Shown: piece by piece, positions 1-64,000 of the stretch
Layout of the letters: each line of letters begins with the position of its first letter
How positions within the stretch are numbered: position 1 is the first letter of the stretch
Origin: Gemmatimonadota bacterium
GTDB lineage: Bacteria; JBHIER01; G020348925
Assembly (NCBI GenBank): GCA_020348925.1
Contig: CP070758.1
Location: forward strand, 2,681,688 to 2,745,687
DNA: 64,000 bases
Reading direction: 5' to 3'
Position numbers and translations under genes: made by a program
Notes under the pieces: generated by a model
Seen by the model: only the letters and a program-made list of their open reading frames with translations
Told to the model about the DNA's origin: nothing
Database searches by the model: none

Positions 1-328
1 TTAACTCTTTGGCTACCTCTACGGTGGACTTGCAGTTGGCACCCAAAGCATTGATGATCTGGAAAATGTGATATGCTTTCATTCCAAGTTGTCGACCAAT
101 TGCTCGATAACTGGCCTCACTGTCATAATAGAGTTCACAGGCTTTGATCTGGAGAGAAAAATTGACGGGTTTGATTTTTGTGGGAGTAAATGATTTGTTA
201 CAGTCCTTACAGAGCCAACGTCGGTACGTTCGGATCCTCTTCCCGGATGAAGTCCTTACCTTTCTCTTGCGCCGATCGTGTAGCTTCGCTCGTTTGCCAC
301 TGCAAAACGCACACGGTTTTCTTCGCAT
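1..328 (-). CDS. Probable transposase N-terminus (Zn-ribbon + HTH), runs off window start
   Basis: Not in the ORF track (no stop inside the window). GGAGG RBS then ATG at 328. Manual translation: MRRKPCAFCSGK...YRRWLCKDCNKSFTP...ACELYYDSEASYRAIGRQLG; CxxC...CxxC plus an HTH-like segment, as in IS1/IS6/ISH6-like transposases. Confidence 0.65.
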   Translation of the reverse strand, partial: MRRKPCAFCSGKRAKLHDRRKRKVRTSSGKRIRTYRRWLCKDCNKSFTPTKIKPVNFSLQIKACELYYDSEASYRAIGRQLGMKAYHIFQIINALGANCKSTVEVAKEL

Positions 329-412
329 AATAGACCTCCTTAGCGCGTTCAACGCACTAAAACTAGAAGATCTATTACGCAATCCCTCTCACAACAAAAT
401 GTTACATGTATC
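1..412 (-). mobile_element. Left part of an insertion sequence; candidate terminal repeat GATACATGTAACATTTTGTTGTGAG starting at 412
   Basis: The end sequence has the G.T...TGTAA....TGT layout of IS256-like termini and lies 84 bp upstream of the transposase-like ORF. The other end is outside the window. Confidence 0.45.
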
Positions 413-465
413 TATCCATCAAAAAAACACCCAATTCTGGATACGCTCTCCAAAATTTATAGAAA

Positions 466-2148
466 TCAAGGCACACACTCTCCTGTGCCCAGGAGTACGT
501 TCACGATACCTAAAGCATCTATAATGTTTACCTGAGCGTCTCCATTGCAATCTGCCCATGGGAGAGCGTCTCCTGGTAATGGATCGATTCCCAAAATATG
601 GTTGACCACTGCCAGTACATCCAGGATGTTGATCTCACCGTCGAAATTTACATCCCCATTCATGCCGGTATATTCTTCAAAGGTCAGGCAATATTCTTTT
701 GTTTCGATAGCTCCCAGATCGTCTTGCACTTGAATGGTAAAACAGAATGTACCAAATTCCTGCGGTTTTCCTGAAATAGAACCCATGACCGTATCATGAG
801 TCAATCCCAATGGCAGCTCACCCTCAACAAGGGTCCACGAATAAGGGAGGACTCCCCCTGATGCTATCAGGTATTCTTCGTAGTAAAATTTTTCAGAACC
901 ATCCGGTAGTTGTTCAGTCGTGATACCTAGAGGACCGCACCCGCTGATCTTGAAAGTTCTTTCACACACGCCACAGTTTTCAATGTTTTCGGGATCACAG
1001 ATTCTGACAAGGCAATCGATGGAAGGTGTATCGGGAATGGTCCAGGGATATGAACCATCATCAGGAGTACTCTCGGTGACCGGTTCCCAGTCGGTTCCAC
1101 CATTGGTCGAATACTCGATGATCACATTTCCGCTGGTAAAGCATGAGCTCCATGTGATCTCATGGTCTTCTACCGCACACCAGCTCTCCCCACCGTTCGG
1201 TGAAGCAATATCGACATAAGCATTCCCCAGAACGGTCAGACCTGAATCTCTATCGGCAACATATATATAACATCCATATAAAGCTACCCCCCAGGCTTGG
1301 CCCGGTGTATCGTAGGTCTCGATCAACGTTGGCGAAGCCGGATCAGAGATGTCGATGATCTGAATGCCGATCTGATCGCGAGCCATACAGGCAAAATCAC
1401 CGACCACGGCTACAGTAAAGTTATTTTGCCAATCCTCATAGTACCCGCCAAGAGTCGGCGAAGTCGGATCGCTGATGTCGATGATATAAAGCCCTGAGTA
1501 ATCGGCCACATAGGCGTAGTTTCCAACCACCTCTACATCGTTGGCCGCGTGGGTCTCGAAGCTTCCGGCCGGGGTTGGCGAAGCTGGATCGATAATATCG
1601 ATGATCTGTAGGCCCCCTTCCCAGTCCGCTACGTATGCGTAATTTCCAACCACGTCCAAACCCTGTGCCGCGTCCTGGGTATACATACCGCCCATCAGGG
1701 TTGGGGAAGTCGGGTTTGAAATATCGATGATCATCAGTCCAGCATTCTGAGCTCCCACATATGCATACTCACCGACCACATCCACACCATTGGCATTGTC
1801 CGGTGTAACGTAGCTTCCAGTCAACGTTGGCGTGGTCGGGTCCGAGATGTCGATGATCTTGAAACCATTATTCCCGGCAGCGCAATATGCATAGGATCCA
1901 ACAATGGTAACATCATAGATGTAATCCCCAGTATAGGACCCGGTCAGCGATGGAGAGCCGGGATCGGAGATATCGATGACAGAAAAACTATATGCGCCTA
2001 CATAAGCGTATGCTCCATCTGCGTAAACACACCGGGCACCGGGTGTGACATAGCTGCCGACAAAGGAAACCTGAGCCGCCGCGCCCTGAAATCCAACAAG
2101 TACCAATAGACACACTTGAATAAATAAAAATAAATTTGTTCGTCTCAT
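466..2148 (-). CDS. Secreted LVIVD-repeat beta-propeller + 'SPNGGE' Ig-like domain + putative Ig (He_PIG-like) + C-terminal dockerin
   Basis: Start reassigned to MRRTNLFLF (GAGG RBS, signal peptide). About 7 'YAYVA..GL.IIDISDP.SP' repeats, 'GGVLPYSWTLVEGELP.GL', and duplicated GDVNFDGEINILD / ADCNGDAQVNIID loops. Confidence 0.85.
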   Translation of the reverse strand: MRRTNLFLFIQVCLLVLVGFQGAAAQVSFVGSYVTPGARCVYADGAYAYVGAYSFSVIDISDPGSPSLTGSYTGDYIYDVTIVGSYAYCAAGNNGFKIIDISDPTTPTLTGSYVTPDNANGVDVVGEYAYVGAQNAGLMIIDISNPTSPTLMGGMYTQDAAQGLDVVGNYAYVADWEGGLQIIDIIDPASPTPAGSFETHAANDVEVVGNYAYVADYSGLYIIDISDPTSPTLGGYYEDWQNNFTVAVVGDFACMARDQIGIQIIDISDPASPTLIETYDTPGQAWGVALYGCYIYVADRDSGLTVLGNAYVDIASPNGGESWCAVEDHEITWSSCFTSGNVIIEYSTNGGTDWEPVTESTPDDGSYPWTIPDTPSIDCLVRICDPENIENCGVCERTFKISGCGPLGITTEQLPDGSEKFYYEEYLIASGGVLPYSWTLVEGELPLGLTHDTVMGSISGKPQEFGTFCFTIQVQDDLGAIETKEYCLTFEEYTGMNGDVNFDGEINILDVLAVVNHILGIDPLPGDALPWADCNGDAQVNIIDALGIVNVLLGTGECVP

Positions 2149-2185
2149 TTTGATGTCCTCCTTCTTAATTCGAAAGAAGCTGGAA

Positions 2186-3883
2186 TCAAGGCGCACACTC
2201 TCCAATATCCAGGAGCACATTGACAATACCAAGGGTATCGATAATGTTGACCTGATCGTCTCCACTGCAATCGGCCCACCCAAGCGCATCTCCTGTTAAC
2301 ACTTCAATTCCCAAAACATGGTTGACTGTTGCCAAGACATCCAGGATGTTGATCTCACCGTCGAAATTTATATCTCCGGTCATGCCAGTATATTCTCCAA
2401 TGGTTATGCAATACTCCCGTGTGTCCGTGGCTCCCAGATCTTCCTGTAATTCTATGGTAAAACAGAATGTGCCAAATTCCTGAGGCTTTCCTGAGATGGA
2501 ACCCATGACCGTATCAAGATTCAAACCCGATGGCAGCTCACCTTCAACAAGGGTCCATGAATAAGGGAGGACTCCCCCTGTTGCTACAAGATACTCTTCG
2601 TAGTGAATCTTCTCAGTACCATCCGGAAGGGTTTCAGTCATGATACCCAGAGGACCGCATCCGCTGATCTTGAAAGCGCTTTCACACTCCTCGCAGATTT
2701 CCGTATCCTGAGGGTCACAGATCCTGACCAAACAATCGATGGACGGTGTATCGGGAATGGTCCAGGAATAGGAACCATCATTCGGGGTACTCGCGGTGAC
2801 CGGTTCCCAATCAGTTCCACCATTGGTCGAATACTCGATCATCACATAGAAGCTGGAACTGCACGAACCCCAGGTGATCTCGTGGCTCTCTCCCGCGCAC
2901 CAGCTCTCTCCGCCGACTGGTGAGTCGACAGGGAAGCTCGGAAAATCCCCGATTTCCAGAACAGTCAAGCCTTCATCATAATCGGCTATGTATATATATG
3001 ATCCATGAACAGCGACATCACCGGCTTCGCCGGGCGTAATGTAGTTTTCAACCAATGTTGGCGAAGTCGGGTCGGAAATATCGATGATCTGAAGGCCGTT
3101 TTGGTCCCTGGCCTGATAGGCATAGTCTCCGGCCACGGTTACACCACCGTTATTTCCCGAATCAACAAACTCTCCGGCAAGCGTCGGCGAAGTCGGGTCG
3201 GTGATATCGATGACGAAGAGTCCTGAGTGGTCAGCCACATAGGCGTAATTGCCTGCCACATCCACATCCTGGGCGACGTTGTACGCAGCGATGCTTCCGG
3301 TCGGGGTCGGAGAAGCTGGATCGCTAATGTCGATGATCTGAAGACCTGATGGTCCGTCTGCCAGGTACGCGTAATCTCCTACTACAGTCAGACCCCGGGC
3401 CGTTCCCGGGGTATCATAGCTGCCCGTCAGGGTCGGGGACGTTGGATTTGAGATATCGATGACCAGAAAGCCATCTTCATGTGCTCCCACGTATGCATAC
3501 TCTCCGACCACATCCACACCCATGGCTGGGCCCGGCGTGGCGTAGTTTCCTGTCAGTGTCGGCGAACCTGGATCAGATATGTCTATGATATTGAAACCAC
3601 AATTGAGGCAGGCCACATAAACATAGGATCCGTTCACGGTAACATCCAGTGTCGGACCCCCACTCATGGACCCGGTCGGCGATGGAGAGCTGGGATCGGT
3701 GACATCAATGATTTGAAGCCCCATGACACCCACATAGGCGTATATTCCATCGGCGTCAATACAATAGGTATAGCCGGGTGTGGCATAGTTGCTGACAAAG
3801 CAAACCTGAGCTACGGTACCATGATATCCGACAAGCACTGTCAGCAATGCTGTCACACATACTAAGTGTTTTGTTCGCATCAT
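2186..3883 (-). CDS. Paralog of 466..2148: LVIVD repeats + SPNGGE-type domain + putative Ig + dockerin
   Basis: GGAGGAG RBS, signal peptide, same domain order and long identical peptide stretches (e.g. IEYSTNGGTDWEPVT, GSISGKPQEFGTFCFTI). Confidence 0.88.
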   Translation of the reverse strand: MMRTKHLVCVTALLTVLVGYHGTVAQVCFVSNYATPGYTYCIDADGIYAYVGVMGLQIIDVTDPSSPSPTGSMSGGPTLDVTVNGSYVYVACLNCGFNIIDISDPGSPTLTGNYATPGPAMGVDVVGEYAYVGAHEDGFLVIDISNPTSPTLTGSYDTPGTARGLTVVGDYAYLADGPSGLQIIDISDPASPTPTGSIAAYNVAQDVDVAGNYAYVADHSGLFVIDITDPTSPTLAGEFVDSGNNGGVTVAGDYAYQARDQNGLQIIDISDPTSPTLVENYITPGEAGDVAVHGSYIYIADYDEGLTVLEIGDFPSFPVDSPVGGESWCAGESHEITWGSCSSSFYVMIEYSTNGGTDWEPVTASTPNDGSYSWTIPDTPSIDCLVRICDPQDTEICEECESAFKISGCGPLGIMTETLPDGTEKIHYEEYLVATGGVLPYSWTLVEGELPSGLNLDTVMGSISGKPQEFGTFCFTIELQEDLGATDTREYCITIGEYTGMTGDINFDGEINILDVLATVNHVLGIEVLTGDALGWADCSGDDQVNIIDTLGIVNVLLDIGECAP

Positions 3884-4191
3884 CTGCTCCTCCCATTTTC
3901 ATTTTTCAATAGTTAGGATGAAGATTTTCCAAAAACATGCAGTATCTTATGAATATTCAACGTATTGTTTTCTTACACTATCAGATGTATAGGTACTGAA
4001 AGTTACGTGTTTAACTAAATTCGATAAACAAATCAGTGGTCGACGAATCCGATTAGCATCACCTCCTTATTGAATGAAAAATCCTTGACATTGAAAAGCT
4101 GAAAATACATTTTGCTACTACACCAAGCAAGGAATTTTTGGAGTTAATTAATTGTATCAATATTTTGACATCTTCAAATTTTATTTCTAAT

Positions 4192-4525
4192 CAGTAGTGT
4201 CCGGTTATTAGTTACATAATTCCAATGGCTTACGAGTAAGGTCACAAGGGGTTTTGTAGTAGCTTTCCGTAACCGAATAAAAATCATACTCTTTGTTGAA
4301 TAAGGGTAATTGTAAAAAATGTAGAATAGTGTAGAAAAAAATCTTGAAACAAGTAGTTCCTTTCCGAATAAGAAAGAAAATACATGCAGTATACGTGTTC
4401 TAAAGCCCGAAAAGAATGGTAACGCATTATAATGATTTCAAATCGAGAAATGACACTTTTTTTCATAACTAACTATGCGAATAGAGATTATACATACTCA
4501 TTTTTTCATCAACCGGACATTACTG
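4192..4525. mobile_element. 334-bp MITE (non-autonomous IS derivative)
   Basis: TIRs CAGTAGTGTCCGGTT (4192-4206) and AACCGGACATTACTG (4511-4525) match 14/15. An exact 9-bp duplication ATTTCTAAT sits at 4183-4191 and 4526-4534. The interior is AT-rich with no credible ORF. Confidence 0.85.
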
Positions 4526-4802
4526 ATTTCTAATATTTTTTAAAAATAAATCCTTCTCCCTTATTAAAAAGCAGAATTTTTGTTGTTGAAAAAAATAATT
4601 GTGAATTGAAAATTGAGAATTTATTTTGTATACACCTGCGCCCAGAGTCAAACATCTCGGAAATTCTTTGAATTTCGAGATGTTCTCAGGGGGTTTGGGG
4701 GAAAGGATGAACTTTCCCACAAGGGGTAACCACCATGCACCATATGATACATGGCGCCATAGGGGCGAGAGCCCTTTGGAACTTTGCTTGAGAAGCAAGT
4801 AA

Positions 4803-4836
4803 AGTTAGATGGTTAGAGCGCCGGACTTCGAGTCCG
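4803..4836 (+). pseudogene. Degenerate tRNA-Arg(UCG) fragment (D-arm to anticodon arm)
   Basis: TAGAGCGCCGGACTTCGAGTCCG matches the intact tRNA at 6692-6765 at 22/23 nt, in the opposite orientation. No acceptor stem or T-arm. Confidence 0.55.
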
Positions 4837-5236
4837 TTTTGGGCGACTTTTTATATCCCCATCTTCCTCCCTTTATCCTTAAATTCAGCCGATTTATAAG
4901 CAGTTTCATCAAGAGTTTTCGACAACGATGAATTGACACTTTTTGTTCCTTGACAATGTATTGGGAGAGATATAATTTAGTGATATTCCAGGAGAAAAAA
5001 TGGAGGAATCGTATCAAAATGTTTCGTCTACTCTTCAAATGTCCTGTTTGGTTTGAGGGTTTGTGCAGAATAAGACATGCCCACGAGATTGTGAGGGTCG
5101 TTACAATCTGACAAAGATCCTGACTAATCCAAGAGAAGGTAGACAAATGCGAGCCTTGATTTCTGCGATTCCTGAGAGAAATCGCAACTCTTCTATCAAA
5201 ACTAAAAGTGCATGTTCTCTTTGATATTCTGCATTT

Positions 5237-6593
5237 GGTAGTGTAAATTAATGTTCGCAATTTTCGTTCTTTGAAAAGGGCGAAGGTCATCGTAAACTCC
5301 AATAGTTTCTCACAAACTATGAAAGGAGGATAGCGATGACCTTGCCGAAGCAAGTTAAGCATTTTTTCAACCAAAAGGTAGTAGAATTTCTCCTGAGCGA
5401 GGATCCCATTTTTGAGATGCTTTCCTGGTTGTTGACAGAGTTCATGAGAGCCGAATCGGAAGCGAAAGTGGGTGCTGAGAAGAACCAGCACAGTTCCAAG
5501 AGAAAAACCTATTTCAGCGGATACCGTCCCAGACGCTTCGATACTCGTCTGGGGACCATTTACCTGTTAGTACCAAAACTGAGAAAAGGAGGCTACATCC
5601 CCTTCTTTGTTCAAGAGAAAAAGCGTTCTGAAACGGCTCTGATCAGTCTGATCCAGGAGGCCTATGTCAACGGTGTCTCGACTCGTAAAGTGGAACGGTT
5701 GGCAAAGAGTCTCGGTATCGAGGGACTCTCAGCAGGCCAGGTCTCAGAGATTACCAAAGGACTCGATCAGGAGATCTCCAGGTGGCGGACACGAGCCCTT
5801 GATGCGACCTATCCGGTTCTGTGGGTCGATGCCTTGTATGAGAGAATCCGCCAGGATGGCCGGATCATTAACTCAGCGGTGCTGATCGTCCAGGGCTTGT
5901 CCATGGAGGGTCACAGAGAGGTCCTGGCCGTTGAACCATGGATCGAAGAATCGGAAGCCAGCTGGACGAGCGTCTTTGACAACCTGAAGGCGAGAGGTCT
6001 CAAGCAGGTCTGGCTGGTCGTCTCAGATGCTCATAAAGGGATCCAGAAGGCTCTCAAAAAGAAGTTCCTGGGCAGTCAATGGCAACGGTGCAAGGTCCAC
6101 TTCATGCGAAATATCCTGGCTCATGTCACCCGTCCCGAGAAGAAACGCTTTGCAGAGAAGCTCAAACAGATCTGGCTTCAACCGGAGCTGGAGAGTGCTC
6201 AGCAGTATGCTCAAATGTTGGTCGAAGAGTATGAAGACCGATTCCCCGAAGCCATCGAATGTCTCCTGGAAGGCCTGGAGGATAGTCTGCAGTTCTATCA
6301 CTTCCCGGCTTTCGACAAACGGAAGATCAGCTCGACCAACATCCAGGAACGGCTCAACAAGGAGATCCGTCGCCGCACCAACGTTGTGGGTATCTTTCCC
6401 AGCAGAAATGCGTACATAAGGCTGGTCACGACCTACATCCTGGAATACACTGAGGATTGGGTGACAGACAGAGCTTACGTCTCGACAGATCACATCATTG
6501 AGATGGAGATAGTTTTCAAAGAACGGTTACAAAAGGCTGCAGCCTAAAAATGGAGTTTTCGATGAAAAATTGCGAACAACTCTTGACATGACC
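5237..6593 (+). mobile_element. IS256-family insertion sequence
   Basis: Imperfect 28-bp TIRs GGTAGTGTAAATTAATGTTCGCAATTTT and (rc) GGTCATGTCAAGAGTTGTTCGCAATTTT flank the transposase. No target duplication seen. Confidence 0.85.
5336..6547 (+). CDS. IS256-family (mutator-type) DDE transposase
   Basis: Motifs GYRPRRFDTRLGTI.L.VPKLR, EAYVNGVSTRKV, LWVDA, VVSDAHKG, WQRCKVHFMRN, STNIQERLNKEIRRRT; AAGGAGG RBS. Confidence 0.96.
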   Translation: MTLPKQVKHFFNQKVVEFLLSEDPIFEMLSWLLTEFMRAESEAKVGAEKNQHSSKRKTYFSGYRPRRFDTRLGTIYLLVPKLRKGGYIPFFVQEKKRSETALISLIQEAYVNGVSTRKVERLAKSLGIEGLSAGQVSEITKGLDQEISRWRTRALDATYPVLWVDALYERIRQDGRIINSAVLIVQGLSMEGHREVLAVEPWIEESEASWTSVFDNLKARGLKQVWLVVSDAHKGIQKALKKKFLGSQWQRCKVHFMRNILAHVTRPEKKRFAEKLKQIWLQPELESAQQYAQMLVEEYEDRFPEAIECLLEGLEDSLQFYHFPAFDKRKISSTNIQERLNKEIRRRTNVVGIFPSRNAYIRLVTTYILEYTEDWVTDRAYVSTDHIIEMEIVFKERLQKAAA

Positions 6594-6691
6594 CTATTTC
6601 TATATATTCATGTTGAAGTGATATCGGGTTAGGAATTTGTTTCTGCTGAAGTTTTATAACTTTAATAAAATCATAAATTAAATAAAAATAG

Positions 6692-6765
<74 letters not shown>

Positions 6766-7448
6766 ACGTAATAAGAAAATACATTATAAACATGTGATTG
6801 ACAACGATTATTTCATTTCTTTGTGAAGCGTCCCTCATAGATGTAACATTTTCATAGGTGAACATGCTTAATTTGGTCCGACCCGAATAAGACTTTCGCA
6901 TGTATTAAATTATATCATGTTCCTGTTGAAACTTGACAGCCTGTGAGTACTTCAAATGAAACTTGATGATCACACCAAAAGACTCTATATTTGGATATAG
7001 ATTGACTTGGATGTTCACCCATGAAATTACACAGGAGGTGGTGTGAACAATAAAATCGTCAAATATATTTCTCTTCCACAGGTAATTCCCTCTTCCATTA
7101 GTACATCCGCTTGGTTCGTAATTTCCCGTGCTGGTTCTTATATATCAACCTGCGTAGTTGGTCATATCCCGGTTCTGATTTCTTAGAAGGTCGTTATATA
7201 AGGCATGCAAAGGTTGTTCTGTCAGAGGTCTTTGCTTGCGTCCCAGTTTATCTCTGAACAGCTTCATGTGTTGACAAGAGGAAGCTGCTTTTCTGTATAC
7301 ATGTGAAGTAGTTTGATGTCATATGATTGGGAGGAATCTCTCTCATTTTAAAAGTAGCCAATTTGAGAGTTTAGAGGTAGCAGGTTTGTGGAAAGCAATG
7401 TGTGGTGGACAACTCATTACTTTTAACCTTTTCAAGGAGGGAGAACTA

Positions 7449-9056
7449 ATGGCTAAGCGAATGTTAGTCATTGCCGCAGCGATCACACTCAGTTTTGTGA
7501 TCGCCAGTTTTAGAGGCTCTGGTGAGGGGACGGAGGTCGATGTCCGGAACCCGAAGCTTGATGTGTCTCCGACCGCCATTCCGGGGATGATAAATTACCA
7601 GGGTGTTTTGACGGATGCGAACGGGGATCCTGTGGCTGATGGTGCTTACGATATTACATTCAGGTTCTATAACGCAGCTACGAGTGGAGATCTGCTTTGG
7701 GAAGAAACCGAAAGTGTCAACACGTACGGTGGACTGTTTAATGTACTACTACCGATACCACATGATACATTTGACGGATCGGACCGCTGGTTAGGATTGG
7801 AGGTGGGTGAGGATGGGGAGATGGTACCCAGGCAGCAGATTGCCAGTGTGCCCTATGCCTATAAGACGGACGGCATTTATTCTGATGCTGAGGGCAACAT
7901 TGGTATCGGGACGACGAGTCCGAGGACGAAGCTTGAAGTGAATGGGACGGTATCTGCGAACGCGTTCTCCAGCACCAGTCCACTTATACTTGAGGCACCA
8001 GAAGGCACTGAGCGGATGCGCATAGATGATATCACGGGCAATGTCGGTATCGGAACAACAAATCCGAATCTTGACTTGTCTGTCGGTACATCGGGTGACA
8101 ATCGCTTTGGCCTCCAAAAAGGCGATGGTATGCTGGAGGCAGGATATTTGAGATTTGGAGACAATACTGGTTGGAGATTTCACATTGGTCGTGCGAGCGA
8201 ATCCTCTGGAGGTGAAATCAATACAGATCTAACGGGTGCGCTGGTGACTGTGCAAGACAACGGCAATGTCGGCATCGGGACGACCAGCCCGTCATCCAAC
8301 CTTCATGTTCGACGTTATGCAGACGGGTTCGAATCGGCGGCGGCGAGGATCGGGCTTCAGTGGTATCTGCCAGCACTCCCAGCGTCTATTAATAACTGGT
8401 TCTCCATTGAGGTTGGAGGCCAAGGGATAGGAGGATTGGGTAACAATCCGACACTGATTCGCGAATCGGGTTCGATGCTGTATTTTCAGACAGAAGACGC
8501 AATGAATTCCAATCCTTCCTCACGTTCTACGCAAATGGTCCTGGACGGTAACGGCAACATCGGTATCGGGACGACGAATCCGTTAGAAAAGCTTGATGTC
8601 AGAGGAACAACTCGGACCGATGTGCTCGAAATCACCGGTGGAAGTGACATTGCAGAACCATTTGACTTTGAAAATCCGGATTCGATTAAGCCGGGTATGG
8701 TTGTCGTAATTGATCCTGGAACTCCCGGGAAACTGAAGATTTCCGATAGGGCATATGATCGATGCGTTGCCGGTATAGTGAGTGGAGCAGGTGGAATAAA
8801 ACCAGGTTTGATGATTACTCAAGAGGATGCCTTTGAAGGTGACCATCAGGTGGCACTCACCGGTCGCGTCAATTGTTGGGCCGATGCGTCATATGGACCT
8901 ATCCAGCCTGGCGACCTGCTGACTACCTCAGACACCCCTGGACACGCCATGAAGGTCATGGACTATCCAAAATCCCATGGCGCTGTCCTTGGCAAGGCGA
9001 TGTCCTCACTGGATCAGAGTCAGGGACTTGTGCTGGTACTGGTAACTCTTCAGTAG
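7449..9056 (+). CDS. Secreted tail-fibre-like protein (INYQG N-domain, GNVGIGTT repeats, intramolecular-chaperone-like C-domain)
   Basis: Start reassigned to MAKRML (AAGGAGG RBS, signal peptide). 'INYQGVLTD...LWEET...RWLGLEV...PRQQIASVPYA', four G(N/I)VGIGTT.P-type repeats, 'GGSDIAE', 'GDLLTTS..PGHAMK...GAVLGKAM'. Confidence 0.8.
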   Translation: MAKRMLVIAAAITLSFVIASFRGSGEGTEVDVRNPKLDVSPTAIPGMINYQGVLTDANGDPVADGAYDITFRFYNAATSGDLLWEETESVNTYGGLFNVLLPIPHDTFDGSDRWLGLEVGEDGEMVPRQQIASVPYAYKTDGIYSDAEGNIGIGTTSPRTKLEVNGTVSANAFSSTSPLILEAPEGTERMRIDDITGNVGIGTTNPNLDLSVGTSGDNRFGLQKGDGMLEAGYLRFGDNTGWRFHIGRASESSGGEINTDLTGALVTVQDNGNVGIGTTSPSSNLHVRRYADGFESAAARIGLQWYLPALPASINNWFSIEVGGQGIGGLGNNPTLIRESGSMLYFQTEDAMNSNPSSRSTQMVLDGNGNIGIGTTNPLEKLDVRGTTRTDVLEITGGSDIAEPFDFENPDSIKPGMVVVIDPGTPGKLKISDRAYDRCVAGIVSGAGGIKPGLMITQEDAFEGDHQVALTGRVNCWADASYGPIQPGDLLTTSDTPGHAMKVMDYPKSHGAVLGKAMSSLDQSQGLVLVLVTLQ

Positions 9057-9165
9057 ATATTTAATTTGGTAAAGAGAGTTCAGAATTAAATTATGAAAAG
9101 AAAATTGGATACTCTATTCCATGGGGCAGACAGTCGCCAAGTAGCCAAACACCACCCAGGGAGGT

Positions 9166-9654
9166 ATGATCATGGATAGTCAGAAAGAGATGAGACGGTA
9201 TGTAGGCATAGATCTGATTTTGCTATTAATGCTTCTGGTGGCAGCACCGGTTGGGCAAGCTCAAACAGCCAACAACAACTTTCAAATTCGATCCTCTTCA
9301 TTGAATAGCGGAGGAGGACAAATGGCTTCAGCCAACTTCGGAATACAGTATTCCATGGGTCAACCGATACCCACTGGCATAAGCCAGGGCGAAAACTTCG
9401 CCATGTTTGCCGGATTTCAGCCAACTTACTTAGAGGAGTTTGTCCTGCCAACTGCTGAGAGGGGTGACGTCAATGGTGACGGAGGAATTAATGTGCTGGA
9501 TGTACTGGCCGTGGTAAACGACATTCTGGGTACAGTTCCTCTGACTGGAGACGCTCCTATAAGGGCAGACTGTAATGGTGATGAGGAGATCAATGTACTG
9601 GATGCGTTGGGTATAGTGAACGTTATTCTTGGGATCGCAAGTTGTGTACCATGA
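9166..9654 (+). CDS. Small secreted protein: SSxxxGG...SxGQP...FAGF motif + dockerin (putative fibre adaptor)
   Basis: GGAGG RBS, hydrophobic signal, a ~55-aa motif shared with the N-terminus of 13466..16864, and a C-terminal dockerin GDVNGDGGINVLD...ADCNGDEEINVLD...SCVP. Confidence 0.82.
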   Translation: MIMDSQKEMRRYVGIDLILLLMLLVAAPVGQAQTANNNFQIRSSSLNSGGGQMASANFGIQYSMGQPIPTGISQGENFAMFAGFQPTYLEEFVLPTAERGDVNGDGGINVLDVLAVVNDILGTVPLTGDAPIRADCNGDEEINVLDALGIVNVILGIASCVP

Positions 9655-9819
9655 TTACTGTGATTCTTGGGGAAATCAAACAACCGTGTTCAAAATATCG
9701 AACCTTTTATAAGACAATAGAGAGAATGTTTTCTTCAACTCTTGTTTTTCTTTTTTCTGCAGATATAAACCACTGTCTACCAATTCACTGTTTCTTAAGG
9801 CAATACGAAGGAGGAAGTC

Positions 9820-11157
9820 ATGAAATCTGTACGAACCTGTCAACAGCGGGGTCAGACACGATCTCTCGTTGTTTTGTGGACTGGGCTTCTGCTCGTCGCG
9901 CTGTTCAACCACCTCTTGCTGGCTGATATCGACGTTCCTGGCGATTACCCCACGATTCAGCAAGCCATCGACGCGGCGACTTTTGATGTTTTGATGATCA
10001 CTACATCCCTCCTCCAAAAGGATCCATGCTTTGATGGAATGATACATGAATACCAGAGCATTCTTGAAACAACAGAGAACCTAACTGCAGTCTATATTGA
10101 ATTGGACTCCGAGGAGTGTCTCAAAAATTATGGAGTCAAGGTGGAAAATACAGGAGACTGGATGGAAATCCGGGAAGTACTCGAGGTGATTATTGGAGCA
10201 ACAAACGCTTCATATGTAATAATTTTGGGAGGCATATCTGTCATACCCAGACCATCGCTCGAAATATATTGCCCAAGGGAGAACCCTCAAACCATTCCAA
10301 GCGACGTCTGGTATATCGATTTCGATGCTGACCAAATCGTAGATGAGGGGCTCTCGATTAGCAGATTTCCAGATCTGTTTCACAATTCATCGGCAGTGGT
10401 TGTTGCTCTTCGAAACGCAGTTTTACTTCACCGTTGCGGGGGATATACTCTCGAAAGGGAGGTACATTTCGTGATTGGCGAATACGAGACACCGCCTTAC
10501 GGGGTGTGTGAAGAGTGTACATTTCAGGCGGAGTTTTTTGACCTCTTATCGTCAAGCGATTACATTGACTTCGCGGGCCATGGTAGCCCAACCGCTATCT
10601 TTAACAATTCCTTCGAACCCAAGTTCACTATTGACTATATGGATTCAATCGATTTGCAGACTTACAACCCTGTGATACTAAGCTTGGGTCCTTGCTACAC
10701 TGGGGTCTTGTGGGCAGACAGTCCTACCCTATCCTATGAATTCTTGAAAGCGGGAGCTGCTGCCTTTGTTGGGAGAACCACTACTGAAGGCTATTGCATA
10801 GGTGATTTTGTTGAAGACGTGGAAGATGGAATGCATATCGGGGATGCCCTCTTCCAAAGAATGCGGATGAAGGTAATGACATCGGGGTGTAGATATATAT
10901 ATTGTTCTCACCATTTTTGCTTATATGGGGATCCGACTCTCAAGCTTCGCGATGGCCTCCCCGCCGGATTAATTGTCTACGTTGATTATTCTGTACCGCC
11001 GGGAGGGACCGGATTCTATGTTGATCCTTTCAGTAGTCTGCATGAAGCCCTCGGTCAAATGTGTATTCCAAGGACCATCAGGATGATGCCGGGCAGCACG
11101 GTGATCACAGAGACCATCGTCATTGATGTGCCAGTACGATTGGAAAAGGCACAATGA
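9820..11157 (+). CDS. Secreted C25 (gingipain-like) cysteine peptidase domain protein
   Basis: YVIILGG...IP, PSDVWY, ISRFP, FAGHGS (His), SLGPCYTG (Cys), GAAAFVG, LYGDP; AAGGAGG RBS; signal-like segment. Confidence 0.78.
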   Translation: MKSVRTCQQRGQTRSLVVLWTGLLLVALFNHLLLADIDVPGDYPTIQQAIDAATFDVLMITTSLLQKDPCFDGMIHEYQSILETTENLTAVYIELDSEECLKNYGVKVENTGDWMEIREVLEVIIGATNASYVIILGGISVIPRPSLEIYCPRENPQTIPSDVWYIDFDADQIVDEGLSISRFPDLFHNSSAVVVALRNAVLLHRCGGYTLEREVHFVIGEYETPPYGVCEECTFQAEFFDLLSSSDYIDFAGHGSPTAIFNNSFEPKFTIDYMDSIDLQTYNPVILSLGPCYTGVLWADSPTLSYEFLKAGAAAFVGRTTTEGYCIGDFVEDVEDGMHIGDALFQRMRMKVMTSGCRYIYCSHHFCLYGDPTLKLRDGLPAGLIVYVDYSVPPGGTGFYVDPFSSLHEALGQMCIPRTIRMMPGSTVITETIVIDVPVRLEKAQ

Positions 11158-11284
11158 AAACCCTAGGCCAACAGGTTGAAGTGCTGGTATCCAAGAGGGT
11201 CACCTATGAAAAAGTTGCAACTCCTCGATTTTGGGTATATCGTAAAGTCAGATAAGCGGAACCCAAAACCAAGGAGGTGCAACA

Positions 11285-12322
11285 ATGCAGTATGTCGGAA
11301 TCGATTTTCACAGGGACTCTTCATTCATCAGTGAGATGGATGAAGACGGAACTGTTGCCAGAGAGTTCAAGCTCAGCAATGATCGGGAAAGTCTCACCGA
11401 TTATGTGAGCGGCCTTGTTCCCGATACGAAAGTCGCCATTGAAGCCACCTGTAACTGGTATTATTTTTACGAGTTGGTCGAGGGGCATGATATCGATGTC
11501 ACGCTTGCTCATCCTCTCAAGACCAAAGCCATCGCTTCTGCCCGGATCATGAACGATAAAATCAGTTCCGCAACCCTGGCCTATCTGCTCCGTAGCGACC
11601 TGTTGCCGGCAGCATATATCCCTGACCGGGAGACACGAGACACCAAAGAGATTTTGCGTCAACGGGCCTTTCTGGTCTCCATGAGAACGCGCTTGAAGAA
11701 CAGAGTTCAAGCTATCCTTTCGAAAAATGGACTCTCCTGTCCCTATACCGACATCTTTGGTAAGAAGAGTCTCCGTTGGCTTACCGCACTCGATCTTCGC
11801 CCATGCTACCATCAAGCCATCGGATGCTATGCCCGCCTGGCTGATGTCTTTGCCAGCGAGATTAAAATGGTGACCGAGACAATCGAATCTTTCGCGATTG
11901 AGAACCCTCAAGCGCGCCTGCTGGATACGCACCCGGGAATCAGTTACTACTCGGGGCTGCTCATCACCTCGGAAATCGGAACCATTCATCGCTTCCCCTC
12001 TCACGGTCAACTCTGCTCCTTCGGAGGACTGGTGCCATCCCTTCATGCCTCCGGTGGGAAAGTGAGGCGGGGACATATTACGAAACAGGGTTCAAAATGG
12101 CTTAGATGGATCCTGATCGAATGTTCAAAACACGCCGTCAACGGTTCTCCTCACTATGAGGCCCTCTATAAGAGGGTGTGCTACAAACATGGAAAGGGGG
12201 CTGCCAGAATCGCCGTGGCCAGAAAAATGCTCAAGATCATCTATTATATGCTCAAAAGAAACGAGCCGTTCCAGGAACGGGCTAAACCGATGACCACGCC
12301 GGCCAGCGCCAGAGGGTCATAA
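11285..12322 (+). CDS. IS110-family recombinase/transposase (DEDD RuvC + Tnp domain)
   Basis: YVGIDFH, VAIEAT, NDKISS.TLA, PGIS, SEIGTIHRF, GLVPSLHASGG, GHITKQGSKWLRWILIE, ARIAVARKM. Confidence 0.95.
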   Translation: MQYVGIDFHRDSSFISEMDEDGTVAREFKLSNDRESLTDYVSGLVPDTKVAIEATCNWYYFYELVEGHDIDVTLAHPLKTKAIASARIMNDKISSATLAYLLRSDLLPAAYIPDRETRDTKEILRQRAFLVSMRTRLKNRVQAILSKNGLSCPYTDIFGKKSLRWLTALDLRPCYHQAIGCYARLADVFASEIKMVTETIESFAIENPQARLLDTHPGISYYSGLLITSEIGTIHRFPSHGQLCSFGGLVPSLHASGGKVRRGHITKQGSKWLRWILIECSKHAVNGSPHYEALYKRVCYKHGKGAARIAVARKMLKIIYYMLKRNEPFQERAKPMTTPASARGS

Positions 12323-12433
12323 CCAGAAAAGGTTCTAGGTGTTGATTGCGCAACCGGTGTCCAATAACATACTGTGCTCCGAGCACGAATAGGTGACTGA
12401 CGAAGAGTCCGCTGAGACTCTATTGGACCAGCA
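12296..12433 (+). ncRNA. Putative IS110 bridge RNA (target- and donor-binding loops)
   Basis: Stem ACGCCGG/CCGGTGT plus GCGC/GCGC encloses AGAGGGTCA-[AACC agaaaa GGTT]-TAGGTG. A second stem GTCCAATA/TATTGGAC encloses the hairpin GTGCTCCGAGCAC followed by ATAGGTGAC. Confidence 0.65.
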
Positions 12434-12492
12434 CTATGTCAAAGAACAACGAAGAATGACTTGACAACAGGATTTTCTATGATAATTTAAGA

Positions 12493-12592
12493 NNNNNNNN
12501 NNNNNNNNNNNNNNNNNNNNNNNNNNNNNNNNNNNNNNNNNNNNNNNNNNNNNNNNNNNNNNNNNNNNNNNNNNNNNNNNNNNNNNNNNNNN
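12493..12592. other. 100-N contig spacer
   Basis: Run of exactly 100 N; unrelated truncated sequences on either side. Confidence 0.95.
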
Positions 12593-13217
12593 CGCTCTGA
12601 TCACAGCAATCGGTATCCAACTCGTCACAGACTTTTACCAGACAGGTTGTCGAAGAGATTACCGGAATCGTCCACTCATAGGTGCCGTCGTCAGGAGTAC
12701 TGCCGATCACTTCCAGCCAGTTCGAACCATTGTCCGTCGAATACTCGATTTTCACATTGCCACTCGTATGCTGTGATAGCCAGGTAATATTTTCAGTTGC
12801 CTGCTCACACCACATCTCTCCGCCATTGGGACTGGTTACGGTGATTTTCTTGATGGTAAAGCTGCCATTGCTTTGATCCCAGCAGGAGGGATCCGTCACA
12901 TCACAGATTTTCACCAAGCAGTTCGATGAAGGCGTATCTGGAATCGTCCAGGAATAGGCGCCATCATCCGGAGTACTGCTGATCACTTCCTGCCAGTTCG
13001 AGCCGCCATCTGTTGAGTACTCGATCTTTGCATCACCACTGGTATTCGACGAGGACCACGTTATATCCTGGATTTCACCCGCGCACCAGGTTTCACTCCC
13101 ATTCGGTGCGGTCACCGTGACCGTACATTGAGCGAAGGACATTGAACTCCAAAACAGAAACATCACACAAGCCATTATCCATACACCATGTATCGCGCTG
13201 CTTGACAGCCGTTTCAT
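12593..13217 (-). CDS. Secreted protein with tandem 'TVTSPNGGE.WC' Ig-like domains, 3' truncated by gap
   Basis: Signal peptide followed by two copies of SPNGGE...KIEYSTD.GSNW..V..STPDDG.Y.WTIP...S..CLVK.CD, the same module found in 466..2148 and 2186..3883. Confidence 0.8.
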
Positions 13218-13465
13218 CGTCTCTCTGCCTTTCCCATTGAAATGAATTTTTATATAATTTCTGTGAATGGCTCACCACTTCACAGGTGTACCACACATCT
13301 TACAAATTAATAAACGGATAATCAAATTCTCTTCACACTCAGTAATATATCAACCAATATCTAACCTATCCTTCATACCCTCTATCTGGATGCCCATATA
13401 CCTCTATATTATACCCGTTATCTTATACCTCTCTCTTATCAGTGTAATCCGTGCAGTCGGCGGAT

Positions 13466-16400
13466 TTATTTCATCAAGACCATTTTTCTGATTGAAGCGA
13501 ATTCTCCCGATTGAAGTCGGTAAAAATACACGCCACTGGCAACCTCCACACCCCTTTCGTCACATCCATCCCAGGTGGCCGTGTAATATCCGGGTTCCTG
13601 AACCTCATCCACCAGACATCGCACTTCCTGTCCCATCATATTGTATATGAGAAGTGTAGTGCGAAAGGCATCAGGCCCTGAGCCCGTGCCTTCATTTCCA
13701 CTCTCCGCTCTCTGCTTTCCGCTCTGCGCCCTGAATTCCCTGCCGGAGATAGTATACTGGATGTGGGTAGTGGGATTAAATGGGTTCGGATAGTTCTGAT
13801 CCAAGGTAAACTCTGTCGGCAATGGTACAATTTTGACCGTGGAAGTAAATAACAGTCCTTCGTCGGCTATCGCCGATATGTCCGCTTTGACATGTGACAA
13901 TTTTGCAAATGTAATCGTAATCTGTGAAAACGTATTTTGGGAAGCTGCCGCTAATTGGAAATCGTTTTCCCCGTTGTGCCACTCAAACATCGCTCCCTCA
14001 ATCTCGACACCAACAGGTTCGGAATCACCCAGATTTTTGAGGGTGAAATCCAGACCATAGGCAGGCTCGGGCAGCGTAAAAGAGACCGTATGTGATCCAA
14101 CTTCGACAGTAATCCCACCATCTATTAACTTAGGACTGAATAGTCCAGGCCAGTTCATACTGACATCTCCGACAAGCATGCCCAGGAAATCCTGATCGGT
14201 TGTATCATGACTGAGGGACTGATAGCAGATTTCTCGAGGGAGGAATATCCACTGGCCTGTCATGTTGTTCGACGATTGGTCAAGCCCGGCATTTCCAGAA
14301 ATCACATACGTGAGCAACTGTGAAGCGTCATAGGCAGTGACTGTGCCATCTCCGGTAATATCGGCGGCTGCATACCTGCAGGAGTCAAGATCGATCACAC
14401 CGACCAATGCCCGCAAAATGAGAGAAGCGTCATAGGATGTAATGGTTTGAGTGCCTGTACCCTCTTTCGAGGGGACGACACAATATTCCCCCGTCGAGCC
14501 GTACAGATGGTAAAATCCATAATCGCCGTTTTCGTCTGTGTTTGTCGTCTGGACCGAGTCTATGGATCCATCCAGATCCACATCCCAGCTCAGGGTCATA
14601 AGCGTATTCCCCAGAGGCACACCCGTGCTGCACTGGGCGACATTCCCAGTGATGGCATGACGGATGACCGTGAAGACACCTTCATCGGTGCAGGCCAGGG
14701 GAAGACCTTCGTTAAATTTCGCATGATCGACGAACAGGAAGTTGCAATCGCCCTCATCGGCTTCAGGATTGATCCAGAAACCGACATACAGAATATCGTA
14801 CCAGGTCCACTGGGGACCGGGTTGAAGCAGGGGATAATTGCCGGCCATGGCCGCATAGATTTTTGCACGTTCCTCATCGTGGTGATGGGTCAATATCCCC
14901 CAGTCTTCAGTGATGAGACCTTCGTTACCTATCTCACCCACCGTCATCAAGTTCGGGTCGTAGGATAATTCCACGTATATCGAGGTGACATTCAGATCGG
15001 CCAGAGGTTTGTAATCGGTATGGAGGCGTAACGGAATTTCCAACCAACCGCCGGCATGCCAGGCCGTATCAGGCCAGGCCAACATGATTTCGCAATCCCT
15101 GACAATAATGGTTGTCGAGAGCACGTCGTACAAAGGCTGGCCGGTCGTATGGGTTGACTTGGCGATAAAATCAATATCCAAGGTATCACATGTCCCGTGC
15201 TTCGGGGGTCGCCAGCAGAAATCCATCTTCACCGATCCCAATCCCAACACTGTGTCTTCGCCGACACCGTCGCACGAATCGGGATCCAAATCAGACCACA
15301 GCATGATCGAATCGTTATCGGCGTCCATGGCTATGATCTCAATGCAATCCTCATAAAACTCCTCACTGAAATAGAGTGTTTCCGGTAATGAAGATGTAAT
15401 TCTTGGAGGTCGATTGACGATCACGATACCTTTTTCTGTGGTCGTCGTTAGCGAGCCTTCATCGAAGATTGCTTCGACAATAGAGATGAATCCTTCATTT
15501 CCAGGGCTGGCTGAGGAATTTATGTGAAAACCCAGGTTCAGCAGACACCCCCCGCATTCAATCCCCCCTGAGGCGTCTCCGCCTCCGATAAGCCAGAATT
15601 GTATGGTGCCGGGAGTCCCCCCTTTGTAATGCCACTTCAGGTCCCATCCCAGGGAATCGAGGCAGGTGTTATGAAAATTGATGGTTGAATCGAACGTCAT
15701 GACACCCGTGTTGTAGGAGATTTCTCCATAAAAGGTGTTGACATACAGACCGCTCAGATCGTCGGTTGAGAGACAGACGGTGAAGGACGAGTCCGGCTTT
15801 TTGATGACAACCGCCGGTTCGATTCTCATCGTAATCTTCGGCATAGCCTGGCTCTCATCGATGGCGAAGACAAAATCTTTGGAATGCGTGAGATTGTCTT
15901 CGGCATTTCCGACAATCGTGACCGTGTACAGACCCGGATCGGCAGCCATTGATGAGTTCATGGTGAATATGGACACGATCGCCTCATTGGGCAAGGGTGT
16001 GACCGGATTGGGGAAAAAGCCGGCCGCGACCCCGTCCGGCACCCCTACAGCACTTAGCGTTACCGTTTCATTGAACCCAAAGAGCGACATAATCGTGTTT
16101 CTGACAAGAATGGCCCCCCGCTGGGAGACCACCGCCGGATCGGGATTGATGGACAAGGAGAAATCCGGTTTGTCGATCACATGCAGTTTTATCTCATCCG
16201 TGTGATGGAGCATGCCGGTTTTGTCCATACCCAGAACAATCAACGGATACGAGCCCACATCAGTTGACGCAGAAGCTTTCATCATTAACGTGGAGCTCGC
16301 TTTTCCGGCCTGGGGTGGTGTCACGGGATTCGGATCGAAACAGGTCAGCAGGCTGCAACACAGATTGCAGACACTCAAATACACGAGATCCGTGAAACCG

Positions 16401-16864
16401 TAAGCAGAAAAAATGTTCACAGTGTATGTAGCCGTCTCCCCATAGTTGCCTGCCAACAGAAGAGATCCTTTCATCGGTGACCCGGGATGGATGACAAAGG
16501 CTTCCTTGGGGAGAACCTGGATCGTAAAATCGGGATTGCCGAAGAAGGGATCAAAATCTTCCGGGATGATATCGAGAAACTCATCACTGCCCAGGGTGTA
16601 AATGAATCCCGCAAAGTTACGAAACGGTCCGTTCCAGGAAAAGCCTATGGCATTCGGTTGCCCGCCGGAACAGACCGTAATTCTATACGATTCTGAAGCA
16701 GCGGGACAGCCGACACCACTGACAACCGATGATGTGATCATGTAGTCCTCGCTGAAATACCGCTCCTGGGCACAGCATTGTGATACAGTGAACTGGATGG
16801 CAAGACAGATCAACAGGCCGATTACCTTTCCCGCACGTCGCCTCATCTTCTTACCGGTTATCAT
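13466..16864 (-). CDS. Scaffoldin-like secreted protein: adaptor motif, 2 Ig-like 'PDF' domains, 2 cohesin-like domains, dockerin, FlgD-Ig/T9SS-type CTD
   Basis: Cohesin-like segments 'FTVCLSTDDLSG...GEISYNTGVMTF...LLNLGFHI...EAIFDEG' and 'LEIPLRL...VELSYDPNLM...ILYVGFWI...AKFNEG'; dockerin 'ITSYDASLIL...AADITGDGTVTAYDAS'; CTD 'QNYPNPFNP...VASGVYFYRL...RKMVLMK'. Confidence 0.8.
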   Translation of the reverse strand: MITGKKMRRRAGKVIGLLICLAIQFTVSQCCAQERYFSEDYMITSSVVSGVGCPAASESYRITVCSGGQPNAIGFSWNGPFRNFAGFIYTLGSDEFLDIIPEDFDPFFGNPDFTIQVLPKEAFVIHPGSPMKGSLLLAGNYGETATYTVNIFSAYGFTDLVYLSVCNLCCSLLTCFDPNPVTPPQAGKASSTLMMKASASTDVGSYPLIVLGMDKTGMLHHTDEIKLHVIDKPDFSLSINPDPAVVSQRGAILVRNTIMSLFGFNETVTLSAVGVPDGVAAGFFPNPVTPLPNEAIVSIFTMNSSMAADPGLYTVTIVGNAEDNLTHSKDFVFAIDESQAMPKITMRIEPAVVIKKPDSSFTVCLSTDDLSGLYVNTFYGEISYNTGVMTFDSTINFHNTCLDSLGWDLKWHYKGGTPGTIQFWLIGGGDASGGIECGGCLLNLGFHINSSASPGNEGFISIVEAIFDEGSLTTTTEKGIVIVNRPPRITSSLPETLYFSEEFYEDCIEIIAMDADNDSIMLWSDLDPDSCDGVGEDTVLGLGSVKMDFCWRPPKHGTCDTLDIDFIAKSTHTTGQPLYDVLSTTIIVRDCEIMLAWPDTAWHAGGWLEIPLRLHTDYKPLADLNVTSIYVELSYDPNLMTVGEIGNEGLITEDWGILTHHHDEERAKIYAAMAGNYPLLQPGPQWTWYDILYVGFWINPEADEGDCNFLFVDHAKFNEGLPLACTDEGVFTVIRHAITGNVAQCSTGVPLGNTLMTLSWDVDLDGSIDSVQTTNTDENGDYGFYHLYGSTGEYCVVPSKEGTGTQTITSYDASLILRALVGVIDLDSCRYAAADITGDGTVTAYDASQLLTYVISGNAGLDQSSNNMTGQWIFLPREICYQSLSHDTTDQDFLGMLVGDVSMNWPGLFSPKLIDGGITVEVGSHTVSFTLPEPAYGLDFTLKNLGDSEPVGVEIEGAMFEWHNGENDFQLAAASQNTFSQITITFAKLSHVKADISAIADEGLLFTSTVKIVPLPTEFTLDQNYPNPFNPTTHIQYTISGREFRAQSGKQRAESGNEGTGSGPDAFRTTLLIYNMMGQEVRCLVDEVQEPGYYTATWDGCDERGVEVASGVYFYRLQSGEFASIRKMVLMK

Positions 16865-17067
16865 AATCGTTACTCCTTGATTGTACCAGTTTCATCTCCA
16901 TTGAAAGGTCTGCCTTCCACAACCCGCAAACCAATTTGTTGAAGCTTATGATCACGACATATTGCCTTGTGAGTTGCGTGGCTCTCTTCCAGATTTGTTG
17001 GTGATGCTTGTATATTTTTCCCAGAGCTCGTCTCTCAATCCACTCGGCTCGCCTGGATGTGGTGGAT

Positions 17068-19101
17068 TCACTTCGATTTGCTTTCTTCTGTGACCATTGT
17101 GGTTCTATGATCGGGCCCTTCCTGACTGAGTAAAGCTTCCAGTTTTTCGACTCTCGACTCCAATTCCGCGAGTGACTCCAACCTGGACTCCAGTTGTTGA
17201 ATCTTCTCCTGTTGTTGCTCCAGGATCTCAACCAATTCATTCGTTTTTGTCCCGATGAGGACATTGATCAGATTCATCCTGTCGTTGGTTGAAGCAGACC
17301 AGGCCCGGCCCAAAACTTGAGAGACATGCGCTAAACGGAGATCCTCCGGGGATACGGCGATACCGGTGCCATCATCATTACCCGATGGTACGATATAATC
17401 CCCCATTTCTACCGAACCGCGCACCAGAACTCGTACCTGTCCCAAAAAGCCCACCTTGACATATCCGCTTTCCTCACCTTTCGGAGGCATATTTCCCACG
17501 ACGACGGGATTGACCGATACAGCCATGATCTGGTCAGTGCCCGCCGTTGTCTTCGAAACCTTGCCATCATGCACACCGACGAGTTGACTAAAGGACATTT
17601 TCTCCTCAGGATCGAGCTTGGGAAGCCATTCAGCATAATCTGCCCCTCCGGAGGCATACGTAACACCTCCGTGATTGCACTTATTTTGTTCATCAAGGAT
17701 AACAACAGCCAGCATCAAATCGAATGGATCGGCTGTGATTAAATTTTCGTACCCATTATCTAATGCCCAGCAAATTAAGGGTTGTAATTCTTTTCTTGCA
17801 GCCGTTTGCATCGCAGAAAAGCCTAAAAAATCGAACCAAGGAATTTTTCCATCTATCTTTGTTAATTCCGGAATGATTCCGGGGTTGAAACCTATGCTCG
17901 GCCAATCAATGTCAATATCTACATCTAAATCCCAGTCTACATCAATATCGATATCCCAGTCGCTCAGCAGGCTGAATCCCCATGGCATCTTGCCAGGAGA
18001 CCAGTTTGTGAGCTCAAACATTTTACCTGGATCAAACATTCCAGTAAGATCAAACATTTTCTTAAAATCAGGCATTGGTGGAAGGCTCATAGCGTCATCT
18101 GGATACGTGAATCCTTCAATCCTGCCCGCGACAGTATTGCTGGTTGCGCTTCCCCTGTAAAATGTCATGAAATGGTTGTCGCTGCTTGTATTTTCTTTTC
18201 GCAGCTTAATGGCTACACCATCCTCATTCCCCCCGTCGGTATTCTCAAAATAGGCTACGTGTTGACCATCAGGTCCCATTTGACCTGGGCCCACGACCTT
18301 CAGTCCGCTGCCTATTATGTTATGAGCAACGTTCAGATTATCCCCAACGCCCACTCCACCCTCTACTACTAAAGCGCCTGTCCCTGGAGAGATCGAGGGA
18401 GTTGTGTCGGTGACATACACTTGTCCTGTTATGGTCACATCGCCATCCAGATACGCCGCCTCGTTGCCTCCGCCACCTTGCGCGTACAGGCCTTGGAAGT
18501 TGTCTGAGACAAAGTATCCTCCGTAGCTTGAGGTCCCTTTACCCCAGCCCTTCACCCCATTGCCGCCGTTTGTCATGCCCAAAATACCATCGCCTGCGCA
18601 TTCGTTGATGACGGTTAAGAAAGGGATGTCAGGAGCGCATCCGCCCATGGTATCAGCTCTGTCAGAACATAGGAACTGGTCGGCGTGTTTGCCGTCCAGC
18701 ATATTCGAATTCAGAGCGCTTGGCACGCTCACCAGAGGCTGTCTCGGCCGCATCTCCGAGTTCGATCCGATTTGAACCCCGAGCCATCTTTCCCCGCCCT
18801 CATTGAAGGCAGTGTCAGGTATTCCATCCGGACTCAAACTGCCCAAAAGCACATTGTAGACACCACCCCATACGACCACCGAGTGATGGGTCTCTGTCCA
18901 CAAAGGAGCGCCCTCTTCCGGTATATTATAGATGGAGAAGGTGATGGACAATGTATCGTGGACAATATTTCCTTGGAAATCTACCAATCTCCCCTGGTAA
19001 TTGATGACTCTGGCAGGGGGGGCAAACTGGGCGAATGTTGATTCAATTCCCAGAGCGACGAATATCATTGCGACCCACAACAAAAGTTTGAACGACTTCA
19101 T
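17068..19101 (-). CDS. Secreted tail-fibre-like protein (INYQG N-domain, chaperone-like ADYAE C-domain, coiled coil)
   Basis: Start reassigned to MKSFKLL (GGAGG RBS, signal peptide). 'INYQGRLVD...LWTETH...RWLGVQI...PRQPLVSVPSA', 'GALVVEGGVGVG', 'SGGADYAEWL...VGFLGQV', terminal heptad coiled coil. Confidence 0.8.
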   Translation of the reverse strand: MKSFKLLLWVAMIFVALGIESTFAQFAPPARVINYQGRLVDFQGNIVHDTLSITFSIYNIPEEGAPLWTETHHSVVVWGGVYNVLLGSLSPDGIPDTAFNEGGERWLGVQIGSNSEMRPRQPLVSVPSALNSNMLDGKHADQFLCSDRADTMGGCAPDIPFLTVINECAGDGILGMTNGGNGVKGWGKGTSSYGGYFVSDNFQGLYAQGGGGNEAAYLDGDVTITGQVYVTDTTPSISPGTGALVVEGGVGVGDNLNVAHNIIGSGLKVVGPGQMGPDGQHVAYFENTDGGNEDGVAIKLRKENTSSDNHFMTFYRGSATSNTVAGRIEGFTYPDDAMSLPPMPDFKKMFDLTGMFDPGKMFELTNWSPGKMPWGFSLLSDWDIDIDVDWDLDVDIDIDWPSIGFNPGIIPELTKIDGKIPWFDFLGFSAMQTAARKELQPLICWALDNGYENLITADPFDLMLAVVILDEQNKCNHGGVTYASGGADYAEWLPKLDPEEKMSFSQLVGVHDGKVSKTTAGTDQIMAVSVNPVVVGNMPPKGEESGYVKVGFLGQVRVLVRGSVEMGDYIVPSGNDDGTGIAVSPEDLRLAHVSQVLGRAWSASTNDRMNLINVLIGTKTNELVEILEQQQEKIQQLESRLESLAELESRVEKLEALLSQEGPDHRTTMVTEESKSK

Positions 19102-19340
19102 ACGAGCACCTCCTTCGTGTATCCGTTGGTTCACGGTTGACCTGTGATGTGTTGAATCGTCATATCTCAATGTACGACGAAATGGTTTTTTCAGTCTGGG
19201 CTTCATAAGATCCTCCTTTATTTGAAAAATGGAACTTTAAAAGTAGTTCATCTTATCACAGTTCGATTAAGGAAGTTCGATACACTTTATTGTCCACCAT
19301 GTCAGAATGCGGTTAAGGCGCCTTATCTCACTGAGACCAA

Positions 19341-19740
19341 TACTCTTTGTTCCTGGCGAAACAGGACGCAGGCTATTGGGGTCGCATCTTTAAAGTTTAA
19401 TCTTCCCTCCCAGTTTTTTGATGGTAACGTCTCTAAGTTGATATGAAAGCCCTTCTTTTTCTTTGCTGGCAAAAGAAAAAGAAGCAAAAAGAAAGTCCAA
19501 CCCAAAGCCTTCGCCGGGACCATCTGCGGCTCGCTCCGCTGTTTTTCCGAAACTCGTTCCCGCTTATGCGGGAACTCAGACAGCCGGAAAAACCACACTC
19601 CGCTTGCCGGATGCTCCGGCGGCTCAGGCTTCAGGGTGTTGAAAAACGCCCTATTGGGATCGCCCTACTCTTTGTTCCTGGCGAAACAGGACGCAGGCTA
19701 TTGGGGTCGCATCTTTAAAGTTTAATCTTCCCTCCCAGTT
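19341..19740. repeat. 75-bp exact direct repeat (19341-19415, 19666-19740) bracketing a 250-bp structured insert
   Basis: TACTCTTTGTTCCTGGCGAAACAGG...GGGGTCGCATCTTT...CCCTCCCAGTT occurs twice. The interior has TTTCTTTGC..CAAAAGAAA..AAGCAAAAAGAAA and several hairpins. Confidence 0.85.
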
Positions 19741-19810
19741 CATGGACAGCCTTTTTCCGTTGTCCCCTGACCCCTCGGTCCCTCGAATCCTCGAACCCTT
19801 ATCTCGAAAC

Positions 19811-19858
19811 AAAAAACCCCCCTCTCACTCATTCGAAAACGAGCGAAACAGGGGTTTT
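19811..19858 (-). terminator. Intrinsic terminator-like hairpin in the leader of the fibre/scaffoldin operon
   Basis: rc AAAACCCC...GGGGTTTTTT stem followed by a U-tract. Confidence 0.5.
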
Positions 19859-20030
19859 ATCCTTTGAACGGAAAAGACGGAAAGAGGAACCATCCCTCCC
19901 TCTATGCTACAGGTTAGAAGACAAAAAATCTACGTTACCCAGCAGTTGTAAAGTCAAAGAACTATGGAAAGCATGGACACTATTTGAAAAAACGCTCCTC
20001 TACCTATTCTGGGTTTGATACTGGATCACA

Positions 20031-20059
20031 AGTATATACGATCTTTTGAAAAAAATCAA
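20031..20059 (-). promoter_or_regulatory. Sigma70-type promoter candidate for the 19101/16864 operon
   Basis: rc TTGATT-17 bp-TATACT in an AT-rich intergenic region. Confidence 0.5.
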
Positions 20060-20215
20060 GTAAATTTTTAGAAATTTTTAATACCAATTCCTTAAATAAT
20101 AATACCTTACTAAATTGCTTATGTATTGATAGTAGGTCCTGGAAAAGTGAAAAAGATCTTCGCTCTACCATTTTACAACATAACCTTCTCCCAATGACAG
20201 GCAGGATCTGCCAAC

Positions 20216-20250
20216 AAAAAAAGCCGCCGAGGGTTGACACTCCCGGCGTC
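20216..20250 (-). terminator. Intrinsic terminator of the 2259-aa gene
   Basis: rc GACGCCGGGAG...CCTCGGCGGC followed by T7, about 25 bp after the stop. Confidence 0.75.
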
Positions 20251-20273
20251 TTCTGGTTAAATGCCACAGGTCA

Positions 20274-23200
20274 CTATTTCATCAGCACCATCCGCCTGGT
20301 GGCCGTGAATTCGTTCGCCTCGATCCTAAAGAAGTAGACGCCACTGGCCACTTCATTACCCGAACCATCCTTGCCGTCCCAGGTGACAACGTAATACCCC
20401 GCCTCCTTTGATTCATCCACCAGCGTCCGCACCTCCTGCCCCAGCATGTTGAACACTTTCAGGGTGGTGTGGATGGGTGATCCTCCATCCGCTATCTGAT
20501 ATCTGATATCTGTGCTGGGGTTGAAGGGGTTCGGGTAGTTTTGAGCCAGGCTGTACTCACTTGGTAGCGGAACGATCCTGGCCGTGGCGGTCAGTACGGT
20601 CCCCTCATTCACCAGCGCTGAGACGTCCAGCACAGTATGTTTCAGCTCGGTAAAAGCGATCCTAACCTGGCCGAACTCCCTCTCACTGGCTATCGCCATC
20701 CGGAGTGCATCCCCCTCGACCAGCCACTCCACCACGGCTCCCTCAATCTCAATACCGACAGGACGAAGACTGGACACGTTCTTGAGAACCAGATCCGCAG
20801 CGCTGATCGACTCGGTAAAAGTGAGCGTGACAGATGACCCGCTGACGTCAATGTCAATCCCGCCTGTCACGGCCTTCGGTCCCGGCGGACCAGGCCAGTT
20901 CCTGGTCACATCACCAACCAGGACGGCGTAAAAATCCTGATCCATCACATCATCTTTGATCGAGACCGTACACCGCAGCGGCGGGAAGAAGAGCCACGTT
21001 CCGATTTTATTCTGGGGGATAAGAGGAGCAGGTGAATTTTGGGTGACAACATATTTCAACAATACCGACGCATCAAAGGCGCTGACCTCGCCGTCCCCGG
21101 TCACATCCGCCGCCGCCAACTGGCAGGAATCGAGTGTCACTGCTCCGACGATGCTTCGCAGGATGAAGGTGGCATCGTAGGATGTGACCGTCTGATACCC
21201 GATATCGCCGTCCTTCGATGGTGTGAGGCAATACTCCCCGGTCGAGCCGTAGAGATGATAGAAGACGTAATCGCCGCTGATATCGGTGGTATCCAGCTTC
21301 ACCTCATCAATGAGACCGTCGAGATCCTTGTCCCAGGTCAGGGTCATCTCCACATCTTCCAGGGCCACGCCTGTCGAACAGTACGCCACATGTCCGGCAA
21401 TCGCATGGCGGATAACGATAAAGATACCGTCTTCAGTGCAGGCTATGGGTGAGCCCTCGTTGAATTCCACACGCTCAATACAGAGATAGCTGCAGGCACC
21501 CTCCTCAGCCTCAGGGTTGATCCGGAAGCCGACGTACAGAATATCGTACCAGGTGCAGATGGGATCGGACTGGGGTAAGGGGTAATTGCCGGCCATGACG
21601 ATGGCGATTCTGCCATTCTCCTGGTCGACGTTGGAGTTCAACACCCCCCAGTCCTCGGTGATGAGCCCCTCATTTCCCACTTCGCCCACCGTCATCAGCT
21701 CCGGATCGTAGCACAACTCCAGAGAGACCGAGGTCACATCGAGATCAGCCAGCGGCTCGTAGTCCGGATGGATCCGCACCGGTATCTCGATCCAGCCCCC
21801 GGCGTGCCAGGAAGTGTCCGGCCAGGCCACCAGGATCTCGCAGTCCCTCACGACGATGGTCACAGAGAGGGTATCGTACAACGGCTGACCGGTGGTATGC
21901 GTGGACATGGCGATGAAATCGATGTCCAGCGTATCGCACCCGCCCAGCTTCGGCGGCTCCCAGCAGAACTCCAGGAAGGTTGACCCCCAACCCCGAGCCG
22001 TATCCTCCATGGCCCCGTCACACGGCTCAGGGTCCATCTCCGACCACAGGACGATGAAGTCGTTGTCCGCATCCGCGGCCACGATCTCAAAGCAGCTCTC
22101 ACTCAGTTCATGGAAATAGAGCGTATCCGGCACTGATGCGATGATTTGAGGCGGGCGGTTGACGATCACCAGCCCATGCCTGATGGTGAGGAGCAGTGAA
22201 CCCTCATCGAAGATGACATCCTCTATAGTAAGAAGGCCCGTATCGCCCGGGGTCGCTGCGGGATGGATATTGAAACCCAGATTGAACAGACACCCGCCGC
22301 AATTGATCCCCTCCGAGGCCTCACTTCCACCGATGAGCCAGAACTGCAGGGTGTCCTCAGCCCCGTCCTTGTAATGCCACGTCATATTCCAGCCAGAGGA
22401 ATCGAGACAGGAGTTCTCAAAGGTGATGGTCGAGTCGAACCGGATGACGGTCGTGTCAAAGGAGATCTCTCCGTACAGGGTATTGACGTACAGGCCGGTC
22501 AGGTCATCGGAAAACAGGCAGACAGTAAAGTGCGAGTCCGGCTTCTGGATGACCAGCGGCGGATCAATGCTCATGGTGATGGCCGGCTCGATCCCGCCCT
22601 CTTCAATAATGAGAAGAAAATCGTCACTGCGGATGAGGCTGTCCCCGGCCTCGCCGGTAACAGTAATCCAATACTCTCCCGGCAGGGCAGCTATTGATGA
22701 ATGGACGGTCAAGACGGCGTCGATCGATCCGTAGGGTAGAGGCGTGACGGGGTTGGGGAAGAAGCCGGATGTCACACCCTCCGGCAAGCCGGAAACGCTC
22801 AACGCCACCGCCTCATTGAAGCCGAGAAGAGACCGGACGGTGGCCGTGATCACTACGGCCCCGCGCCGGGACACAACCGCTGTGTCCTGGGCAACCGAAA
22901 GATCGAAGGAAGGCTCGCCGATCACCTTCAGGCTCACCTCATCGGTATGACGCAGCATGCCGGTCTCATCTGAGCCCTGGATTATGAGCGGATAGGGACC
23001 TGTCCCGGTCGTGGCTGAGGCCCGCACTGTCAGCGTTGCGTACGTTGTATCATTTGGCGGCGGGACGACGGGATTGGGATCGAAGTTCGCGATCAGGTCG
23101 CAGCACAGGTTGCAGACGCACAGGTGGACCGGCGCGCTGAACCCGCCGATGGAGATGACCATCACCGTAAAGGTCGCCGTCTCATCGTAGGCGATGTCCA

Positions 23201-26200
23201 TCATGTCCGCATTTCTTGCCATTGCGCCAGGCAGGATCACGACCTGCTCTGTCGGATACGCCACCACAATGAAATCGGGCTCTTCGCACGCATCACCTGT
23301 GCCGTTACCGTTCACATCCTCCTGACCGGGATTGGGCACTGCCGGACAGTTGTCCATATCACCGCAGATCCCGTCACCGTCCGCATCGTTATCAGGATCG
23401 CTGGGACAGGCGTCGCAGGCATCACCCAAACCGTCGCCGTCCGCATTCTCCTGCCCGGGATTGAAGATGGCCGGGCAGTTGTCCACGTCGCCGGGGATAC
23501 CATCCCCGTCGGCGTCGTTCTCAGGATCGTAGGGATAGGGATCGCAGACATCACCCATGCCGTCGCCGTCGGCATCTTCCTGGCCGGGGTTACTGTCGGC
23601 CAAACAGTTGTCGCAGGCATCCCCGGCTCCGTCCCCATCCCCATCGGCCTGATCCTCGTTGGTCACATCGGGGCAGTTGTCGCAACCATCGCCCCTGCTA
23701 TCACCATCACCGTTCTCCTGGCCGGGATTGGCTGCGGCCGGGCAGTTGTCGCAGACGTCCCCGACGCCGTCCCCGTCGCCGTCGGCCTGATCCTCGTTAT
23801 CGACCGCAGGGCAGTTGTCACAAACATCGCCGATACTGTCCCCGTCCCCGTCCTCCTGGCCCGGATTCGCTGTGGCCGGGCAGTTGTCCACGTCACCGCA
23901 GACGCCGTCGCCGTCACTATCGTTATCAGGATCAAGCGGACAACCATCACAGGCATCACCCAGGCCGTCGCTGTCCCCATCCTCCTGTCCGGGGTTGGCT
24001 GTGCCCGGGCAGTTATCCACATCACCGCAGAGGCCGTCGCCGTCAGCATCGTTATCCGGATCATTCGGACAGGCGTCGCAGGCATCACCCAGGCCGTCGC
24101 CGTCCCCATCCGACTGGGCCGGATTCGGTGTGGTTGGGCAATTATCCACGTCGCCGCACACGCCGTCACCATCGGCATCATTATCAGGATCGTTCGGACA
24201 GGCGTCGCAGGCATCGCCTATACCATCACCATCCCCATCCTCCTGATCGGGATTAGACGCTGCCGGACAGTTGTCGCAGGCGTCCCCGACGCCGTCCCCG
24301 TCTTCATCGGCCTGATCCTCGTTATCGACCCCAGGGCAGTTGTCACAAACATCACCGACGCCGTCGCCGTCACCGTCCGCCTGGCCGGGATTGGACACTG
24401 CCGGACAGTTGTCCACGTCGCCGCACATAGAGTCGCCGTCTATATCATTGTCAGGATCGTTGGGACAGACATCGCAGGCATCGCCCTGGCCGTCGCCGTC
24501 CGCATCCTCCTGACCGGGATTGGGTACAGCCGGGCAATTGTCCATATCGCCGCAGATCCCGTCACCGTCGCTATCATCATCAGGGTCATCGGGACAGACA
24601 TCGCACGCATCGCCCGCTCCATCGCCATCGCTGTCCTCCTGGCTGGGATTGAATACGTCCGGACAGTTGTCCACATCCCCGCAGGCACCGTCTCCGTCTC
24701 CATCGTTCTCAGGATCGTTGATGCAGACGTCGCAGACGTCGCCGATGCCGTCGCCGTCCTCGTCCGTCTGGGCCGGGTTGGATGCGACCGGACAATTGTC
24801 GACGTCACCGCAGACCCCGTCACCGTCAATATCGTTGTATGAATCATTGGGACAGCCGTCACAGACGTCGCCGATACCGTCGCCATCCCCATCCTCCTGT
24901 CCGGGGTTGGCTGTGGCCGGGCAGTTGTCCGCATCCCCACAGATGCCGTCTCCATCCTCATCATTGTCAGGATCATCCGGACAACCGTCACAGGCATTGC
25001 CCAGGCCATCACCATCGCTGTCCTCCTGCCCGGGGTTGGATACGGCCGGACAGTTGTCCACGTCACCACAAAAGCCGTCTCCGTCCCCATCGTTATCCGG
25101 ATCATTGGGACAGTCGTCACACGTATCACCTGTCCCATCTTTATCCCAGTCCTCCTGTCCGGAATTGGGTGTGGCCGGACAGTTGTCCGCGTCGCCGCAG
25201 ATCCCGTCACCGTCGATATCGTTATCAGGGTCGTCGGGACAGGTGTCACAGGCATCACCGAGCCCGTCCCCATCAGCATTCTCTTGGAAAGGATTGGGAT
25301 CGCCGGGACAGTTGTCCGCGTCGCCGCAGACTCCGTCACCGTCGATATCATTGTCAGGGTCGTCGGGACAGTCGTCACACGCATCGCCCGCTCCATCACC
25401 ATCGCCATCCTCCTGAAGCGGGTTGGGATCATCGGGGCAGTTGTCCACATCACCGCAGATCCCGTCTTCGTCACCATCGTTATCCGGATCGTTCGGACAG
25501 GAGTCACAGGCATCACCCATCCCATCCCCGTCCCAGTCCTCCTGCCCGGGATTGAATACGGCCGGACAGTTGTCCGCGTTGTCCGGAATGCCATCCCCGT
25601 CGCTGTCGATACTCCCACCCAGAGAACCGTTTTCGTATACCCTCTGGGCATAGATATCCCAATGAGCTCCCGAGCGAAAATCGTTCCAGGTGATAATGGC
25701 CCTGCCAGTCCCGTTCGTGACGATGGTGGGATCTTCCTGATATCTCGATGCGATGCAGATGGCGACCCCATCGGCCGTCCACAGGGGCGTGCCCCAGGCG
25801 TCCACACGCTGAGCGTAAATATCGCGGTAGGATGCGGCACGATCGTCCTCCCAGGCGATGACGGCCCCATTGGCCCCGTCTGAAGCAAGGACAGGGTGTC
25901 TCTGATCTCTCGAAGCCGTGCAGATGGGTACCCCGTCGGCCGTCCACAGGGGCATGCCCCAGGCGTCCACCCGCTGGGCATAGATGTCACTGGAAGTGCC
26001 GGAACGCTCGTCCCCCCAGGTGATGACGGCCCCGCCGGACCCGTCCGAAACGACGGTCGGATACCTTTGATCCTCAGGAGCCGTGCAGACGGCGGCACCG
26101 TCGGCCGTCCACAGGGGCGTGCCCCAGGCGTCCACACGCTGGACGTATATGTCACTGGACGTGCCGGATCGTTCGTCCCCCCAGGTGACGATGGCCCCGC

Positions 26201-27053
26201 CGGACCCGTCCGATATGATTGTGGGATTTTGTTGATTATTCAGGGCGGTACAGACGGCAATCCCGTCGGCTGTCCACAGGGGATTGCCCCAGGCGTCCAC
26301 CCGCCGGGCGTAGATATCGATATTGGATCCGGGCCGAACGTCCTCCCAGGTCATGATGGCCCCGCCTGATCCGTCCGATATGATTGTGGGGTTTTGTTGA
26401 TTATTCGGGGCGGTACAGACGGCCACCCCGTCGGCCGCCCACTGCGGCGTACCGAAACCGTCCACGCGCTGGGTATACATATCACTTGAAATACCGGAGC
26501 GCCAGTCCACCCAGGCGATAACGACCCCGCCGAACCCGTCGGGAATGATGGCGGGATCTTCCTGGTTTCGCTCTGCGGTGCAGACGGCCACCCCGTCGGC
26601 CACCCACAGGGGTGTGCCTGTGGCATTCACCCGCTGGGCGTAGATGTCAAAGTCCGATCCGGATCGTTTATCCTCCCAGGCGATGATGGCCCCTCCGGCT
26701 CCGTCCGGGACGATGACAGGAGTGGTCTGAGATTCCGAGGCAGTACAGACGGCGGCACCGCCGGCCGTCCACAGGGGGGTGCCTGAATCGTCCACCCGCT
26801 GGACGTAGATATCCGGGCCTGATCCGGAGCGCCTGTCCTCCCAGGCGGTGATGACTCCGCCGGCCCCATCGGAAATGCTGGCAGAAACGCCATATCTGCT
26901 GCCGTATACCGTAGAGAGACTCTGGCTGCCCGGTGCAGTGCAGAGAGGTGTGTTCACGGTGGGATCATCACTCCACTGCGCCGGGGCCGATGCGACAGCC
27001 ACAATCAGTATGACGGTAAAAGCGACACTCGATTTTTTGATGGATCTCATCAT
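20274..27053 (-). CDS. Giant scaffoldin-like secreted protein: 8 x 55-aa propeller repeats, long thrombospondin type-3 array, Ig-like domains, 2 cohesin-like domains, dockerin, CTD
   Basis: Signal peptide; 8 'DG.GGAI..W.D.RSG...DIY.QRV' repeats; ~770 aa of DNCP..NP.Q.D.DGDG.GDACD; the C-terminal ~1000 aa are collinear with 13466..16864; ends RRMVLMK. Confidence 0.85.
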   Translation of the reverse strand: MMRSIKKSSVAFTVILIVAVASAPAQWSDDPTVNTPLCTAPGSQSLSTVYGSRYGVSASISDGAGGVITAWEDRRSGSGPDIYVQRVDDSGTPLWTAGGAAVCTASESQTTPVIVPDGAGGAIIAWEDKRSGSDFDIYAQRVNATGTPLWVADGVAVCTAERNQEDPAIIPDGFGGVVIAWVDWRSGISSDMYTQRVDGFGTPQWAADGVAVCTAPNNQQNPTIISDGSGGAIMTWEDVRPGSNIDIYARRVDAWGNPLWTADGIAVCTALNNQQNPTIISDGSGGAIVTWGDERSGTSSDIYVQRVDAWGTPLWTADGAAVCTAPEDQRYPTVVSDGSGGAVITWGDERSGTSSDIYAQRVDAWGMPLWTADGVPICTASRDQRHPVLASDGANGAVIAWEDDRAASYRDIYAQRVDAWGTPLWTADGVAICIASRYQEDPTIVTNGTGRAIITWNDFRSGAHWDIYAQRVYENGSLGGSIDSDGDGIPDNADNCPAVFNPGQEDWDGDGMGDACDSCPNDPDNDGDEDGICGDVDNCPDDPNPLQEDGDGDGAGDACDDCPDDPDNDIDGDGVCGDADNCPGDPNPFQENADGDGLGDACDTCPDDPDNDIDGDGICGDADNCPATPNSGQEDWDKDGTGDTCDDCPNDPDNDGDGDGFCGDVDNCPAVSNPGQEDSDGDGLGNACDGCPDDPDNDEDGDGICGDADNCPATANPGQEDGDGDGIGDVCDGCPNDSYNDIDGDGVCGDVDNCPVASNPAQTDEDGDGIGDVCDVCINDPENDGDGDGACGDVDNCPDVFNPSQEDSDGDGAGDACDVCPDDPDDDSDGDGICGDMDNCPAVPNPGQEDADGDGQGDACDVCPNDPDNDIDGDSMCGDVDNCPAVSNPGQADGDGDGVGDVCDNCPGVDNEDQADEDGDGVGDACDNCPAASNPDQEDGDGDGIGDACDACPNDPDNDADGDGVCGDVDNCPTTPNPAQSDGDGDGLGDACDACPNDPDNDADGDGLCGDVDNCPGTANPGQEDGDSDGLGDACDGCPLDPDNDSDGDGVCGDVDNCPATANPGQEDGDGDSIGDVCDNCPAVDNEDQADGDGDGVGDVCDNCPAAANPGQENGDGDSRGDGCDNCPDVTNEDQADGDGDGAGDACDNCLADSNPGQEDADGDGMGDVCDPYPYDPENDADGDGIPGDVDNCPAIFNPGQENADGDGLGDACDACPSDPDNDADGDGICGDMDNCPAVPNPGQEDVNGNGTGDACEEPDFIVVAYPTEQVVILPGAMARNADMMDIAYDETATFTVMVISIGGFSAPVHLCVCNLCCDLIANFDPNPVVPPPNDTTYATLTVRASATTGTGPYPLIIQGSDETGMLRHTDEVSLKVIGEPSFDLSVAQDTAVVSRRGAVVITATVRSLLGFNEAVALSVSGLPEGVTSGFFPNPVTPLPYGSIDAVLTVHSSIAALPGEYWITVTGEAGDSLIRSDDFLLIIEEGGIEPAITMSIDPPLVIQKPDSHFTVCLFSDDLTGLYVNTLYGEISFDTTVIRFDSTITFENSCLDSSGWNMTWHYKDGAEDTLQFWLIGGSEASEGINCGGCLFNLGFNIHPAATPGDTGLLTIEDVIFDEGSLLLTIRHGLVIVNRPPQIIASVPDTLYFHELSESCFEIVAADADNDFIVLWSEMDPEPCDGAMEDTARGWGSTFLEFCWEPPKLGGCDTLDIDFIAMSTHTTGQPLYDTLSVTIVVRDCEILVAWPDTSWHAGGWIEIPVRIHPDYEPLADLDVTSVSLELCYDPELMTVGEVGNEGLITEDWGVLNSNVDQENGRIAIVMAGNYPLPQSDPICTWYDILYVGFRINPEAEEGACSYLCIERVEFNEGSPIACTEDGIFIVIRHAIAGHVAYCSTGVALEDVEMTLTWDKDLDGLIDEVKLDTTDISGDYVFYHLYGSTGEYCLTPSKDGDIGYQTVTSYDATFILRSIVGAVTLDSCQLAAADVTGDGEVSAFDASVLLKYVVTQNSPAPLIPQNKIGTWLFFPPLRCTVSIKDDVMDQDFYAVLVGDVTRNWPGPPGPKAVTGGIDIDVSGSSVTLTFTESISAADLVLKNVSSLRPVGIEIEGAVVEWLVEGDALRMAIASEREFGQVRIAFTELKHTVLDVSALVNEGTVLTATARIVPLPSEYSLAQNYPNPFNPSTDIRYQIADGGSPIHTTLKVFNMLGQEVRTLVDESKEAGYYVVTWDGKDGSGNEVASGVYFFRIEANEFTATRRMVLMK
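23285..25605 (-). repeat. Intragenic tandem array encoding TSP3 Ca-binding repeats (mostly ~129-bp units)
   Basis: Recurrent CAGTTGTC...CCGTCGCCGTC blocks; about 14 long units plus several short units. Confidence 0.85.
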
Positions 27054-27130
27054 CTCATTCTTTCGGAACTGTTTGGGGTCACATCTTTGATCTTTGATCT
27101 TCCCTCTGTTTTATCTCTGCTGTTTCGAAC

Positions 27131-27345
27131 ACCCCCTGTTGTCCCCCTTGATATGGGGGACGATACCCCCCTCAAACTCCACTTCACCTCGTGGTAGAAA
27201 CCAACTCAGAAGTCCCCCTTTCGTAAAGAGCCTGCCCTGCCTGCCCCGTGCTTAGTCCCGGGGAGCTTGTCGAAGGGGGGATTTAGGGGGATTTTTTCCT
27301 CCATTAAAGAATCTCCTCTCACTCCCCTTTAAAAAAGGGGAGAAT
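27131..27345. repeat. Cluster of TCCCCCTT-N-AAGGGGGA palindromic repeats with nested inserts
   Basis: Hairpins at 27141-27161, 27212-27292 and ~27315-27343; related copies at ~34950-35050, ~50474-50505 and ~53358-53392. Confidence 0.7.
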
Positions 27346-27436
27346 TATTTCTCAGCAACAACGACACATCACCGCACTCCGAAATCTCAGCATCCCTTGC
27401 ACTTTTGCACCCCTGCTCCTCTGCTTCTCAATTCAT

Positions 27437-28361
27437 TTATTTCATAAGCACCATCCTCTTCGTAGCCGTAAAATCTCCGGCCCTCAGCGTGCAGAAATAG
27501 ACTCCGCTGGCCACCTCACTGCCATTATCATTCTTACTATCCCAGGTGGCCGTGTAGTATCCCGCCTCCCGCTCCTCATCCACCAGGGTTCGCACCTCCT
27601 GGCCCAGCATATTGTAAATCTTCAGGGTGGTGTGGTTCCGGTCTCCGGTCTCCCGTCTCCGGTCTCCATCTGCGTCCGGCAGGGAGAATCGGATGTGGGT
27701 GGTGGGATTGAACGGATTCGGATAATTCTGACTCAAACTGTACGTCGTAGGCAGGACATCCGTCAGCTCGGCCGAGAGGACACCACCGGCGTTAAAGACG
27801 AGAGGCGCCCCCACAGAGCCGTGATCGGCGTCAACTTCGAAGGTCAATGTCTCAGAGACGGGCCGGATCACCTCGGCACTGGCATCGAAGGCCTCGAACT
27901 CGACCGTCTCGCCGGCCACCTCGTTGCTGTGGATCATGAGAAAGACGAGACTGCGATCGATGCCCGCTATATACTGCGGCCGGGCCACGCCCCGGCACTC
28001 GCCCTCCACAAAAGCGCCGATGACGTCCCCCTCGTCCCTCGACTCATTTTCGTTGACAGAAACAACACCGGTGACCGTCATGTTGTACTGATAGGCGTGG
28101 GGGTCCACGGACCAGTCAGGACCGTTCAGCATAATGTTCCGACCACCAACGACCTTCGTACCCCAGGCCATCACGTCGGCCGCTTTTGTATGAATATCGT
28201 GTTCAGAAGCGAATTCGTACCGCGCGATCGGGCTTGACAGCGGGTAGGAAAAGTAGTCAGAATCCGGTTTACTGAGGTAGAGCTTGTACCCGAGACCCGG
28301 CTCCATCATCTTCAGACTGCCGATCCATTTTCCGTCCGCTTCCACATACTGAGCGAATTCA
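27437..28361 (-). CDS. C-terminal fragment of a large secreted protein with FlgD-Ig/T9SS-type CTD (5' part lost in gap)
   Basis: W.GSL..MEPG.GY, 'YQYNMTVTG...IGAFVEGECRG', 'SQNYPNPFNP...SGVYFCTL...KRMVLMK'. Confidence 0.82.
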
Positions 28362-28461
28362 NNNNNNNNNNNNNNNNNNNNNNNNNNNNNNNNNNNNNNN
28401 NNNNNNNNNNNNNNNNNNNNNNNNNNNNNNNNNNNNNNNNNNNNNNNNNNNNNNNNNNNNN
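28362..28461. other. 100-N contig spacer
   Basis: Run of exactly 100 N. Confidence 0.95.
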
Positions 28462-28832
28462 AGATCAAAAAAACTCCCTTTGAAGAGGGAATGGCTGCTT
28501 ATAATGATGGGAATTTCTCAAAGGCTGTGGAGAAACTGTCCGAGGCAACCCAGGTCAAGCCGGAGTTCGGTGAGGCGTACTTTTATCTGGGTATCTCTTA
28601 CTTAATGATAGAAGATGAAGGGCGAGCTATTGATGCGCTGCAGAAGTCCGCAGTCCTCTTGAAGGGCTATCCTTTTGGTGAGCAGTCCAACTGGTATCTC
28701 GGCATGGCCTACCTCAAGCTCGGGAAGGGAGGGAAGGCCCTCAAGGAATTTCAACGGGTCGTCGATCTCGACGGGCCATATAAGGTGAATGCGGAGAGGA
28801 TGATCGAAAAAATAAAGAGCATAAACGAATAG
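28462..28832 (+). CDS. TPR protein, C-terminal fragment (frame open from the gap)
   Basis: EAYFYLGISYL and SNWYLGMAYLKLG TPR helices; the reading frame extends upstream to the gap. Confidence 0.75.
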
Positions 28833-29166
28833 TGTACTTTTATGAGTAAGGACGATTCCTATTGCTCCTTATATAATAAATGCAACACAGACTATTCTGA
28901 AACGCATGGTATATCTCACCTGGTGAGAGTAGCCCGTTCCTTTATCAATGCAAAGAGCAATAATACGTCGAAGCGGTGATTTAAAAAGCGATATGTTTAT
29001 CGGAGAAAAAAAGAAACGCTGTAAAATGTCTTACGCCGTGTGTTCAATGTTGCGCGTTTTTTCTATGAAACACACAACACATGACCCACAACACACAACT
29101 TTTGCGAGGCAAAGATGTGATTGTCTCTCCTTTGAATGAGCTCACGCTGTGCAAAGGAGGTGAGCT

Positions 29167-32100
29167 ATGAAACGGTCGAGAGGAATACTTCTCTTTTCTA
29201 TCCTTTTTCTTACAACAATATCCACACTATTAGCCGGCCAAACCTTCGCAGGAAATTCCCAGGACGAGATTGAAACAGACATTTTGAATGCCTTGGAGGC
29301 GAATGAATCCGATCTGTTAACTGCCCTCGTGAGAGAAAACAGACACAGAGCTTACACTATGGCCATGGGGCTCACGAATGACTACATCGCGGAGGAGGTG
29401 GGGGGTAACATCGATCTGGCGAGGGATAAGATTACCAAAGCGGAGCGCCTGGCTCTACTCTATGATGAACTGTTCGGTGAGGACTATCTGCTCGAGAGAG
29501 TGGAGTTGTATCAAAGCTGGTCGACGACTCAGAAAGTAGAAAGGATTGAAATCGATTCACTGAAATTTCAAGGGAAAAGGGATTACCTGAACAGCAGGTA
29601 TGACGAAGCTATGGAGAAGTTTGAGCGGGCACTGGAACTCAGCAGAGCTTTAGGGGAAACATGGTGCGAAGCCTGTATCTATATCATGATTGGGGTGAAA
29701 TTCTGGTATCAAGAAGAGTACGACAGGTCCAGAGAATACTACGAGCGGGCCCTGACGCTCCAGGAAGAGATCGGGAATAGAAAGGGTGTGGGCAAGCTTC
29801 TCAACAACATTGGGCTCATCTGGTGGCAACAAGGTGACTACTTCCAAGCGTTGGACATCATTGCTCGATCCTTGGTCGTTCACAGAGAAGTGGAATCACG
29901 AACTGATGAGGCAAATGCATTGACAAATATTGGTATTCTCCACAGGAATCTGGGCCACTATCAGCAGGCGCTGTCCTGCTACGAGGAAGCCCTCGAAATC
30001 CGAAGGGAGACCAGGGACAAGAGGAGAGAAGGTACGCTCCTCGGAAATATTGCAGTTGCCTATAAGTGCATGGGGAGGTACCAAGAGTCGATACGTCTTT
30101 TGACGCAAGCGCTGCAGAGAAACAGAGAGGTTGGAAACAGGCGAAGTGAGGGGCTGAACAAGAATGAGATGGGAGAAATTTTCATCATTCTTGGGCAATA
30201 CAGGAGAGCCCGTGATTACCTGAATCAGGCCCATGATATCTTCGGAGAGATAGAATTTAAGAAGGGACAAGGGATGTCCCTGTCCAATATGGGCTTGGCC
30301 TATTGGTATCAAGGTGACTTCGATGAAGCCTTGGATCATTACGAGAGGGCACTCACGCTCCACAGGGAGATCGATTGCAAACCGTGTGAGGCAGTGAATG
30401 TTGCAAAAATCGGAGATGTGTATTGTCAGGCGGGGGACTATGAAAAGGCTCTGGAGCAGTATACTGCTGCGCTCAATATGTTTCATGAAATAGGTGATAA
30501 GGAGAATGAGGCGGAAAATTACTGCAGATTAGGAAACCTTTGGGTAGACATGAGTGACTATGAAACGGCCATCGCCCACTATCGTGAGGGATTGAAAATT
30601 GCCTCGGAGATAGATGCGCCCAGGGTTCTGTGGACCGCCCAGCGAGGTATCGGCCGGGCGTTGGAAGAACAAGGTGAACATGATGACGCCCTGGTGCATT
30701 ATGAGCAGGCGATAACGACGATCGAGTCTCTCAGGGAACAATTGGATAGTGAGCCCCTCAAAACGCATTATTTAGCCGATAAGATAACGGTGTATCAATC
30801 ACTGGTAAACCTTCTCACAGAGAGAGGGCAAATTGAGGAGGCCTTCGAATACAGTGAACAGGCCAAGGCGCGGGCTCTTTTGGATGTGCTCTCCCAGGGT
30901 AAGTTCGCTGTGTCGGAGGACGTTGATACCGAGATTCTCATTCAAAAGAGAGACCTTCAAAGAAGGCTGAATCGCCTGAACACCCGGTTGACTCAAGAAT
31001 ACCTTCATGAGGAGGGAGAGCGGGACCGCGGACGGATCAGCGTTCTTCGTGACAGTTTGCGGCTGACCAGGATGGCTGCCGAGGAGCTTGCAGGCGTCAT
31101 TCACATGACATACCCATCCTCCGTAAATGTAACGGGGATTTCACGACCTCTGACCCTGCGGGAGATTCAGGAGATCGTTCTGGGCGTCGGAAAAACCGAG
31201 GTTTTGGTGGAATATCTGATGGGTGAAGAAGCCATGCACGTCTGGGTGATGAGGCGTCATGAAGTTGCGTACGAACGTATTGAGGTCGCACAGGACGAGC
31301 TGAAAAAAATGGTTCAGGAATTGCGGCAACCCTTTGTGGCCTTTCGGGACGGTCAGATAGTTCTATTACCCAACGTGCCCTATGATGTGGCGCTTGCTCA
31401 CGAAATTTATCGGCTCGTGTTTCAGCCCATTGAAAAGCATCTGAGAGATGATGAGCATATTGTCATTGTACCGGATGGCATACTGCATAATCTTCCTTTC
31501 GAAGCGCTGGTTGTTGAAAAAGGAGAGGTGAAGGCGGATGCCCGGACAATTTTCTCCCAGTATGAGAATGTTACCTACCTAACGGAGAAGTTTGCCATTT
31601 CGTATGCTCCATCAGCCAGTGTTTTGAATCCCTATTTACAGAAGAAACCTGATCTGAGTAATATTGAGGGAGAGCTCTTGGCCTTTAGTAATCCGGATTT
31701 CGGCCATGCTTCCCAGGATAGTATTAAGGATGCGGAGGCTGATATGTCCCCTCTGACTTTGCTGTTGAGATCCGGAGAAGGGTGGATTTTTGAGCAACTG
31801 CCCGGGGCGGAGGTGGAGGTGGAGGTGATATCGGCCGTTGTCGGGACTCAGAAAACCCACGTGTTCACAGGAGCGGAGGCCAAGGAGGAGGTGTTTAAGG
31901 AGAGGGCCGGGAGGTACAGGACGATTCATTTGGCCACGCACAGCGTCTTCGAGGATGAAGAACCCCTCTATTCCAGGATCATCTTTGCCCTTGACGATGA
32001 TCCTGGGGAGGACGGGTTTCTGGAGGTCCACGAAATTTTCAACCTGAAACTGAATGCGGATCTTGTGGTGTTGAGTGCGTGGGAGACGGGATTGGGGGAG

Positions 32101-32364
32101 CTGAGTGCCGGTGAAGGGCTCATCGGGTTGACCCGGGCCTTCATGTATGCTGGGGCGCCCTCGGTGGTAGTCAGTCTGTGGAGTGTGGGTGAGTCGACGT
32201 GTCAACTGATGAAGGGTTTCTACGAGAATTTGAAAGGTGGTATGACCAAGGCGGAAGCGTTGAGGCAGGCGAAGATTTCCATGATTCATACGAGAGAGGG
32301 TGGGATGTCATATGCTCATCCATTTCTGTGGGCACCCTTTGTGCTGGTGGGGGAGTGGAGATGA
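29167..32364 (+). CDS. Secreted TPR + CHAT (caspase-like) domain protein; catalytic Cys position reads Trp
   Basis: AAGGAGGTG RBS, signal peptide, ~9 TPRs, EQAKARALLD, IVPDGILHNLPFEAL, IHLATHS, LVVLSAWETGLG, SVVVSLWSV, HPFLWAPFVLVG. Confidence 0.92.
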   Translation: MKRSRGILLFSILFLTTISTLLAGQTFAGNSQDEIETDILNALEANESDLLTALVRENRHRAYTMAMGLTNDYIAEEVGGNIDLARDKITKAERLALLYDELFGEDYLLERVELYQSWSTTQKVERIEIDSLKFQGKRDYLNSRYDEAMEKFERALELSRALGETWCEACIYIMIGVKFWYQEEYDRSREYYERALTLQEEIGNRKGVGKLLNNIGLIWWQQGDYFQALDIIARSLVVHREVESRTDEANALTNIGILHRNLGHYQQALSCYEEALEIRRETRDKRREGTLLGNIAVAYKCMGRYQESIRLLTQALQRNREVGNRRSEGLNKNEMGEIFIILGQYRRARDYLNQAHDIFGEIEFKKGQGMSLSNMGLAYWYQGDFDEALDHYERALTLHREIDCKPCEAVNVAKIGDVYCQAGDYEKALEQYTAALNMFHEIGDKENEAENYCRLGNLWVDMSDYETAIAHYREGLKIASEIDAPRVLWTAQRGIGRALEEQGEHDDALVHYEQAITTIESLREQLDSEPLKTHYLADKITVYQSLVNLLTERGQIEEAFEYSEQAKARALLDVLSQGKFAVSEDVDTEILIQKRDLQRRLNRLNTRLTQEYLHEEGERDRGRISVLRDSLRLTRMAAEELAGVIHMTYPSSVNVTGISRPLTLREIQEIVLGVGKTEVLVEYLMGEEAMHVWVMRRHEVAYERIEVAQDELKKMVQELRQPFVAFRDGQIVLLPNVPYDVALAHEIYRLVFQPIEKHLRDDEHIVIVPDGILHNLPFEALVVEKGEVKADARTIFSQYENVTYLTEKFAISYAPSASVLNPYLQKKPDLSNIEGELLAFSNPDFGHASQDSIKDAEADMSPLTLLLRSGEGWIFEQLPGAEVEVEVISAVVGTQKTHVFTGAEAKEEVFKERAGRYRTIHLATHSVFEDEEPLYSRIIFALDDDPGEDGFLEVHEIFNLKLNADLVVLSAWETGLGELSAGEGLIGLTRAFMYAGAPSVVVSLWSVGESTCQLMKGFYENLKGGMTKAEALRQAKISMIHTREGGMSYAHPFLWAPFVLVGEWR

Positions 32365-32514
32365 GAGGGGACGGATTCAGAAAAATGAACGCCGCAGAGG
32401 CTCGGTGTCACCGAGCTTGATGCATTCATAGACAACGCCAGCGTCTCGAGCCCCCCTCATCCGGAGGTACAATGGCCATTTTATGACACCACCTCTCATG
32501 CCTCTCTTATATCC

Positions 32515-32543
32515 TTGACAACCCCTTCGGATTGTATTATAAT
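32515..32543 (+). promoter_or_regulatory. Consensus sigma70 promoter upstream of glgB
   Basis: TTGACA-17 bp-TATAAT, a perfect match. Confidence 0.8.
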
Positions 32544-32696
32544 ATCGCCTGTCCTACTTGAGGGGGATACCCTGAATCCGATCGTTTTTAGGAACTCGGA
32601 TGAACGCGTCGCGTTTGATAGTTCGCGGCGACACTATTTTTGCAGAAGAAAAGGGAATAGTGATAAACAGAACGTCTAAGTACTGAAAGAACTCCA

Positions 32697-34613
32697 ATGT
32701 CCGTGAATTACGACATATCGCTTCTGACCAGTGACGATCTCTTCCTCTTCAACGAAGGGAACCATTTTCGGCTTCAGGATAAGTTAGGAGCCCACATCGT
32801 GACATCCCAGGGGCAAGAGGGAACCTATTTTGCCGTGTGGGCTCCGGATGCTGAAGGGGTGTTCGTTACGGGGGATTTTAACGGATGGGACAAGACGAGC
32901 CATCCTCTCCGCCCGCGGGAGCAGTCGGGAATCTGGGAGGGTTTTCTTCCCGGTCTGAGCAAAGGAAGCACATACAAATTCCACGTCACTTCCCGCTACC
33001 GCGGCTATCAGGTCGATAAGGCCGATCCCTTCGCCATTTACAGTGAGGTGCCACCGAAGACGGCCTCCATCGTCTGGGATCTCGATTACGACTGGGGTGA
33101 CGGCGAATGGATGACTCGGCGCAGAGACAGGAACCTTCACCAAGAGCCCCTGGCCATCTATGAAATGCACATCGGATCCTGGATGCGCGTTCCGGGAGAG
33201 GGAAATCGTCCGCTGAGCTACAGGGAACTGGGACCCAAACTGGCGGAATACGTGAAGCGTTTGGGTTTCACTCACGTCGAATTTCTTCCGGTTATGGAGC
33301 ACCCTTTCTACGGCTCCTGGGGATACCAGGTGTGCGGCTACTTCGCCCCCACCAGCAGATACGGTTCACCCCAGGATTTTATGTCTCTCATTGACTGCCT
33401 CCACCAGCATGGCATCGGGGTTATCCTGGATTGGGTACCATCTCACTTTACCACCGACGAGCACGGACTCGGCTACTTTGACGGGACGTACCTGTACGAA
33501 CACTCTGATCCCCGCCAGAGGATCCACCCGGACTGGAACAGCCTGATCTTCAACTACGGGCGAAACGAAGTGCGGAGCTTCCTCATGAGCAGCGCTCTTC
33601 AATGGCTGGACACATTTCACGCGGATGGACTCCGCGTGGACGCCGTCGCCTCCATGCTCTACCTGGACTATTCGCGCAGGGAAGGGGAGTGGATACCGAA
33701 TACCTACGGGGGTCGGGAAAACCTGCAAGCGATCTCTTTTCTGCGTCGCTTCAATGAAGATGTCTATAAGGAATGTCCAGGAGTCCAGACAATTGCCGAA
33801 GAATCGACCGATTGGCCTATAGTCTCTCGGCCCACCTACGTGGGGGGGTTGGGCTTCGGCATGAAATGGGATATGGGCTGGATGCACGATACCTTGGAAT
33901 ATATATCCAAGGATCCGGTTCACAGGAAGTTTCATCATAACCAGTTAACCTTTCGCATGATCTATGCCTTTCACGAGAATTTTATCCTCCCTCTTTCACA
34001 CGACGAGGTCGTGCATGGAAAGGGATCGCTTCTCGGTAAAATGCCGGGAGACGAGTGGCAGAAGTTCGCCAACCTCAGGCTCCTGTACGGGTATATGTAT
34101 GCCCAGCCCGGAAAGAAACTCCTCTTTATGGGAGGCGAATTCGGCCAGGTGGGTGAGTGGCGACACGACGAGAGCCTTGACTGGCATGTTCTTCAGTATC
34201 CGGTTCATTCGAATATGAAGCGTTGGGTAGAAGATCTGAATAAGCTCTATCAGCGGGAACCCGCATTATATGCGACCGATTTCGATCCGGCCGGTTTCGA
34301 ATGGATCGATTGCAATGACGGCCAAAATAGCGTCCTCAGCTTCATCCGAAAGGGATACTCCCAGGACGATATCCTTATCATCGTATGCAACTTCACCCCC
34401 GTACTCCGTCATAACTACCGTATCGGCACACCCCTCAATGGATACTGGAGGGAAATCTTAAACAGTGACGCCGTGGAGTATGGAGGCTCAGGTGTGGGCA
34501 ACTTAGGCGGTGTTGAGGCAGCCTCAGAGCCTTTCCACGGACGTGATTTCTCCCTCTCCCTGACGTTACCTCCCCTGGGCGTCGTATTCTTCAAACGGGA
34601 ACACGGGGGGTGA
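32697..34613 (+). CDS. glgB: 1,4-alpha-glucan branching enzyme (GH13)
   Basis: FAVWAP, IYEMHIGSW, EHPFYGSWGYQ, VILDWVPSHF, DGLRVDAVASMLY, IAEEST, KWDMGWMHD, LPLSHDEVVHGK. Confidence 0.97.
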   Translation: MSVNYDISLLTSDDLFLFNEGNHFRLQDKLGAHIVTSQGQEGTYFAVWAPDAEGVFVTGDFNGWDKTSHPLRPREQSGIWEGFLPGLSKGSTYKFHVTSRYRGYQVDKADPFAIYSEVPPKTASIVWDLDYDWGDGEWMTRRRDRNLHQEPLAIYEMHIGSWMRVPGEGNRPLSYRELGPKLAEYVKRLGFTHVEFLPVMEHPFYGSWGYQVCGYFAPTSRYGSPQDFMSLIDCLHQHGIGVILDWVPSHFTTDEHGLGYFDGTYLYEHSDPRQRIHPDWNSLIFNYGRNEVRSFLMSSALQWLDTFHADGLRVDAVASMLYLDYSRREGEWIPNTYGGRENLQAISFLRRFNEDVYKECPGVQTIAEESTDWPIVSRPTYVGGLGFGMKWDMGWMHDTLEYISKDPVHRKFHHNQLTFRMIYAFHENFILPLSHDEVVHGKGSLLGKMPGDEWQKFANLRLLYGYMYAQPGKKLLFMGGEFGQVGEWRHDESLDWHVLQYPVHSNMKRWVEDLNKLYQREPALYATDFDPAGFEWIDCNDGQNSVLSFIRKGYSQDDILIIVCNFTPVLRHNYRIGTPLNGYWREILNSDAVEYGGSGVGNLGGVEAASEPFHGRDFSLSLTLPPLGVVFFKREHGG

Positions 34614-34726
34614 TAAAATACCTGGTGCATTGTTTTGATCAACAAGCTATTTCCCCGCACAGCAACTGCACATGCAATAACAAGCTGTATTTGTAAAAAC
34701 AACATTTTTAAGAAAGGAGTTGTGCT

Positions 34727-34939
34727 ATGAAAGAGAAGATTATTAAAACGGCCGGTTCCATCTGGAATGTTCTGAGGGAGAAAGACAAAGTTGAAATTTC
34801 ACGCCTCCCGAAAATGGTCGGGGAGAAAACAGTCGTCGTCTATCAGGCCATCGGCTGGCTCGCCCGTGAAGACAAGATCGTCTATCACAAAAAAGGTGAC
34901 AAGACATACGTCGCCCTGCCGGAGCATGAGAGAGGTTAG
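34727..34939 (+). CDS. Small winged-helix protein (DUF2582-like)
   Basis: I...AG.IW..L...YQAIGWLAREDKI signature; AAGGAG RBS. Confidence 0.85.
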   Translation: MKEKIIKTAGSIWNVLREKDKVEISRLPKMVGEKTVVVYQAIGWLAREDKIVYHKKGDKTYVALPEHERG

Positions 34940-35124
34940 TTGGGGGAAAACCCCAACACCCCTTATAGTCCCCCTTTCTTAAGGGAGACTTAGGGAGATT
35001 GATATTGGAAACATTGAATCCTCCTTAACTCTCCTTTCGCAAAGGAGGGAATACAGAAAGTCCTATTTTTTTAAAGTGGGATAGAGTGGGATTTAAAATA
35101 AGAAAAAACGGAAGTGTCCCGAGT

Positions 35125-37554
35125 ATGAACCGGTACATCTGCATTCACGGCCATTTTTACCAGCCTCCGCGCGAGAATCCGTGGCTCGAAGCCATCGAGC
35201 TCCAGGATGCCACCTCTCCCTATCACGACTGGAACGAACGAATCACGGCCGAATGCTACGCCACAAATGCTACTTCCCGTATCCTAAATGAACAGGACCG
35301 TATAGCCCGGATCGTCAACAACTATGCTAAAATAAGCTTCAACTTCGGACCGACCCTTCTCGCTTGGATGGAGGAGAAGGCACCGGATATCTATACCGCT
35401 ATTCTGGAGGCTGATAAAGAGAGCCGGGTGAATTTTTCCGGCCACGGCTCCGCCATGGCCCAGGTTTACAATCACCTCATCATGCCTCTTGCCAATAGTA
35501 GAGATAAACGTACACAGGTTTCATGGGGGATCAAGGACTTCGAACATCGCTTCGGCAGAAAGCCGGAGGGCATGTGGCTCTCCGAGACGGCGGTTGATGT
35601 TGAGACGCTGGATATCCTGGCTCAGTGTGATATCCGGTTTACGATCCTCTCCCCGCATCAGGCACAACGAGTGCGGCGCATCGGTGCAGAACAGTGGGAC
35701 GATGTGAGAGACGGAACGGTCGATCCGAAAATGCCCTACCTGTGCCGTCTTCCGTCGGAAAAAACAATTGTTCTTTTTTTCTACGACGGCTCCATATCCC
35801 ATGACGTGGCCTTCGGTAACCTTTTGAAAAGCGGTGACCGTTTCGCGGAACGATTGCTAAACGCTTTTTCAGAGAACGTCGAAACGCCTCAACTTACCCA
35901 CATTGCCAGCGATGGCGAAACGTACGGCCATCATCACCGTTTCGGAGAAATGGCCCTCTCCTATGCCCTCCATTTTATCGAGTCCAGAAACACCGCCCGT
36001 CTCACCAACTACGGTGAATACCTCGAAAAAAATCCCCCTACCTATGAAGTCGAGCTTGCCGAGAACACCTCGTGGAGCTGTGCCCATGGTGTCGAACGTT
36101 GGAGGAGCGACTGCGGATGTCGAATCGGTAAACATCCTGAATGGCATCAGGCTTGGCGCGCACCCCTGCGAGAAGCACTGGACTGGCTTCGCGATTCATT
36201 CGTGAAAATGTACGAGGGGAAAGCCCGATCGTATTTGAAGGAACCGTGGGAAGCAAGAGATGATTACATCAAGGTCGTTCTCAACCGATCCCGAGAAAAC
36301 CTCGACACATTTTTAAAGGAGCACTGCCAGCGAACGCTGAGCGAAGCTGAAAAAACTGAGGTGCTCAAGCTGTTCGAACTCCAACGATGCGCCATGCTCA
36401 TGTATACGAGCTGCGGCTGGTTCTTTGATGAATTGTCCGGTATAGAAACCGTTCAAATCATGCAATACGCGGGGCGTGCCATCCAGCTCGCCCAGGAAAT
36501 CTTCGGCCACGATAGCGAACCTCAGTTTCTCGATCTCCTGAGCCGGGCGAAGAGCAATATTCCTGTGCTTGAAAACGGCCGCATCATCTACCAGAAGTAT
36601 GTAAAACCGGCCACGCTCGATCTTGAACAGGTCTGCGCTCATCATTCAATAAGCTCATTGTTTCGAGAGCACCCGGAGAAAACGTCCGTCTACTGCTACA
36701 CTATTGAGCGCGAAGATTCGAAACAACTCGAAGCGGGAAAAACAAAGCTTATTGTGGAGCGTTCGAAAGTGACATCCGAAATGACACTGGAATCCTCGAC
36801 ATTCTGCTCAGCAGCATTGCACATGGGTGATCACAACCTCAGTTGCGGTGTTCGAGAATTCCGCGGGGCTCGGCTCCACCAGACTCTCGTACGGGAACTC
36901 TCCAATGTCTTTGACCAGGCTGACTATCCCAAGACTCTTCGACTCATGGACAAGCATTTCGGAACAGCGACCTACTCATTGAAATCACTCTTTCGAGACG
37001 AGCAGCGTGAGATCCTAAACCGCATCCTGAAAACGACCCTTGAGGAAGCTGACGGAGCCTACCGCCAGCTCTACGAGTATCACGCCCCACTGATGCGATT
37101 TCTGAAGGACTCGGGTGTTCCTCCTCCAAAGGCTCTCTCCATCGCCTCAGAGGTTGTCCTGAATAACAGTTTACGAATCGCTTTCGAGACAGAAGATCTT
37201 GACCCGGAGCGCGTTCAGATGCTTCTCAAAGAGGTTCATTCAGAGGGCATTCAACTCGACGCAGAGAGTCTGGAGTATACACTTCGATCCACGGCTGAGC
37301 AGTTGGCCGAAGATCTTCGTAGGAACCCAAGGGAGATACCGATGCTCCAAAAGTTACATACGGTCATTACCCTTCTCCCCTCCCTGCCCTTTCGACTCAA
37401 TCTCTGGAACGTACAGAACAGATGCTACGACATTCTCCAGGACATCTATCCTGAGATGAAGGCAGAGTCTCAACAAGGCGATAAAGCGGCTGAAAAATGG
37501 CTTTCACTTTTCAGCGAACTCTGCGAAAAGCTCAGTTTACGCGTTGATGAATAA
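35125..37554 (+). CDS. Glycoside hydrolase family 57 with DUF3536 domain
   Basis: ICIHGHFYQPPRENPW, ISFNFGPTLL, PEGMWLSET, ASDGETYGHH, SWSCAHGVERW, MLMYTSCGWFFDE; start taken at MNRYI. Confidence 0.92.
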   Translation: MNRYICIHGHFYQPPRENPWLEAIELQDATSPYHDWNERITAECYATNATSRILNEQDRIARIVNNYAKISFNFGPTLLAWMEEKAPDIYTAILEADKESRVNFSGHGSAMAQVYNHLIMPLANSRDKRTQVSWGIKDFEHRFGRKPEGMWLSETAVDVETLDILAQCDIRFTILSPHQAQRVRRIGAEQWDDVRDGTVDPKMPYLCRLPSEKTIVLFFYDGSISHDVAFGNLLKSGDRFAERLLNAFSENVETPQLTHIASDGETYGHHHRFGEMALSYALHFIESRNTARLTNYGEYLEKNPPTYEVELAENTSWSCAHGVERWRSDCGCRIGKHPEWHQAWRAPLREALDWLRDSFVKMYEGKARSYLKEPWEARDDYIKVVLNRSRENLDTFLKEHCQRTLSEAEKTEVLKLFELQRCAMLMYTSCGWFFDELSGIETVQIMQYAGRAIQLAQEIFGHDSEPQFLDLLSRAKSNIPVLENGRIIYQKYVKPATLDLEQVCAHHSISSLFREHPEKTSVYCYTIEREDSKQLEAGKTKLIVERSKVTSEMTLESSTFCSAALHMGDHNLSCGVREFRGARLHQTLVRELSNVFDQADYPKTLRLMDKHFGTATYSLKSLFRDEQREILNRILKTTLEEADGAYRQLYEYHAPLMRFLKDSGVPPPKALSIASEVVLNNSLRIAFETEDLDPERVQMLLKEVHSEGIQLDAESLEYTLRSTAEQLAEDLRRNPREIPMLQKLHTVITLLPSLPFRLNLWNVQNRCYDILQDIYPEMKAESQQGDKAAEKWLSLFSELCEKLSLRVDE

Positions 37555-37566
37555 GGAATAATAATC

Positions 37567-38523
37567 ATGTTTCGGATAGCTCTTGCTCAGATCAATACGA
37601 CTGTGGGCGATTTGGAGGGGAATTCACGGAAAATCATTGAGTGCCTCGAACGGAGCAGAGCAATGGGCATTGATCTCGTGGCTTTTCCTGAATTGGCCGT
37701 CACAGGCTATCCACCGGAGGACCTGCTTCTGAAGTCCCGCTTCGTCAATCAAAATATTGAAATTGTCAAAAAAATCGCAAAACATGCGAGGGGAGTGGCT
37801 GCTCTTGTCGGTTTCGCTGACAAAAGGGGAAAAGTACGGAATAGCGCCGCCGTTCTCCACGCCGGGAGCGTAGCCGGAGTCTGTCATAAAATATGTCTTC
37901 CCAACTACGGCGTCTTTGACGAGCACCGCTATTTTGAGCCGGGATCTCACCCCCTCGTCCTTCAATTACGAGGCGTTCGGGTCGGGGTGAATATCTGCGA
38001 GGATATCTGGATTCCCGATGGTGTCACTGAATCCCAAATATTTCTGGGGGGAGCTGAGCTCATTGTCAACATTTCATCTTCCCCCTATCACGCCGGGAAA
38101 GGTCGAGAACGGGAGAAGATGTTGGCCTCCAGAGCGAGGAAGAATAGGGCCATTGTCGCCTACGTCAATCTTATAGGAGGACAGGACGAACTCGTCTTCG
38201 ACGGCCAGAGTTTGATCTTCAATGAACATGGTGTCTTAATCGCCCAGGGTAATCAATTCGAGGAGGATTTTATCCATTTCGATCTGAAGCTCGAGCCCCT
38301 GAGAAGACTACGATCGAAAGATCGCACTTTTCAGAGAAGAACATCATCATTTCAAAGTCCGTACACTGTTCGGCTTTTAGAACTTGGGGGCAGAAGTCGA
38401 AGGCAGCGCAAGCCTTTGAAAGCGCCCCGTCCAAGGAGACGACTCACCTCTACAGAGGAGATACACAAAGCGCTTGTCATTGGTACTCGAGACTATGTTC
38501 GAAAAAATGGATTTCAGAAAGTC
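37567..38523 (+). CDS. nadE: Glutamine-dependent NAD+ synthetase, 3' truncated by gap
   Basis: RIALAQIN.TVGD, FPELAVTGYPPEDLL, K..LPNYGVFDE.RYF, ICEDIW, GGQDELVFDG, ALVIGTRDYVRKNGF. Confidence 0.93.
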
Positions 38524-38623
38524 NNNNNNNNNNNNNNNNNNNNNNNNNNNNNNNNNNNNNNNNNNNNNNNNNNNNNNNNNNNNNNNNNNNNNNNNNNNNN
38601 NNNNNNNNNNNNNNNNNNNNNNN
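38524..38623. other. 100-N contig spacer
   Basis: Run of exactly 100 N. Confidence 0.95.
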
Positions 38624-38698
38624 AGGAGCCGTATGAGGTAGTCCCTCACATACGGATCTGTGCGCGGGGTGCCGGTCAACCGGCATTCCTACCGCGAC
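38624..38698 (+). mobile_element. 3' end of a group II intron (domains V and VI)
   Basis: GAGCCGTATGAGG...CCTCACATACGGATC (DV with AGC triad), then the hairpin GGGTGCCGGTCAACCGGCATTCCT with bulged A and terminal ...CCGCGAC. Confidence 0.85.
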
Positions 38699-38915
38699 GA
38701 AAGCTGAGAAGTGTTCTACCTATTCGATATATATGAATCGAACACGTCATTCTTTTGAGACTGAGCGTTTTTCTGACGGTATCGTATCACACCTCCCTAC
38801 AAAAAATGGAGAAAAGGAATAATTATCAAAGAAATTTTTATCTTCCACGTATACTCAACACTCCCACAGTTCGACCGAGAATCACTGAAATCAATTCTGT
38901 TCCTGTCCGTTTGAA

Positions 38916-38956
38916 CAAGAGAAAGGGCCACGTAGAGATAATCCAAACGTGGCCCC
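38916..38956 (-). terminator. Probable terminator of the FG-GAP/cohesin gene
   Basis: GGGCCACGT/ACGTGGCCC stem followed on the minus strand by TTTCTCTT. Confidence 0.6.
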
Positions 38957-38974
38957 TCACGTCATCCGTCCAAT

Positions 38975-41900
38975 TTATTTCATCAATATCATCCGTCTGA
39001 TAGCTGTGAAGTCATTGGCCTCAATCCGATAGAAATACACCCCGCTGGCCATGGTATGGGCGTCCCAAACGATTGTGTGATAGCCTGCTTCCAGATCACC
39101 GTTTACAAGCTCCGTTACCTCTTGTCCCAACACGTTGTACACGGTAAACGTCACCTTCGCATCCTCAGGCAAACCGAAGGCAATCGACGTCACCGGATTG
39201 AAGGGATTCGGATAGTTCTGGGCCAGACTGTACTCGACCGGCACCAGATCCCCCGACTTGATCACGAACATCGAGCCGTGGCTAAAACTGATGGCCTCGT
39301 CCACGGTGAAGACCACGGGCTCCACCATCTCAACCTCTATCTCGTCCCCTATCTGGCTTGAGATGGTGAACGGCACCCGTACCACGGCACCAGCACCGGC
39401 CTCAATCGCCTCTCCCTCCTGACCAAACACAAAGACCACCAGATCATCCCCGATCACCTTGGAACTCACATCCATCCCCTCAGACCGAGCCGTCAACTCA
39501 ACCTCGCCGGCCACCAGGACCTCCTGATCGTACCGAAACCGCAGCAGCAGACCGGCCACATCCTGCTCAGTTGAGACGGATACAGGCACAATCACCGCCC
39601 GACCGGCCATACCAACAACATCGCCCACCTCCACTTCGGCCACGGCCGCCTTCGGATCGCACACGCCCACGGCCAGGTTGATACATTTCATCAAATCCAA
39701 AATATTGATGAGCCCGTCACCATTGGCATCGGCCGCCCAGATCAACGTACCGGGCGTAAAAACGTACTCAATATCTCCCAGATTGTAGCCGGGCTTGCCG
39801 ATGATGTGATTTAGAATGGCGAACAGATCCATCAACGTCACCGTCGTGTCCGGCGCTGAGGACAACCCTGTCACGTCGCACTTGTTGGGCACAATATACC
39901 CACCAAAACAGATCTGACCCTTGTCCTCAAACTTCAAACACAACGGCTCCTTGGGATGACCCCCCCAGTCCAGCAACCCATCCAGAATCACATCCTCATA
40001 CCAGATGTCCGCACACTGACCCGCTGGCGCCCCAGGCAATATCTTGAAAAAAACCGTCACAATCGACATCAAGCCCACATCCCCCAGAGACGGCGGCAAC
40101 TCGCAATGCGGGATCGGTGGTGTCGTCGGCGGATCTATCGTCGGATGCAACGGCGTCGAATACAACGCAATCTCATGAGTCCCAGGCGCCAACTCTCGAT
40201 CCTGCAACTCAAAACCTGCCGTCCTCGTCGTCGTCTGCACCTCCACCACTTCCATGTACTCCGATTCATACATCAGATTGATCTGCACCGCCGACACCGG
40301 ATACTCGTTGTCCAGCATAAGACCCACGCCAATCTTATCGCCAGGCACCACTGACGGATCTTGACCACCGCAGGTCTCCGCATACTTGTAGCCCAACTTG
40401 ATCCCAGAGGTGTCCCGAATACACATACCCGTATAGGGCATGAACTTGATGTCCACAAAATCCGTATCCCGCTTGCAGAACCCCTTGGCCGCATGCACAA
40501 TCACGTGGGCCGGCATCGGCGGAGGCCCAGATCCCTTGGGTATAATCGTTAAGTTCGCCTCCGCGCTCTCACCCGCTGGCAGATCAAACTCATCCACATC
40601 AAAGGCGTACTCCCAATCCATCGGGATGTCATCAGGCTCTATCCACAGGTCGATGTTGTCCGGATACGGCTCCTCGTTGTACACCGGAATCGGTATCGCT
40701 ACCGGTGGCCACGGCGAATCCGCATCCACCCACCGGTGCTTGGGCCACAACCACCGCTCGCAATCACGCAAATACTCCGTCGTCGAATCTTCCACCGTCC
40801 ACCAACTCTCAAAATCAGGATCAGGACAATGACGGCGGATCACAGGATAGTCGATGACGATGTTCCGCGCATACTGCTGGTAGTAGTTGCAGCTCAGATC
40901 CTCATACTCGAACCACGGCGTCTGGTAATGATACGGCGCCACGACCTGACGGGCAAACCCTCCGATGCCGCCCCACAGGACCGTGTCGTACACAGAACCC
41001 TCAAAGAACGGGAAGAAGAAGCCCCACTCCGCCAGGCCGAAGCTGATCTTGGGGTAGGCGCTGTTGGGTCCGTCGTTGACCACCGTCACCCACACATCGT
41101 AAGGTACATCGTGACACGGATACCGCGGACTCCACCGCAGCTCTTGCACATGCACCGGTTGGATCGGCCGACCGTCAGGCCCCAGGAAGAAGTGTTTCGG
41201 GTAGGGCATGAACTCGATCTCCACTTCACCCCATTCACCTGTGCACTTGAAACCCCTCACCTTGATGACGACCGGTCCCTCAGGTTCCTCACCACCCGGC
41301 CACACCGTTAACAAGACGTTCTGACGATCACCAGGAGTACCGTAGGGTTCCAACTCCAAAGCCGCTTCACTCAAATCCGCAGCCCACTCCTCGGGCACGT
41401 CGGCCAGGGATAATTCTATGGCCATCGGCTCGTCACCATCATTCCACACCGGGATCGTCATTGGCGCCAACCCCCAACGGACCGGCTCCTTGTCCCACGG
41501 CCCATCCGGCCAGATCGTCATCCGGCACCGACGCGCCAGACGTATCGTATCCTCCTGACAATATTCCCTGTCGACACGCCACCGCTCCGAGGACCATCCA
41601 ACAATGATGTTCCGCGCCCACCAATTGTGATGATCAGGATGATGGTGGAACGCACACTCGCACGCAACGGTGTCCGTGCTTCCACCAGAAAGGTATACCG
41701 ATTCTACATAACATAGTGGATCTGTATCAATCGGTGGTAATGTAAACAATCCCCACGGCGCCTCCACAAAGCCGACAACCACCTCTTCGGGTTCTTCGCA
41801 CGTGTTATGAAAGGCCGCTTTCACCGTGTAATCGTCGCAGATGCACGGATATTCACCCCGATAGGGATGGCTCCAGGTGATGTCCGGCTCGTCGATCTCC

Positions 41901-43849
41901 ACACAGTCGGGGCCGTAATCGAGACAGACACGCACCATGTACTCGTATCCTGGAAAACACTTCCACTGACCATCGTCCGAATTCCAGATCCACGAGTACG
42001 TCTCCTCGTGTCCGGCATCCCCCAATATCCTCGGCCGGTCCATCCCCGGCAACATCTGCCACACCACGTAAAAGCAGCGCTTCGGTGGAATAATCACACA
42101 CTGCTCACTCAGGTCCACCTTCTCCCACTCCCAGTTGCCGATAAACTCTCCCGTCCCTATCGCGGCCAACGGCGCTCCCTCCAGCATGGTCTCACCGGGT
42201 GGAAGAGGCACACACGTCTCACACGGCGACACCATCCCCAGAGAGATCCACATGTTCACCGTCCCAGGATCGTACCACTGAAAAGCGACCGTGTCCAATC
42301 TTGCCTCACCGCAGGGATTATAAAACCCAACAGCGTAGTAATCCAGATCTGGGTTGAGGGTGCCACCCTCCAGATAATCCTCCGCCAATCCTTCCAGATT
42401 GTGATCCCAGCAGCACGTGCCCCAGCACTCAGGGTAACACGGCCCGCGATCACCATCAAAGACCTCATCGCACGCATCGCCTCTCCCGTCATTATCGGAG
42501 TCAAACTGGACAGGATTAAAATGGTGCGGACAGTTGTCGTCTACGTTGGACACACCATCCCTGTCAGTATCCAGCTCACCTGCGTACACATAGGCCTTTC
42601 CATTTGTCGAATAATAAGGAGCTCCAACGATGGCGTCGGTCAATCCATCGTTGTTCACATCCCCGGCCCCGGACACAGAACGGCCAAATTCATCACTGGG
42701 ATCCTGACCGTAGAGGTATATATAAGCCGTATTGTTCATGGGAGCCCCGCCGTAATAAACATAGGCCCAACCGGTGTTGGAGTTGCGCCAGGGAGCCCCC
42801 ACAATGACATCAGCGTAGCCGTCGCCGTTCACGTCCCCGGCCCCGGACACAAAAAAACCAAAAATATCACCGGCATTTTGACCGTACAGGTAGACATCGG
42901 CCATATTGTCCATGGCATTCCCGCCGTAATAGACATAGGCCCAACCGGTGTTGGAGTTACGCCAGGGAGCCCCCACAATCACATCAGCGTACCCGTCGCC
43001 GTTCACATCCCCGGCCCCGGACACCGAACGACCAAAACCATCCCCGGGATCCTGGCCATACAGAAAGAGATCGGCCGCATTGTCCATGGGATCCCCGCCG
43101 TAATAGAAATAGACCCTGTCAGGTCCATCTGCTCCCACAATGACATCAGCGTAGCCGTCGCCGTTCACGTCACCGGCCCCGGACAAAGACGCGCCAAATT
43201 CATCATTAGTATTCTGGCCGTAGAGGTAGACATCCGCCGCATTGTCCATGGGATCCCCGCCATAATAGACATAAGCCCAACCGGTGTAGGAGTTGCGGTA
43301 ATTTGCCCCCACAATCACATCACTATAACCGTCGTCGTTCACATCCCCGGCTCCGGACACAGCATTACCAAATTGATCACCGGGATCCTGGCCGTAGAGG
43401 AAGATATCGGCCCCAGTGTTCATGGGATTCCCGCCGTAATAGACATAGGCCCACCCGGTAGAGGAGTTGCGCCCGGAAGCCCCCACAATCACATCGTCGT
43501 ACCCGTCGTCGTTCACATCTCCGGCCCCGGACACAGAACTGCCAAAACTATCCCCGGGATCCTGGCCGTACAGGGTGATATCGGCGGTATTGTCCATGGG
43601 ATCCCCACCGTAATAAATAAAGACACGGCCGGTACTCAAGGTATACCCGGGAGCTCCCACAATCACATCATCGTACCCGTCACCGTTTACGTCCCCGGCC
43701 CCGGACACAACCTGACCTAAATCACCACCGTTCCCCGGCTCGGTAAAGCTCTGAAAGAGCGGCATATCTGCGGACGCACTGTCCGCATGAGAGAATACAG
43801 CCAAACAGAACGCCAACAGGCACAACAGAATGGGTCTTGTCGTGTGCAT
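38975..43849 (-). CDS. Scaffoldin-like secreted protein: 7 FG-GAP (integrin-alpha) repeats, TSP3, Cys/Trp-rich domains, cohesin-dockerin-cohesin, T9SS-type CTD
   Basis: Start reassigned to MHTTRP (GGAGG RBS, signal peptide). 7 'FG..VSGAGDVNGDGY.DVIVGA' repeats; cohesin-like 'VGLMLDNEYPVSAVQINLMY' and 'VIVPVSVSTEQDVAGLLLRFRYD'; 'AADANGDGLINILD'; 'QNYPNPFNP...RRMILMK'. Confidence 0.82.
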   Translation of the reverse strand: MHTTRPILLCLLAFCLAVFSHADSASADMPLFQSFTEPGNGGDLGQVVSGAGDVNGDGYDDVIVGAPGYTLSTGRVFIYYGGDPMDNTADITLYGQDPGDSFGSSVSGAGDVNDDGYDDVIVGASGRNSSTGWAYVYYGGNPMNTGADIFLYGQDPGDQFGNAVSGAGDVNDDGYSDVIVGANYRNSYTGWAYVYYGGDPMDNAADVYLYGQNTNDEFGASLSGAGDVNGDGYADVIVGADGPDRVYFYYGGDPMDNAADLFLYGQDPGDGFGRSVSGAGDVNGDGYADVIVGAPWRNSNTGWAYVYYGGNAMDNMADVYLYGQNAGDIFGFFVSGAGDVNGDGYADVIVGAPWRNSNTGWAYVYYGGAPMNNTAYIYLYGQDPSDEFGRSVSGAGDVNNDGLTDAIVGAPYYSTNGKAYVYAGELDTDRDGVSNVDDNCPHHFNPVQFDSDNDGRGDACDEVFDGDRGPCYPECWGTCCWDHNLEGLAEDYLEGGTLNPDLDYYAVGFYNPCGEARLDTVAFQWYDPGTVNMWISLGMVSPCETCVPLPPGETMLEGAPLAAIGTGEFIGNWEWEKVDLSEQCVIIPPKRCFYVVWQMLPGMDRPRILGDAGHEETYSWIWNSDDGQWKCFPGYEYMVRVCLDYGPDCVEIDEPDITWSHPYRGEYPCICDDYTVKAAFHNTCEEPEEVVVGFVEAPWGLFTLPPIDTDPLCYVESVYLSGGSTDTVACECAFHHHPDHHNWWARNIIVGWSSERWRVDREYCQEDTIRLARRCRMTIWPDGPWDKEPVRWGLAPMTIPVWNDGDEPMAIELSLADVPEEWAADLSEAALELEPYGTPGDRQNVLLTVWPGGEEPEGPVVIKVRGFKCTGEWGEVEIEFMPYPKHFFLGPDGRPIQPVHVQELRWSPRYPCHDVPYDVWVTVVNDGPNSAYPKISFGLAEWGFFFPFFEGSVYDTVLWGGIGGFARQVVAPYHYQTPWFEYEDLSCNYYQQYARNIVIDYPVIRRHCPDPDFESWWTVEDSTTEYLRDCERWLWPKHRWVDADSPWPPVAIPIPVYNEEPYPDNIDLWIEPDDIPMDWEYAFDVDEFDLPAGESAEANLTIIPKGSGPPPMPAHVIVHAAKGFCKRDTDFVDIKFMPYTGMCIRDTSGIKLGYKYAETCGGQDPSVVPGDKIGVGLMLDNEYPVSAVQINLMYESEYMEVVEVQTTTRTAGFELQDRELAPGTHEIALYSTPLHPTIDPPTTPPIPHCELPPSLGDVGLMSIVTVFFKILPGAPAGQCADIWYEDVILDGLLDWGGHPKEPLCLKFEDKGQICFGGYIVPNKCDVTGLSSAPDTTVTLMDLFAILNHIIGKPGYNLGDIEYVFTPGTLIWAADANGDGLINILDLMKCINLAVGVCDPKAAVAEVEVGDVVGMAGRAVIVPVSVSTEQDVAGLLLRFRYDQEVLVAGEVELTARSEGMDVSSKVIGDDLVVFVFGQEGEAIEAGAGAVVRVPFTISSQIGDEIEVEMVEPVVFTVDEAISFSHGSMFVIKSGDLVPVEYSLAQNYPNPFNPVTSIAFGLPEDAKVTFTVYNVLGQEVTELVNGDLEAGYHTIVWDAHTMASGVYFYRIEANDFTAIRRMILMK

Positions 43850-44552
43850 GATGTTCCTCCTTTCGCCGTTTTCGTTCTGGTATGCTTTTGATTCGTGTGT
43901 AAATATAAAATGTGTTACACTTGAGATCCCCTCCAATTTACGTCTCATCATAACACCGATACATGTTTACTCATGTGTCAATACAATTGATGAAATCTTA
44001 AGTGCGGCATGCCTGCGCTCAACTCCCCCATGAACATCTGTGGAGAGCGGATAAAAAATGTGATGTGAAATGTGAACTGTAACAGAACATTTTTCGAGAA
44101 GAATGCAGTCCATACAGAAATATTAAAAAGTTGATTGTCTATATATTTTGAGTCAGCTCACCTATCGACATCTAATCCTTTCAAGATAGCCTGTGTCACT
44201 TTACAGAAACGAGAGGATGTGTCCGTGGCGTAATAACGTCACTAAGTTCGCTGAGTTAGATTAGTATTATATTACGGATAAGACGGAATGTCAAGTCATT
44301 TTTTGCATTTGTTGACTGCGGCAGGCACAAGGTGTTCATTCTTTTTCCTTTTAGGGATGAGGTGACCCCCATCGAATAACGAGGCCAAATATACATCACA
44401 TAAAAATCGCAGGATGATTGGATGTAAAATATGCATTATAGAGCAACGAATGCACTTTGGAGGGAGCCGACGTATTTCCTTGTGTAACGTTCATGAATGA
44501 ATAATTTCTTTCTTTTCAACAAGATAGAATTCATTGCTTTTCATCGTTCCTT

Positions 44553-44568
44553 TGGCATACTATTCGCT
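44553..44568 (+). promoter_or_regulatory. Sigma54-type promoter candidate
   Basis: TGGCATACTATTCGCT has GG-N10-GC spacing; imperfect -12 element. Confidence 0.35.
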
Positions 44569-44840
44569 ATTTACGCAACTATCGAAAATTATAGGATGAA
44601 GCGGAAGTGAGAATGATCTTTTAAGATCAACTGTTCGTAGCTTACATAGAGTTTAAACACATTAATTTGCCGTAGGGAAATGATGGGACAATACTAAAAG
44701 TTGTTCCAATAGAGAAAGGGGGTGAAAGAACAGAAATCCAATTCCCTACTTACAAATGTGAAGAGAGGGGGTGATAAGAAAAATCCTAAACCCATAAATT
44801 CACCCGTAAGTCGTACATCTTAAATCGAAGGAGAAGTATT

Positions 44841-45224
44841 ATGTATAAAAAATTCGCGTTGATCGGTCTTGTTATTGCCCTCGTGGCAGGAATCGCCCTG
44901 GCGAAAGCGGTTAAGGTGGATTTGGTGCCATATGTTGATGCTGATGGTAATGTCCTCGAGCCAAATGCATATGGAAAAGCAATGTTGAACTACGCCAAGG
45001 GTGCTGACAAAACTGAAGTCCAGGTAAATTGCTGGGACCTCGTGCCCAATGCCATGTACACCGTTTACCTTAATAATAGTGGAACTTGGTATTCAATTTG
45101 CACGTTCACCACAGACAGTAATGGCGAGGGTCACTGCCATGCCAAACTTGCTGGTGACGTTTCAGGGCATTTGCCTGTTTCTGTCAATAACTCTGCAAAC
45201 CAAACAGTTCTGATAAGCCCATAA
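44841..45224 (+). CDS. Small exported protein of unknown function
   Basis: AAGGAG RBS, clear signal peptide (MYKKFALIGLVIALVAGIALA), beta-rich body with 'L.PN..YTVYL...FTTDSNGEG'; followed by a terminator. Confidence 0.8.
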   Translation: MYKKFALIGLVIALVAGIALAKAVKVDLVPYVDADGNVLEPNAYGKAMLNYAKGADKTEVQVNCWDLVPNAMYTVYLNNSGTWYSICTFTTDSNGEGHCHAKLAGDVSGHLPVSVNNSANQTVLISP

Positions 45225-45262
45225 TAAACGTGTCAGTGAAATAACACGTTAATGAATCAATG

Positions 45263-45294
45263 AAAGCGGCGCCTTTTATGGCGCCGCTTTTCTT
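45263..45294 (+). terminator. Intrinsic (bidirectional-looking) terminator
   Basis: AAAGCGGCGCC-ttttat-GGCGCCGCTTTT. Confidence 0.85.
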
Positions 45295-45638
45295 ATGCAC
45301 GTCAACGAGGGTCAATCCTTACATTTTAAATTTTGAAAAATCATCTTCGTTAGTTGTTAAAAGATTGAACTAATCTCCTCCCTGTTCTTTTATTATTACC
45401 CCACTTTTTAAAGTCAATTCGTAATTCGTCGATGGATCACAAGTATTTAAAGTCATGGTCAACGAGGGTCAAAATCGAAACAAAACTCTATGATTCCATG
45501 TCCTACTGTCGTTGGAAGGGTTGGACTCGTTCGAAACGGTTTTCATAATTCTGTAATTCCATAATAAAATGTGACGGGATGTTAACCTGTGGGGGGCTTA
45601 GAGAGGGGAACATCTCGTGGCACGAAGACGGAGGCATC

Positions 45639-48128
45639 ATGGTCTGCCGAAAGATCGTTATCGCTTTTTTTGTAATGATTGGATGTGTAAATCTTATCCA
45701 TGGTCAGAATCTTTACAACCAGCCGGAGAGCGCGGAGTACGACGTTGTTCGAGGCCGGTATCTCGTTTCGAACTGGGGTGACGGTAATATTGTACAAATC
45801 GACCGGGACGGCACGGAGAGCTTCTTCGATACGACCCTGGCCTCGAGCGTGGGTATGGTTATTTTTGAGGGTATTCTGTACGTATCAGCCGACACCGCCG
45901 TCGTGGGATTTGATCTTGCGACCGGCGCGGAAATCTGGTCGTTGATCATCCCGGAGATCGGTTTCTACAACGACCTTGCCTTCGATTCCTCAGGCTATCT
46001 CTATGTGACCGATTATATGCAATATGATGAAGGGGGCGGCGTTTATAGAATAAACATAGAAGATCGCACCTACAATCCGTTATCAATTCGTTTGAGCTAT
46101 CCCAACGGTGTTATGTACGATCAGAATCACAACCGCCTCATCGTCTGCGGCGGCTGGCCGAATGCACGGATTACGGCCATCGGCCTGCCAGACGGTGCAG
46201 ATTCGGCCATTGTCTTTACCCCCTTCGGCGGTTTGGACGGCCTCGCTGCCGATCTGAACGGCAACATCTACGTCTCCTCCTGGCGTCATGAAGCGGTCTA
46301 CCGGTTCGATCCGGAGTTCGAGGGCGAGCCTGCGCTCGTTTCCAGCGGGCACAGTGGGCCGGCGGACATTTTTTATAACGACAGGGACCATGTTCTGGTC
46401 GTGACCAATCTCAACGCCAACACCGTCGATTTTGTCCGTATCCGGACCGATCAGTTTACGAGGGTGACCGAAGGTGCCCCTGTCAATGACGGCGGATTCT
46501 CCACCGGTGCGAACTGGGTCGATTATGACAACGATGATTATCCGGATCTCTTTGTCCCCAACTGGTACAACGCGGCCCAGCGAAACGTTCTCTATCACAA
46601 TAACGGCGACGGCACCTTCACCAAGGTGACGGACGGTCTCATCGTTAATGAGGGGGGTTCGCTGTCCGGATGCTGGGCGGATTACGACAATGACGGTGAC
46701 GTGGATGTCTACCTGGCCAATCCGGGTCAGGGATCCAGCGGGGCGTACAACTTTTACTATCTGAATAATGGGGACGGGTCCTTTACAAAGGTGACTGACG
46801 ACGCATCTGTCCAAGAGCGCCTGACATCCATGAGTGGTGTCTGCGCCGATTATGACAACGACGGGGATCTGGATCTCTATGTGTCGCATCACTGTCCGCC
46901 ACGGAACTGCTCGAACTCTTTTTTCCGGAATGACGGCGGCACCTTTACTCAAATGGATAATACCGAACTGGGACTGGACGATGAGGACGGCAGCTACGGG
47001 TCGTGGTGCGATTATGACGGGGACGGCGATCTCGATCTCTACAATACGCGAGGTCACGTCAAAAACGCCCTTTTTCAAAACAACTGGGACGGGACCTTTA
47101 CCCGGATCACCCATAATGCCATCGTCGCCGATAGTGTCGGGGGATGCAGTTGGGGTGACTACGACAACGACGGTGATTTTGACCTCTTTATCCCGGGCAG
47201 CCGGGATGGCTGCCACAAATTGTACAACAATGTCGGTAACGGGGAATTTATTGCGGTGACCGGCCAGGAGTTGGTCGACGAGTCCGGCTGGAATACCATC
47301 GGAAGCAGCTGGGGCGACTACGACAATGACGGCGATCTCGATCTCGTCGTGGTCGGCAACCTCTATTATGAGCCTGTGCCGAATGCACTCTATGAAAACA
47401 ACGGTGACGGGACGTTTACTAAGGTCACAGAGAGCCAGATTACTACCGATCTGGAGTCATCTGCAGCGGCAGCCTGGGGGGATTACGATCGAGACGGGGA
47501 TCTGGATCTGTTCATTCCCAATGTGGGCTTCGAGGACAACGCGCTTTACCGAAACAACGGCAACGCCAACAACTGGATCACTATCCGATGCATCGGTTTT
47601 GTTTCGAACCGGTCCGCCATCGGGGCGAAGGTCAAGGTCAGGGCGATTATCAGTGGCGAAGATGTGTGGCAGGTGCGGGAGATTTCAGGACAGACGGGCG
47701 CCAAGGGCCAGAACAGCCTCAATGCTCACTTCGGTTTGGGGGATGCCGCTGTTATTGACGAGATCAGGGTCGAGTGGCCCAGCGGTATTTTAAGTGTTCT
47801 TACGTCTTTCGATGTGAACCAGTTCCTGACGATTGTCGAAGGTGAAGCCGGCGACTCCGACGGTGACGGGATTCTTGATGAGGAGGACAACTGTCCCTAT
47901 TTCTATAATCCCGATCAGGGTTCTGTCGAGCCGGGCGATATCGACTGCAGAGACGGCGTCGATGTTGTGGATGTGTTGGCCGTGGTGAATCATATCCTCA
48001 ATACCGATGCGCTTTTCGGGGCTGCCTCCCAGCGGGCCAACTGTAACGGTGACGGTAGGATCGACGTCCTCGATGTCGTCGGCATCGTCAATGTGATTCT
48101 GGGGCATGGCTCGTGCGTGCCGAAATAA
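45639..48128 (+). CDS. Secreted SMP-30/gluconolactonase-like propeller + CRTAC1-type FG-GAP repeats + ASPIC/UnbV + TSP3 + dockerin
   Basis: GGAGG RBS at MVCRKIV; PES, FYND, YPNG, GLDG, GPAD; ~7 W.DYDNDGD.DL repeats; SNRSAIGAKV, AHFGLG, IRVEWPSG; C-terminal dockerin. Confidence 0.87.
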   Translation: MVCRKIVIAFFVMIGCVNLIHGQNLYNQPESAEYDVVRGRYLVSNWGDGNIVQIDRDGTESFFDTTLASSVGMVIFEGILYVSADTAVVGFDLATGAEIWSLIIPEIGFYNDLAFDSSGYLYVTDYMQYDEGGGVYRINIEDRTYNPLSIRLSYPNGVMYDQNHNRLIVCGGWPNARITAIGLPDGADSAIVFTPFGGLDGLAADLNGNIYVSSWRHEAVYRFDPEFEGEPALVSSGHSGPADIFYNDRDHVLVVTNLNANTVDFVRIRTDQFTRVTEGAPVNDGGFSTGANWVDYDNDDYPDLFVPNWYNAAQRNVLYHNNGDGTFTKVTDGLIVNEGGSLSGCWADYDNDGDVDVYLANPGQGSSGAYNFYYLNNGDGSFTKVTDDASVQERLTSMSGVCADYDNDGDLDLYVSHHCPPRNCSNSFFRNDGGTFTQMDNTELGLDDEDGSYGSWCDYDGDGDLDLYNTRGHVKNALFQNNWDGTFTRITHNAIVADSVGGCSWGDYDNDGDFDLFIPGSRDGCHKLYNNVGNGEFIAVTGQELVDESGWNTIGSSWGDYDNDGDLDLVVVGNLYYEPVPNALYENNGDGTFTKVTESQITTDLESSAAAAWGDYDRDGDLDLFIPNVGFEDNALYRNNGNANNWITIRCIGFVSNRSAIGAKVKVRAIISGEDVWQVREISGQTGAKGQNSLNAHFGLGDAAVIDEIRVEWPSGILSVLTSFDVNQFLTIVEGEAGDSDGDGILDEEDNCPYFYNPDQGSVEPGDIDCRDGVDVVDVLAVVNHILNTDALFGAASQRANCNGDGRIDVLDVVGIVNVILGHGSCVPK

Positions 48129-48170
48129 ATTATACGCAAGCGGAGCGATTTTTAAAAAGTATGCCATAAC

Positions 48171-48304
48171 TGTCATTCTGAGTCCGATGTGTCGGATGAA
48201 GAATCTGTCACCATCCGGGTGAGATTCTTCACTTCGCTTTGCGGAGCCTGTCCCGAATCCCGGTTCAAGACCGGGACAGGCCCGATTCGAGGTTCAGAAT
48301 GACA
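48171..48304. repeat. TGTCATTCTGA...TCAGAATGACA palindromic element with nested insert
   Basis: 11-bp terminal IR, internal GAAGAATCT/AGATTCTTC, and an inserted CCTGTCCCG...CGGGACAGG hairpin; related element GTCATTCC...GGAATGAC at 52389-52471. Confidence 0.75.
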
Positions 48305-48471
48305 ATGACGGTAATTTGGTTTCAGAAATCGCTCAATACAGATCAAAGATGCATTCTTGCGTGTTGAATGCTTGGTATCATCCTCCAACTCGACCGGAGG
48401 ACGAACTCAAATTGCATGATCGGGATGAGGCTGGTTGGAGCGTTCTGATTCTCACGGGGCAGACGGTTAGT

Positions 48472-48880
48472 ATGAAAACAGTAGGTGTCATTCTCATTCT
48501 CGCTCTCACCATCGGATCGTCCTTTTCTGAGAAGCCGCATTTTGGGACTGTACAGAATGTGCATCTTCTGGACGTGAAGATGGAATCCGATGGTTTTACT
48601 GCCGCAGAACGATCGCTTGTCGCAAGTCTCGATCTGGAAACTTCTGGCATCGGAATATTTAAGACGCGAGATAACTACGACTGTTTTCATCTTGAAGGTA
48701 TACGGACCAATGGAATTGAAGGCCAACCCCTCACCTACGTGAAGGCCGAAAGAATTGAATTGGACCAGCGCACCAGGATTACGGGTGTCAGACTCATCAG
48801 TGGAGAATACGTTGAAATCAGGGATGAAATTCGTCTTGCCCCTGAACCGGCGCCCCTCCATCCGACCAAAACGAAGAAGA
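48472..48880 (+). CDS. Secreted protein N-terminus, possibly C25 propeptide-like; truncated by gap
   Basis: Signal-like MKTVGVILILALTIG; 'G.P......I.L....I.GV' resembles the propeptide region of 60129..62576. Confidence 0.5.
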
Positions 48881-48980
48881 NNNNNNNNNNNNNNNNNNNN
48901 NNNNNNNNNNNNNNNNNNNNNNNNNNNNNNNNNNNNNNNNNNNNNNNNNNNNNNNNNNNNNNNNNNNNNNNNNNNNNNNN
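48881..48980. other. 100-N contig spacer
   Basis: Run of exactly 100 N. Confidence 0.95.
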
Positions 48981-49091
48981 GGGAAACAGAGTTCCCATGT
49001 CAATTGCACTCCCAAACAGAGTTTGGGAACAATGGAGAATTGTTTAGGTTAACCTTGATTTTGAATCTTTGATGAGGCCACCATCAACGGC

Positions 49092-49337
49092 CTACGCAGG
49101 CTGCATCATAGTCTGGGGTTCTATCTCGACATGAGCTACTTCAAATCCCGCGGTTGTTACGTCTCTCAGAGCACTACGAATGGCTTCCTCCAGCGACGGA
49201 GCTTCCCGGTGAGAACGGATTTGTGGGACGCCAGCGATAGTGGAAAGCGTACCGTCATCAAAAATACCATAGAGTCTATCGGCTTCTTCTTCGTTTGGAT
49301 CTTCCGATAATATCAAGGTGAATTCGTGTTCTTTCAT
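49092..49337 (-). CDS. Small antitoxin-like/HicB-fold protein
   Basis: AAGGAG RBS; EFTLIL...ADRLY...REAPSLEEAIRSALRDV..AG pattern. Confidence 0.6.
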   Translation of the reverse strand: MKEHEFTLILSEDPNEEEADRLYGIFDDGTLSTIAGVPQIRSHREAPSLEEAIRSALRDVTTAGFEVAHVEIEPQTMMQPA

Positions 49338-49406
49338 GACTCCTTTTCTTGTCGATAGTTGACCCTCTTGATATCAACTTGTTGTCATTGCACGATCACG
49401 AATGTT

Positions 49407-49682
49407 TCAAGCAGATACTATCTCTACTGTTGGTTTAACTAATCGAGACTTTCTTTCTGGAGCAAGTTTTTTAACCCTCACAAGAACCATCGGTTGATCT
49501 TTCTCTTTCCTTGCCTTCGCTATTTTGAGATTCTCCTCTGCCAATTCTTGATCATATTCCGGTAGAATTACAACTATTGCATCCTTTGGTATACGATTGG
49601 CAACTTCAGGGTGTTCTAAAACATACCTACTAAATTCTGTGGTCAGTTCTAAATTTTTCTCAAATAGTTCCTTCTTGTTCAT
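49407..49682 (-). CDS. Small protein (DUF5647-like), putative antitoxin partner of 49679..49993
   Basis: KN.EL..EF.RY..EHPE...IP..A.VV.LPE.D.EL..EN; ATGA overlap with the upstream gene. Confidence 0.65.
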   Translation of the reverse strand: MNKKELFEKNLELTTEFSRYVLEHPEVANRIPKDAIVVILPEYDQELAEENLKIAKARKEKDQPMVLVRVKKLAPERKSRLVKPTVEIVSA

Positions 49683-49993
49683 TTTCCCATTTCCTTTTTA
49701 TATCTTTCACGATACCACTCCCAGTTTGACTTAATATCATGCTGGGCAAAGGTCAATGCCTCATTATAATCCCAATAAAGAAGAGGCACTTTCTCTACTG
49801 ATCCATCCGGATGCATTCTGTCGAGATGTGCAAAGCCATGGGCAGTATCATATCGAATGACAGGATGCCAGTTTTCAACAATTAGAGTTTCATATTGAAT
49901 AGCGAACTCTGTTATTTTTTCCTTAACACTGAAGTGGTAATGTCTAATTCTGTCATCAGGCGTCAAATATAATAGAAAACTTGTTTCACCCAA
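49679..49993 (-). CDS. Small putative toxin-like protein with RYDTAHG motif
   Basis: F..QYE......W.PVIRYDTAHGFAH.D motif; TTG start; translationally coupled to the next gene. Confidence 0.6.
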   Translation of the reverse strand: MGETSFLLYLTPDDRIRHYHFSVKEKITEFAIQYETLIVENWHPVIRYDTAHGFAHLDRMHPDGSVEKVPLLYWDYNEALTFAQHDIKSNWEWYRERYKKEMGK

Positions 49994-50015
49994 TTCTTAT
50001 TTTTCCCTCAACAGT

Positions 50016-50303
50016 TCAGTTGGACCCAGCCCTAAAAATAAAACCTTCCGAAATCCCCTCGGGCTCTTTATACCACTCCGGCTCTGTTTCTCTTAAAAAC
50101 TCGATCAACTCCTCCGGAGAAATAGGGGATACAACCGTTTCCGGGTGCTCCTTGATATCTTCTTGATACAATTCTATGGCTGCTCTGAGGTTTTTCTCGA
50201 CATCCGCAAGATCTTCACCCCGAGCAGAAAGATTCAACTCCAAGCATATTGCAACATATTCAAGCTTGCTTTTACGGATCAGTGCCGTATATTTCTCGTC
50301 CAC
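50016..50303 (-). CDS. HicB-family antitoxin
   Basis: YTALI...YVAICLEL...ARGE..ADV..NL..AIELY; AAGGAGG RBS, GTG start. Confidence 0.75.
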   Translation of the reverse strand: MDEKYTALIRKSKLEYVAICLELNLSARGEDLADVEKNLRAAIELYQEDIKEHPETVVSPISPEELIEFLRETEPEWYKEPEGISEGFIFRAGSN

Positions 50304-50762
50304 CGATTAGTCCTCCTTTTGTGATCTTTCCAAAAAATTACAGTCTTTAACGCCCTAATTTTGGACTCACATTTGCATATTCCTACCCTCAAAGTACAAT
50401 ACTTACAAGAGATTGTCAAGATTTTTCTCTGAAAATTGAGGGTTAGCGGAAGAAACGTTTGCATTTCAATACAACCCCCTTAATCCCCCCTTCATAAGGG
50501 GGACTTGCCCATTAATTATTGTTAGTTTTGAGGAAAGGGATCATCGATTATCTTCGTCTCTTTCAATAGGTGGGAAAAGTAATCATTATTCGACGGAGTT
50601 TATCCCGAGCGGCGATGCGGGGCTCAGGATGAAGAGTCTTTAGAAACAAGAGTGAAACTTCTATTTTTCTCTGTGCATAATCCAGAATAGACGTGTATAT
50701 TACAGGCTATGTTATGAATGCATGATGCACATTCACCCAAGGGTACGAAGGAGACAGAAAAT

Positions 50763-52094
50763 ATGTGGCAAAAATCGTCTGCCCTGAATTGTATTCTGAT
50801 TGTATGTGTCCTCATACTCGTCTCCATCTGTTTTCACTGTGCCTCCACGAAAAACATGGAGCAGAGTGAGACGGTTCAGGAGACGAAGACGGAGACTGAG
50901 AGGGCCCGGCTCGACTCCACTCAAATTGTTTCACGGAAAAAACATTACAGCCAGCTCTACGAGTACTGGAAAAATGGGATGTACGCGGAAGCCCTCGAGC
51001 CCGGCCATAAAGTGATAGAAATCGACTCCACATACACAAACGCTTACTTCTATCTGGCCGATTGTTACGTGAAGTTAGAGGAGTTTGATAAGGCTCAGAC
51101 AGTCTATGAGGCCGGCCTCAGGATCGATCCGGAGAATAAATATTTCCACCGGGGCCTGGCCTGGGTCCTGCTGACCAAAGGTTTGGAGGAGCAGGCAATT
51201 TCGGAGTACGAGATTGTCGTGGAACAGTTTCCTGAGGAATCGTCGTATCATCTGATCCTGGCCAAACTGTACGTCAATCACGAAAACGACGAAGGCGCTG
51301 CACGTGAGTTCGAACGGGCAGTTGCCGTTGATTTGAAGACGAGAGAGCGTTGGATCGAGGAGCGCGATACAATGCTGTCTGAAAAAGGTCCGGATGATCA
51401 ACAGGTGCAGGAGTACACCACGAAAATCGAAGAGACCGAAAGGCAGATACGGGCATCACTCTCCACTCTGGAAATCCTGTATAGGCGAAACGATATGGGA
51501 GCGAAGCTGGTGGACGTCTATTTCCACTACCTGAAAATGGACTCCCTGGACACACAAGCCATGCTCAACTTAGGGAAACAGTATTACGAGCTCGGGGAAA
51601 ACGAGAAAGGTGAGGAGATACTCAGGAAACTCATCGAGATGGATCCTGATAACATCGACGCGCACAAATTCCTGGGTGGCTGCTGTGTCAATCTGAAGAA
51701 GAACGCCGAAGCGATTGCGGCTTATAAAAGAGTAGTTGCGCTCGATCCGGAGAATAAAAGGGGATGGACCGATTTGGCCTCAACCTATAACGAGATAGGT
51801 CAGTACGATGAAGCCGAGCGTTCCGTGAAGAGAGCCCTTCGTTTGGATCCTGACTACGGGTACGCCCATGTCGTCTACGGCGAGATTTACGAAGCGCGGG
51901 GGGAACCCTTTATCGAGGAAGAGAAAAGCATCCCCATCGAGGGAAAGCTCATTTTTCTGCAGGCCTGGAGAGAGTATGATAAGGCCCGGAAAGACCCCGA
52001 ATGGCGTAATCATGCTACTATAAAAATTGAGTATTTAAATAATTTCATTCCAACTGCTCAAGATACCTTCTTTCACAACCTGGGCAGAAATTAA
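50763..52094 (+). CDS. TPR-repeat exported protein (probable lipoprotein)
   Basis: AAGGAG RBS at MWQKSS, hydrophobic stretch ending in FHC, many TPRs. Confidence 0.85.
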   Translation: MWQKSSALNCILIVCVLILVSICFHCASTKNMEQSETVQETKTETERARLDSTQIVSRKKHYSQLYEYWKNGMYAEALEPGHKVIEIDSTYTNAYFYLADCYVKLEEFDKAQTVYEAGLRIDPENKYFHRGLAWVLLTKGLEEQAISEYEIVVEQFPEESSYHLILAKLYVNHENDEGAAREFERAVAVDLKTRERWIEERDTMLSEKGPDDQQVQEYTTKIEETERQIRASLSTLEILYRRNDMGAKLVDVYFHYLKMDSLDTQAMLNLGKQYYELGENEKGEEILRKLIEMDPDNIDAHKFLGGCCVNLKKNAEAIAAYKRVVALDPENKRGWTDLASTYNEIGQYDEAERSVKRALRLDPDYGYAHVVYGEIYEARGEPFIEEEKSIPIEGKLIFLQAWREYDKARKDPEWRNHATIKIEYLNNFIPTAQDTFFHNLGRN

Positions 52095-52505
52095 AAGAAG
52101 TATTTTCCCACTCTGAGGATATTGGATGATTCGATTCCGAACTCATCTTTCAAGAGTTCCAACGAATCGAAGCGTGAGGAAGTCGCAGAAAAGCTTTCCC
52201 CTGACAGACCCATCTCCCCATCCACTCTTAAACTCCACAAAAAAAGATCAGAAAATTGGATGGATTTCTGTACATAGAATATTCATAGCATCAACATAAA
52301 CGTAACGTATCAAGGACATATTTATAGAGTTTAAAAGAATATTGGTGTTGAACAGTATCTCACGGCACTTCCCGTGATTTTGTACAAAGTCATTCCGGGT
52401 TTATCCCGGAACCTCCTTAATTGAGAGTCTGGTGCGCAAATCGAGGAGATTCCTGCATGCGCAGGAATGACAGCTCTTGTTTTTTACGCATCATCCGGTT
52501 GTCTT

Positions 52506-53288
52506 CTATTCAATAATAAAGTCGAAATAGGTGTCAGGATAGGGTTCGTTAACAAGGGTGAAATGCCACCACTCTTTTTCGTAGTTCCGAAAACCGTGCT
52601 TCTCCATGAGTGTCTTGAGCAACAATCTGTTCGCCCGCTGCTGTATCCCTATCTGCTCGTTGGCGGTCCACGAAAGCTCATGAAAGCAGTCGAATCCCGT
52701 TCCCATGTCAATACCGTTATCCTTGAATCGTTTCTCCGCGGGCAGATAGCACTCGCATAAATTTTGACCGTCGACATACGGTTCCTGCTGGGGCAACGGC
52801 AAAGGCACGATGGTCAGATCGACGGCGCTTCCCCGACTGTGACTCGACTTGCTGGCGATGTAACCATCCTTGAAAAGGTTTTTTTTGTCAACTGTGGGGT
52901 AGAATTCTTTCTTCGTCACAGTATCCGATACGTCCTCGGCCCATTCGACAAAATGATCGACAGCCCTCTGTGGCCGGTATCCGTCATAGATCTTCAGGGA
53001 AAATGAGAATCGGCTCAGCTCCTCCTGCACCCTTTTCAAGGAATCTGCCGCTTCTTTTGTGAGATAACATTTGGCCGCCGAATACCCGTGAATACGCCTT
53101 CCGACAAAATTGTGACTTGTAAAATATCGGATATCCGAGAGGATGGAAGGAATCACCTCTTTCACATCAACAAATCCCTCGGGAATGTGCGAAGCCGGTA
53201 ACGTCGCAGAAGCGAGGAGATTGAAACAAACACTCAAACATGCAGCGAAAAACCAGTGTTTCTTTTTCATCAGTAATCCTTTCTTCAA
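52506..53288 (-). CDS. ddpX: D-alanyl-D-alanine dipeptidase (VanX/DdpX, peptidase M15D) with signal peptide
   Basis: DIRY...NFVG, LKIYDGYRP, SSHSRGSAVDLT, DMGTGFD, EWWHF. Confidence 0.92.
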   Translation of the reverse strand: MKKGLLMKKKHWFFAACLSVCFNLLASATLPASHIPEGFVDVKEVIPSILSDIRYFTSHNFVGRRIHGYSAAKCYLTKEAADSLKRVQEELSRFSFSLKIYDGYRPQRAVDHFVEWAEDVSDTVTKKEFYPTVDKKNLFKDGYIASKSSHSRGSAVDLTIVPLPLPQQEPYVDGQNLCECYLPAEKRFKDNGIDMGTGFDCFHELSWTANEQIGIQQRANRLLLKTLMEKHGFRNYEKEWWHFTLVNEPYPDTYFDFIIE

Positions 53289-53399
53289 GTAGAATACAGC
53301 GTATCCCTAATCGCATTACAGAGTGCTCGTTTCCAACCTCTGTGGAGGGATCGATCGAATCCTCTCAAACTCCCCTTTATATAAGGAGAGTATCTCCTT

Positions 53400-54410
53400 T
53401 CATTGCTTAGATGGGGTAATTTTTTCATCCGTAAAATAATATTCGCATTCATTTTTCTCATTATGAATCCAGCTGTACACGATATTGGCCCGGTCGAGGT
53501 GGAACCGTGGATCTTCATCCGAATCTTCCCTTCGCCCACACAAAATCGTCATGATATCGGGATGCTGTGATGTGAAACCCCTTAAAGCCTTCAGCCGTCC
53601 CTTTTCGAATTCATAGACGATCCCGTTTTCACGGATCGTCAGATTTTCCTCTTTAAAACGGTGTAAGAATCGTTGCCGTGTGCAAAACCGCTCACAAAAT
53701 TCGATCCGTCCCTTGAACTCCTCAGCTTTCTCAAACTGAAGTGCCAACGAAGCTTCCTCCATGGCTTCTGTCAATTTACCAACTGCATATGTCTCATTTC
53801 CTCTGAGAAATTCCACCACCCTCTCGACGATGCGGGCGTATCCCCCAGGGGATATTTTCCCCCGGCAGGGACCGGTGCAGTATCCGAATTCGTGGTTCAG
53901 GCTGAACCGGGTCGGAACGGTCTCCTCGCACGAACGAAGTCCCACAAAGCGACGGATGATATAAAGCAAATCCTTCACGAAAAATCTGCTCTTGTACGGA
54001 CCGAAAGTTTGCCCCTGACCGGGATCGTCCGATTTTCCCATCATTCTGCAGGTCGGATACGGACCCTCTGTCAGTAAGATATATTGATACCCCAAATATT
54101 GCTGCTGCCGCACGTTATGCCGGGGCTGATAATCTTTTATCAACGCATCCTCAAGGAGTAGGGCCAGCAGCTCCGAATCCGTTTCGTAGAAGTCAACGTC
54201 TCCGATATTGGAGATCATTTCCCGTGTTCGATATTCAACCCTCATCATATCCGTTCGGAAATAACTCGATACGCGCTGCCGTAAATTCAGTGATTTCCCA
54301 ACATACATGATCTCACCATTCTGATCGGAGAAAAGATAGACGCCGGTTCCCCTGGGTATCTTCTTCCGGAGGAGTGAAAAGATCTCCTGCTGATTCTCAA
54401 AGTTATCCAT
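53400..54410 (-). CDS. UvrC-N/Cho-like GIY-YIG nuclease with UVR domain
   Basis: GVYLF...YVGKSLNLRQRVSSYF, SELLALLLE..LIK...P..N, FGPY, C.GPC, M..AS..LQFEKA; lacks the RNase H and HhH C-terminal half of UvrC. Confidence 0.85.
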   Translation of the reverse strand: MDNFENQQEIFSLLRKKIPRGTGVYLFSDQNGEIMYVGKSLNLRQRVSSYFRTDMMRVEYRTREMISNIGDVDFYETDSELLALLLEDALIKDYQPRHNVRQQQYLGYQYILLTEGPYPTCRMMGKSDDPGQGQTFGPYKSRFFVKDLLYIIRRFVGLRSCEETVPTRFSLNHEFGYCTGPCRGKISPGGYARIVERVVEFLRGNETYAVGKLTEAMEEASLALQFEKAEEFKGRIEFCERFCTRQRFLHRFKEENLTIRENGIVYEFEKGRLKALRGFTSQHPDIMTILCGRREDSDEDPRFHLDRANIVYSWIHNEKNECEYYFTDEKITPSKQ

Positions 54411-55464
54411 TATGATCCTGTGTCCTGTTTCGGACGAAGAAACCTGAGCCGAATTGGACGTTCATGGTTTCGGGAAAAACGCCGCGCAGAAATCGACCGG
54501 TCATTTCTTCTCGAACTTCATCATCAATATCTCTATCGCATTGGAACCGTACAATTGAATGCTCGTCAAACTCCGCAATTTTCGACAGAATAAACGGTCT
54601 CATATTTTTCAAGGTAAGATTTGAAGGCATTCGAAGATCCTCCATGGGCCGGGTCGGTACTTCGATGAAACGGAGATGTTCGATGCACCATCCGGTGTCG
54701 CCCGTTGTTCCGAACCGGATTTCGTAGAACCCCTTCCTCTCCCCTTTTTCGGCAAAGGAGGTTCGTTCGGTAGACCCTGCATGAATAACGGGTATTTTAT
54801 TCCCATGATGCCGACCGTTCAGCCACAGGATTTGCTGACGATGAATGTGGCCCACCAATACGGCGTGAACGCCCGATGGTAAATCGTTCCTCCGAATAAC
54901 GTCTTTTCCATACTGAAAGGTATAATTTGACGGTCCGACTTGAGCACCTTCTATCGCCTGGTGGAGGCACAGCAGTTTGATGTCCGCTGAGTTCCCGTTC
55001 CATTCGGTCGCATCCAGCAGTGCTCGAAACCGATCCCTGATATCTTCACGCTCAAAGGGGAAACCTGATAATGAGATCCTCGCACCATGAAGGTCGAGGG
55101 TGTACGTCTTTGGTTTGTCAAAAATTCGTATATTCGGATGGTTCAAGAACAACGATGGTGGCAGGTTCGAACGCTCATGATTTCCCGGAACCAGAAAAAC
55201 AGGAAATCCCCTGTCCGCCAGTTCCATCAGAGGCTCATAGGCAAGATCAATAATTTTCGCAGGGACGCGACTTCGGAAAAAAAGATCCCCTCCGTGAATA
55301 AGCACGTCCGCCTGAGAATCGATTGCGTGCGAAAGAACCCTGTGATAGTTTTCGAAAAAATCCTGGCCTCGCTGTCTCCTTTTCACTTTCGGTCGGATCG
55401 GATAATCAAAGCCCAGGTGCGTGTCAGCACAAAAAACGATTCGAATGTGCACCTCAAACCTCAT
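54403..55464 (-). CDS. SbcD/Mre11-family metallophosphoesterase nuclease
   Basis: ADTHLG, HGGDLF, PGNHE, LHQ, GHIH, GSTERTSFAE. Confidence 0.88.
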   Translation of the reverse strand: MRFEVHIRIVFCADTHLGFDYPIRPKVKRRQRGQDFFENYHRVLSHAIDSQADVLIHGGDLFFRSRVPAKIIDLAYEPLMELADRGFPVFLVPGNHERSNLPPSLFLNHPNIRIFDKPKTYTLDLHGARISLSGFPFEREDIRDRFRALLDATEWNGNSADIKLLCLHQAIEGAQVGPSNYTFQYGKDVIRRNDLPSGVHAVLVGHIHRQQILWLNGRHHGNKIPVIHAGSTERTSFAEKGERKGFYEIRFGTTGDTGWCIEHLRFIEVPTRPMEDLRMPSNLTLKNMRPFILSKIAEFDEHSIVRFQCDRDIDDEVREEMTGRFLRGVFPETMNVQFGSGFFVRNRTQDHNG

Positions 55465-55559
55465 GCAGCATTTTATCTACCCAAGATAATGAGACTCTCT
55501 TTCTCTGTTGTATCTGGGGAAAAGATAGGGTTTTTGACTTGAAATGAAAACCGTAAAAA

Positions 55560-56849
55560 TTAGGACGCACACGCCCCTGTTCCCAAAATGACATTCACGA
55601 TGCCGAGCACATCCAGAATATCGACGATCCCATCGGCGTTGCAATCCGCCCGATCATAGGGCGCATCGGCTAATGAGTCCGTCCCCAATATGTGATTGAC
55701 CGTAGCCAATGCGTCGAGCACATCGATGCCATCCCGGCAATCGATATTCCCCCTCTCAACAGAAGCCTGTTCAGGATTGTTCATATGTGGGCAGTTGTCT
55801 TCCTCGCATGCATTCGACTCGTAGCCCGGGTTCCCGTAGTCATCACCATCTGTGTCCGTGCATATATCGCATACGTCTCCGGAACCGTCCTCGTCTGCAT
55901 CGGTCTGACCAGGATTGTACTCATCCGGGCAGTTGTCACAGACATCCCCGACGTCGTCCGAGTCGGAATCACCCTGGTCGGGATTTTCATGTGTAGGACA
56001 GTTGTCATTTTCATCGAGAACACCATCATTGTCCGAATCGTGCGATGAAATATTTTGAATGGAAACCTCTATGACCTTCCCTGTCCCCAGGGGGACAAAG
56101 TGATCTCCATAGACCTCCTCAAATAATGAAATTTGATGGTCACCGGTGCAATGGGTGCAACCGCAGTATTCGACGCCTAACGCCTGGAATTCTTGTATGA
56201 TCTGATCGACCTCAGCATCAGAATGAGCACCAAGATGAAAACCACCGAAGACGAGATAGATGTCTTTATCAAGAACTTCTTTCGCCCTATGGAGTATATT
56301 GACGATGCCGGGGTGTGAGCATCCGGTGACAACGACCAAACCTTCATCGGTATCCAGGATGAGTGATTGCTCATACACCGGTCCCTCCAACTCCCCTGTT
56401 GAATACACATGCTCGCAAATCTCCACAGACTCATCCACTGCAATCGTTGTTCCCCCAACCGCGGATATGAAGGGGCTCCTGGTATGTGCGTAGGATATTC
56501 CCATATAGGCTGTGATATGAGGAGCTCGACTCAGAACCGACCCGAGGCCACCTGTGTGGTCCGCATGGTTATGTGACAGCACGACAACATCGAGCCGATC
56601 CAGATCGACGTTCAGAAAGTCAATGTTACCGAGGAGTATGCCCCCATTGTATCCTGTATCGAACAGGATCGTCTCTTCATAGCCCTCGATGAAGCAGGCA
56701 AAACCCCAATCCGCAGTTGTCCCTTCCTGATGGACGTAATTGTCATACACGACCGTCATCTTGACGGTATTCGCACCGAAAACGGGATTGCTTGGAGATC
56801 CGGTAAGGACTGCAATAACAAGGACACAAAAGAATAGACGCTTCTTCAT
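55560..56849 (-). CDS. Secreted MBL-fold metallohydrolase (COG1237-like) + TSP3 + dockerin
   Basis: Signal MKKRLFF; TVVYDN, WGF, ILFDTG, LSHNHADHTGG, TGCSHPG, GGFHL, HCTG; DNCP repeats; C-terminal dockerin. Confidence 0.87.
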   Translation of the reverse strand: MKKRLFFCVLVIAVLTGSPSNPVFGANTVKMTVVYDNYVHQEGTTADWGFACFIEGYEETILFDTGYNGGILLGNIDFLNVDLDRLDVVVLSHNHADHTGGLGSVLSRAPHITAYMGISYAHTRSPFISAVGGTTIAVDESVEICEHVYSTGELEGPVYEQSLILDTDEGLVVVTGCSHPGIVNILHRAKEVLDKDIYLVFGGFHLGAHSDAEVDQIIQEFQALGVEYCGCTHCTGDHQISLFEEVYGDHFVPLGTGKVIEVSIQNISSHDSDNDGVLDENDNCPTHENPDQGDSDSDDVGDVCDNCPDEYNPGQTDADEDGSGDVCDICTDTDGDDYGNPGYESNACEEDNCPHMNNPEQASVERGNIDCRDGIDVLDALATVNHILGTDSLADAPYDRADCNADGIVDILDVLGIVNVILGTGACAS

Positions 56850-56992
56850 ATCACACTCCCCACAGCTCATTGAAATTCAAATTGAACGCCGAGGTCTTTT
56901 CAACTATTTCCTATTAATCTGCATCGTATGACACCGTTTTTCAGGTCTTTGTTTCGGAGGTGATGAAGACACATTCCCCTTCGATAAACACA

Positions 56993-57847
56993 TCAAGGTG
57001 CATCCTTTTCGAACCAGTCGTTTACTTCCGCGTACGATAGGGCGTCGGCTGTCATAAGCGCGTATGTTCCCGAGTTCCGCAACTCTTGAGCTATCTTTCG
57101 AATAAAGGCAAGAGCTGCCCTCATCGGTCTCGGCCCTAAGCTGACCCTGGACACGCCAATTTCCTCAAGCTCGGCCAGTGGTGGCGTATGGGTACCCGCT
57201 ATGATGTTCACAGGTGCATCGATCTCGTTGACTAAACGGGCAATGGTTTTCTTATCGAGGTCACCCACGTCAGGAACGAAGATGCAATCCGCCCCAGCCT
57301 CCCGGTAGACATTGCCTCGCTCAACAGCATCTCGAAAACTTGTTTTCGAATCTCCATCGGACACAAGGTAAACATCGGTACGGGCATTCACGACCAAATG
57401 GATATTTTCCGAAACCGCCATCTCCCGGATCGCCCTGATCTTCTCCACCTGAAAGGTTACATCGCAAAGTGGTTGTGACGGGTCCCCGGTCCCATCCTCC
57501 AGGTTTATCCCAACGGCGCCGACATTCAAGATCCTCAGCGCCGACTCTACGATCCCCTCAATCGAATCCGCATACCCCGCTTCGATATCGGCACTCACCG
57601 GCAGGTCGATATGTTCCACTATTCGGCGAACGACCTCGGTCGTTTCATCCAGACTCATACGCTGACCGTCGGGATAACCCAAGGTCGCTGCAATGCCTGC
57701 GCTCGTCGTACCGATGGCCTTGAATCCTTCGATCTCAAATATTTTGGCACTGGAAACATCCCAGGCGTTGGCCAACACGAATATCGCAGGTTTGTTATGA
57801 AGTGCTAAAAACGCCTCGGCTTTTCGACGCTGTTCATCCCTGGTCAT
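56993..57847 (-). CDS. Isocitrate lyase/PEP mutase superfamily protein
   Basis: NAWDVSSA, TTSAGIA..LGYPD, PVSADIEAGY, GINLED, NARTD, YREAGADCIFVP, GVSRVS. Confidence 0.92.
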   Translation of the reverse strand: MTRDEQRRKAEAFLALHNKPAIFVLANAWDVSSAKIFEIEGFKAIGTTSAGIAATLGYPDGQRMSLDETTEVVRRIVEHIDLPVSADIEAGYADSIEGIVESALRILNVGAVGINLEDGTGDPSQPLCDVTFQVEKIRAIREMAVSENIHLVVNARTDVYLVSDGDSKTSFRDAVERGNVYREAGADCIFVPDVGDLDKKTIARLVNEIDAPVNIIAGTHTPPLAELEEIGVSRVSLGPRPMRAALAFIRKIAQELRNSGTYALMTADALSYAEVNDWFEKDAP

Positions 57848-57909
57848 GCTTTCTCCCTCCCTTGATATGAGGATGAGTATGTATAGAAAAACCGGTTACA
57901 AGACGAAAA

Positions 57910-58722
57910 TCATGTTTTGTATCCGACGACAGTAATACTGAAAATTCCCACGCCACGTTCCCTGAACTCGGCCATTTCTTTGTCCGTGAGATATTCTCGC
58001 AATATTGTATCGGGTAAATGAATTTCCTTTGATGTCTTTATCTCCACGTCGGAGAACCCGGCTTCTTGGATCGTTCTCAGATAGGCATCTTGTTGCAGGG
58101 AACCGGCAATACATCCGGCATACATCTCTGCCGATTTTCTCAATTTTTCGGGAAGTTCTCCTTTCAAAACGACATCGGAAATGCAGAAGTGTGCGCCGGG
58201 TCTGAGAATCCGATGCATTTCGGAAAACGCCTTCTTTTTATCCGGCACGAGATTGATCACACAGTTGCTGATGACCACATCGACCGAGTTCCCTTCGACA
58301 GGCAAATTTTCAATATCCCCCGTACGAAACTCAATATTGTTGTATCCCATCTGCTCGCTTATGACTCTCGCTTTATCAACCATGTCGCGAGTCATATCTA
58401 TACCTATTACTCTGCCTTCATCACCGACTATTGACCGGGTAATAAAGGCATCGTTCCCTGCACCCGAGCCAAGATCAACAACCGTATCACCTCTCTTTAT
58501 GCCGGCAAATTCCGTGGGCAATCCACATCCCAATCCCAAATCGGCTCCAGGGATATATCCCTTCAGGTGATCATAGCTATCGCTGAATGTGCTTTGATTC
58601 GCGCCATCAGAAGGACAACAGGTGGAACACGAACAGCAACTGTTCTCGACGCTTTGTCTGGCAATCCGGCCATATCTCTCCTTCACGATTTCTTTAAGTT
58701 GTTGGGCATCAGCCATTTTCAT
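57910..58722 (-). CDS. arsM: Arsenite S-adenosylmethionine methyltransferase
   Basis: N-terminal Cys cluster, LGLGCG.P, VVDLGSGAG.D, DVVISNCVINLVPDK, YAGCIAG; directly downstream of arsR. Confidence 0.92.
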   Translation of the reverse strand: MKMADAQQLKEIVKERYGRIARQSVENSCCSCSTCCPSDGANQSTFSDSYDHLKGYIPGADLGLGCGLPTEFAGIKRGDTVVDLGSGAGNDAFITRSIVGDEGRVIGIDMTRDMVDKARVISEQMGYNNIEFRTGDIENLPVEGNSVDVVISNCVINLVPDKKKAFSEMHRILRPGAHFCISDVVLKGELPEKLRKSAEMYAGCIAGSLQQDAYLRTIQEAGFSDVEIKTSKEIHLPDTILREYLTDKEMAEFRERGVGIFSITVVGYKT

Positions 58723-58732
58723 CCTCCCTTCA

Positions 58733-59050
58733 TCAGCATTTGCAGATCGTTGAAAATAGATCGGTGAAGGCGACCCTCGCCTTTTCGAGGACGTTCTCGT
58801 CCAGACAGTAACATGTCCTGGGACCCTCGATATCTCCCCGAATAAGTCCCACCCTTTTCAGCTCTTTGAGATGCTGGGAGACCGTCGATTGGGCCAACGG
58901 CAACAGCTCGACGAGTTCACCGCAGATACACGTGTTCTTTTTCGACAGAATCTGGAGTATCTTAATGCGCACAGGATGGGACAGCGCTTTGGCCAGATCC
59001 GCCATCCAGATTTCCTTTTTACCAAACCGACTTGTTTTTGCCAAAACCAT
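58733..59050 (-). CDS. arsR: ArsR/SmtB-family repressor
   Basis: AKALSHP.RI.IL, CICGEL, LAQSTVSQHLKELK, CYC. Confidence 0.9.
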   Translation of the reverse strand: MVLAKTSRFGKKEIWMADLAKALSHPVRIKILQILSKKNTCICGELVELLPLAQSTVSQHLKELKRVGLIRGDIEGPRTCYCLDENVLEKARVAFTDLFSTICKC

Positions 59051-59064
59051 AATTCACCTCATTC

Positions 59065-59106
59065 ATTGTACATCGTAAATATACAATAATAGATTTGAGA
59101 TGTCAA
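59065..59106 (-). promoter_or_regulatory. ars promoter with overlapping operator-like inverted repeat
   Basis: rc TTGACA-17-TATATT; IR ATTGTA-N11-TACAAT (59065-59087) overlaps the -10 element. Confidence 0.65.
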
Positions 59107-59414
59107 GTGTTTTTTTCAACTTTTGTCTGACCAATGACTCTTCACTATAATACTTATGTTTCAAAATCTTTCAATATTTTCCTTGTAATGTGATGCGAAT
59201 TGATATATGCTTTATGCATTAAAGACGAATGGTCTCTTTTGGGATTTAGTGGTTATTCAATCGGCAGACAGGTTTTATAATTATTAGAATCGCAGAAGCA
59301 TCTATCGTTTTTGCGATTTTTTTATTGCTTGAGAAATGACCGGGATTCATCCAGAGTGTTACGTTTTTTTACTTTCAGAATCGATCTTAAAAAAGAGTGG
59401 GAGGTGATATTCGA

Positions 59415-60032
59415 ATGAAACCTTTTATGTCTTTCTTTTGTTTTCTATTCATTCTAATGTTACTCGGCTGTAGTAAGGAGGAGGTTGGGCAAAGATCTGC
59501 AACCGATAAAGAAGAAGGATCACACACCGCAGTGCAATTGCCAAAGGAGGGGGATGAAATGGAATCCGTGCAGTTAGGCTCGGTTGTCCTTGTGGATTAT
59601 GTAGGAACATTGGATAACGGTGACATGTTTGACACGTCTGTGAGAGAGGAGGCCGAGAAAGCGGATATTCTTAATCCTGAGCGAAATTACACACCGCTTC
59701 GGGTCAGCGTAGGACAGAAGCAAGTCATTCCAGGGTTTGAGGAGGCTTTGATAGGTATGAAGGTGGGCGAGTCAAAAACAGTCGCCATTTCACCTGAAAA
59801 AGCTTACGGTCAGGTGGACGAAGGCCTCGTCCAGAAGGTCCCCATTGACATTTTCAAAAATGCAGGCATGCAACCCATAGCGGGAACTATGGTCCAATTC
59901 CAATCACGGGATGGCCGTCCCGTCTCGGCCTTGATTCAAGAGATACAAGAAGATTCTGTTCTCGTGGATATGAATCATCCCCTGGCCGGTGAGACTTTAC
60001 ACTTTCGGTTAACCGTGAACCAGATTCAGTAA
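59415..60032 (+). CDS. SlyD-type FKBP peptidyl-prolyl isomerase with lipoprotein signal
   Basis: GGAGGTG RBS, lipobox LLGC; V.VDYVG.L.NG..FDTS, VIPGFEEALIGM, PEKAYG, VDMNHPLAGETLHF. Confidence 0.88.
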   Translation: MKPFMSFFCFLFILMLLGCSKEEVGQRSATDKEEGSHTAVQLPKEGDEMESVQLGSVVLVDYVGTLDNGDMFDTSVREEAEKADILNPERNYTPLRVSVGQKQVIPGFEEALIGMKVGESKTVAISPEKAYGQVDEGLVQKVPIDIFKNAGMQPIAGTMVQFQSRDGRPVSALIQEIQEDSVLVDMNHPLAGETLHFRLTVNQIQ

Positions 60033-60128
60033 CTCAGTTGGGATACAGAAGGCATTCGGACAGGTTCACCCGCCTTGAAAACCTAATCTTGGTTCCGAAT
60101 ATACGATGAAACAAAATTGTGAGGTTCA

Positions 60129-62576
60129 TCAAGGTTCGCAGGTTCCGGTGCCCAGAATCACATTCACAAGTCCCGAAACGTCCACTATATTCAACCGGTC
60201 ATCGCCATTACAGTCCGCCCGCTCCAAAGGACCACCGGCAAGAGGCGAGATCTCTAAAATGTGATTGACGACCGCCATCACATCGATCACGTCAATGCCA
60301 CCTATACAGTTAATATCACCTCTCTCGACGTCCCCCTGATCCGAATTGTAGAGGTCAGGGCAGTTGTCATCACTGCACGTACTCGCGTCAGATCCCGGAT
60401 AGCCGAATCCGTCCCCATCGCTGTCCGTGCAGGGATCGCACACATCACCGAGGCCATCACCGTCCCCATCCACCTGATCAGGGTTGAAACCATCCGGACA
60501 ATTGTCACAGACATCACCAGCATAATCCCCATCGCTATCCACTTGCTCCGGGTTGTCTTTCTCAGGACAGTTGTCACACACGTCGCCCAGTCCATCGGTA
60601 TCCGAATCCCCTTGTTGCTGATTGCCGATGTCAGGACAGTTGTCGCAGAGATCGCCCACGCCGTCACCATCAGTGTCATCTTGACCGGGATTGAAATCCT
60701 CAGGGCAGTTATCGAAAACGGCACAGACATCGTCTGCATCAGGATCGCTGCAGTTGTACGGTCCGCGAAGAGCCACCGTCGGATCGCCGAAGAGATTTAA
60801 CTGATAGGTGCACCAGCGCATTGCCGGCTCATCGATGCGGTACAGGTTATCCTCCTTGGAATCCTGATTGGCGCGCCCCAAGCCTCGCTTGGACTCGGCC
60901 AGACTGTATACGGCATCCCAGAATTCGCGATTGAACCGGTGCGAGGGACTGTCCGTGGTGTGATCGGTGGTCCGGGATGTCCCCCACCCATAACGGGCGT
61001 TCATAATGCCCGCGAACGCACCGTGATCGTTTTTGCAGATCATATACTCGGCCCAGCAATCGGGAGAATCGAACTGACCGGCGTTACAGCCCCAGTTGTA
61101 AAGAAAAAAGGAGTCCTCATTGACAAGCAAAGGTACCAGGGAACTTGAATGCAACTTCATTGACCATGTTGGACTGCTGTGTCCGAGATGACCGATGATG
61201 TGTACGCCCGAATTCATTCTTGAGATGATTTCTTCAGCAGGCCAATCGTTGCCGGGCCAGTCACGGTCGTACAGCGTTTCGATTTCATACTGAGTTGAGG
61301 GAATACCGACCGTTGTGTATCCGTGATTGGTCGATCCGTCGATGATCTCGTCCATGTAAATCCCGCCGAACTCCACTTCTCCGCCATAACCAAGGCGTTC
61401 GGCACATATCAGTACATTCTGCAGATACGGAGCCTGGCATGTGAAGTAGGCGACGGTCTTCCTGACAAATCGGGTCGCCTCCTCGGCATTGTCGACCGGC
61501 GCTCGACCGACAAACACTTCGGCAATCAGGTCGACATCTCCGCCGTCCTCACCATCCTCTGGCTCGCCCCACAGGCGATCGCCATCATAGTTGTACGTAC
61601 CATCAAGACACCCGAAGTAGATATCTGCCGGCATATTGTACGCATAATAGGGCTGATCCCCGTGAACAATACCCTCCCATGAGGCGACATACAGATCCTT
61701 GGCCGGGATCATGTCGTCGTCAGCTCCAATGAGCACGTACTGAATCCCATTGTTCAGATACAGAGACCGGATATAATCGCGGACGTCATCAGGATGTGCA
61801 CTGCCAACGTCGTCGGTAGTGCGGATCTCCGTGAGAATACCGGTCGTGTCATGGTAGGTTTTGAGCGGGCCAAAGGCACTTGCCATTGAAGGAACCGTAA
61901 GGATCAACATGTCGAAGTTGTCAGCAGAACGCTTCGCAGAGCCAGCATACGATGCTGCATATTCAGGATTGTCGACTCTTCTTCGTACCAACGCCTCATC
62001 TTCCCTCAGTTCCCGGGTAGGACGCTCCGAATTCCTGGCAGCGACTGTCGTAACAATAACTCTGAGGCTCGAAAAAAAATAGAGCTCCCCGGACACTGGC
62101 CTATACTCAACAGGCTGGAGTTTCAGTATCAGAATCTGATAGCCGCGGAATACGTACGTACCGATATTCGTATATCGATTTTGAGGAAAGGGGCGATCCG
62201 AGATATAGACGGTACTGTCCGGTGCCGGCAGCTTCTCCCTCTCCGATTCTGACGAGAGCGGTACCGGCTGCCCGACAGGTTCAACCGTATAGCCACTGCC
62301 TAAAAAATTTTTCTCGCCGGTGACGATCTCAATACATGCAACCTCGGTGCCAAAAGGCAGCAGGATGTGTGCCCCTCTCGCCGGAAGAGACGGCTGACCT
62401 ATTTGGCCGCCATTGGGAGCATTGATCATGGTCACCCGATGGTAGGGAGTTTCACCTATGACGATTTCTGAAATCCGCGGGCTGTCAAAAGAATATTCAA
62501 CCTCCACCTGTCCTGCTAAGGGTCCAGCATATATGATCGCCATCCACAGGACAGCGACGGCAGATACGCTTCGCAT
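60129..62576 (-). CDS. Gingipain-like C25 cysteine protease (propeptide + catalytic domain) + TSP3 + dockerin
   Basis: G.PSLP propeptide, YVLIGAD, PADIYF, EVFVGRAPV, HLGHS (His), WGCNAG (Cys), NLFGDP; DNCP repeats; dockerin. Confidence 0.92.
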   Translation of the reverse strand: MRSVSAVAVLWMAIIYAGPLAGQVEVEYSFDSPRISEIVIGETPYHRVTMINAPNGGQIGQPSLPARGAHILLPFGTEVACIEIVTGEKNFLGSGYTVEPVGQPVPLSSESEREKLPAPDSTVYISDRPFPQNRYTNIGTYVFRGYQILILKLQPVEYRPVSGELYFFSSLRVIVTTVAARNSERPTRELREDEALVRRRVDNPEYAASYAGSAKRSADNFDMLILTVPSMASAFGPLKTYHDTTGILTEIRTTDDVGSAHPDDVRDYIRSLYLNNGIQYVLIGADDDMIPAKDLYVASWEGIVHGDQPYYAYNMPADIYFGCLDGTYNYDGDRLWGEPEDGEDGGDVDLIAEVFVGRAPVDNAEEATRFVRKTVAYFTCQAPYLQNVLICAERLGYGGEVEFGGIYMDEIIDGSTNHGYTTVGIPSTQYEIETLYDRDWPGNDWPAEEIISRMNSGVHIIGHLGHSSPTWSMKLHSSSLVPLLVNEDSFFLYNWGCNAGQFDSPDCWAEYMICKNDHGAFAGIMNARYGWGTSRTTDHTTDSPSHRFNREFWDAVYSLAESKRGLGRANQDSKEDNLYRIDEPAMRWCTYQLNLFGDPTVALRGPYNCSDPDADDVCAVFDNCPEDFNPGQDDTDGDGVGDLCDNCPDIGNQQQGDSDTDGLGDVCDNCPEKDNPEQVDSDGDYAGDVCDNCPDGFNPDQVDGDGDGLGDVCDPCTDSDGDGFGYPGSDASTCSDDNCPDLYNSDQGDVERGDINCIGGIDVIDVMAVVNHILEISPLAGGPLERADCNGDDRLNIVDVSGLVNVILGTGTCEP

Positions 62577-62757
62577 CTCCTATCCTCCGATTCGAACACC
62601 GCTCAACGTTCTATACACAATGTGTGGTAGCCATTTCATAATTCGATTACTGGTAGGGCAAATTGATAAATCTTCGGATGAGGTAGAAATGTCTGCTTTC
62701 ACAAAAGCATCTGATACATTGTCTCATGGTACATATTGGAGCAATCCTTGTCGATCT

Positions 62758-64000
62758 CTAATAGAGGTCCTGCAATTTTAATGTCATTTCCTTGAGCTCA
62801 CTATCTCGAGACAGAGTGACGGTGTATTTCGTACCCTTCTCCTTGCTCAGTAAATCGCGAACAGCAAGGAGTCCACCCAAGTATTTCGTTTCGATGGAAT
62901 TGATTGCTGTGATAATATCCCCTTTTTGAAAACCCGCCTTGGCGGCAGGCGTGTCCTGAGCGACAAAAACAACTTCAACATCCTCATCCTCTCTGAGCAC
63001 AAGCTGGAGGCCGCTCTTATCCCTGGGGAACACATGCTCAAAGTTGTCACCCCTCTCAATAATCACCTGCTGACGTTCGTAATCGAGATAGAGGACGAAG
63101 TGACGGAAAAGTGAATTGCCGAGATTTCCTGTGAGCTCCCTTCTCCTGAAGGCTCCTTCACCCTGTTCAAGCGGCATTGAAATCAGGGGATTCCGGATCG
63201 TAAACCCCGCCCATTCGATGGCTTCAAATTGCACCGTCCGCTTCCCACTCTCACCACCAGCCCCAAAACCCAGACCGTCGATGCCCTTCAAAGTCAAGAG
63301 ATCATGCTCCTCGGCGAATGGATAATGAAAGCTCACGCCTCCTGCACCCAGATCGAGGCTCCATGTTCCCGATAATGTTCCGTCAACCGTAACCGGCAAA
63401 CTGAAGGTGTTGCCCATAAGTGGTGCCTCGAGCACAACACCTTTTCCTCTATACTCAAATGCATCGGATTCATAAAAGGACAGCGTCTCGCTGGCATAAT
63501 CAATCCTCGTCACAAAGCGAGACAGAAAATCATAGCCCAGGATACCAACAACTTCCAGTCCGAAATGTCTGTGCGCATATGGTTTGAGGAAACCGGCCGA
63601 TGCAGCTTTTTGTTCGCTAAATTCTATTCCTTCTATTCGAAACGGCGGAAGATCGACAAATGAAACCTGGAGTGTATTACCGGCCCCAACACCCTTTATA
63701 TCCCCTTCCGCCTTCAATCCAAGCTCGGCAGCAAAGGCGGAATCAACGACGGATATGCTCGCCCCGGAGTCCAGGATCCACAATCTCTCTTTCCCTTTGA
63801 CGTTCACCGAGATGAAGATATGATCCGCAAGAAACTTGAACGGCACGTTTTCGGCACTCTCGCCATCGATGAACCGGTAGTCCTTAACATCTTCCCCGGG
63901 TGGCTCGAAAACCGATGGCTCGATTTCGATATGACCCTCAAAACGGGTCAACTGAATCGTCATCTTCTGGCCTATGGGCAATATTTCCATCTCCTGTCGA
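62758..64000 (-). CDS. Tandem retropepsin-like aspartyl protease + PDZ protein (probably 5' partial)
   Basis: ILDSGA...GILGYDFL, SLDLGA...GNLGNS, PAAKAGFQKGDII; the frame is open to the window edge. Confidence 0.85.
   Translation of the reverse strand, partial: RQEMEILPIGQKMTIQLTRFEGHIEIEPSVFEPPGEDVKDYRFIDGESAENVPFKFLADHIFISVNVKGKERLWILDSGASISVVDSAFAAELGLKAEGDIKGVGAGNTLQVSFVDLPPFRIEGIEFSEQKAASAGFLKPYAHRHFGLEVVGILGYDFLSRFVTRIDYASETLSFYESDAFEYRGKGVVLEAPLMGNTFSLPVTVDGTLSGTWSLDLGAGGVSFHYPFAEEHDLLTLKGIDGLGFGAGGESGKRTVQFEAIEWAGFTIRNPLISMPLEQGEGAFRRRELTGNLGNSLFRHFVLYLDYERQQVIIERGDNFEHVFPRDKSGLQLVLREDEDVEVVFVAQDTPAAKAGFQKGDIITAINSIETKYLGGLLAVRDLLSKEKGTKYTVTLSRDSELKEMTLKLQDLY

Follow-up and report, generated by a model that had tools for sequence, protein, structure and literature searches.

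The question raised by this locus is how exported fibres that carry no anchor of their own could be attached to the surface of the cell that produces them. The window, a stretch of 64,000 nucleotides from a Gemmatimonadota genome, contains two such fibre genes, each followed by a gene for a secreted protein bearing a short triple-repeat motif. This motif is probably the missing socket by which the fibres are fastened to cell-surface anchors, pili or secreted weapons.

Fibre genes, motif genes and the motif itself

The first fibre gene, fib1 (7449..9056, forward strand), encodes an exported protein of 535 aa resembling phage tail fibres. It displays a signal peptide, an N-terminal domain named INYQG (7572..7898, forward strand, 109 aa, first row of our alignment A2 of 23 paralogues), four copies of the GN[IV]GIGT repeat, and a C-terminal domain terminating in LVLVLVTLQ. 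Two tail-fibre families of the PHROG collection match it, phrog_9942 (E 5.9e-17) and phrog_18345 (E 1.5e-11). The second, fib2 (17068..19101, reverse strand, 677 aa), is built of a signal peptide, an INYQG domain (18676..19011, reverse strand, also a row of A2; phmmer E 5.6e-17 to fib1), a Gly-rich shaft and a C-terminal coiled coil. The Pfam scan matched fib1 to no family and revealed neither an anchor domain nor Peptidase_S74 in either fibre; fib2 displays a weak IMC-like domain (Peptidase_G2 IMC, 20.9 bits for a cut-off of 25). The loci are joined by a run of 100 N (12493..12592), so that the sequence-only reading was right in placing two INYQG genes without dockerin or C-terminal sorting domain on separate contigs. 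The GNVGIGT-type repeats that it ascribed to the fibres are present in fib1 and absent from fib2.

A motif gene follows each fibre gene, as had been noticed, after 109 nt in the first locus and 203 nt in the second. The former, ad1 (9166..9654, forward strand), encodes a small adaptor of 162 aa composed of a signal peptide, the motif (9265..9447, forward strand, 61 aa, repeats NNFQI, ANFGI and ENFAM, alignments A1 and A4) and a type I dockerin (Dockerin_1, PF00404, 43.9 bits for a threshold of 22.9, residues 100-152). The latter, scaf2 (13466..16864, reverse strand, 1132 aa), bears the motif (16571..16759, reverse strand, 63 aa, EDYMI, ESYRI and GPFRNFAGF, alignment A1) between its signal peptide and a cohesin-like body, which is followed by a dockerin (Dockerin_1, 29.5 bits for the same threshold, residues 806-853) and a T9SS C-terminal sorting domain. 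Among the sorting-domain models used (PF13860, PF18962 and TIGR04183), FlgD_ig reaches 32.3 bits for a threshold of 27 and TIGR04183 is borderline (22.6 for 23). The fusion of the motif to a dockerin in one locus and to a scaffold with a sorting tail in the other is thereby confirmed, the scaf2 cohesin (PF00963) being a candidate with a weak match of 18.3 bits for a threshold of 24.1. Residues 111-1132 of scaf2 are 56% identical to residues 1259-2259 of a neighbouring surface protein of 2259 aa (20274..27053, reverse strand), whose cohesin scores 25.8 bits and whose similar cohesin, dockerin and T9SS-tail body is preceded by N-terminal repeats and 17 TSP type 3 repeats. This neighbour is not among the matches of the motif profile in the genome, and the motif can consequently be regarded as a swappable head on a common scaffold. 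A gene encoding a C25-like peptidase of the gingipain family (9820..11157, forward strand, Peptidase_C25 34.3 bits) lies directly 3' of ad1 and is a possible third member of the cassette. Of the paralogous fibre loci, L005 likewise contains a peptidase gene (M43-like), as does L008 (C10).

The motif is a module of about 57 residues, formed by three repeats of 19 residues and located just after the signal peptide in ad1 and scaf2. The family consensus reads sSanY.i.w.ViasGGG.. / sS.sY.L..TiGQP.iG.S. / SanY.L.aGFW. The self-similarity of the family profile peaks only at offsets 19 and 38 (-0.28 and -0.29, compared to -0.97 to -1.56 at the other offsets from 1 to 44), bearing out the three internal repeats that had been noticed in the sequence. 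The first repeat is degenerate in the Omnitrophota variants L024 and L034, and three equivalent repeats are therefore not universal. The 33% identity of the ad1 and scaf2 stretches over 61 columns is weak evidence by itself: using phmmer, the scaf2 N-terminus retrieves ad1 at E 0.2 only and the ad1 N-terminus does not recover scaf2. A profile built exclusively from 193 library instances of the motif nevertheless assigns both to one family (E 2.1e-16 for ad1, 1.2e-8 for scaf2), the library proteins having been retrieved with a profile that contained both window rows. When applied to the genome of the window, this library-only profile yields exactly the 12 motif ORFs found before, the next best match being at E 0.14. 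The motif, carried by thousands of secreted bacterial proteins, is described neither in Pfam nor in the literature searched. No fold is predicted for the ad1 motif alone (mean pLDDT 52).

Linkage of the motif to the fibre domain

Motif genes and INYQG fibre genes constitute a conserved pair, as supported by the adjacency search across genomes that the sequence-only reading had proposed. The genome of the window encodes 12 motif ORFs and 23 INYQG fibre ORFs. For ten of the motif ORFs, a fibre ORF is located on the same strand at a distance of 1.5 kb or less (random mean 0.15, maximum 3, over 20,000 placements). Another comes after a fibre gene of which a contig gap has removed the N-terminal part and whose product is 51% identical to a paralogous fibre; the remaining motif ORF is truncated by a gap. 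A search with the fibre domain alone retrieved 45 loci, representing more than 15 phyla, of which 19 contain a motif ORF, always on the strand of the fibre and in 13 cases at 30 nt or less from it. Pattern and position guided the manual choice of 14 weak matches before the profile used for these loci was iterated; the first pass, free of this bias, detected the motif in 7 loci at E < 0.01. No motif was found at E <= 0.05 in the other 26, several of which are cut by contig ends.

In a survey of 300 other genomes, mostly of other phyla and with at most 15 candidates scored per genome, 33 were found to contain the motif and 52 the fibre domain, which is present in 31 of those 33 (Fisher 6e-26, related genomes not being independent). 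Among the 57 motif matches, 34 are located within 6 kb of a listed fibre-domain match, all 34 on the same strand, and one more (G192:C27) adjoins a fibre domain. For 23, no fibre domain is present among the matches listed on the same contig within 6 kb, which is partly technical, as contigs are short, candidates were capped at 15 per genome and 36 further fibre matches lie outside those listed. Conversely, a motif gene is missing next to roughly half of the fibre genes or more: 12 of the 23 fibre ORFs in the genome of the window, and 97 of the 135 listed fibre-domain matches of the survey, where no motif lies within 6 kb.

Two further observations bring the partners closer together. The 247-aa protein P0135 joins an INYQG domain to the motif as a natural fusion devoid of a shaft, as does P0151, which is 57% identical to it over the full length. 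For the INYQG domain of P0135, a beta-sandwich is predicted (pLDDT 95-97) whose structural matches are generic Ig-like folds only, and the single-chain predictions gave no pose of the motif on the fibre domain. Moreover, the distances between N-domains correlate with those between motifs over 10 paralogous pairs (Mantel r 0.575, reached by 3 of 10,000 permutations), although joint duplication of the two genes could produce such a correlation without any binding.

Proposed docking of fibres and the alternatives

Linkage, co-occurrence, repeat structure, modular fusions, the natural fusion and co-diversification form the basis of the reading that we favor: the motif is, with fair likelihood, a docking site that physically binds the beta-sandwich of the INYQG N-domain of the exported fibres. 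The fibres are presumably trimers, and a 1:3 geometry in which each repeat receives one fibre subunit is put forward more tentatively, at somewhat less than even chances. A fibre without its own anchor would thus be mounted non-covalently on whatever bears the motif. In the genome of the window, the chain would run from the fibre to the motif-dockerin adaptor ad1, then to the cohesins of T9SS-tailed scaffolds and hence to the outer membrane; alternatively, the fibre would sit directly on a motif-headed scaffold such as scaf2. The corresponding machinery is present, with 81 or more cohesin matches, 148 or more dockerin matches and a PorU sortase of full length (738 bits for a threshold of 420). 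The role of the motif in other phyla would be to link a receptor-binding fibre with either an anchor or a cargo.

The range of fusion partners is broad. The 150 best library proteins contain 66 Pfam families, including Dockerin_1 (37), FlgD_ig (8), Por_Secre_tail (8), Peptidase_M23 (6), CHAP (2) and Cohesin (2). The interchangeable anchors that had been anticipated are indeed observed: a dockerin, a dockerin with a T9SS tail, a T9SS tail alone or a cohesin scaffold. Rhs/TcdB_midN giants are encoded in four loci, and other loci have T9SS tails or dockerins. The proteins headed by the motif in other phyla also include large secreted cargo (Rhs/TcdB-type toxins, Laminin_G giants, M23 and CHAP hydrolases), T9SS-sorted stubs and a PamT-like pilus protein. 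The earlier notion of a modular fibre display system therefore holds for the exchangeable anchors and the conserved pairing, but display is too narrow a term, since the cargo and pilus fusions designate a general fibre-coupling module. In 128 of the 150 proteins, the start of the motif lies among the first 70 residues; in 22 it is internal, and two to three tandem copies occur in 38. A simple N-terminal plug does not predict the tandem and internal copies.

The position right behind the signal peptide in those 128 proteins, the great diversity of the cargo, the many fibres devoid of a motif neighbour and the recurrence of peptidase genes in the loci could also be explained by an N-terminal tag, recognized by a machine for export, processing or modification through which the fibres also pass; the genes would then be neighbours through co-regulation, without any binding. 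This explanation is unlikely: no conserved machine gene is seen in the loci, sorting is already provided by anchors such as the T9SS tails, internal and tandem copies are unusual for a sorting tag, and the fusion of N-domain and motif as well as the subfamily-to-subfamily co-diversification fit a partner better.

Gene order raises another alternative. Phage tail-fibre assembly proteins are encoded downstream of fibre genes, and in 20 of the 34 linked cases the motif immediately follows the fibre gene; its three repeats could template three chains, so that the motif protein would be a transient template or chaperone of N-terminal trimerisation, absent from the final structure. The motif is however upstream in the remaining 14, its fusion to anchors and to proteins of 1000-2700 aa would be needless for a chaperone, and fib2 has a weak IMC-type C-terminal domain of its own, all of which makes such a role quite improbable. 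Equally doubtful is a multivalent rack in which each repeat or motif copy would hold a whole trimer, bundling several fibres, as the tandem motif copies and the loci with two to four tandem fibre genes and then one motif gene might suggest (4026637-4034463 in the genome of the window, L024, L044, L048, L056 and G223:C4), given that most linked loci combine a single fibre gene with a single motif, that 19 residues are few for an entire trimer interface and that tandem fibre genes may equally encode alternative tips for one socket.

Comparison with known systems

Bdellovibrio bacteriovorus bears mosaic adhesive trimer (MAT) fibres (Caulton et al. 2024, PMC10769870), which are a close counterpart of the present ones. 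Like these, they are exported, resemble phage tail fibres and form large paralogous families (23 members here), with a constant N-terminal domain expected to bind a surface element and with variable shafts and tips. The suggested relationship is upheld as a distant homology to MAT_N: the NF053851 profile (Bdello_MAT_N) aligns with INYQG domains at positions 2-78 (E 1e-7 to 1e-11), the match extending up to 8-145 in G075. With 20.7 bits (E 2.9e-4) for a cut-off of 60, fib1 is a distant relative and not a member of the family; the best match in its genome reaches 31.9 bits, and fib2 has none. The present fibres differ by the lack of an S74 domain and by a candidate partner encoded next door. Genuine Bdello_MAT_N domains occur in one sampled genome only, G150, where 5 matches exceed the cut-off; the motif is absent there (best E 0.45), so that the module does not yet account for Bdellovibrio itself.

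PamT is the predicted tip protein of the CPR Pam pilus (NCBIfam NF058579); a 'tail fibre-like protein' is conserved in pam neighbourhoods, and no link between the two is drawn in that work (preprint PMC13278184). The first 80 or so positions of the PamT profile, corresponding to signal peptide and motif, match motif proteins: ad1 (26.8 bits, E 3e-6, positions 2-80 of 241 only), two proteins from Saccharibacteria (E 1.4e-9 and 4.5e-8) and, in the 0.8-Mb genome G069, a protein of 253 aa (E 5e-15, positions 5-146). No match was obtained with scaf2. All these scores are far below the cut-off of 240, including that of ad1, for which whole-protein membership with the truncated Ig-like domain is rejected; the N-terminal motif alone is in common.

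A virion-borne origin of the fibres was also considered and rejected for the phage collections searched: the INYQG domain has no relative in IMG/VR (pattern and tblastn), and two N-domains gave no tblastn match in 50,697 phage records. The arrangement is nonetheless reminiscent of the adaptors of phage receptor-binding proteins (RBPs), such as the T7 fibre N-domain on the tail and the branched RBP anchors of Klebsiella podophages, where a trimeric fibre with exchangeable tips is held through its N-terminal domain by a separate adaptor. The partners described here differ in bearing cellular sorting and anchoring domains.

As in cellulosomes with adaptor scaffoldins, a small adaptor (ad1, with its type I dockerin) would plug a cargo into a cohesin scaffold. 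The cargo would here be a fibre held through the new motif and not an enzyme with its own dockerin, and the scaffolds are anchored by T9SS tails instead of SLH domains or sortase.

PAAR proteins, which reportedly cap the VgrG trimer of type VI secretion, show what the motif may work like. A PAAR protein is a single chain with three repeats placed on a trimer; it is often fused to Rhs toxins or other effectors, which are thereby carried by the trimer. The likeness concerns function and not homology, as the Pfam scan listed no PAAR family for ad1 or scaf2 at E <= 0.01. The proteins described here are moreover Sec-exported, and the partner of the motif would be the N-domain of a fibre rather than the tip of a beta-helical spike.

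The window loci and the repeat module

The first locus opens with fib1 (7449-9056, + strand), a fibre gene encoding an exported protein of 535 aa with a signal peptide, an N-terminal INYQG domain and four GN[IV]GIGT repeats. A Pfam scan of this protein returned no family; PHROG tail-fibre families were matched with a best E-value of 5.9e-17. A small adaptor gene, ad1 (9166-9654, +; 162 aa), follows after 109 nt and combines a signal peptide, the motif of about 57 residues and a type I dockerin (43.9 bits). The second locus lies beyond a contig join of 100 N (12493-12592) and is read on the opposite strand. Its fibre gene fib2 (17068-19101, -; 677 aa) shares the N-domain of fib1 and displays a different shaft, a weak IMC-like match and a C-terminal coiled coil. 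The scaffold gene scaf2 (13466-16864, -; 1132 aa) is found 203 nt after fib2 and encodes a signal peptide, the motif, a weak cohesin match, a dockerin and a T9SS tail. A neighbouring gene (20274-27053, -; 2259 aa) carries instead a head of repeats plus 17 TSP3 repeats, without the motif. Identity between scaf2 (residues 111-1132) and this neighbour (residues 1259-2259) is 56%, which makes the motif an exchangeable head on a common scaffold.

The surroundings of these genes display further features. Two transposase-like ORFs (5336-6547, + and 11285-12322, +), judged by eye to be of the Mutator/IS256 and IS110 types, flank the first locus. An exported protein encoded at 12477-13217 (-) contains two repeats of about 90 residues (SPNGGE..W...I.W......G.VKIEYSTD.GSNW), enters the contig gap and yields Ig-like matches that are all sub-threshold. 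Peptidase genes recur in the fibre/adaptor cassettes: a C25-like gene directly follows ad1 (9820-11157, +), and in each of two paralogous loci a peptidase gene separates the fibre gene from the motif gene, M43-like in one (L005:985-2193, -; 19.8 bits, weak) and of the Peptidase_C10 family in the other (L008:4329-6008, -; 101 bits). The kit may include a secreted peptidase as its third member. The paralogous loci of the scaf2 type contain an ORF of 330-358 aa (L002:2400-3473, + and L003:2485-3477, -) that separates the fibre gene from the gene for the motif scaffold, with weak RHS_repeat, DUF2963 and MORN_2 matches; this ORF is absent from the second window locus.

Pairwise comparison of the two motif stretches is weak by itself, with 33% identity, a phmmer E-value of 0.2 for ad1 when scaf2 is the query and no recovery of scaf2 when ad1 is the query. 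A profile built from 193 library instances of the motif recovered ad1 (E 2.1e-16) and scaf2 (E 1.2e-8), although both window rows had been part of the profile that first retrieved those library proteins. The two stretches, aligned in the sequence-only reading, hence belong to one family. Applied to the 5.04-Mb genome of origin, the same profile returned exactly 12 ORFs, the next best match having an E-value of 0.14. The three internal repeats proposed at the outset (NNFQI / ANFGI / ENFAM) were confirmed by self-similarity of the family profile, which appears at offsets 19 and 38 only (-0.28 and -0.29, versus -0.97 to -1.56 elsewhere) and defines the module as a triple repeat with a period of 19 residues, each unit starting with S-S-x-[NS]-[YF]-x-[LI]. 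The fibre N-domain measures about 110 residues.

The motif alignment A4, searched as a profile against 1.84 billion representative proteins, retrieved 7,769 proteins at E <= 1e-3, of which 291 reach E <= 1e-10. The family has no match in Pfam, and name searches of protein databases returned only close relatives or entries labeled 'hypothetical protein'. The ESM Atlas provided no more than leads, none scoring above 0.81. A description of the motif or of a fibre adaptor was not found in the literature searched.

Association with fibre genes

The INYQG domain was detected in 23 ORFs of the genome of origin by phmmer, using the N-terminus of fib1 as query. Ten of the 12 motif ORFs have an INYQG fibre ORF on the same strand within 1.5 kb, whereas random placement (20,000 trials) puts 0.15 there on average and never more than 3. 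Both exceptions involve a contig gap. The motif ORF at genome positions 213170-215446 comes after a fibre whose N-terminal end falls in a gap and whose remaining ORF shares 51% identity with the C-terminal 400 residues of a paralogue; the other motif ORF is itself truncated by a gap. Three of the 12 were initially weak matches (E 9e-4, 0.003 and 2.2), and all three lie directly downstream of a fibre gene. Conversely, an adjoining motif gene is missing from 12 of the 23 fibre ORFs, some of which are located beside gaps. The subfamilies of the N-domain track those of the motif (Mantel r 0.575 over 10 pairs, reached by 3 of 10,000 permutations), a correlation that duplication of the gene pair as a unit could also yield. 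Two to four tandem fibre genes followed by a single motif gene were observed at positions 4026637-4034463 of the same genome (L007), in L044, L048 and L056, and at G223:C4:290380-294869; such arrays may provide alternative tips that share a socket, or each adaptor may receive several fibres.

Loci from other organisms were fetched with a single query, the fibre-domain subfamily alignment A3. The 45 loci obtained originate from Omnitrophota, Ignavibacteria, Planctomycetia, Latescibacteria, Zixibacteria, WOR-3, Fermentibacteria, Patescibacteria/Saccharibacteria, Elusimicrobia, Armatimonadota, Bacteroidota, Eisenbacteria, Marinimicrobia, Myxococcales and others. When its training set was limited to the genome of origin, the motif profile matched 7 of the 45 at E < 0.01. 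After iteration with 14 added matches, picked by pattern and position, the profile matched 19 of the 45 (18 at E < 1e-3 and one at 0.014). The motif is on the strand of the fibre in all 19, and the ORFs are spaced by 30 nt or less in 13. In L044, L056 and L059, a giant ORF with a faint motif match (E 0.36-3.4) comes right after the fibre genes, and several motif-negative loci end at contig borders.

A sample of 300 genomes, all but one labeled 'same domain' and thus from other lineages, was then scanned for both elements. The motif is present in 33 genomes (57 matches with A4 at E <= 1e-3) and the fibre domain in 52 (A2, E <= 1e-5), including 31 of the 33 motif genomes. Among the matches listed, 34 of the 57 motif matches have a fibre-domain match within 6 kb, always on the same strand (34/34), the motif being downstream in 20 pairs and upstream in 14; 38 of the 135 listed fibre-domain matches have a motif within that distance. 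The misses are partly technical, since 36 fibre matches exist beyond those listed and scoring covered no more than 15 candidates in each genome. One counted miss (G192:C27) adjoins a fibre in a separate search, and in a smaller preceding run 7 of 9 motif matches were adjacent to a fibre domain. Across these genomes, the motif is not independent of INYQG genes. The fibre-adaptor pair, noticed twice from the sequence alone, is confirmed and far more general than stated there.

Fusion partners and the docking reading

The fusion survey covered the best 150 of the 7,769 motif proteins, in which 66 Pfam families were encountered: Dockerin_1 (37), Big_13 (14), Big_3_3 (10), Y_Y_Y, FlgD_ig and Por_Secre_tail (8 each), Peptidase_M23 (6), CHU_C (4), and CHAP, NAGPA and Cohesin (2 each) among others. 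Fibre-linked loci display a dockerin only (L030, L032, L047), a T9SS tail only (L023, L040, L042, L051, L054), a Kelch domain (L046), no recognisable partner (L027, L039, L055, L058) or giant proteins combining RHS_repeat, TcdB_toxin_midN, FG-GAP and Ig domains (L024, L029 and L034 from Omnitrophota, L035 from Planctomycetia). Paralogues in the genome of origin join the motif to a dockerin and a T9SS tail, or to TSP3, MopE and a T9SS tail. The module thus heads cargo as well as anchors. The interpretation given in the sequence-only reading is partly supported: the proposed adaptor is strongly backed by comparative genomics, and the accompanying term 'display system' proved too narrow.

The motif lies within the first 70 residues in 128 of these 150 proteins and internally in 22. 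Two or three tandem copies occur in 38 of the 150. Proteins of 900-1650 aa with NAGPA, Big_13 or Y_Y_Y domains (P0011, P0012, P0017, P0021 and others) carry two copies far from the N-terminus, followed in P0017 at least by a dockerin.

A natural fusion of both partners was identified in P0135 (247 aa), which consists of a signal peptide, an INYQG domain (37-139), a linker of about 35 residues and the motif (175-225), with no fibre shaft. P0151, from another contig, is 57% identical to it over its full length. Fusion of separately encoded parts is classical evidence that such parts work together, and the two proteins point to the N-domain, rather than the shaft or tip, as the partner of the motif. 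The C-termini of P0135, P0151 and P0058 share a similar tail (R-[IV]-[YF]-L-P-L-[VI]-[LM]-[RK]) that could function as a C-terminal sorting signal not yet recognised.

The AlphaFold2 model of P0135 (alignment A7, with depth for the N-domain only) displays an N-domain beta-sandwich at pLDDT 95-97; residues 170-227, which hold the motif, remain below 50, and the model yields no docking pose. The ad1 motif alone (A8, 83 rows) reached a mean pLDDT of 52 and a pTM of 0.22. No autonomous fold is predicted, as would fit a chain that folds upon binding a partner. Only generic Ig-like/FnIII sandwiches were obtained when the N-domain was used in fold searches (Foldseek best E 0.016; VIA best Z 7.1, no outlier), and PDB sequence searches with the motif (A1) and N-domain (A2) alignments gave chance-level matches only, with no solved relative of either. 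When P0135 and motif rows were aligned with MAFFT, the latter were matched to the N-domain (A5) or split (A6). In columns 36-55 of A6, repeat 1 of 24 motif rows coincides with the first N-domain strand (xxNYQGxLxDxxG in the N-domain versus xxNYxIxxxxxxxGG in the motif), possibly as an artefact, possibly because the repeats mimic or pair with that strand.

On sequence evidence, the motif is most likely a docking site for the fibre N-domain, through which the fibre is probably mounted on the anchor or cargo that carries the motif. The fibre would be trimeric by homology to other fibres, and the three repeats make a stoichiometry of one repeat per subunit (1:3) plausible, although somewhat doubtful. 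An export or processing tag shared with the fibres, with no binding involved, is an unlikely explanation of the module. A transient helper of fibre assembly appears improbable as its role, and a multivalent rack receiving one trimer per repeat or motif copy has a similarly small chance of being correct.

Comparison with known systems

PAAR on VgrG is a three-repeat single chain seated on a trimer and is often fused to Rhs. This is the nearest working analogue of the motif, with no sequence relation in a Pfam scan of ad1 and scaf2. A broader reading can be offered tentatively, as a Sec-pathway counterpart of that pair: a universal surface plug-and-socket, which more than 15 phyla would share, in which the three-repeat chain would clasp a MAT-type trimeric N-domain, one repeat per subunit. 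It would serve cohesin scaffolds and T9SS anchors, fibre-tipped CPR Pam pili (via PamT), and fibre-targeted Rhs-type toxins and M23/CHAP cell-wall hydrolases. If true, it would reveal how MAT-like fibres are mounted, a question of long standing, and by what principle exported polymorphic toxins are delivered. The same joint could provide targeting of secreted toxins and lysins in uncultured lineages such as Omnitrophota and Saccharibacteria, which are possibly predatory or epibiotic. The module is not described in the tail-fibre passages of a polymorphic-toxin survey (PMC3482391) or in passages of the Omnitrophota giant-gene preprint. An origin of the motif as a phage baseplate remnant was rejected, since the INYQG N-domain was not found in the phage collections searched.

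Phage-like adhesive fibres on cells were reported for Bdellovibrio in 2024, the N-domain of these MAT fibres presumably binding a surface element still to be identified (PMC10769870); passages of a 2026 review add nothing on this partner (PMC13689555). The protein encoded by fib1 matches the MAT family NF053851 at 20.7 bits, versus a cut-off of 60. Many INYQG domains of the 300-genome sample match positions 2-78 of this family (E 1e-7 to 1e-11), and that of G075, which adjoins a motif gene, matches positions 8-145. Matches over the cut-off were obtained in one genome only (G150, five matches), which has no motif (best E 0.45) and no A2 match. The motif is a specific and very widespread candidate partner of the MAT-like N-domain, and such a role would explain the re-use of one fibre scaffold in adhesion, pilus tips and cellulosome-like surface assemblies.

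PamT is a predicted pilus tip, reported along with a conserved 'tail fibre-like protein' (PMC13278184); the two are not connected in the abstract and passages of that preprint. The N-terminal 80 or so positions of the PamT family NF058579 match ad1 and Saccharibacteria motif proteins. A CPR-like genome of 0.8 Mb (G069) encodes a PamT-like protein of 253 aa with the motif (E 5e-15), followed by chaperone-like and pilin-like ORFs and an INYQG fibre of 2472 aa. In this fibre (ORF 10757-18175 of L066, G069:C1:733000-752500), 7 kb downstream of the PamT-like gene, about 330 N-terminal residues with an integrase-SAM-like region and a hydrophobic helix precede the INYQG domain, and the fibre may itself be membrane-anchored.

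The cohesin-dockerin complement of the genome of origin is unusually large for 5 Mb, with at least 81 cohesin and at least 148 dockerin matches (the latter from 150 scored out of 527 candidates), many T9SS tails and one full-length PorU. The proposed chain from fibre to motif-dockerin, cohesin scaffold and T9SS anchor is therefore complete in its parts, and the module would extend the cohesin-dockerin toolbox by a new protein-protein coupling element.
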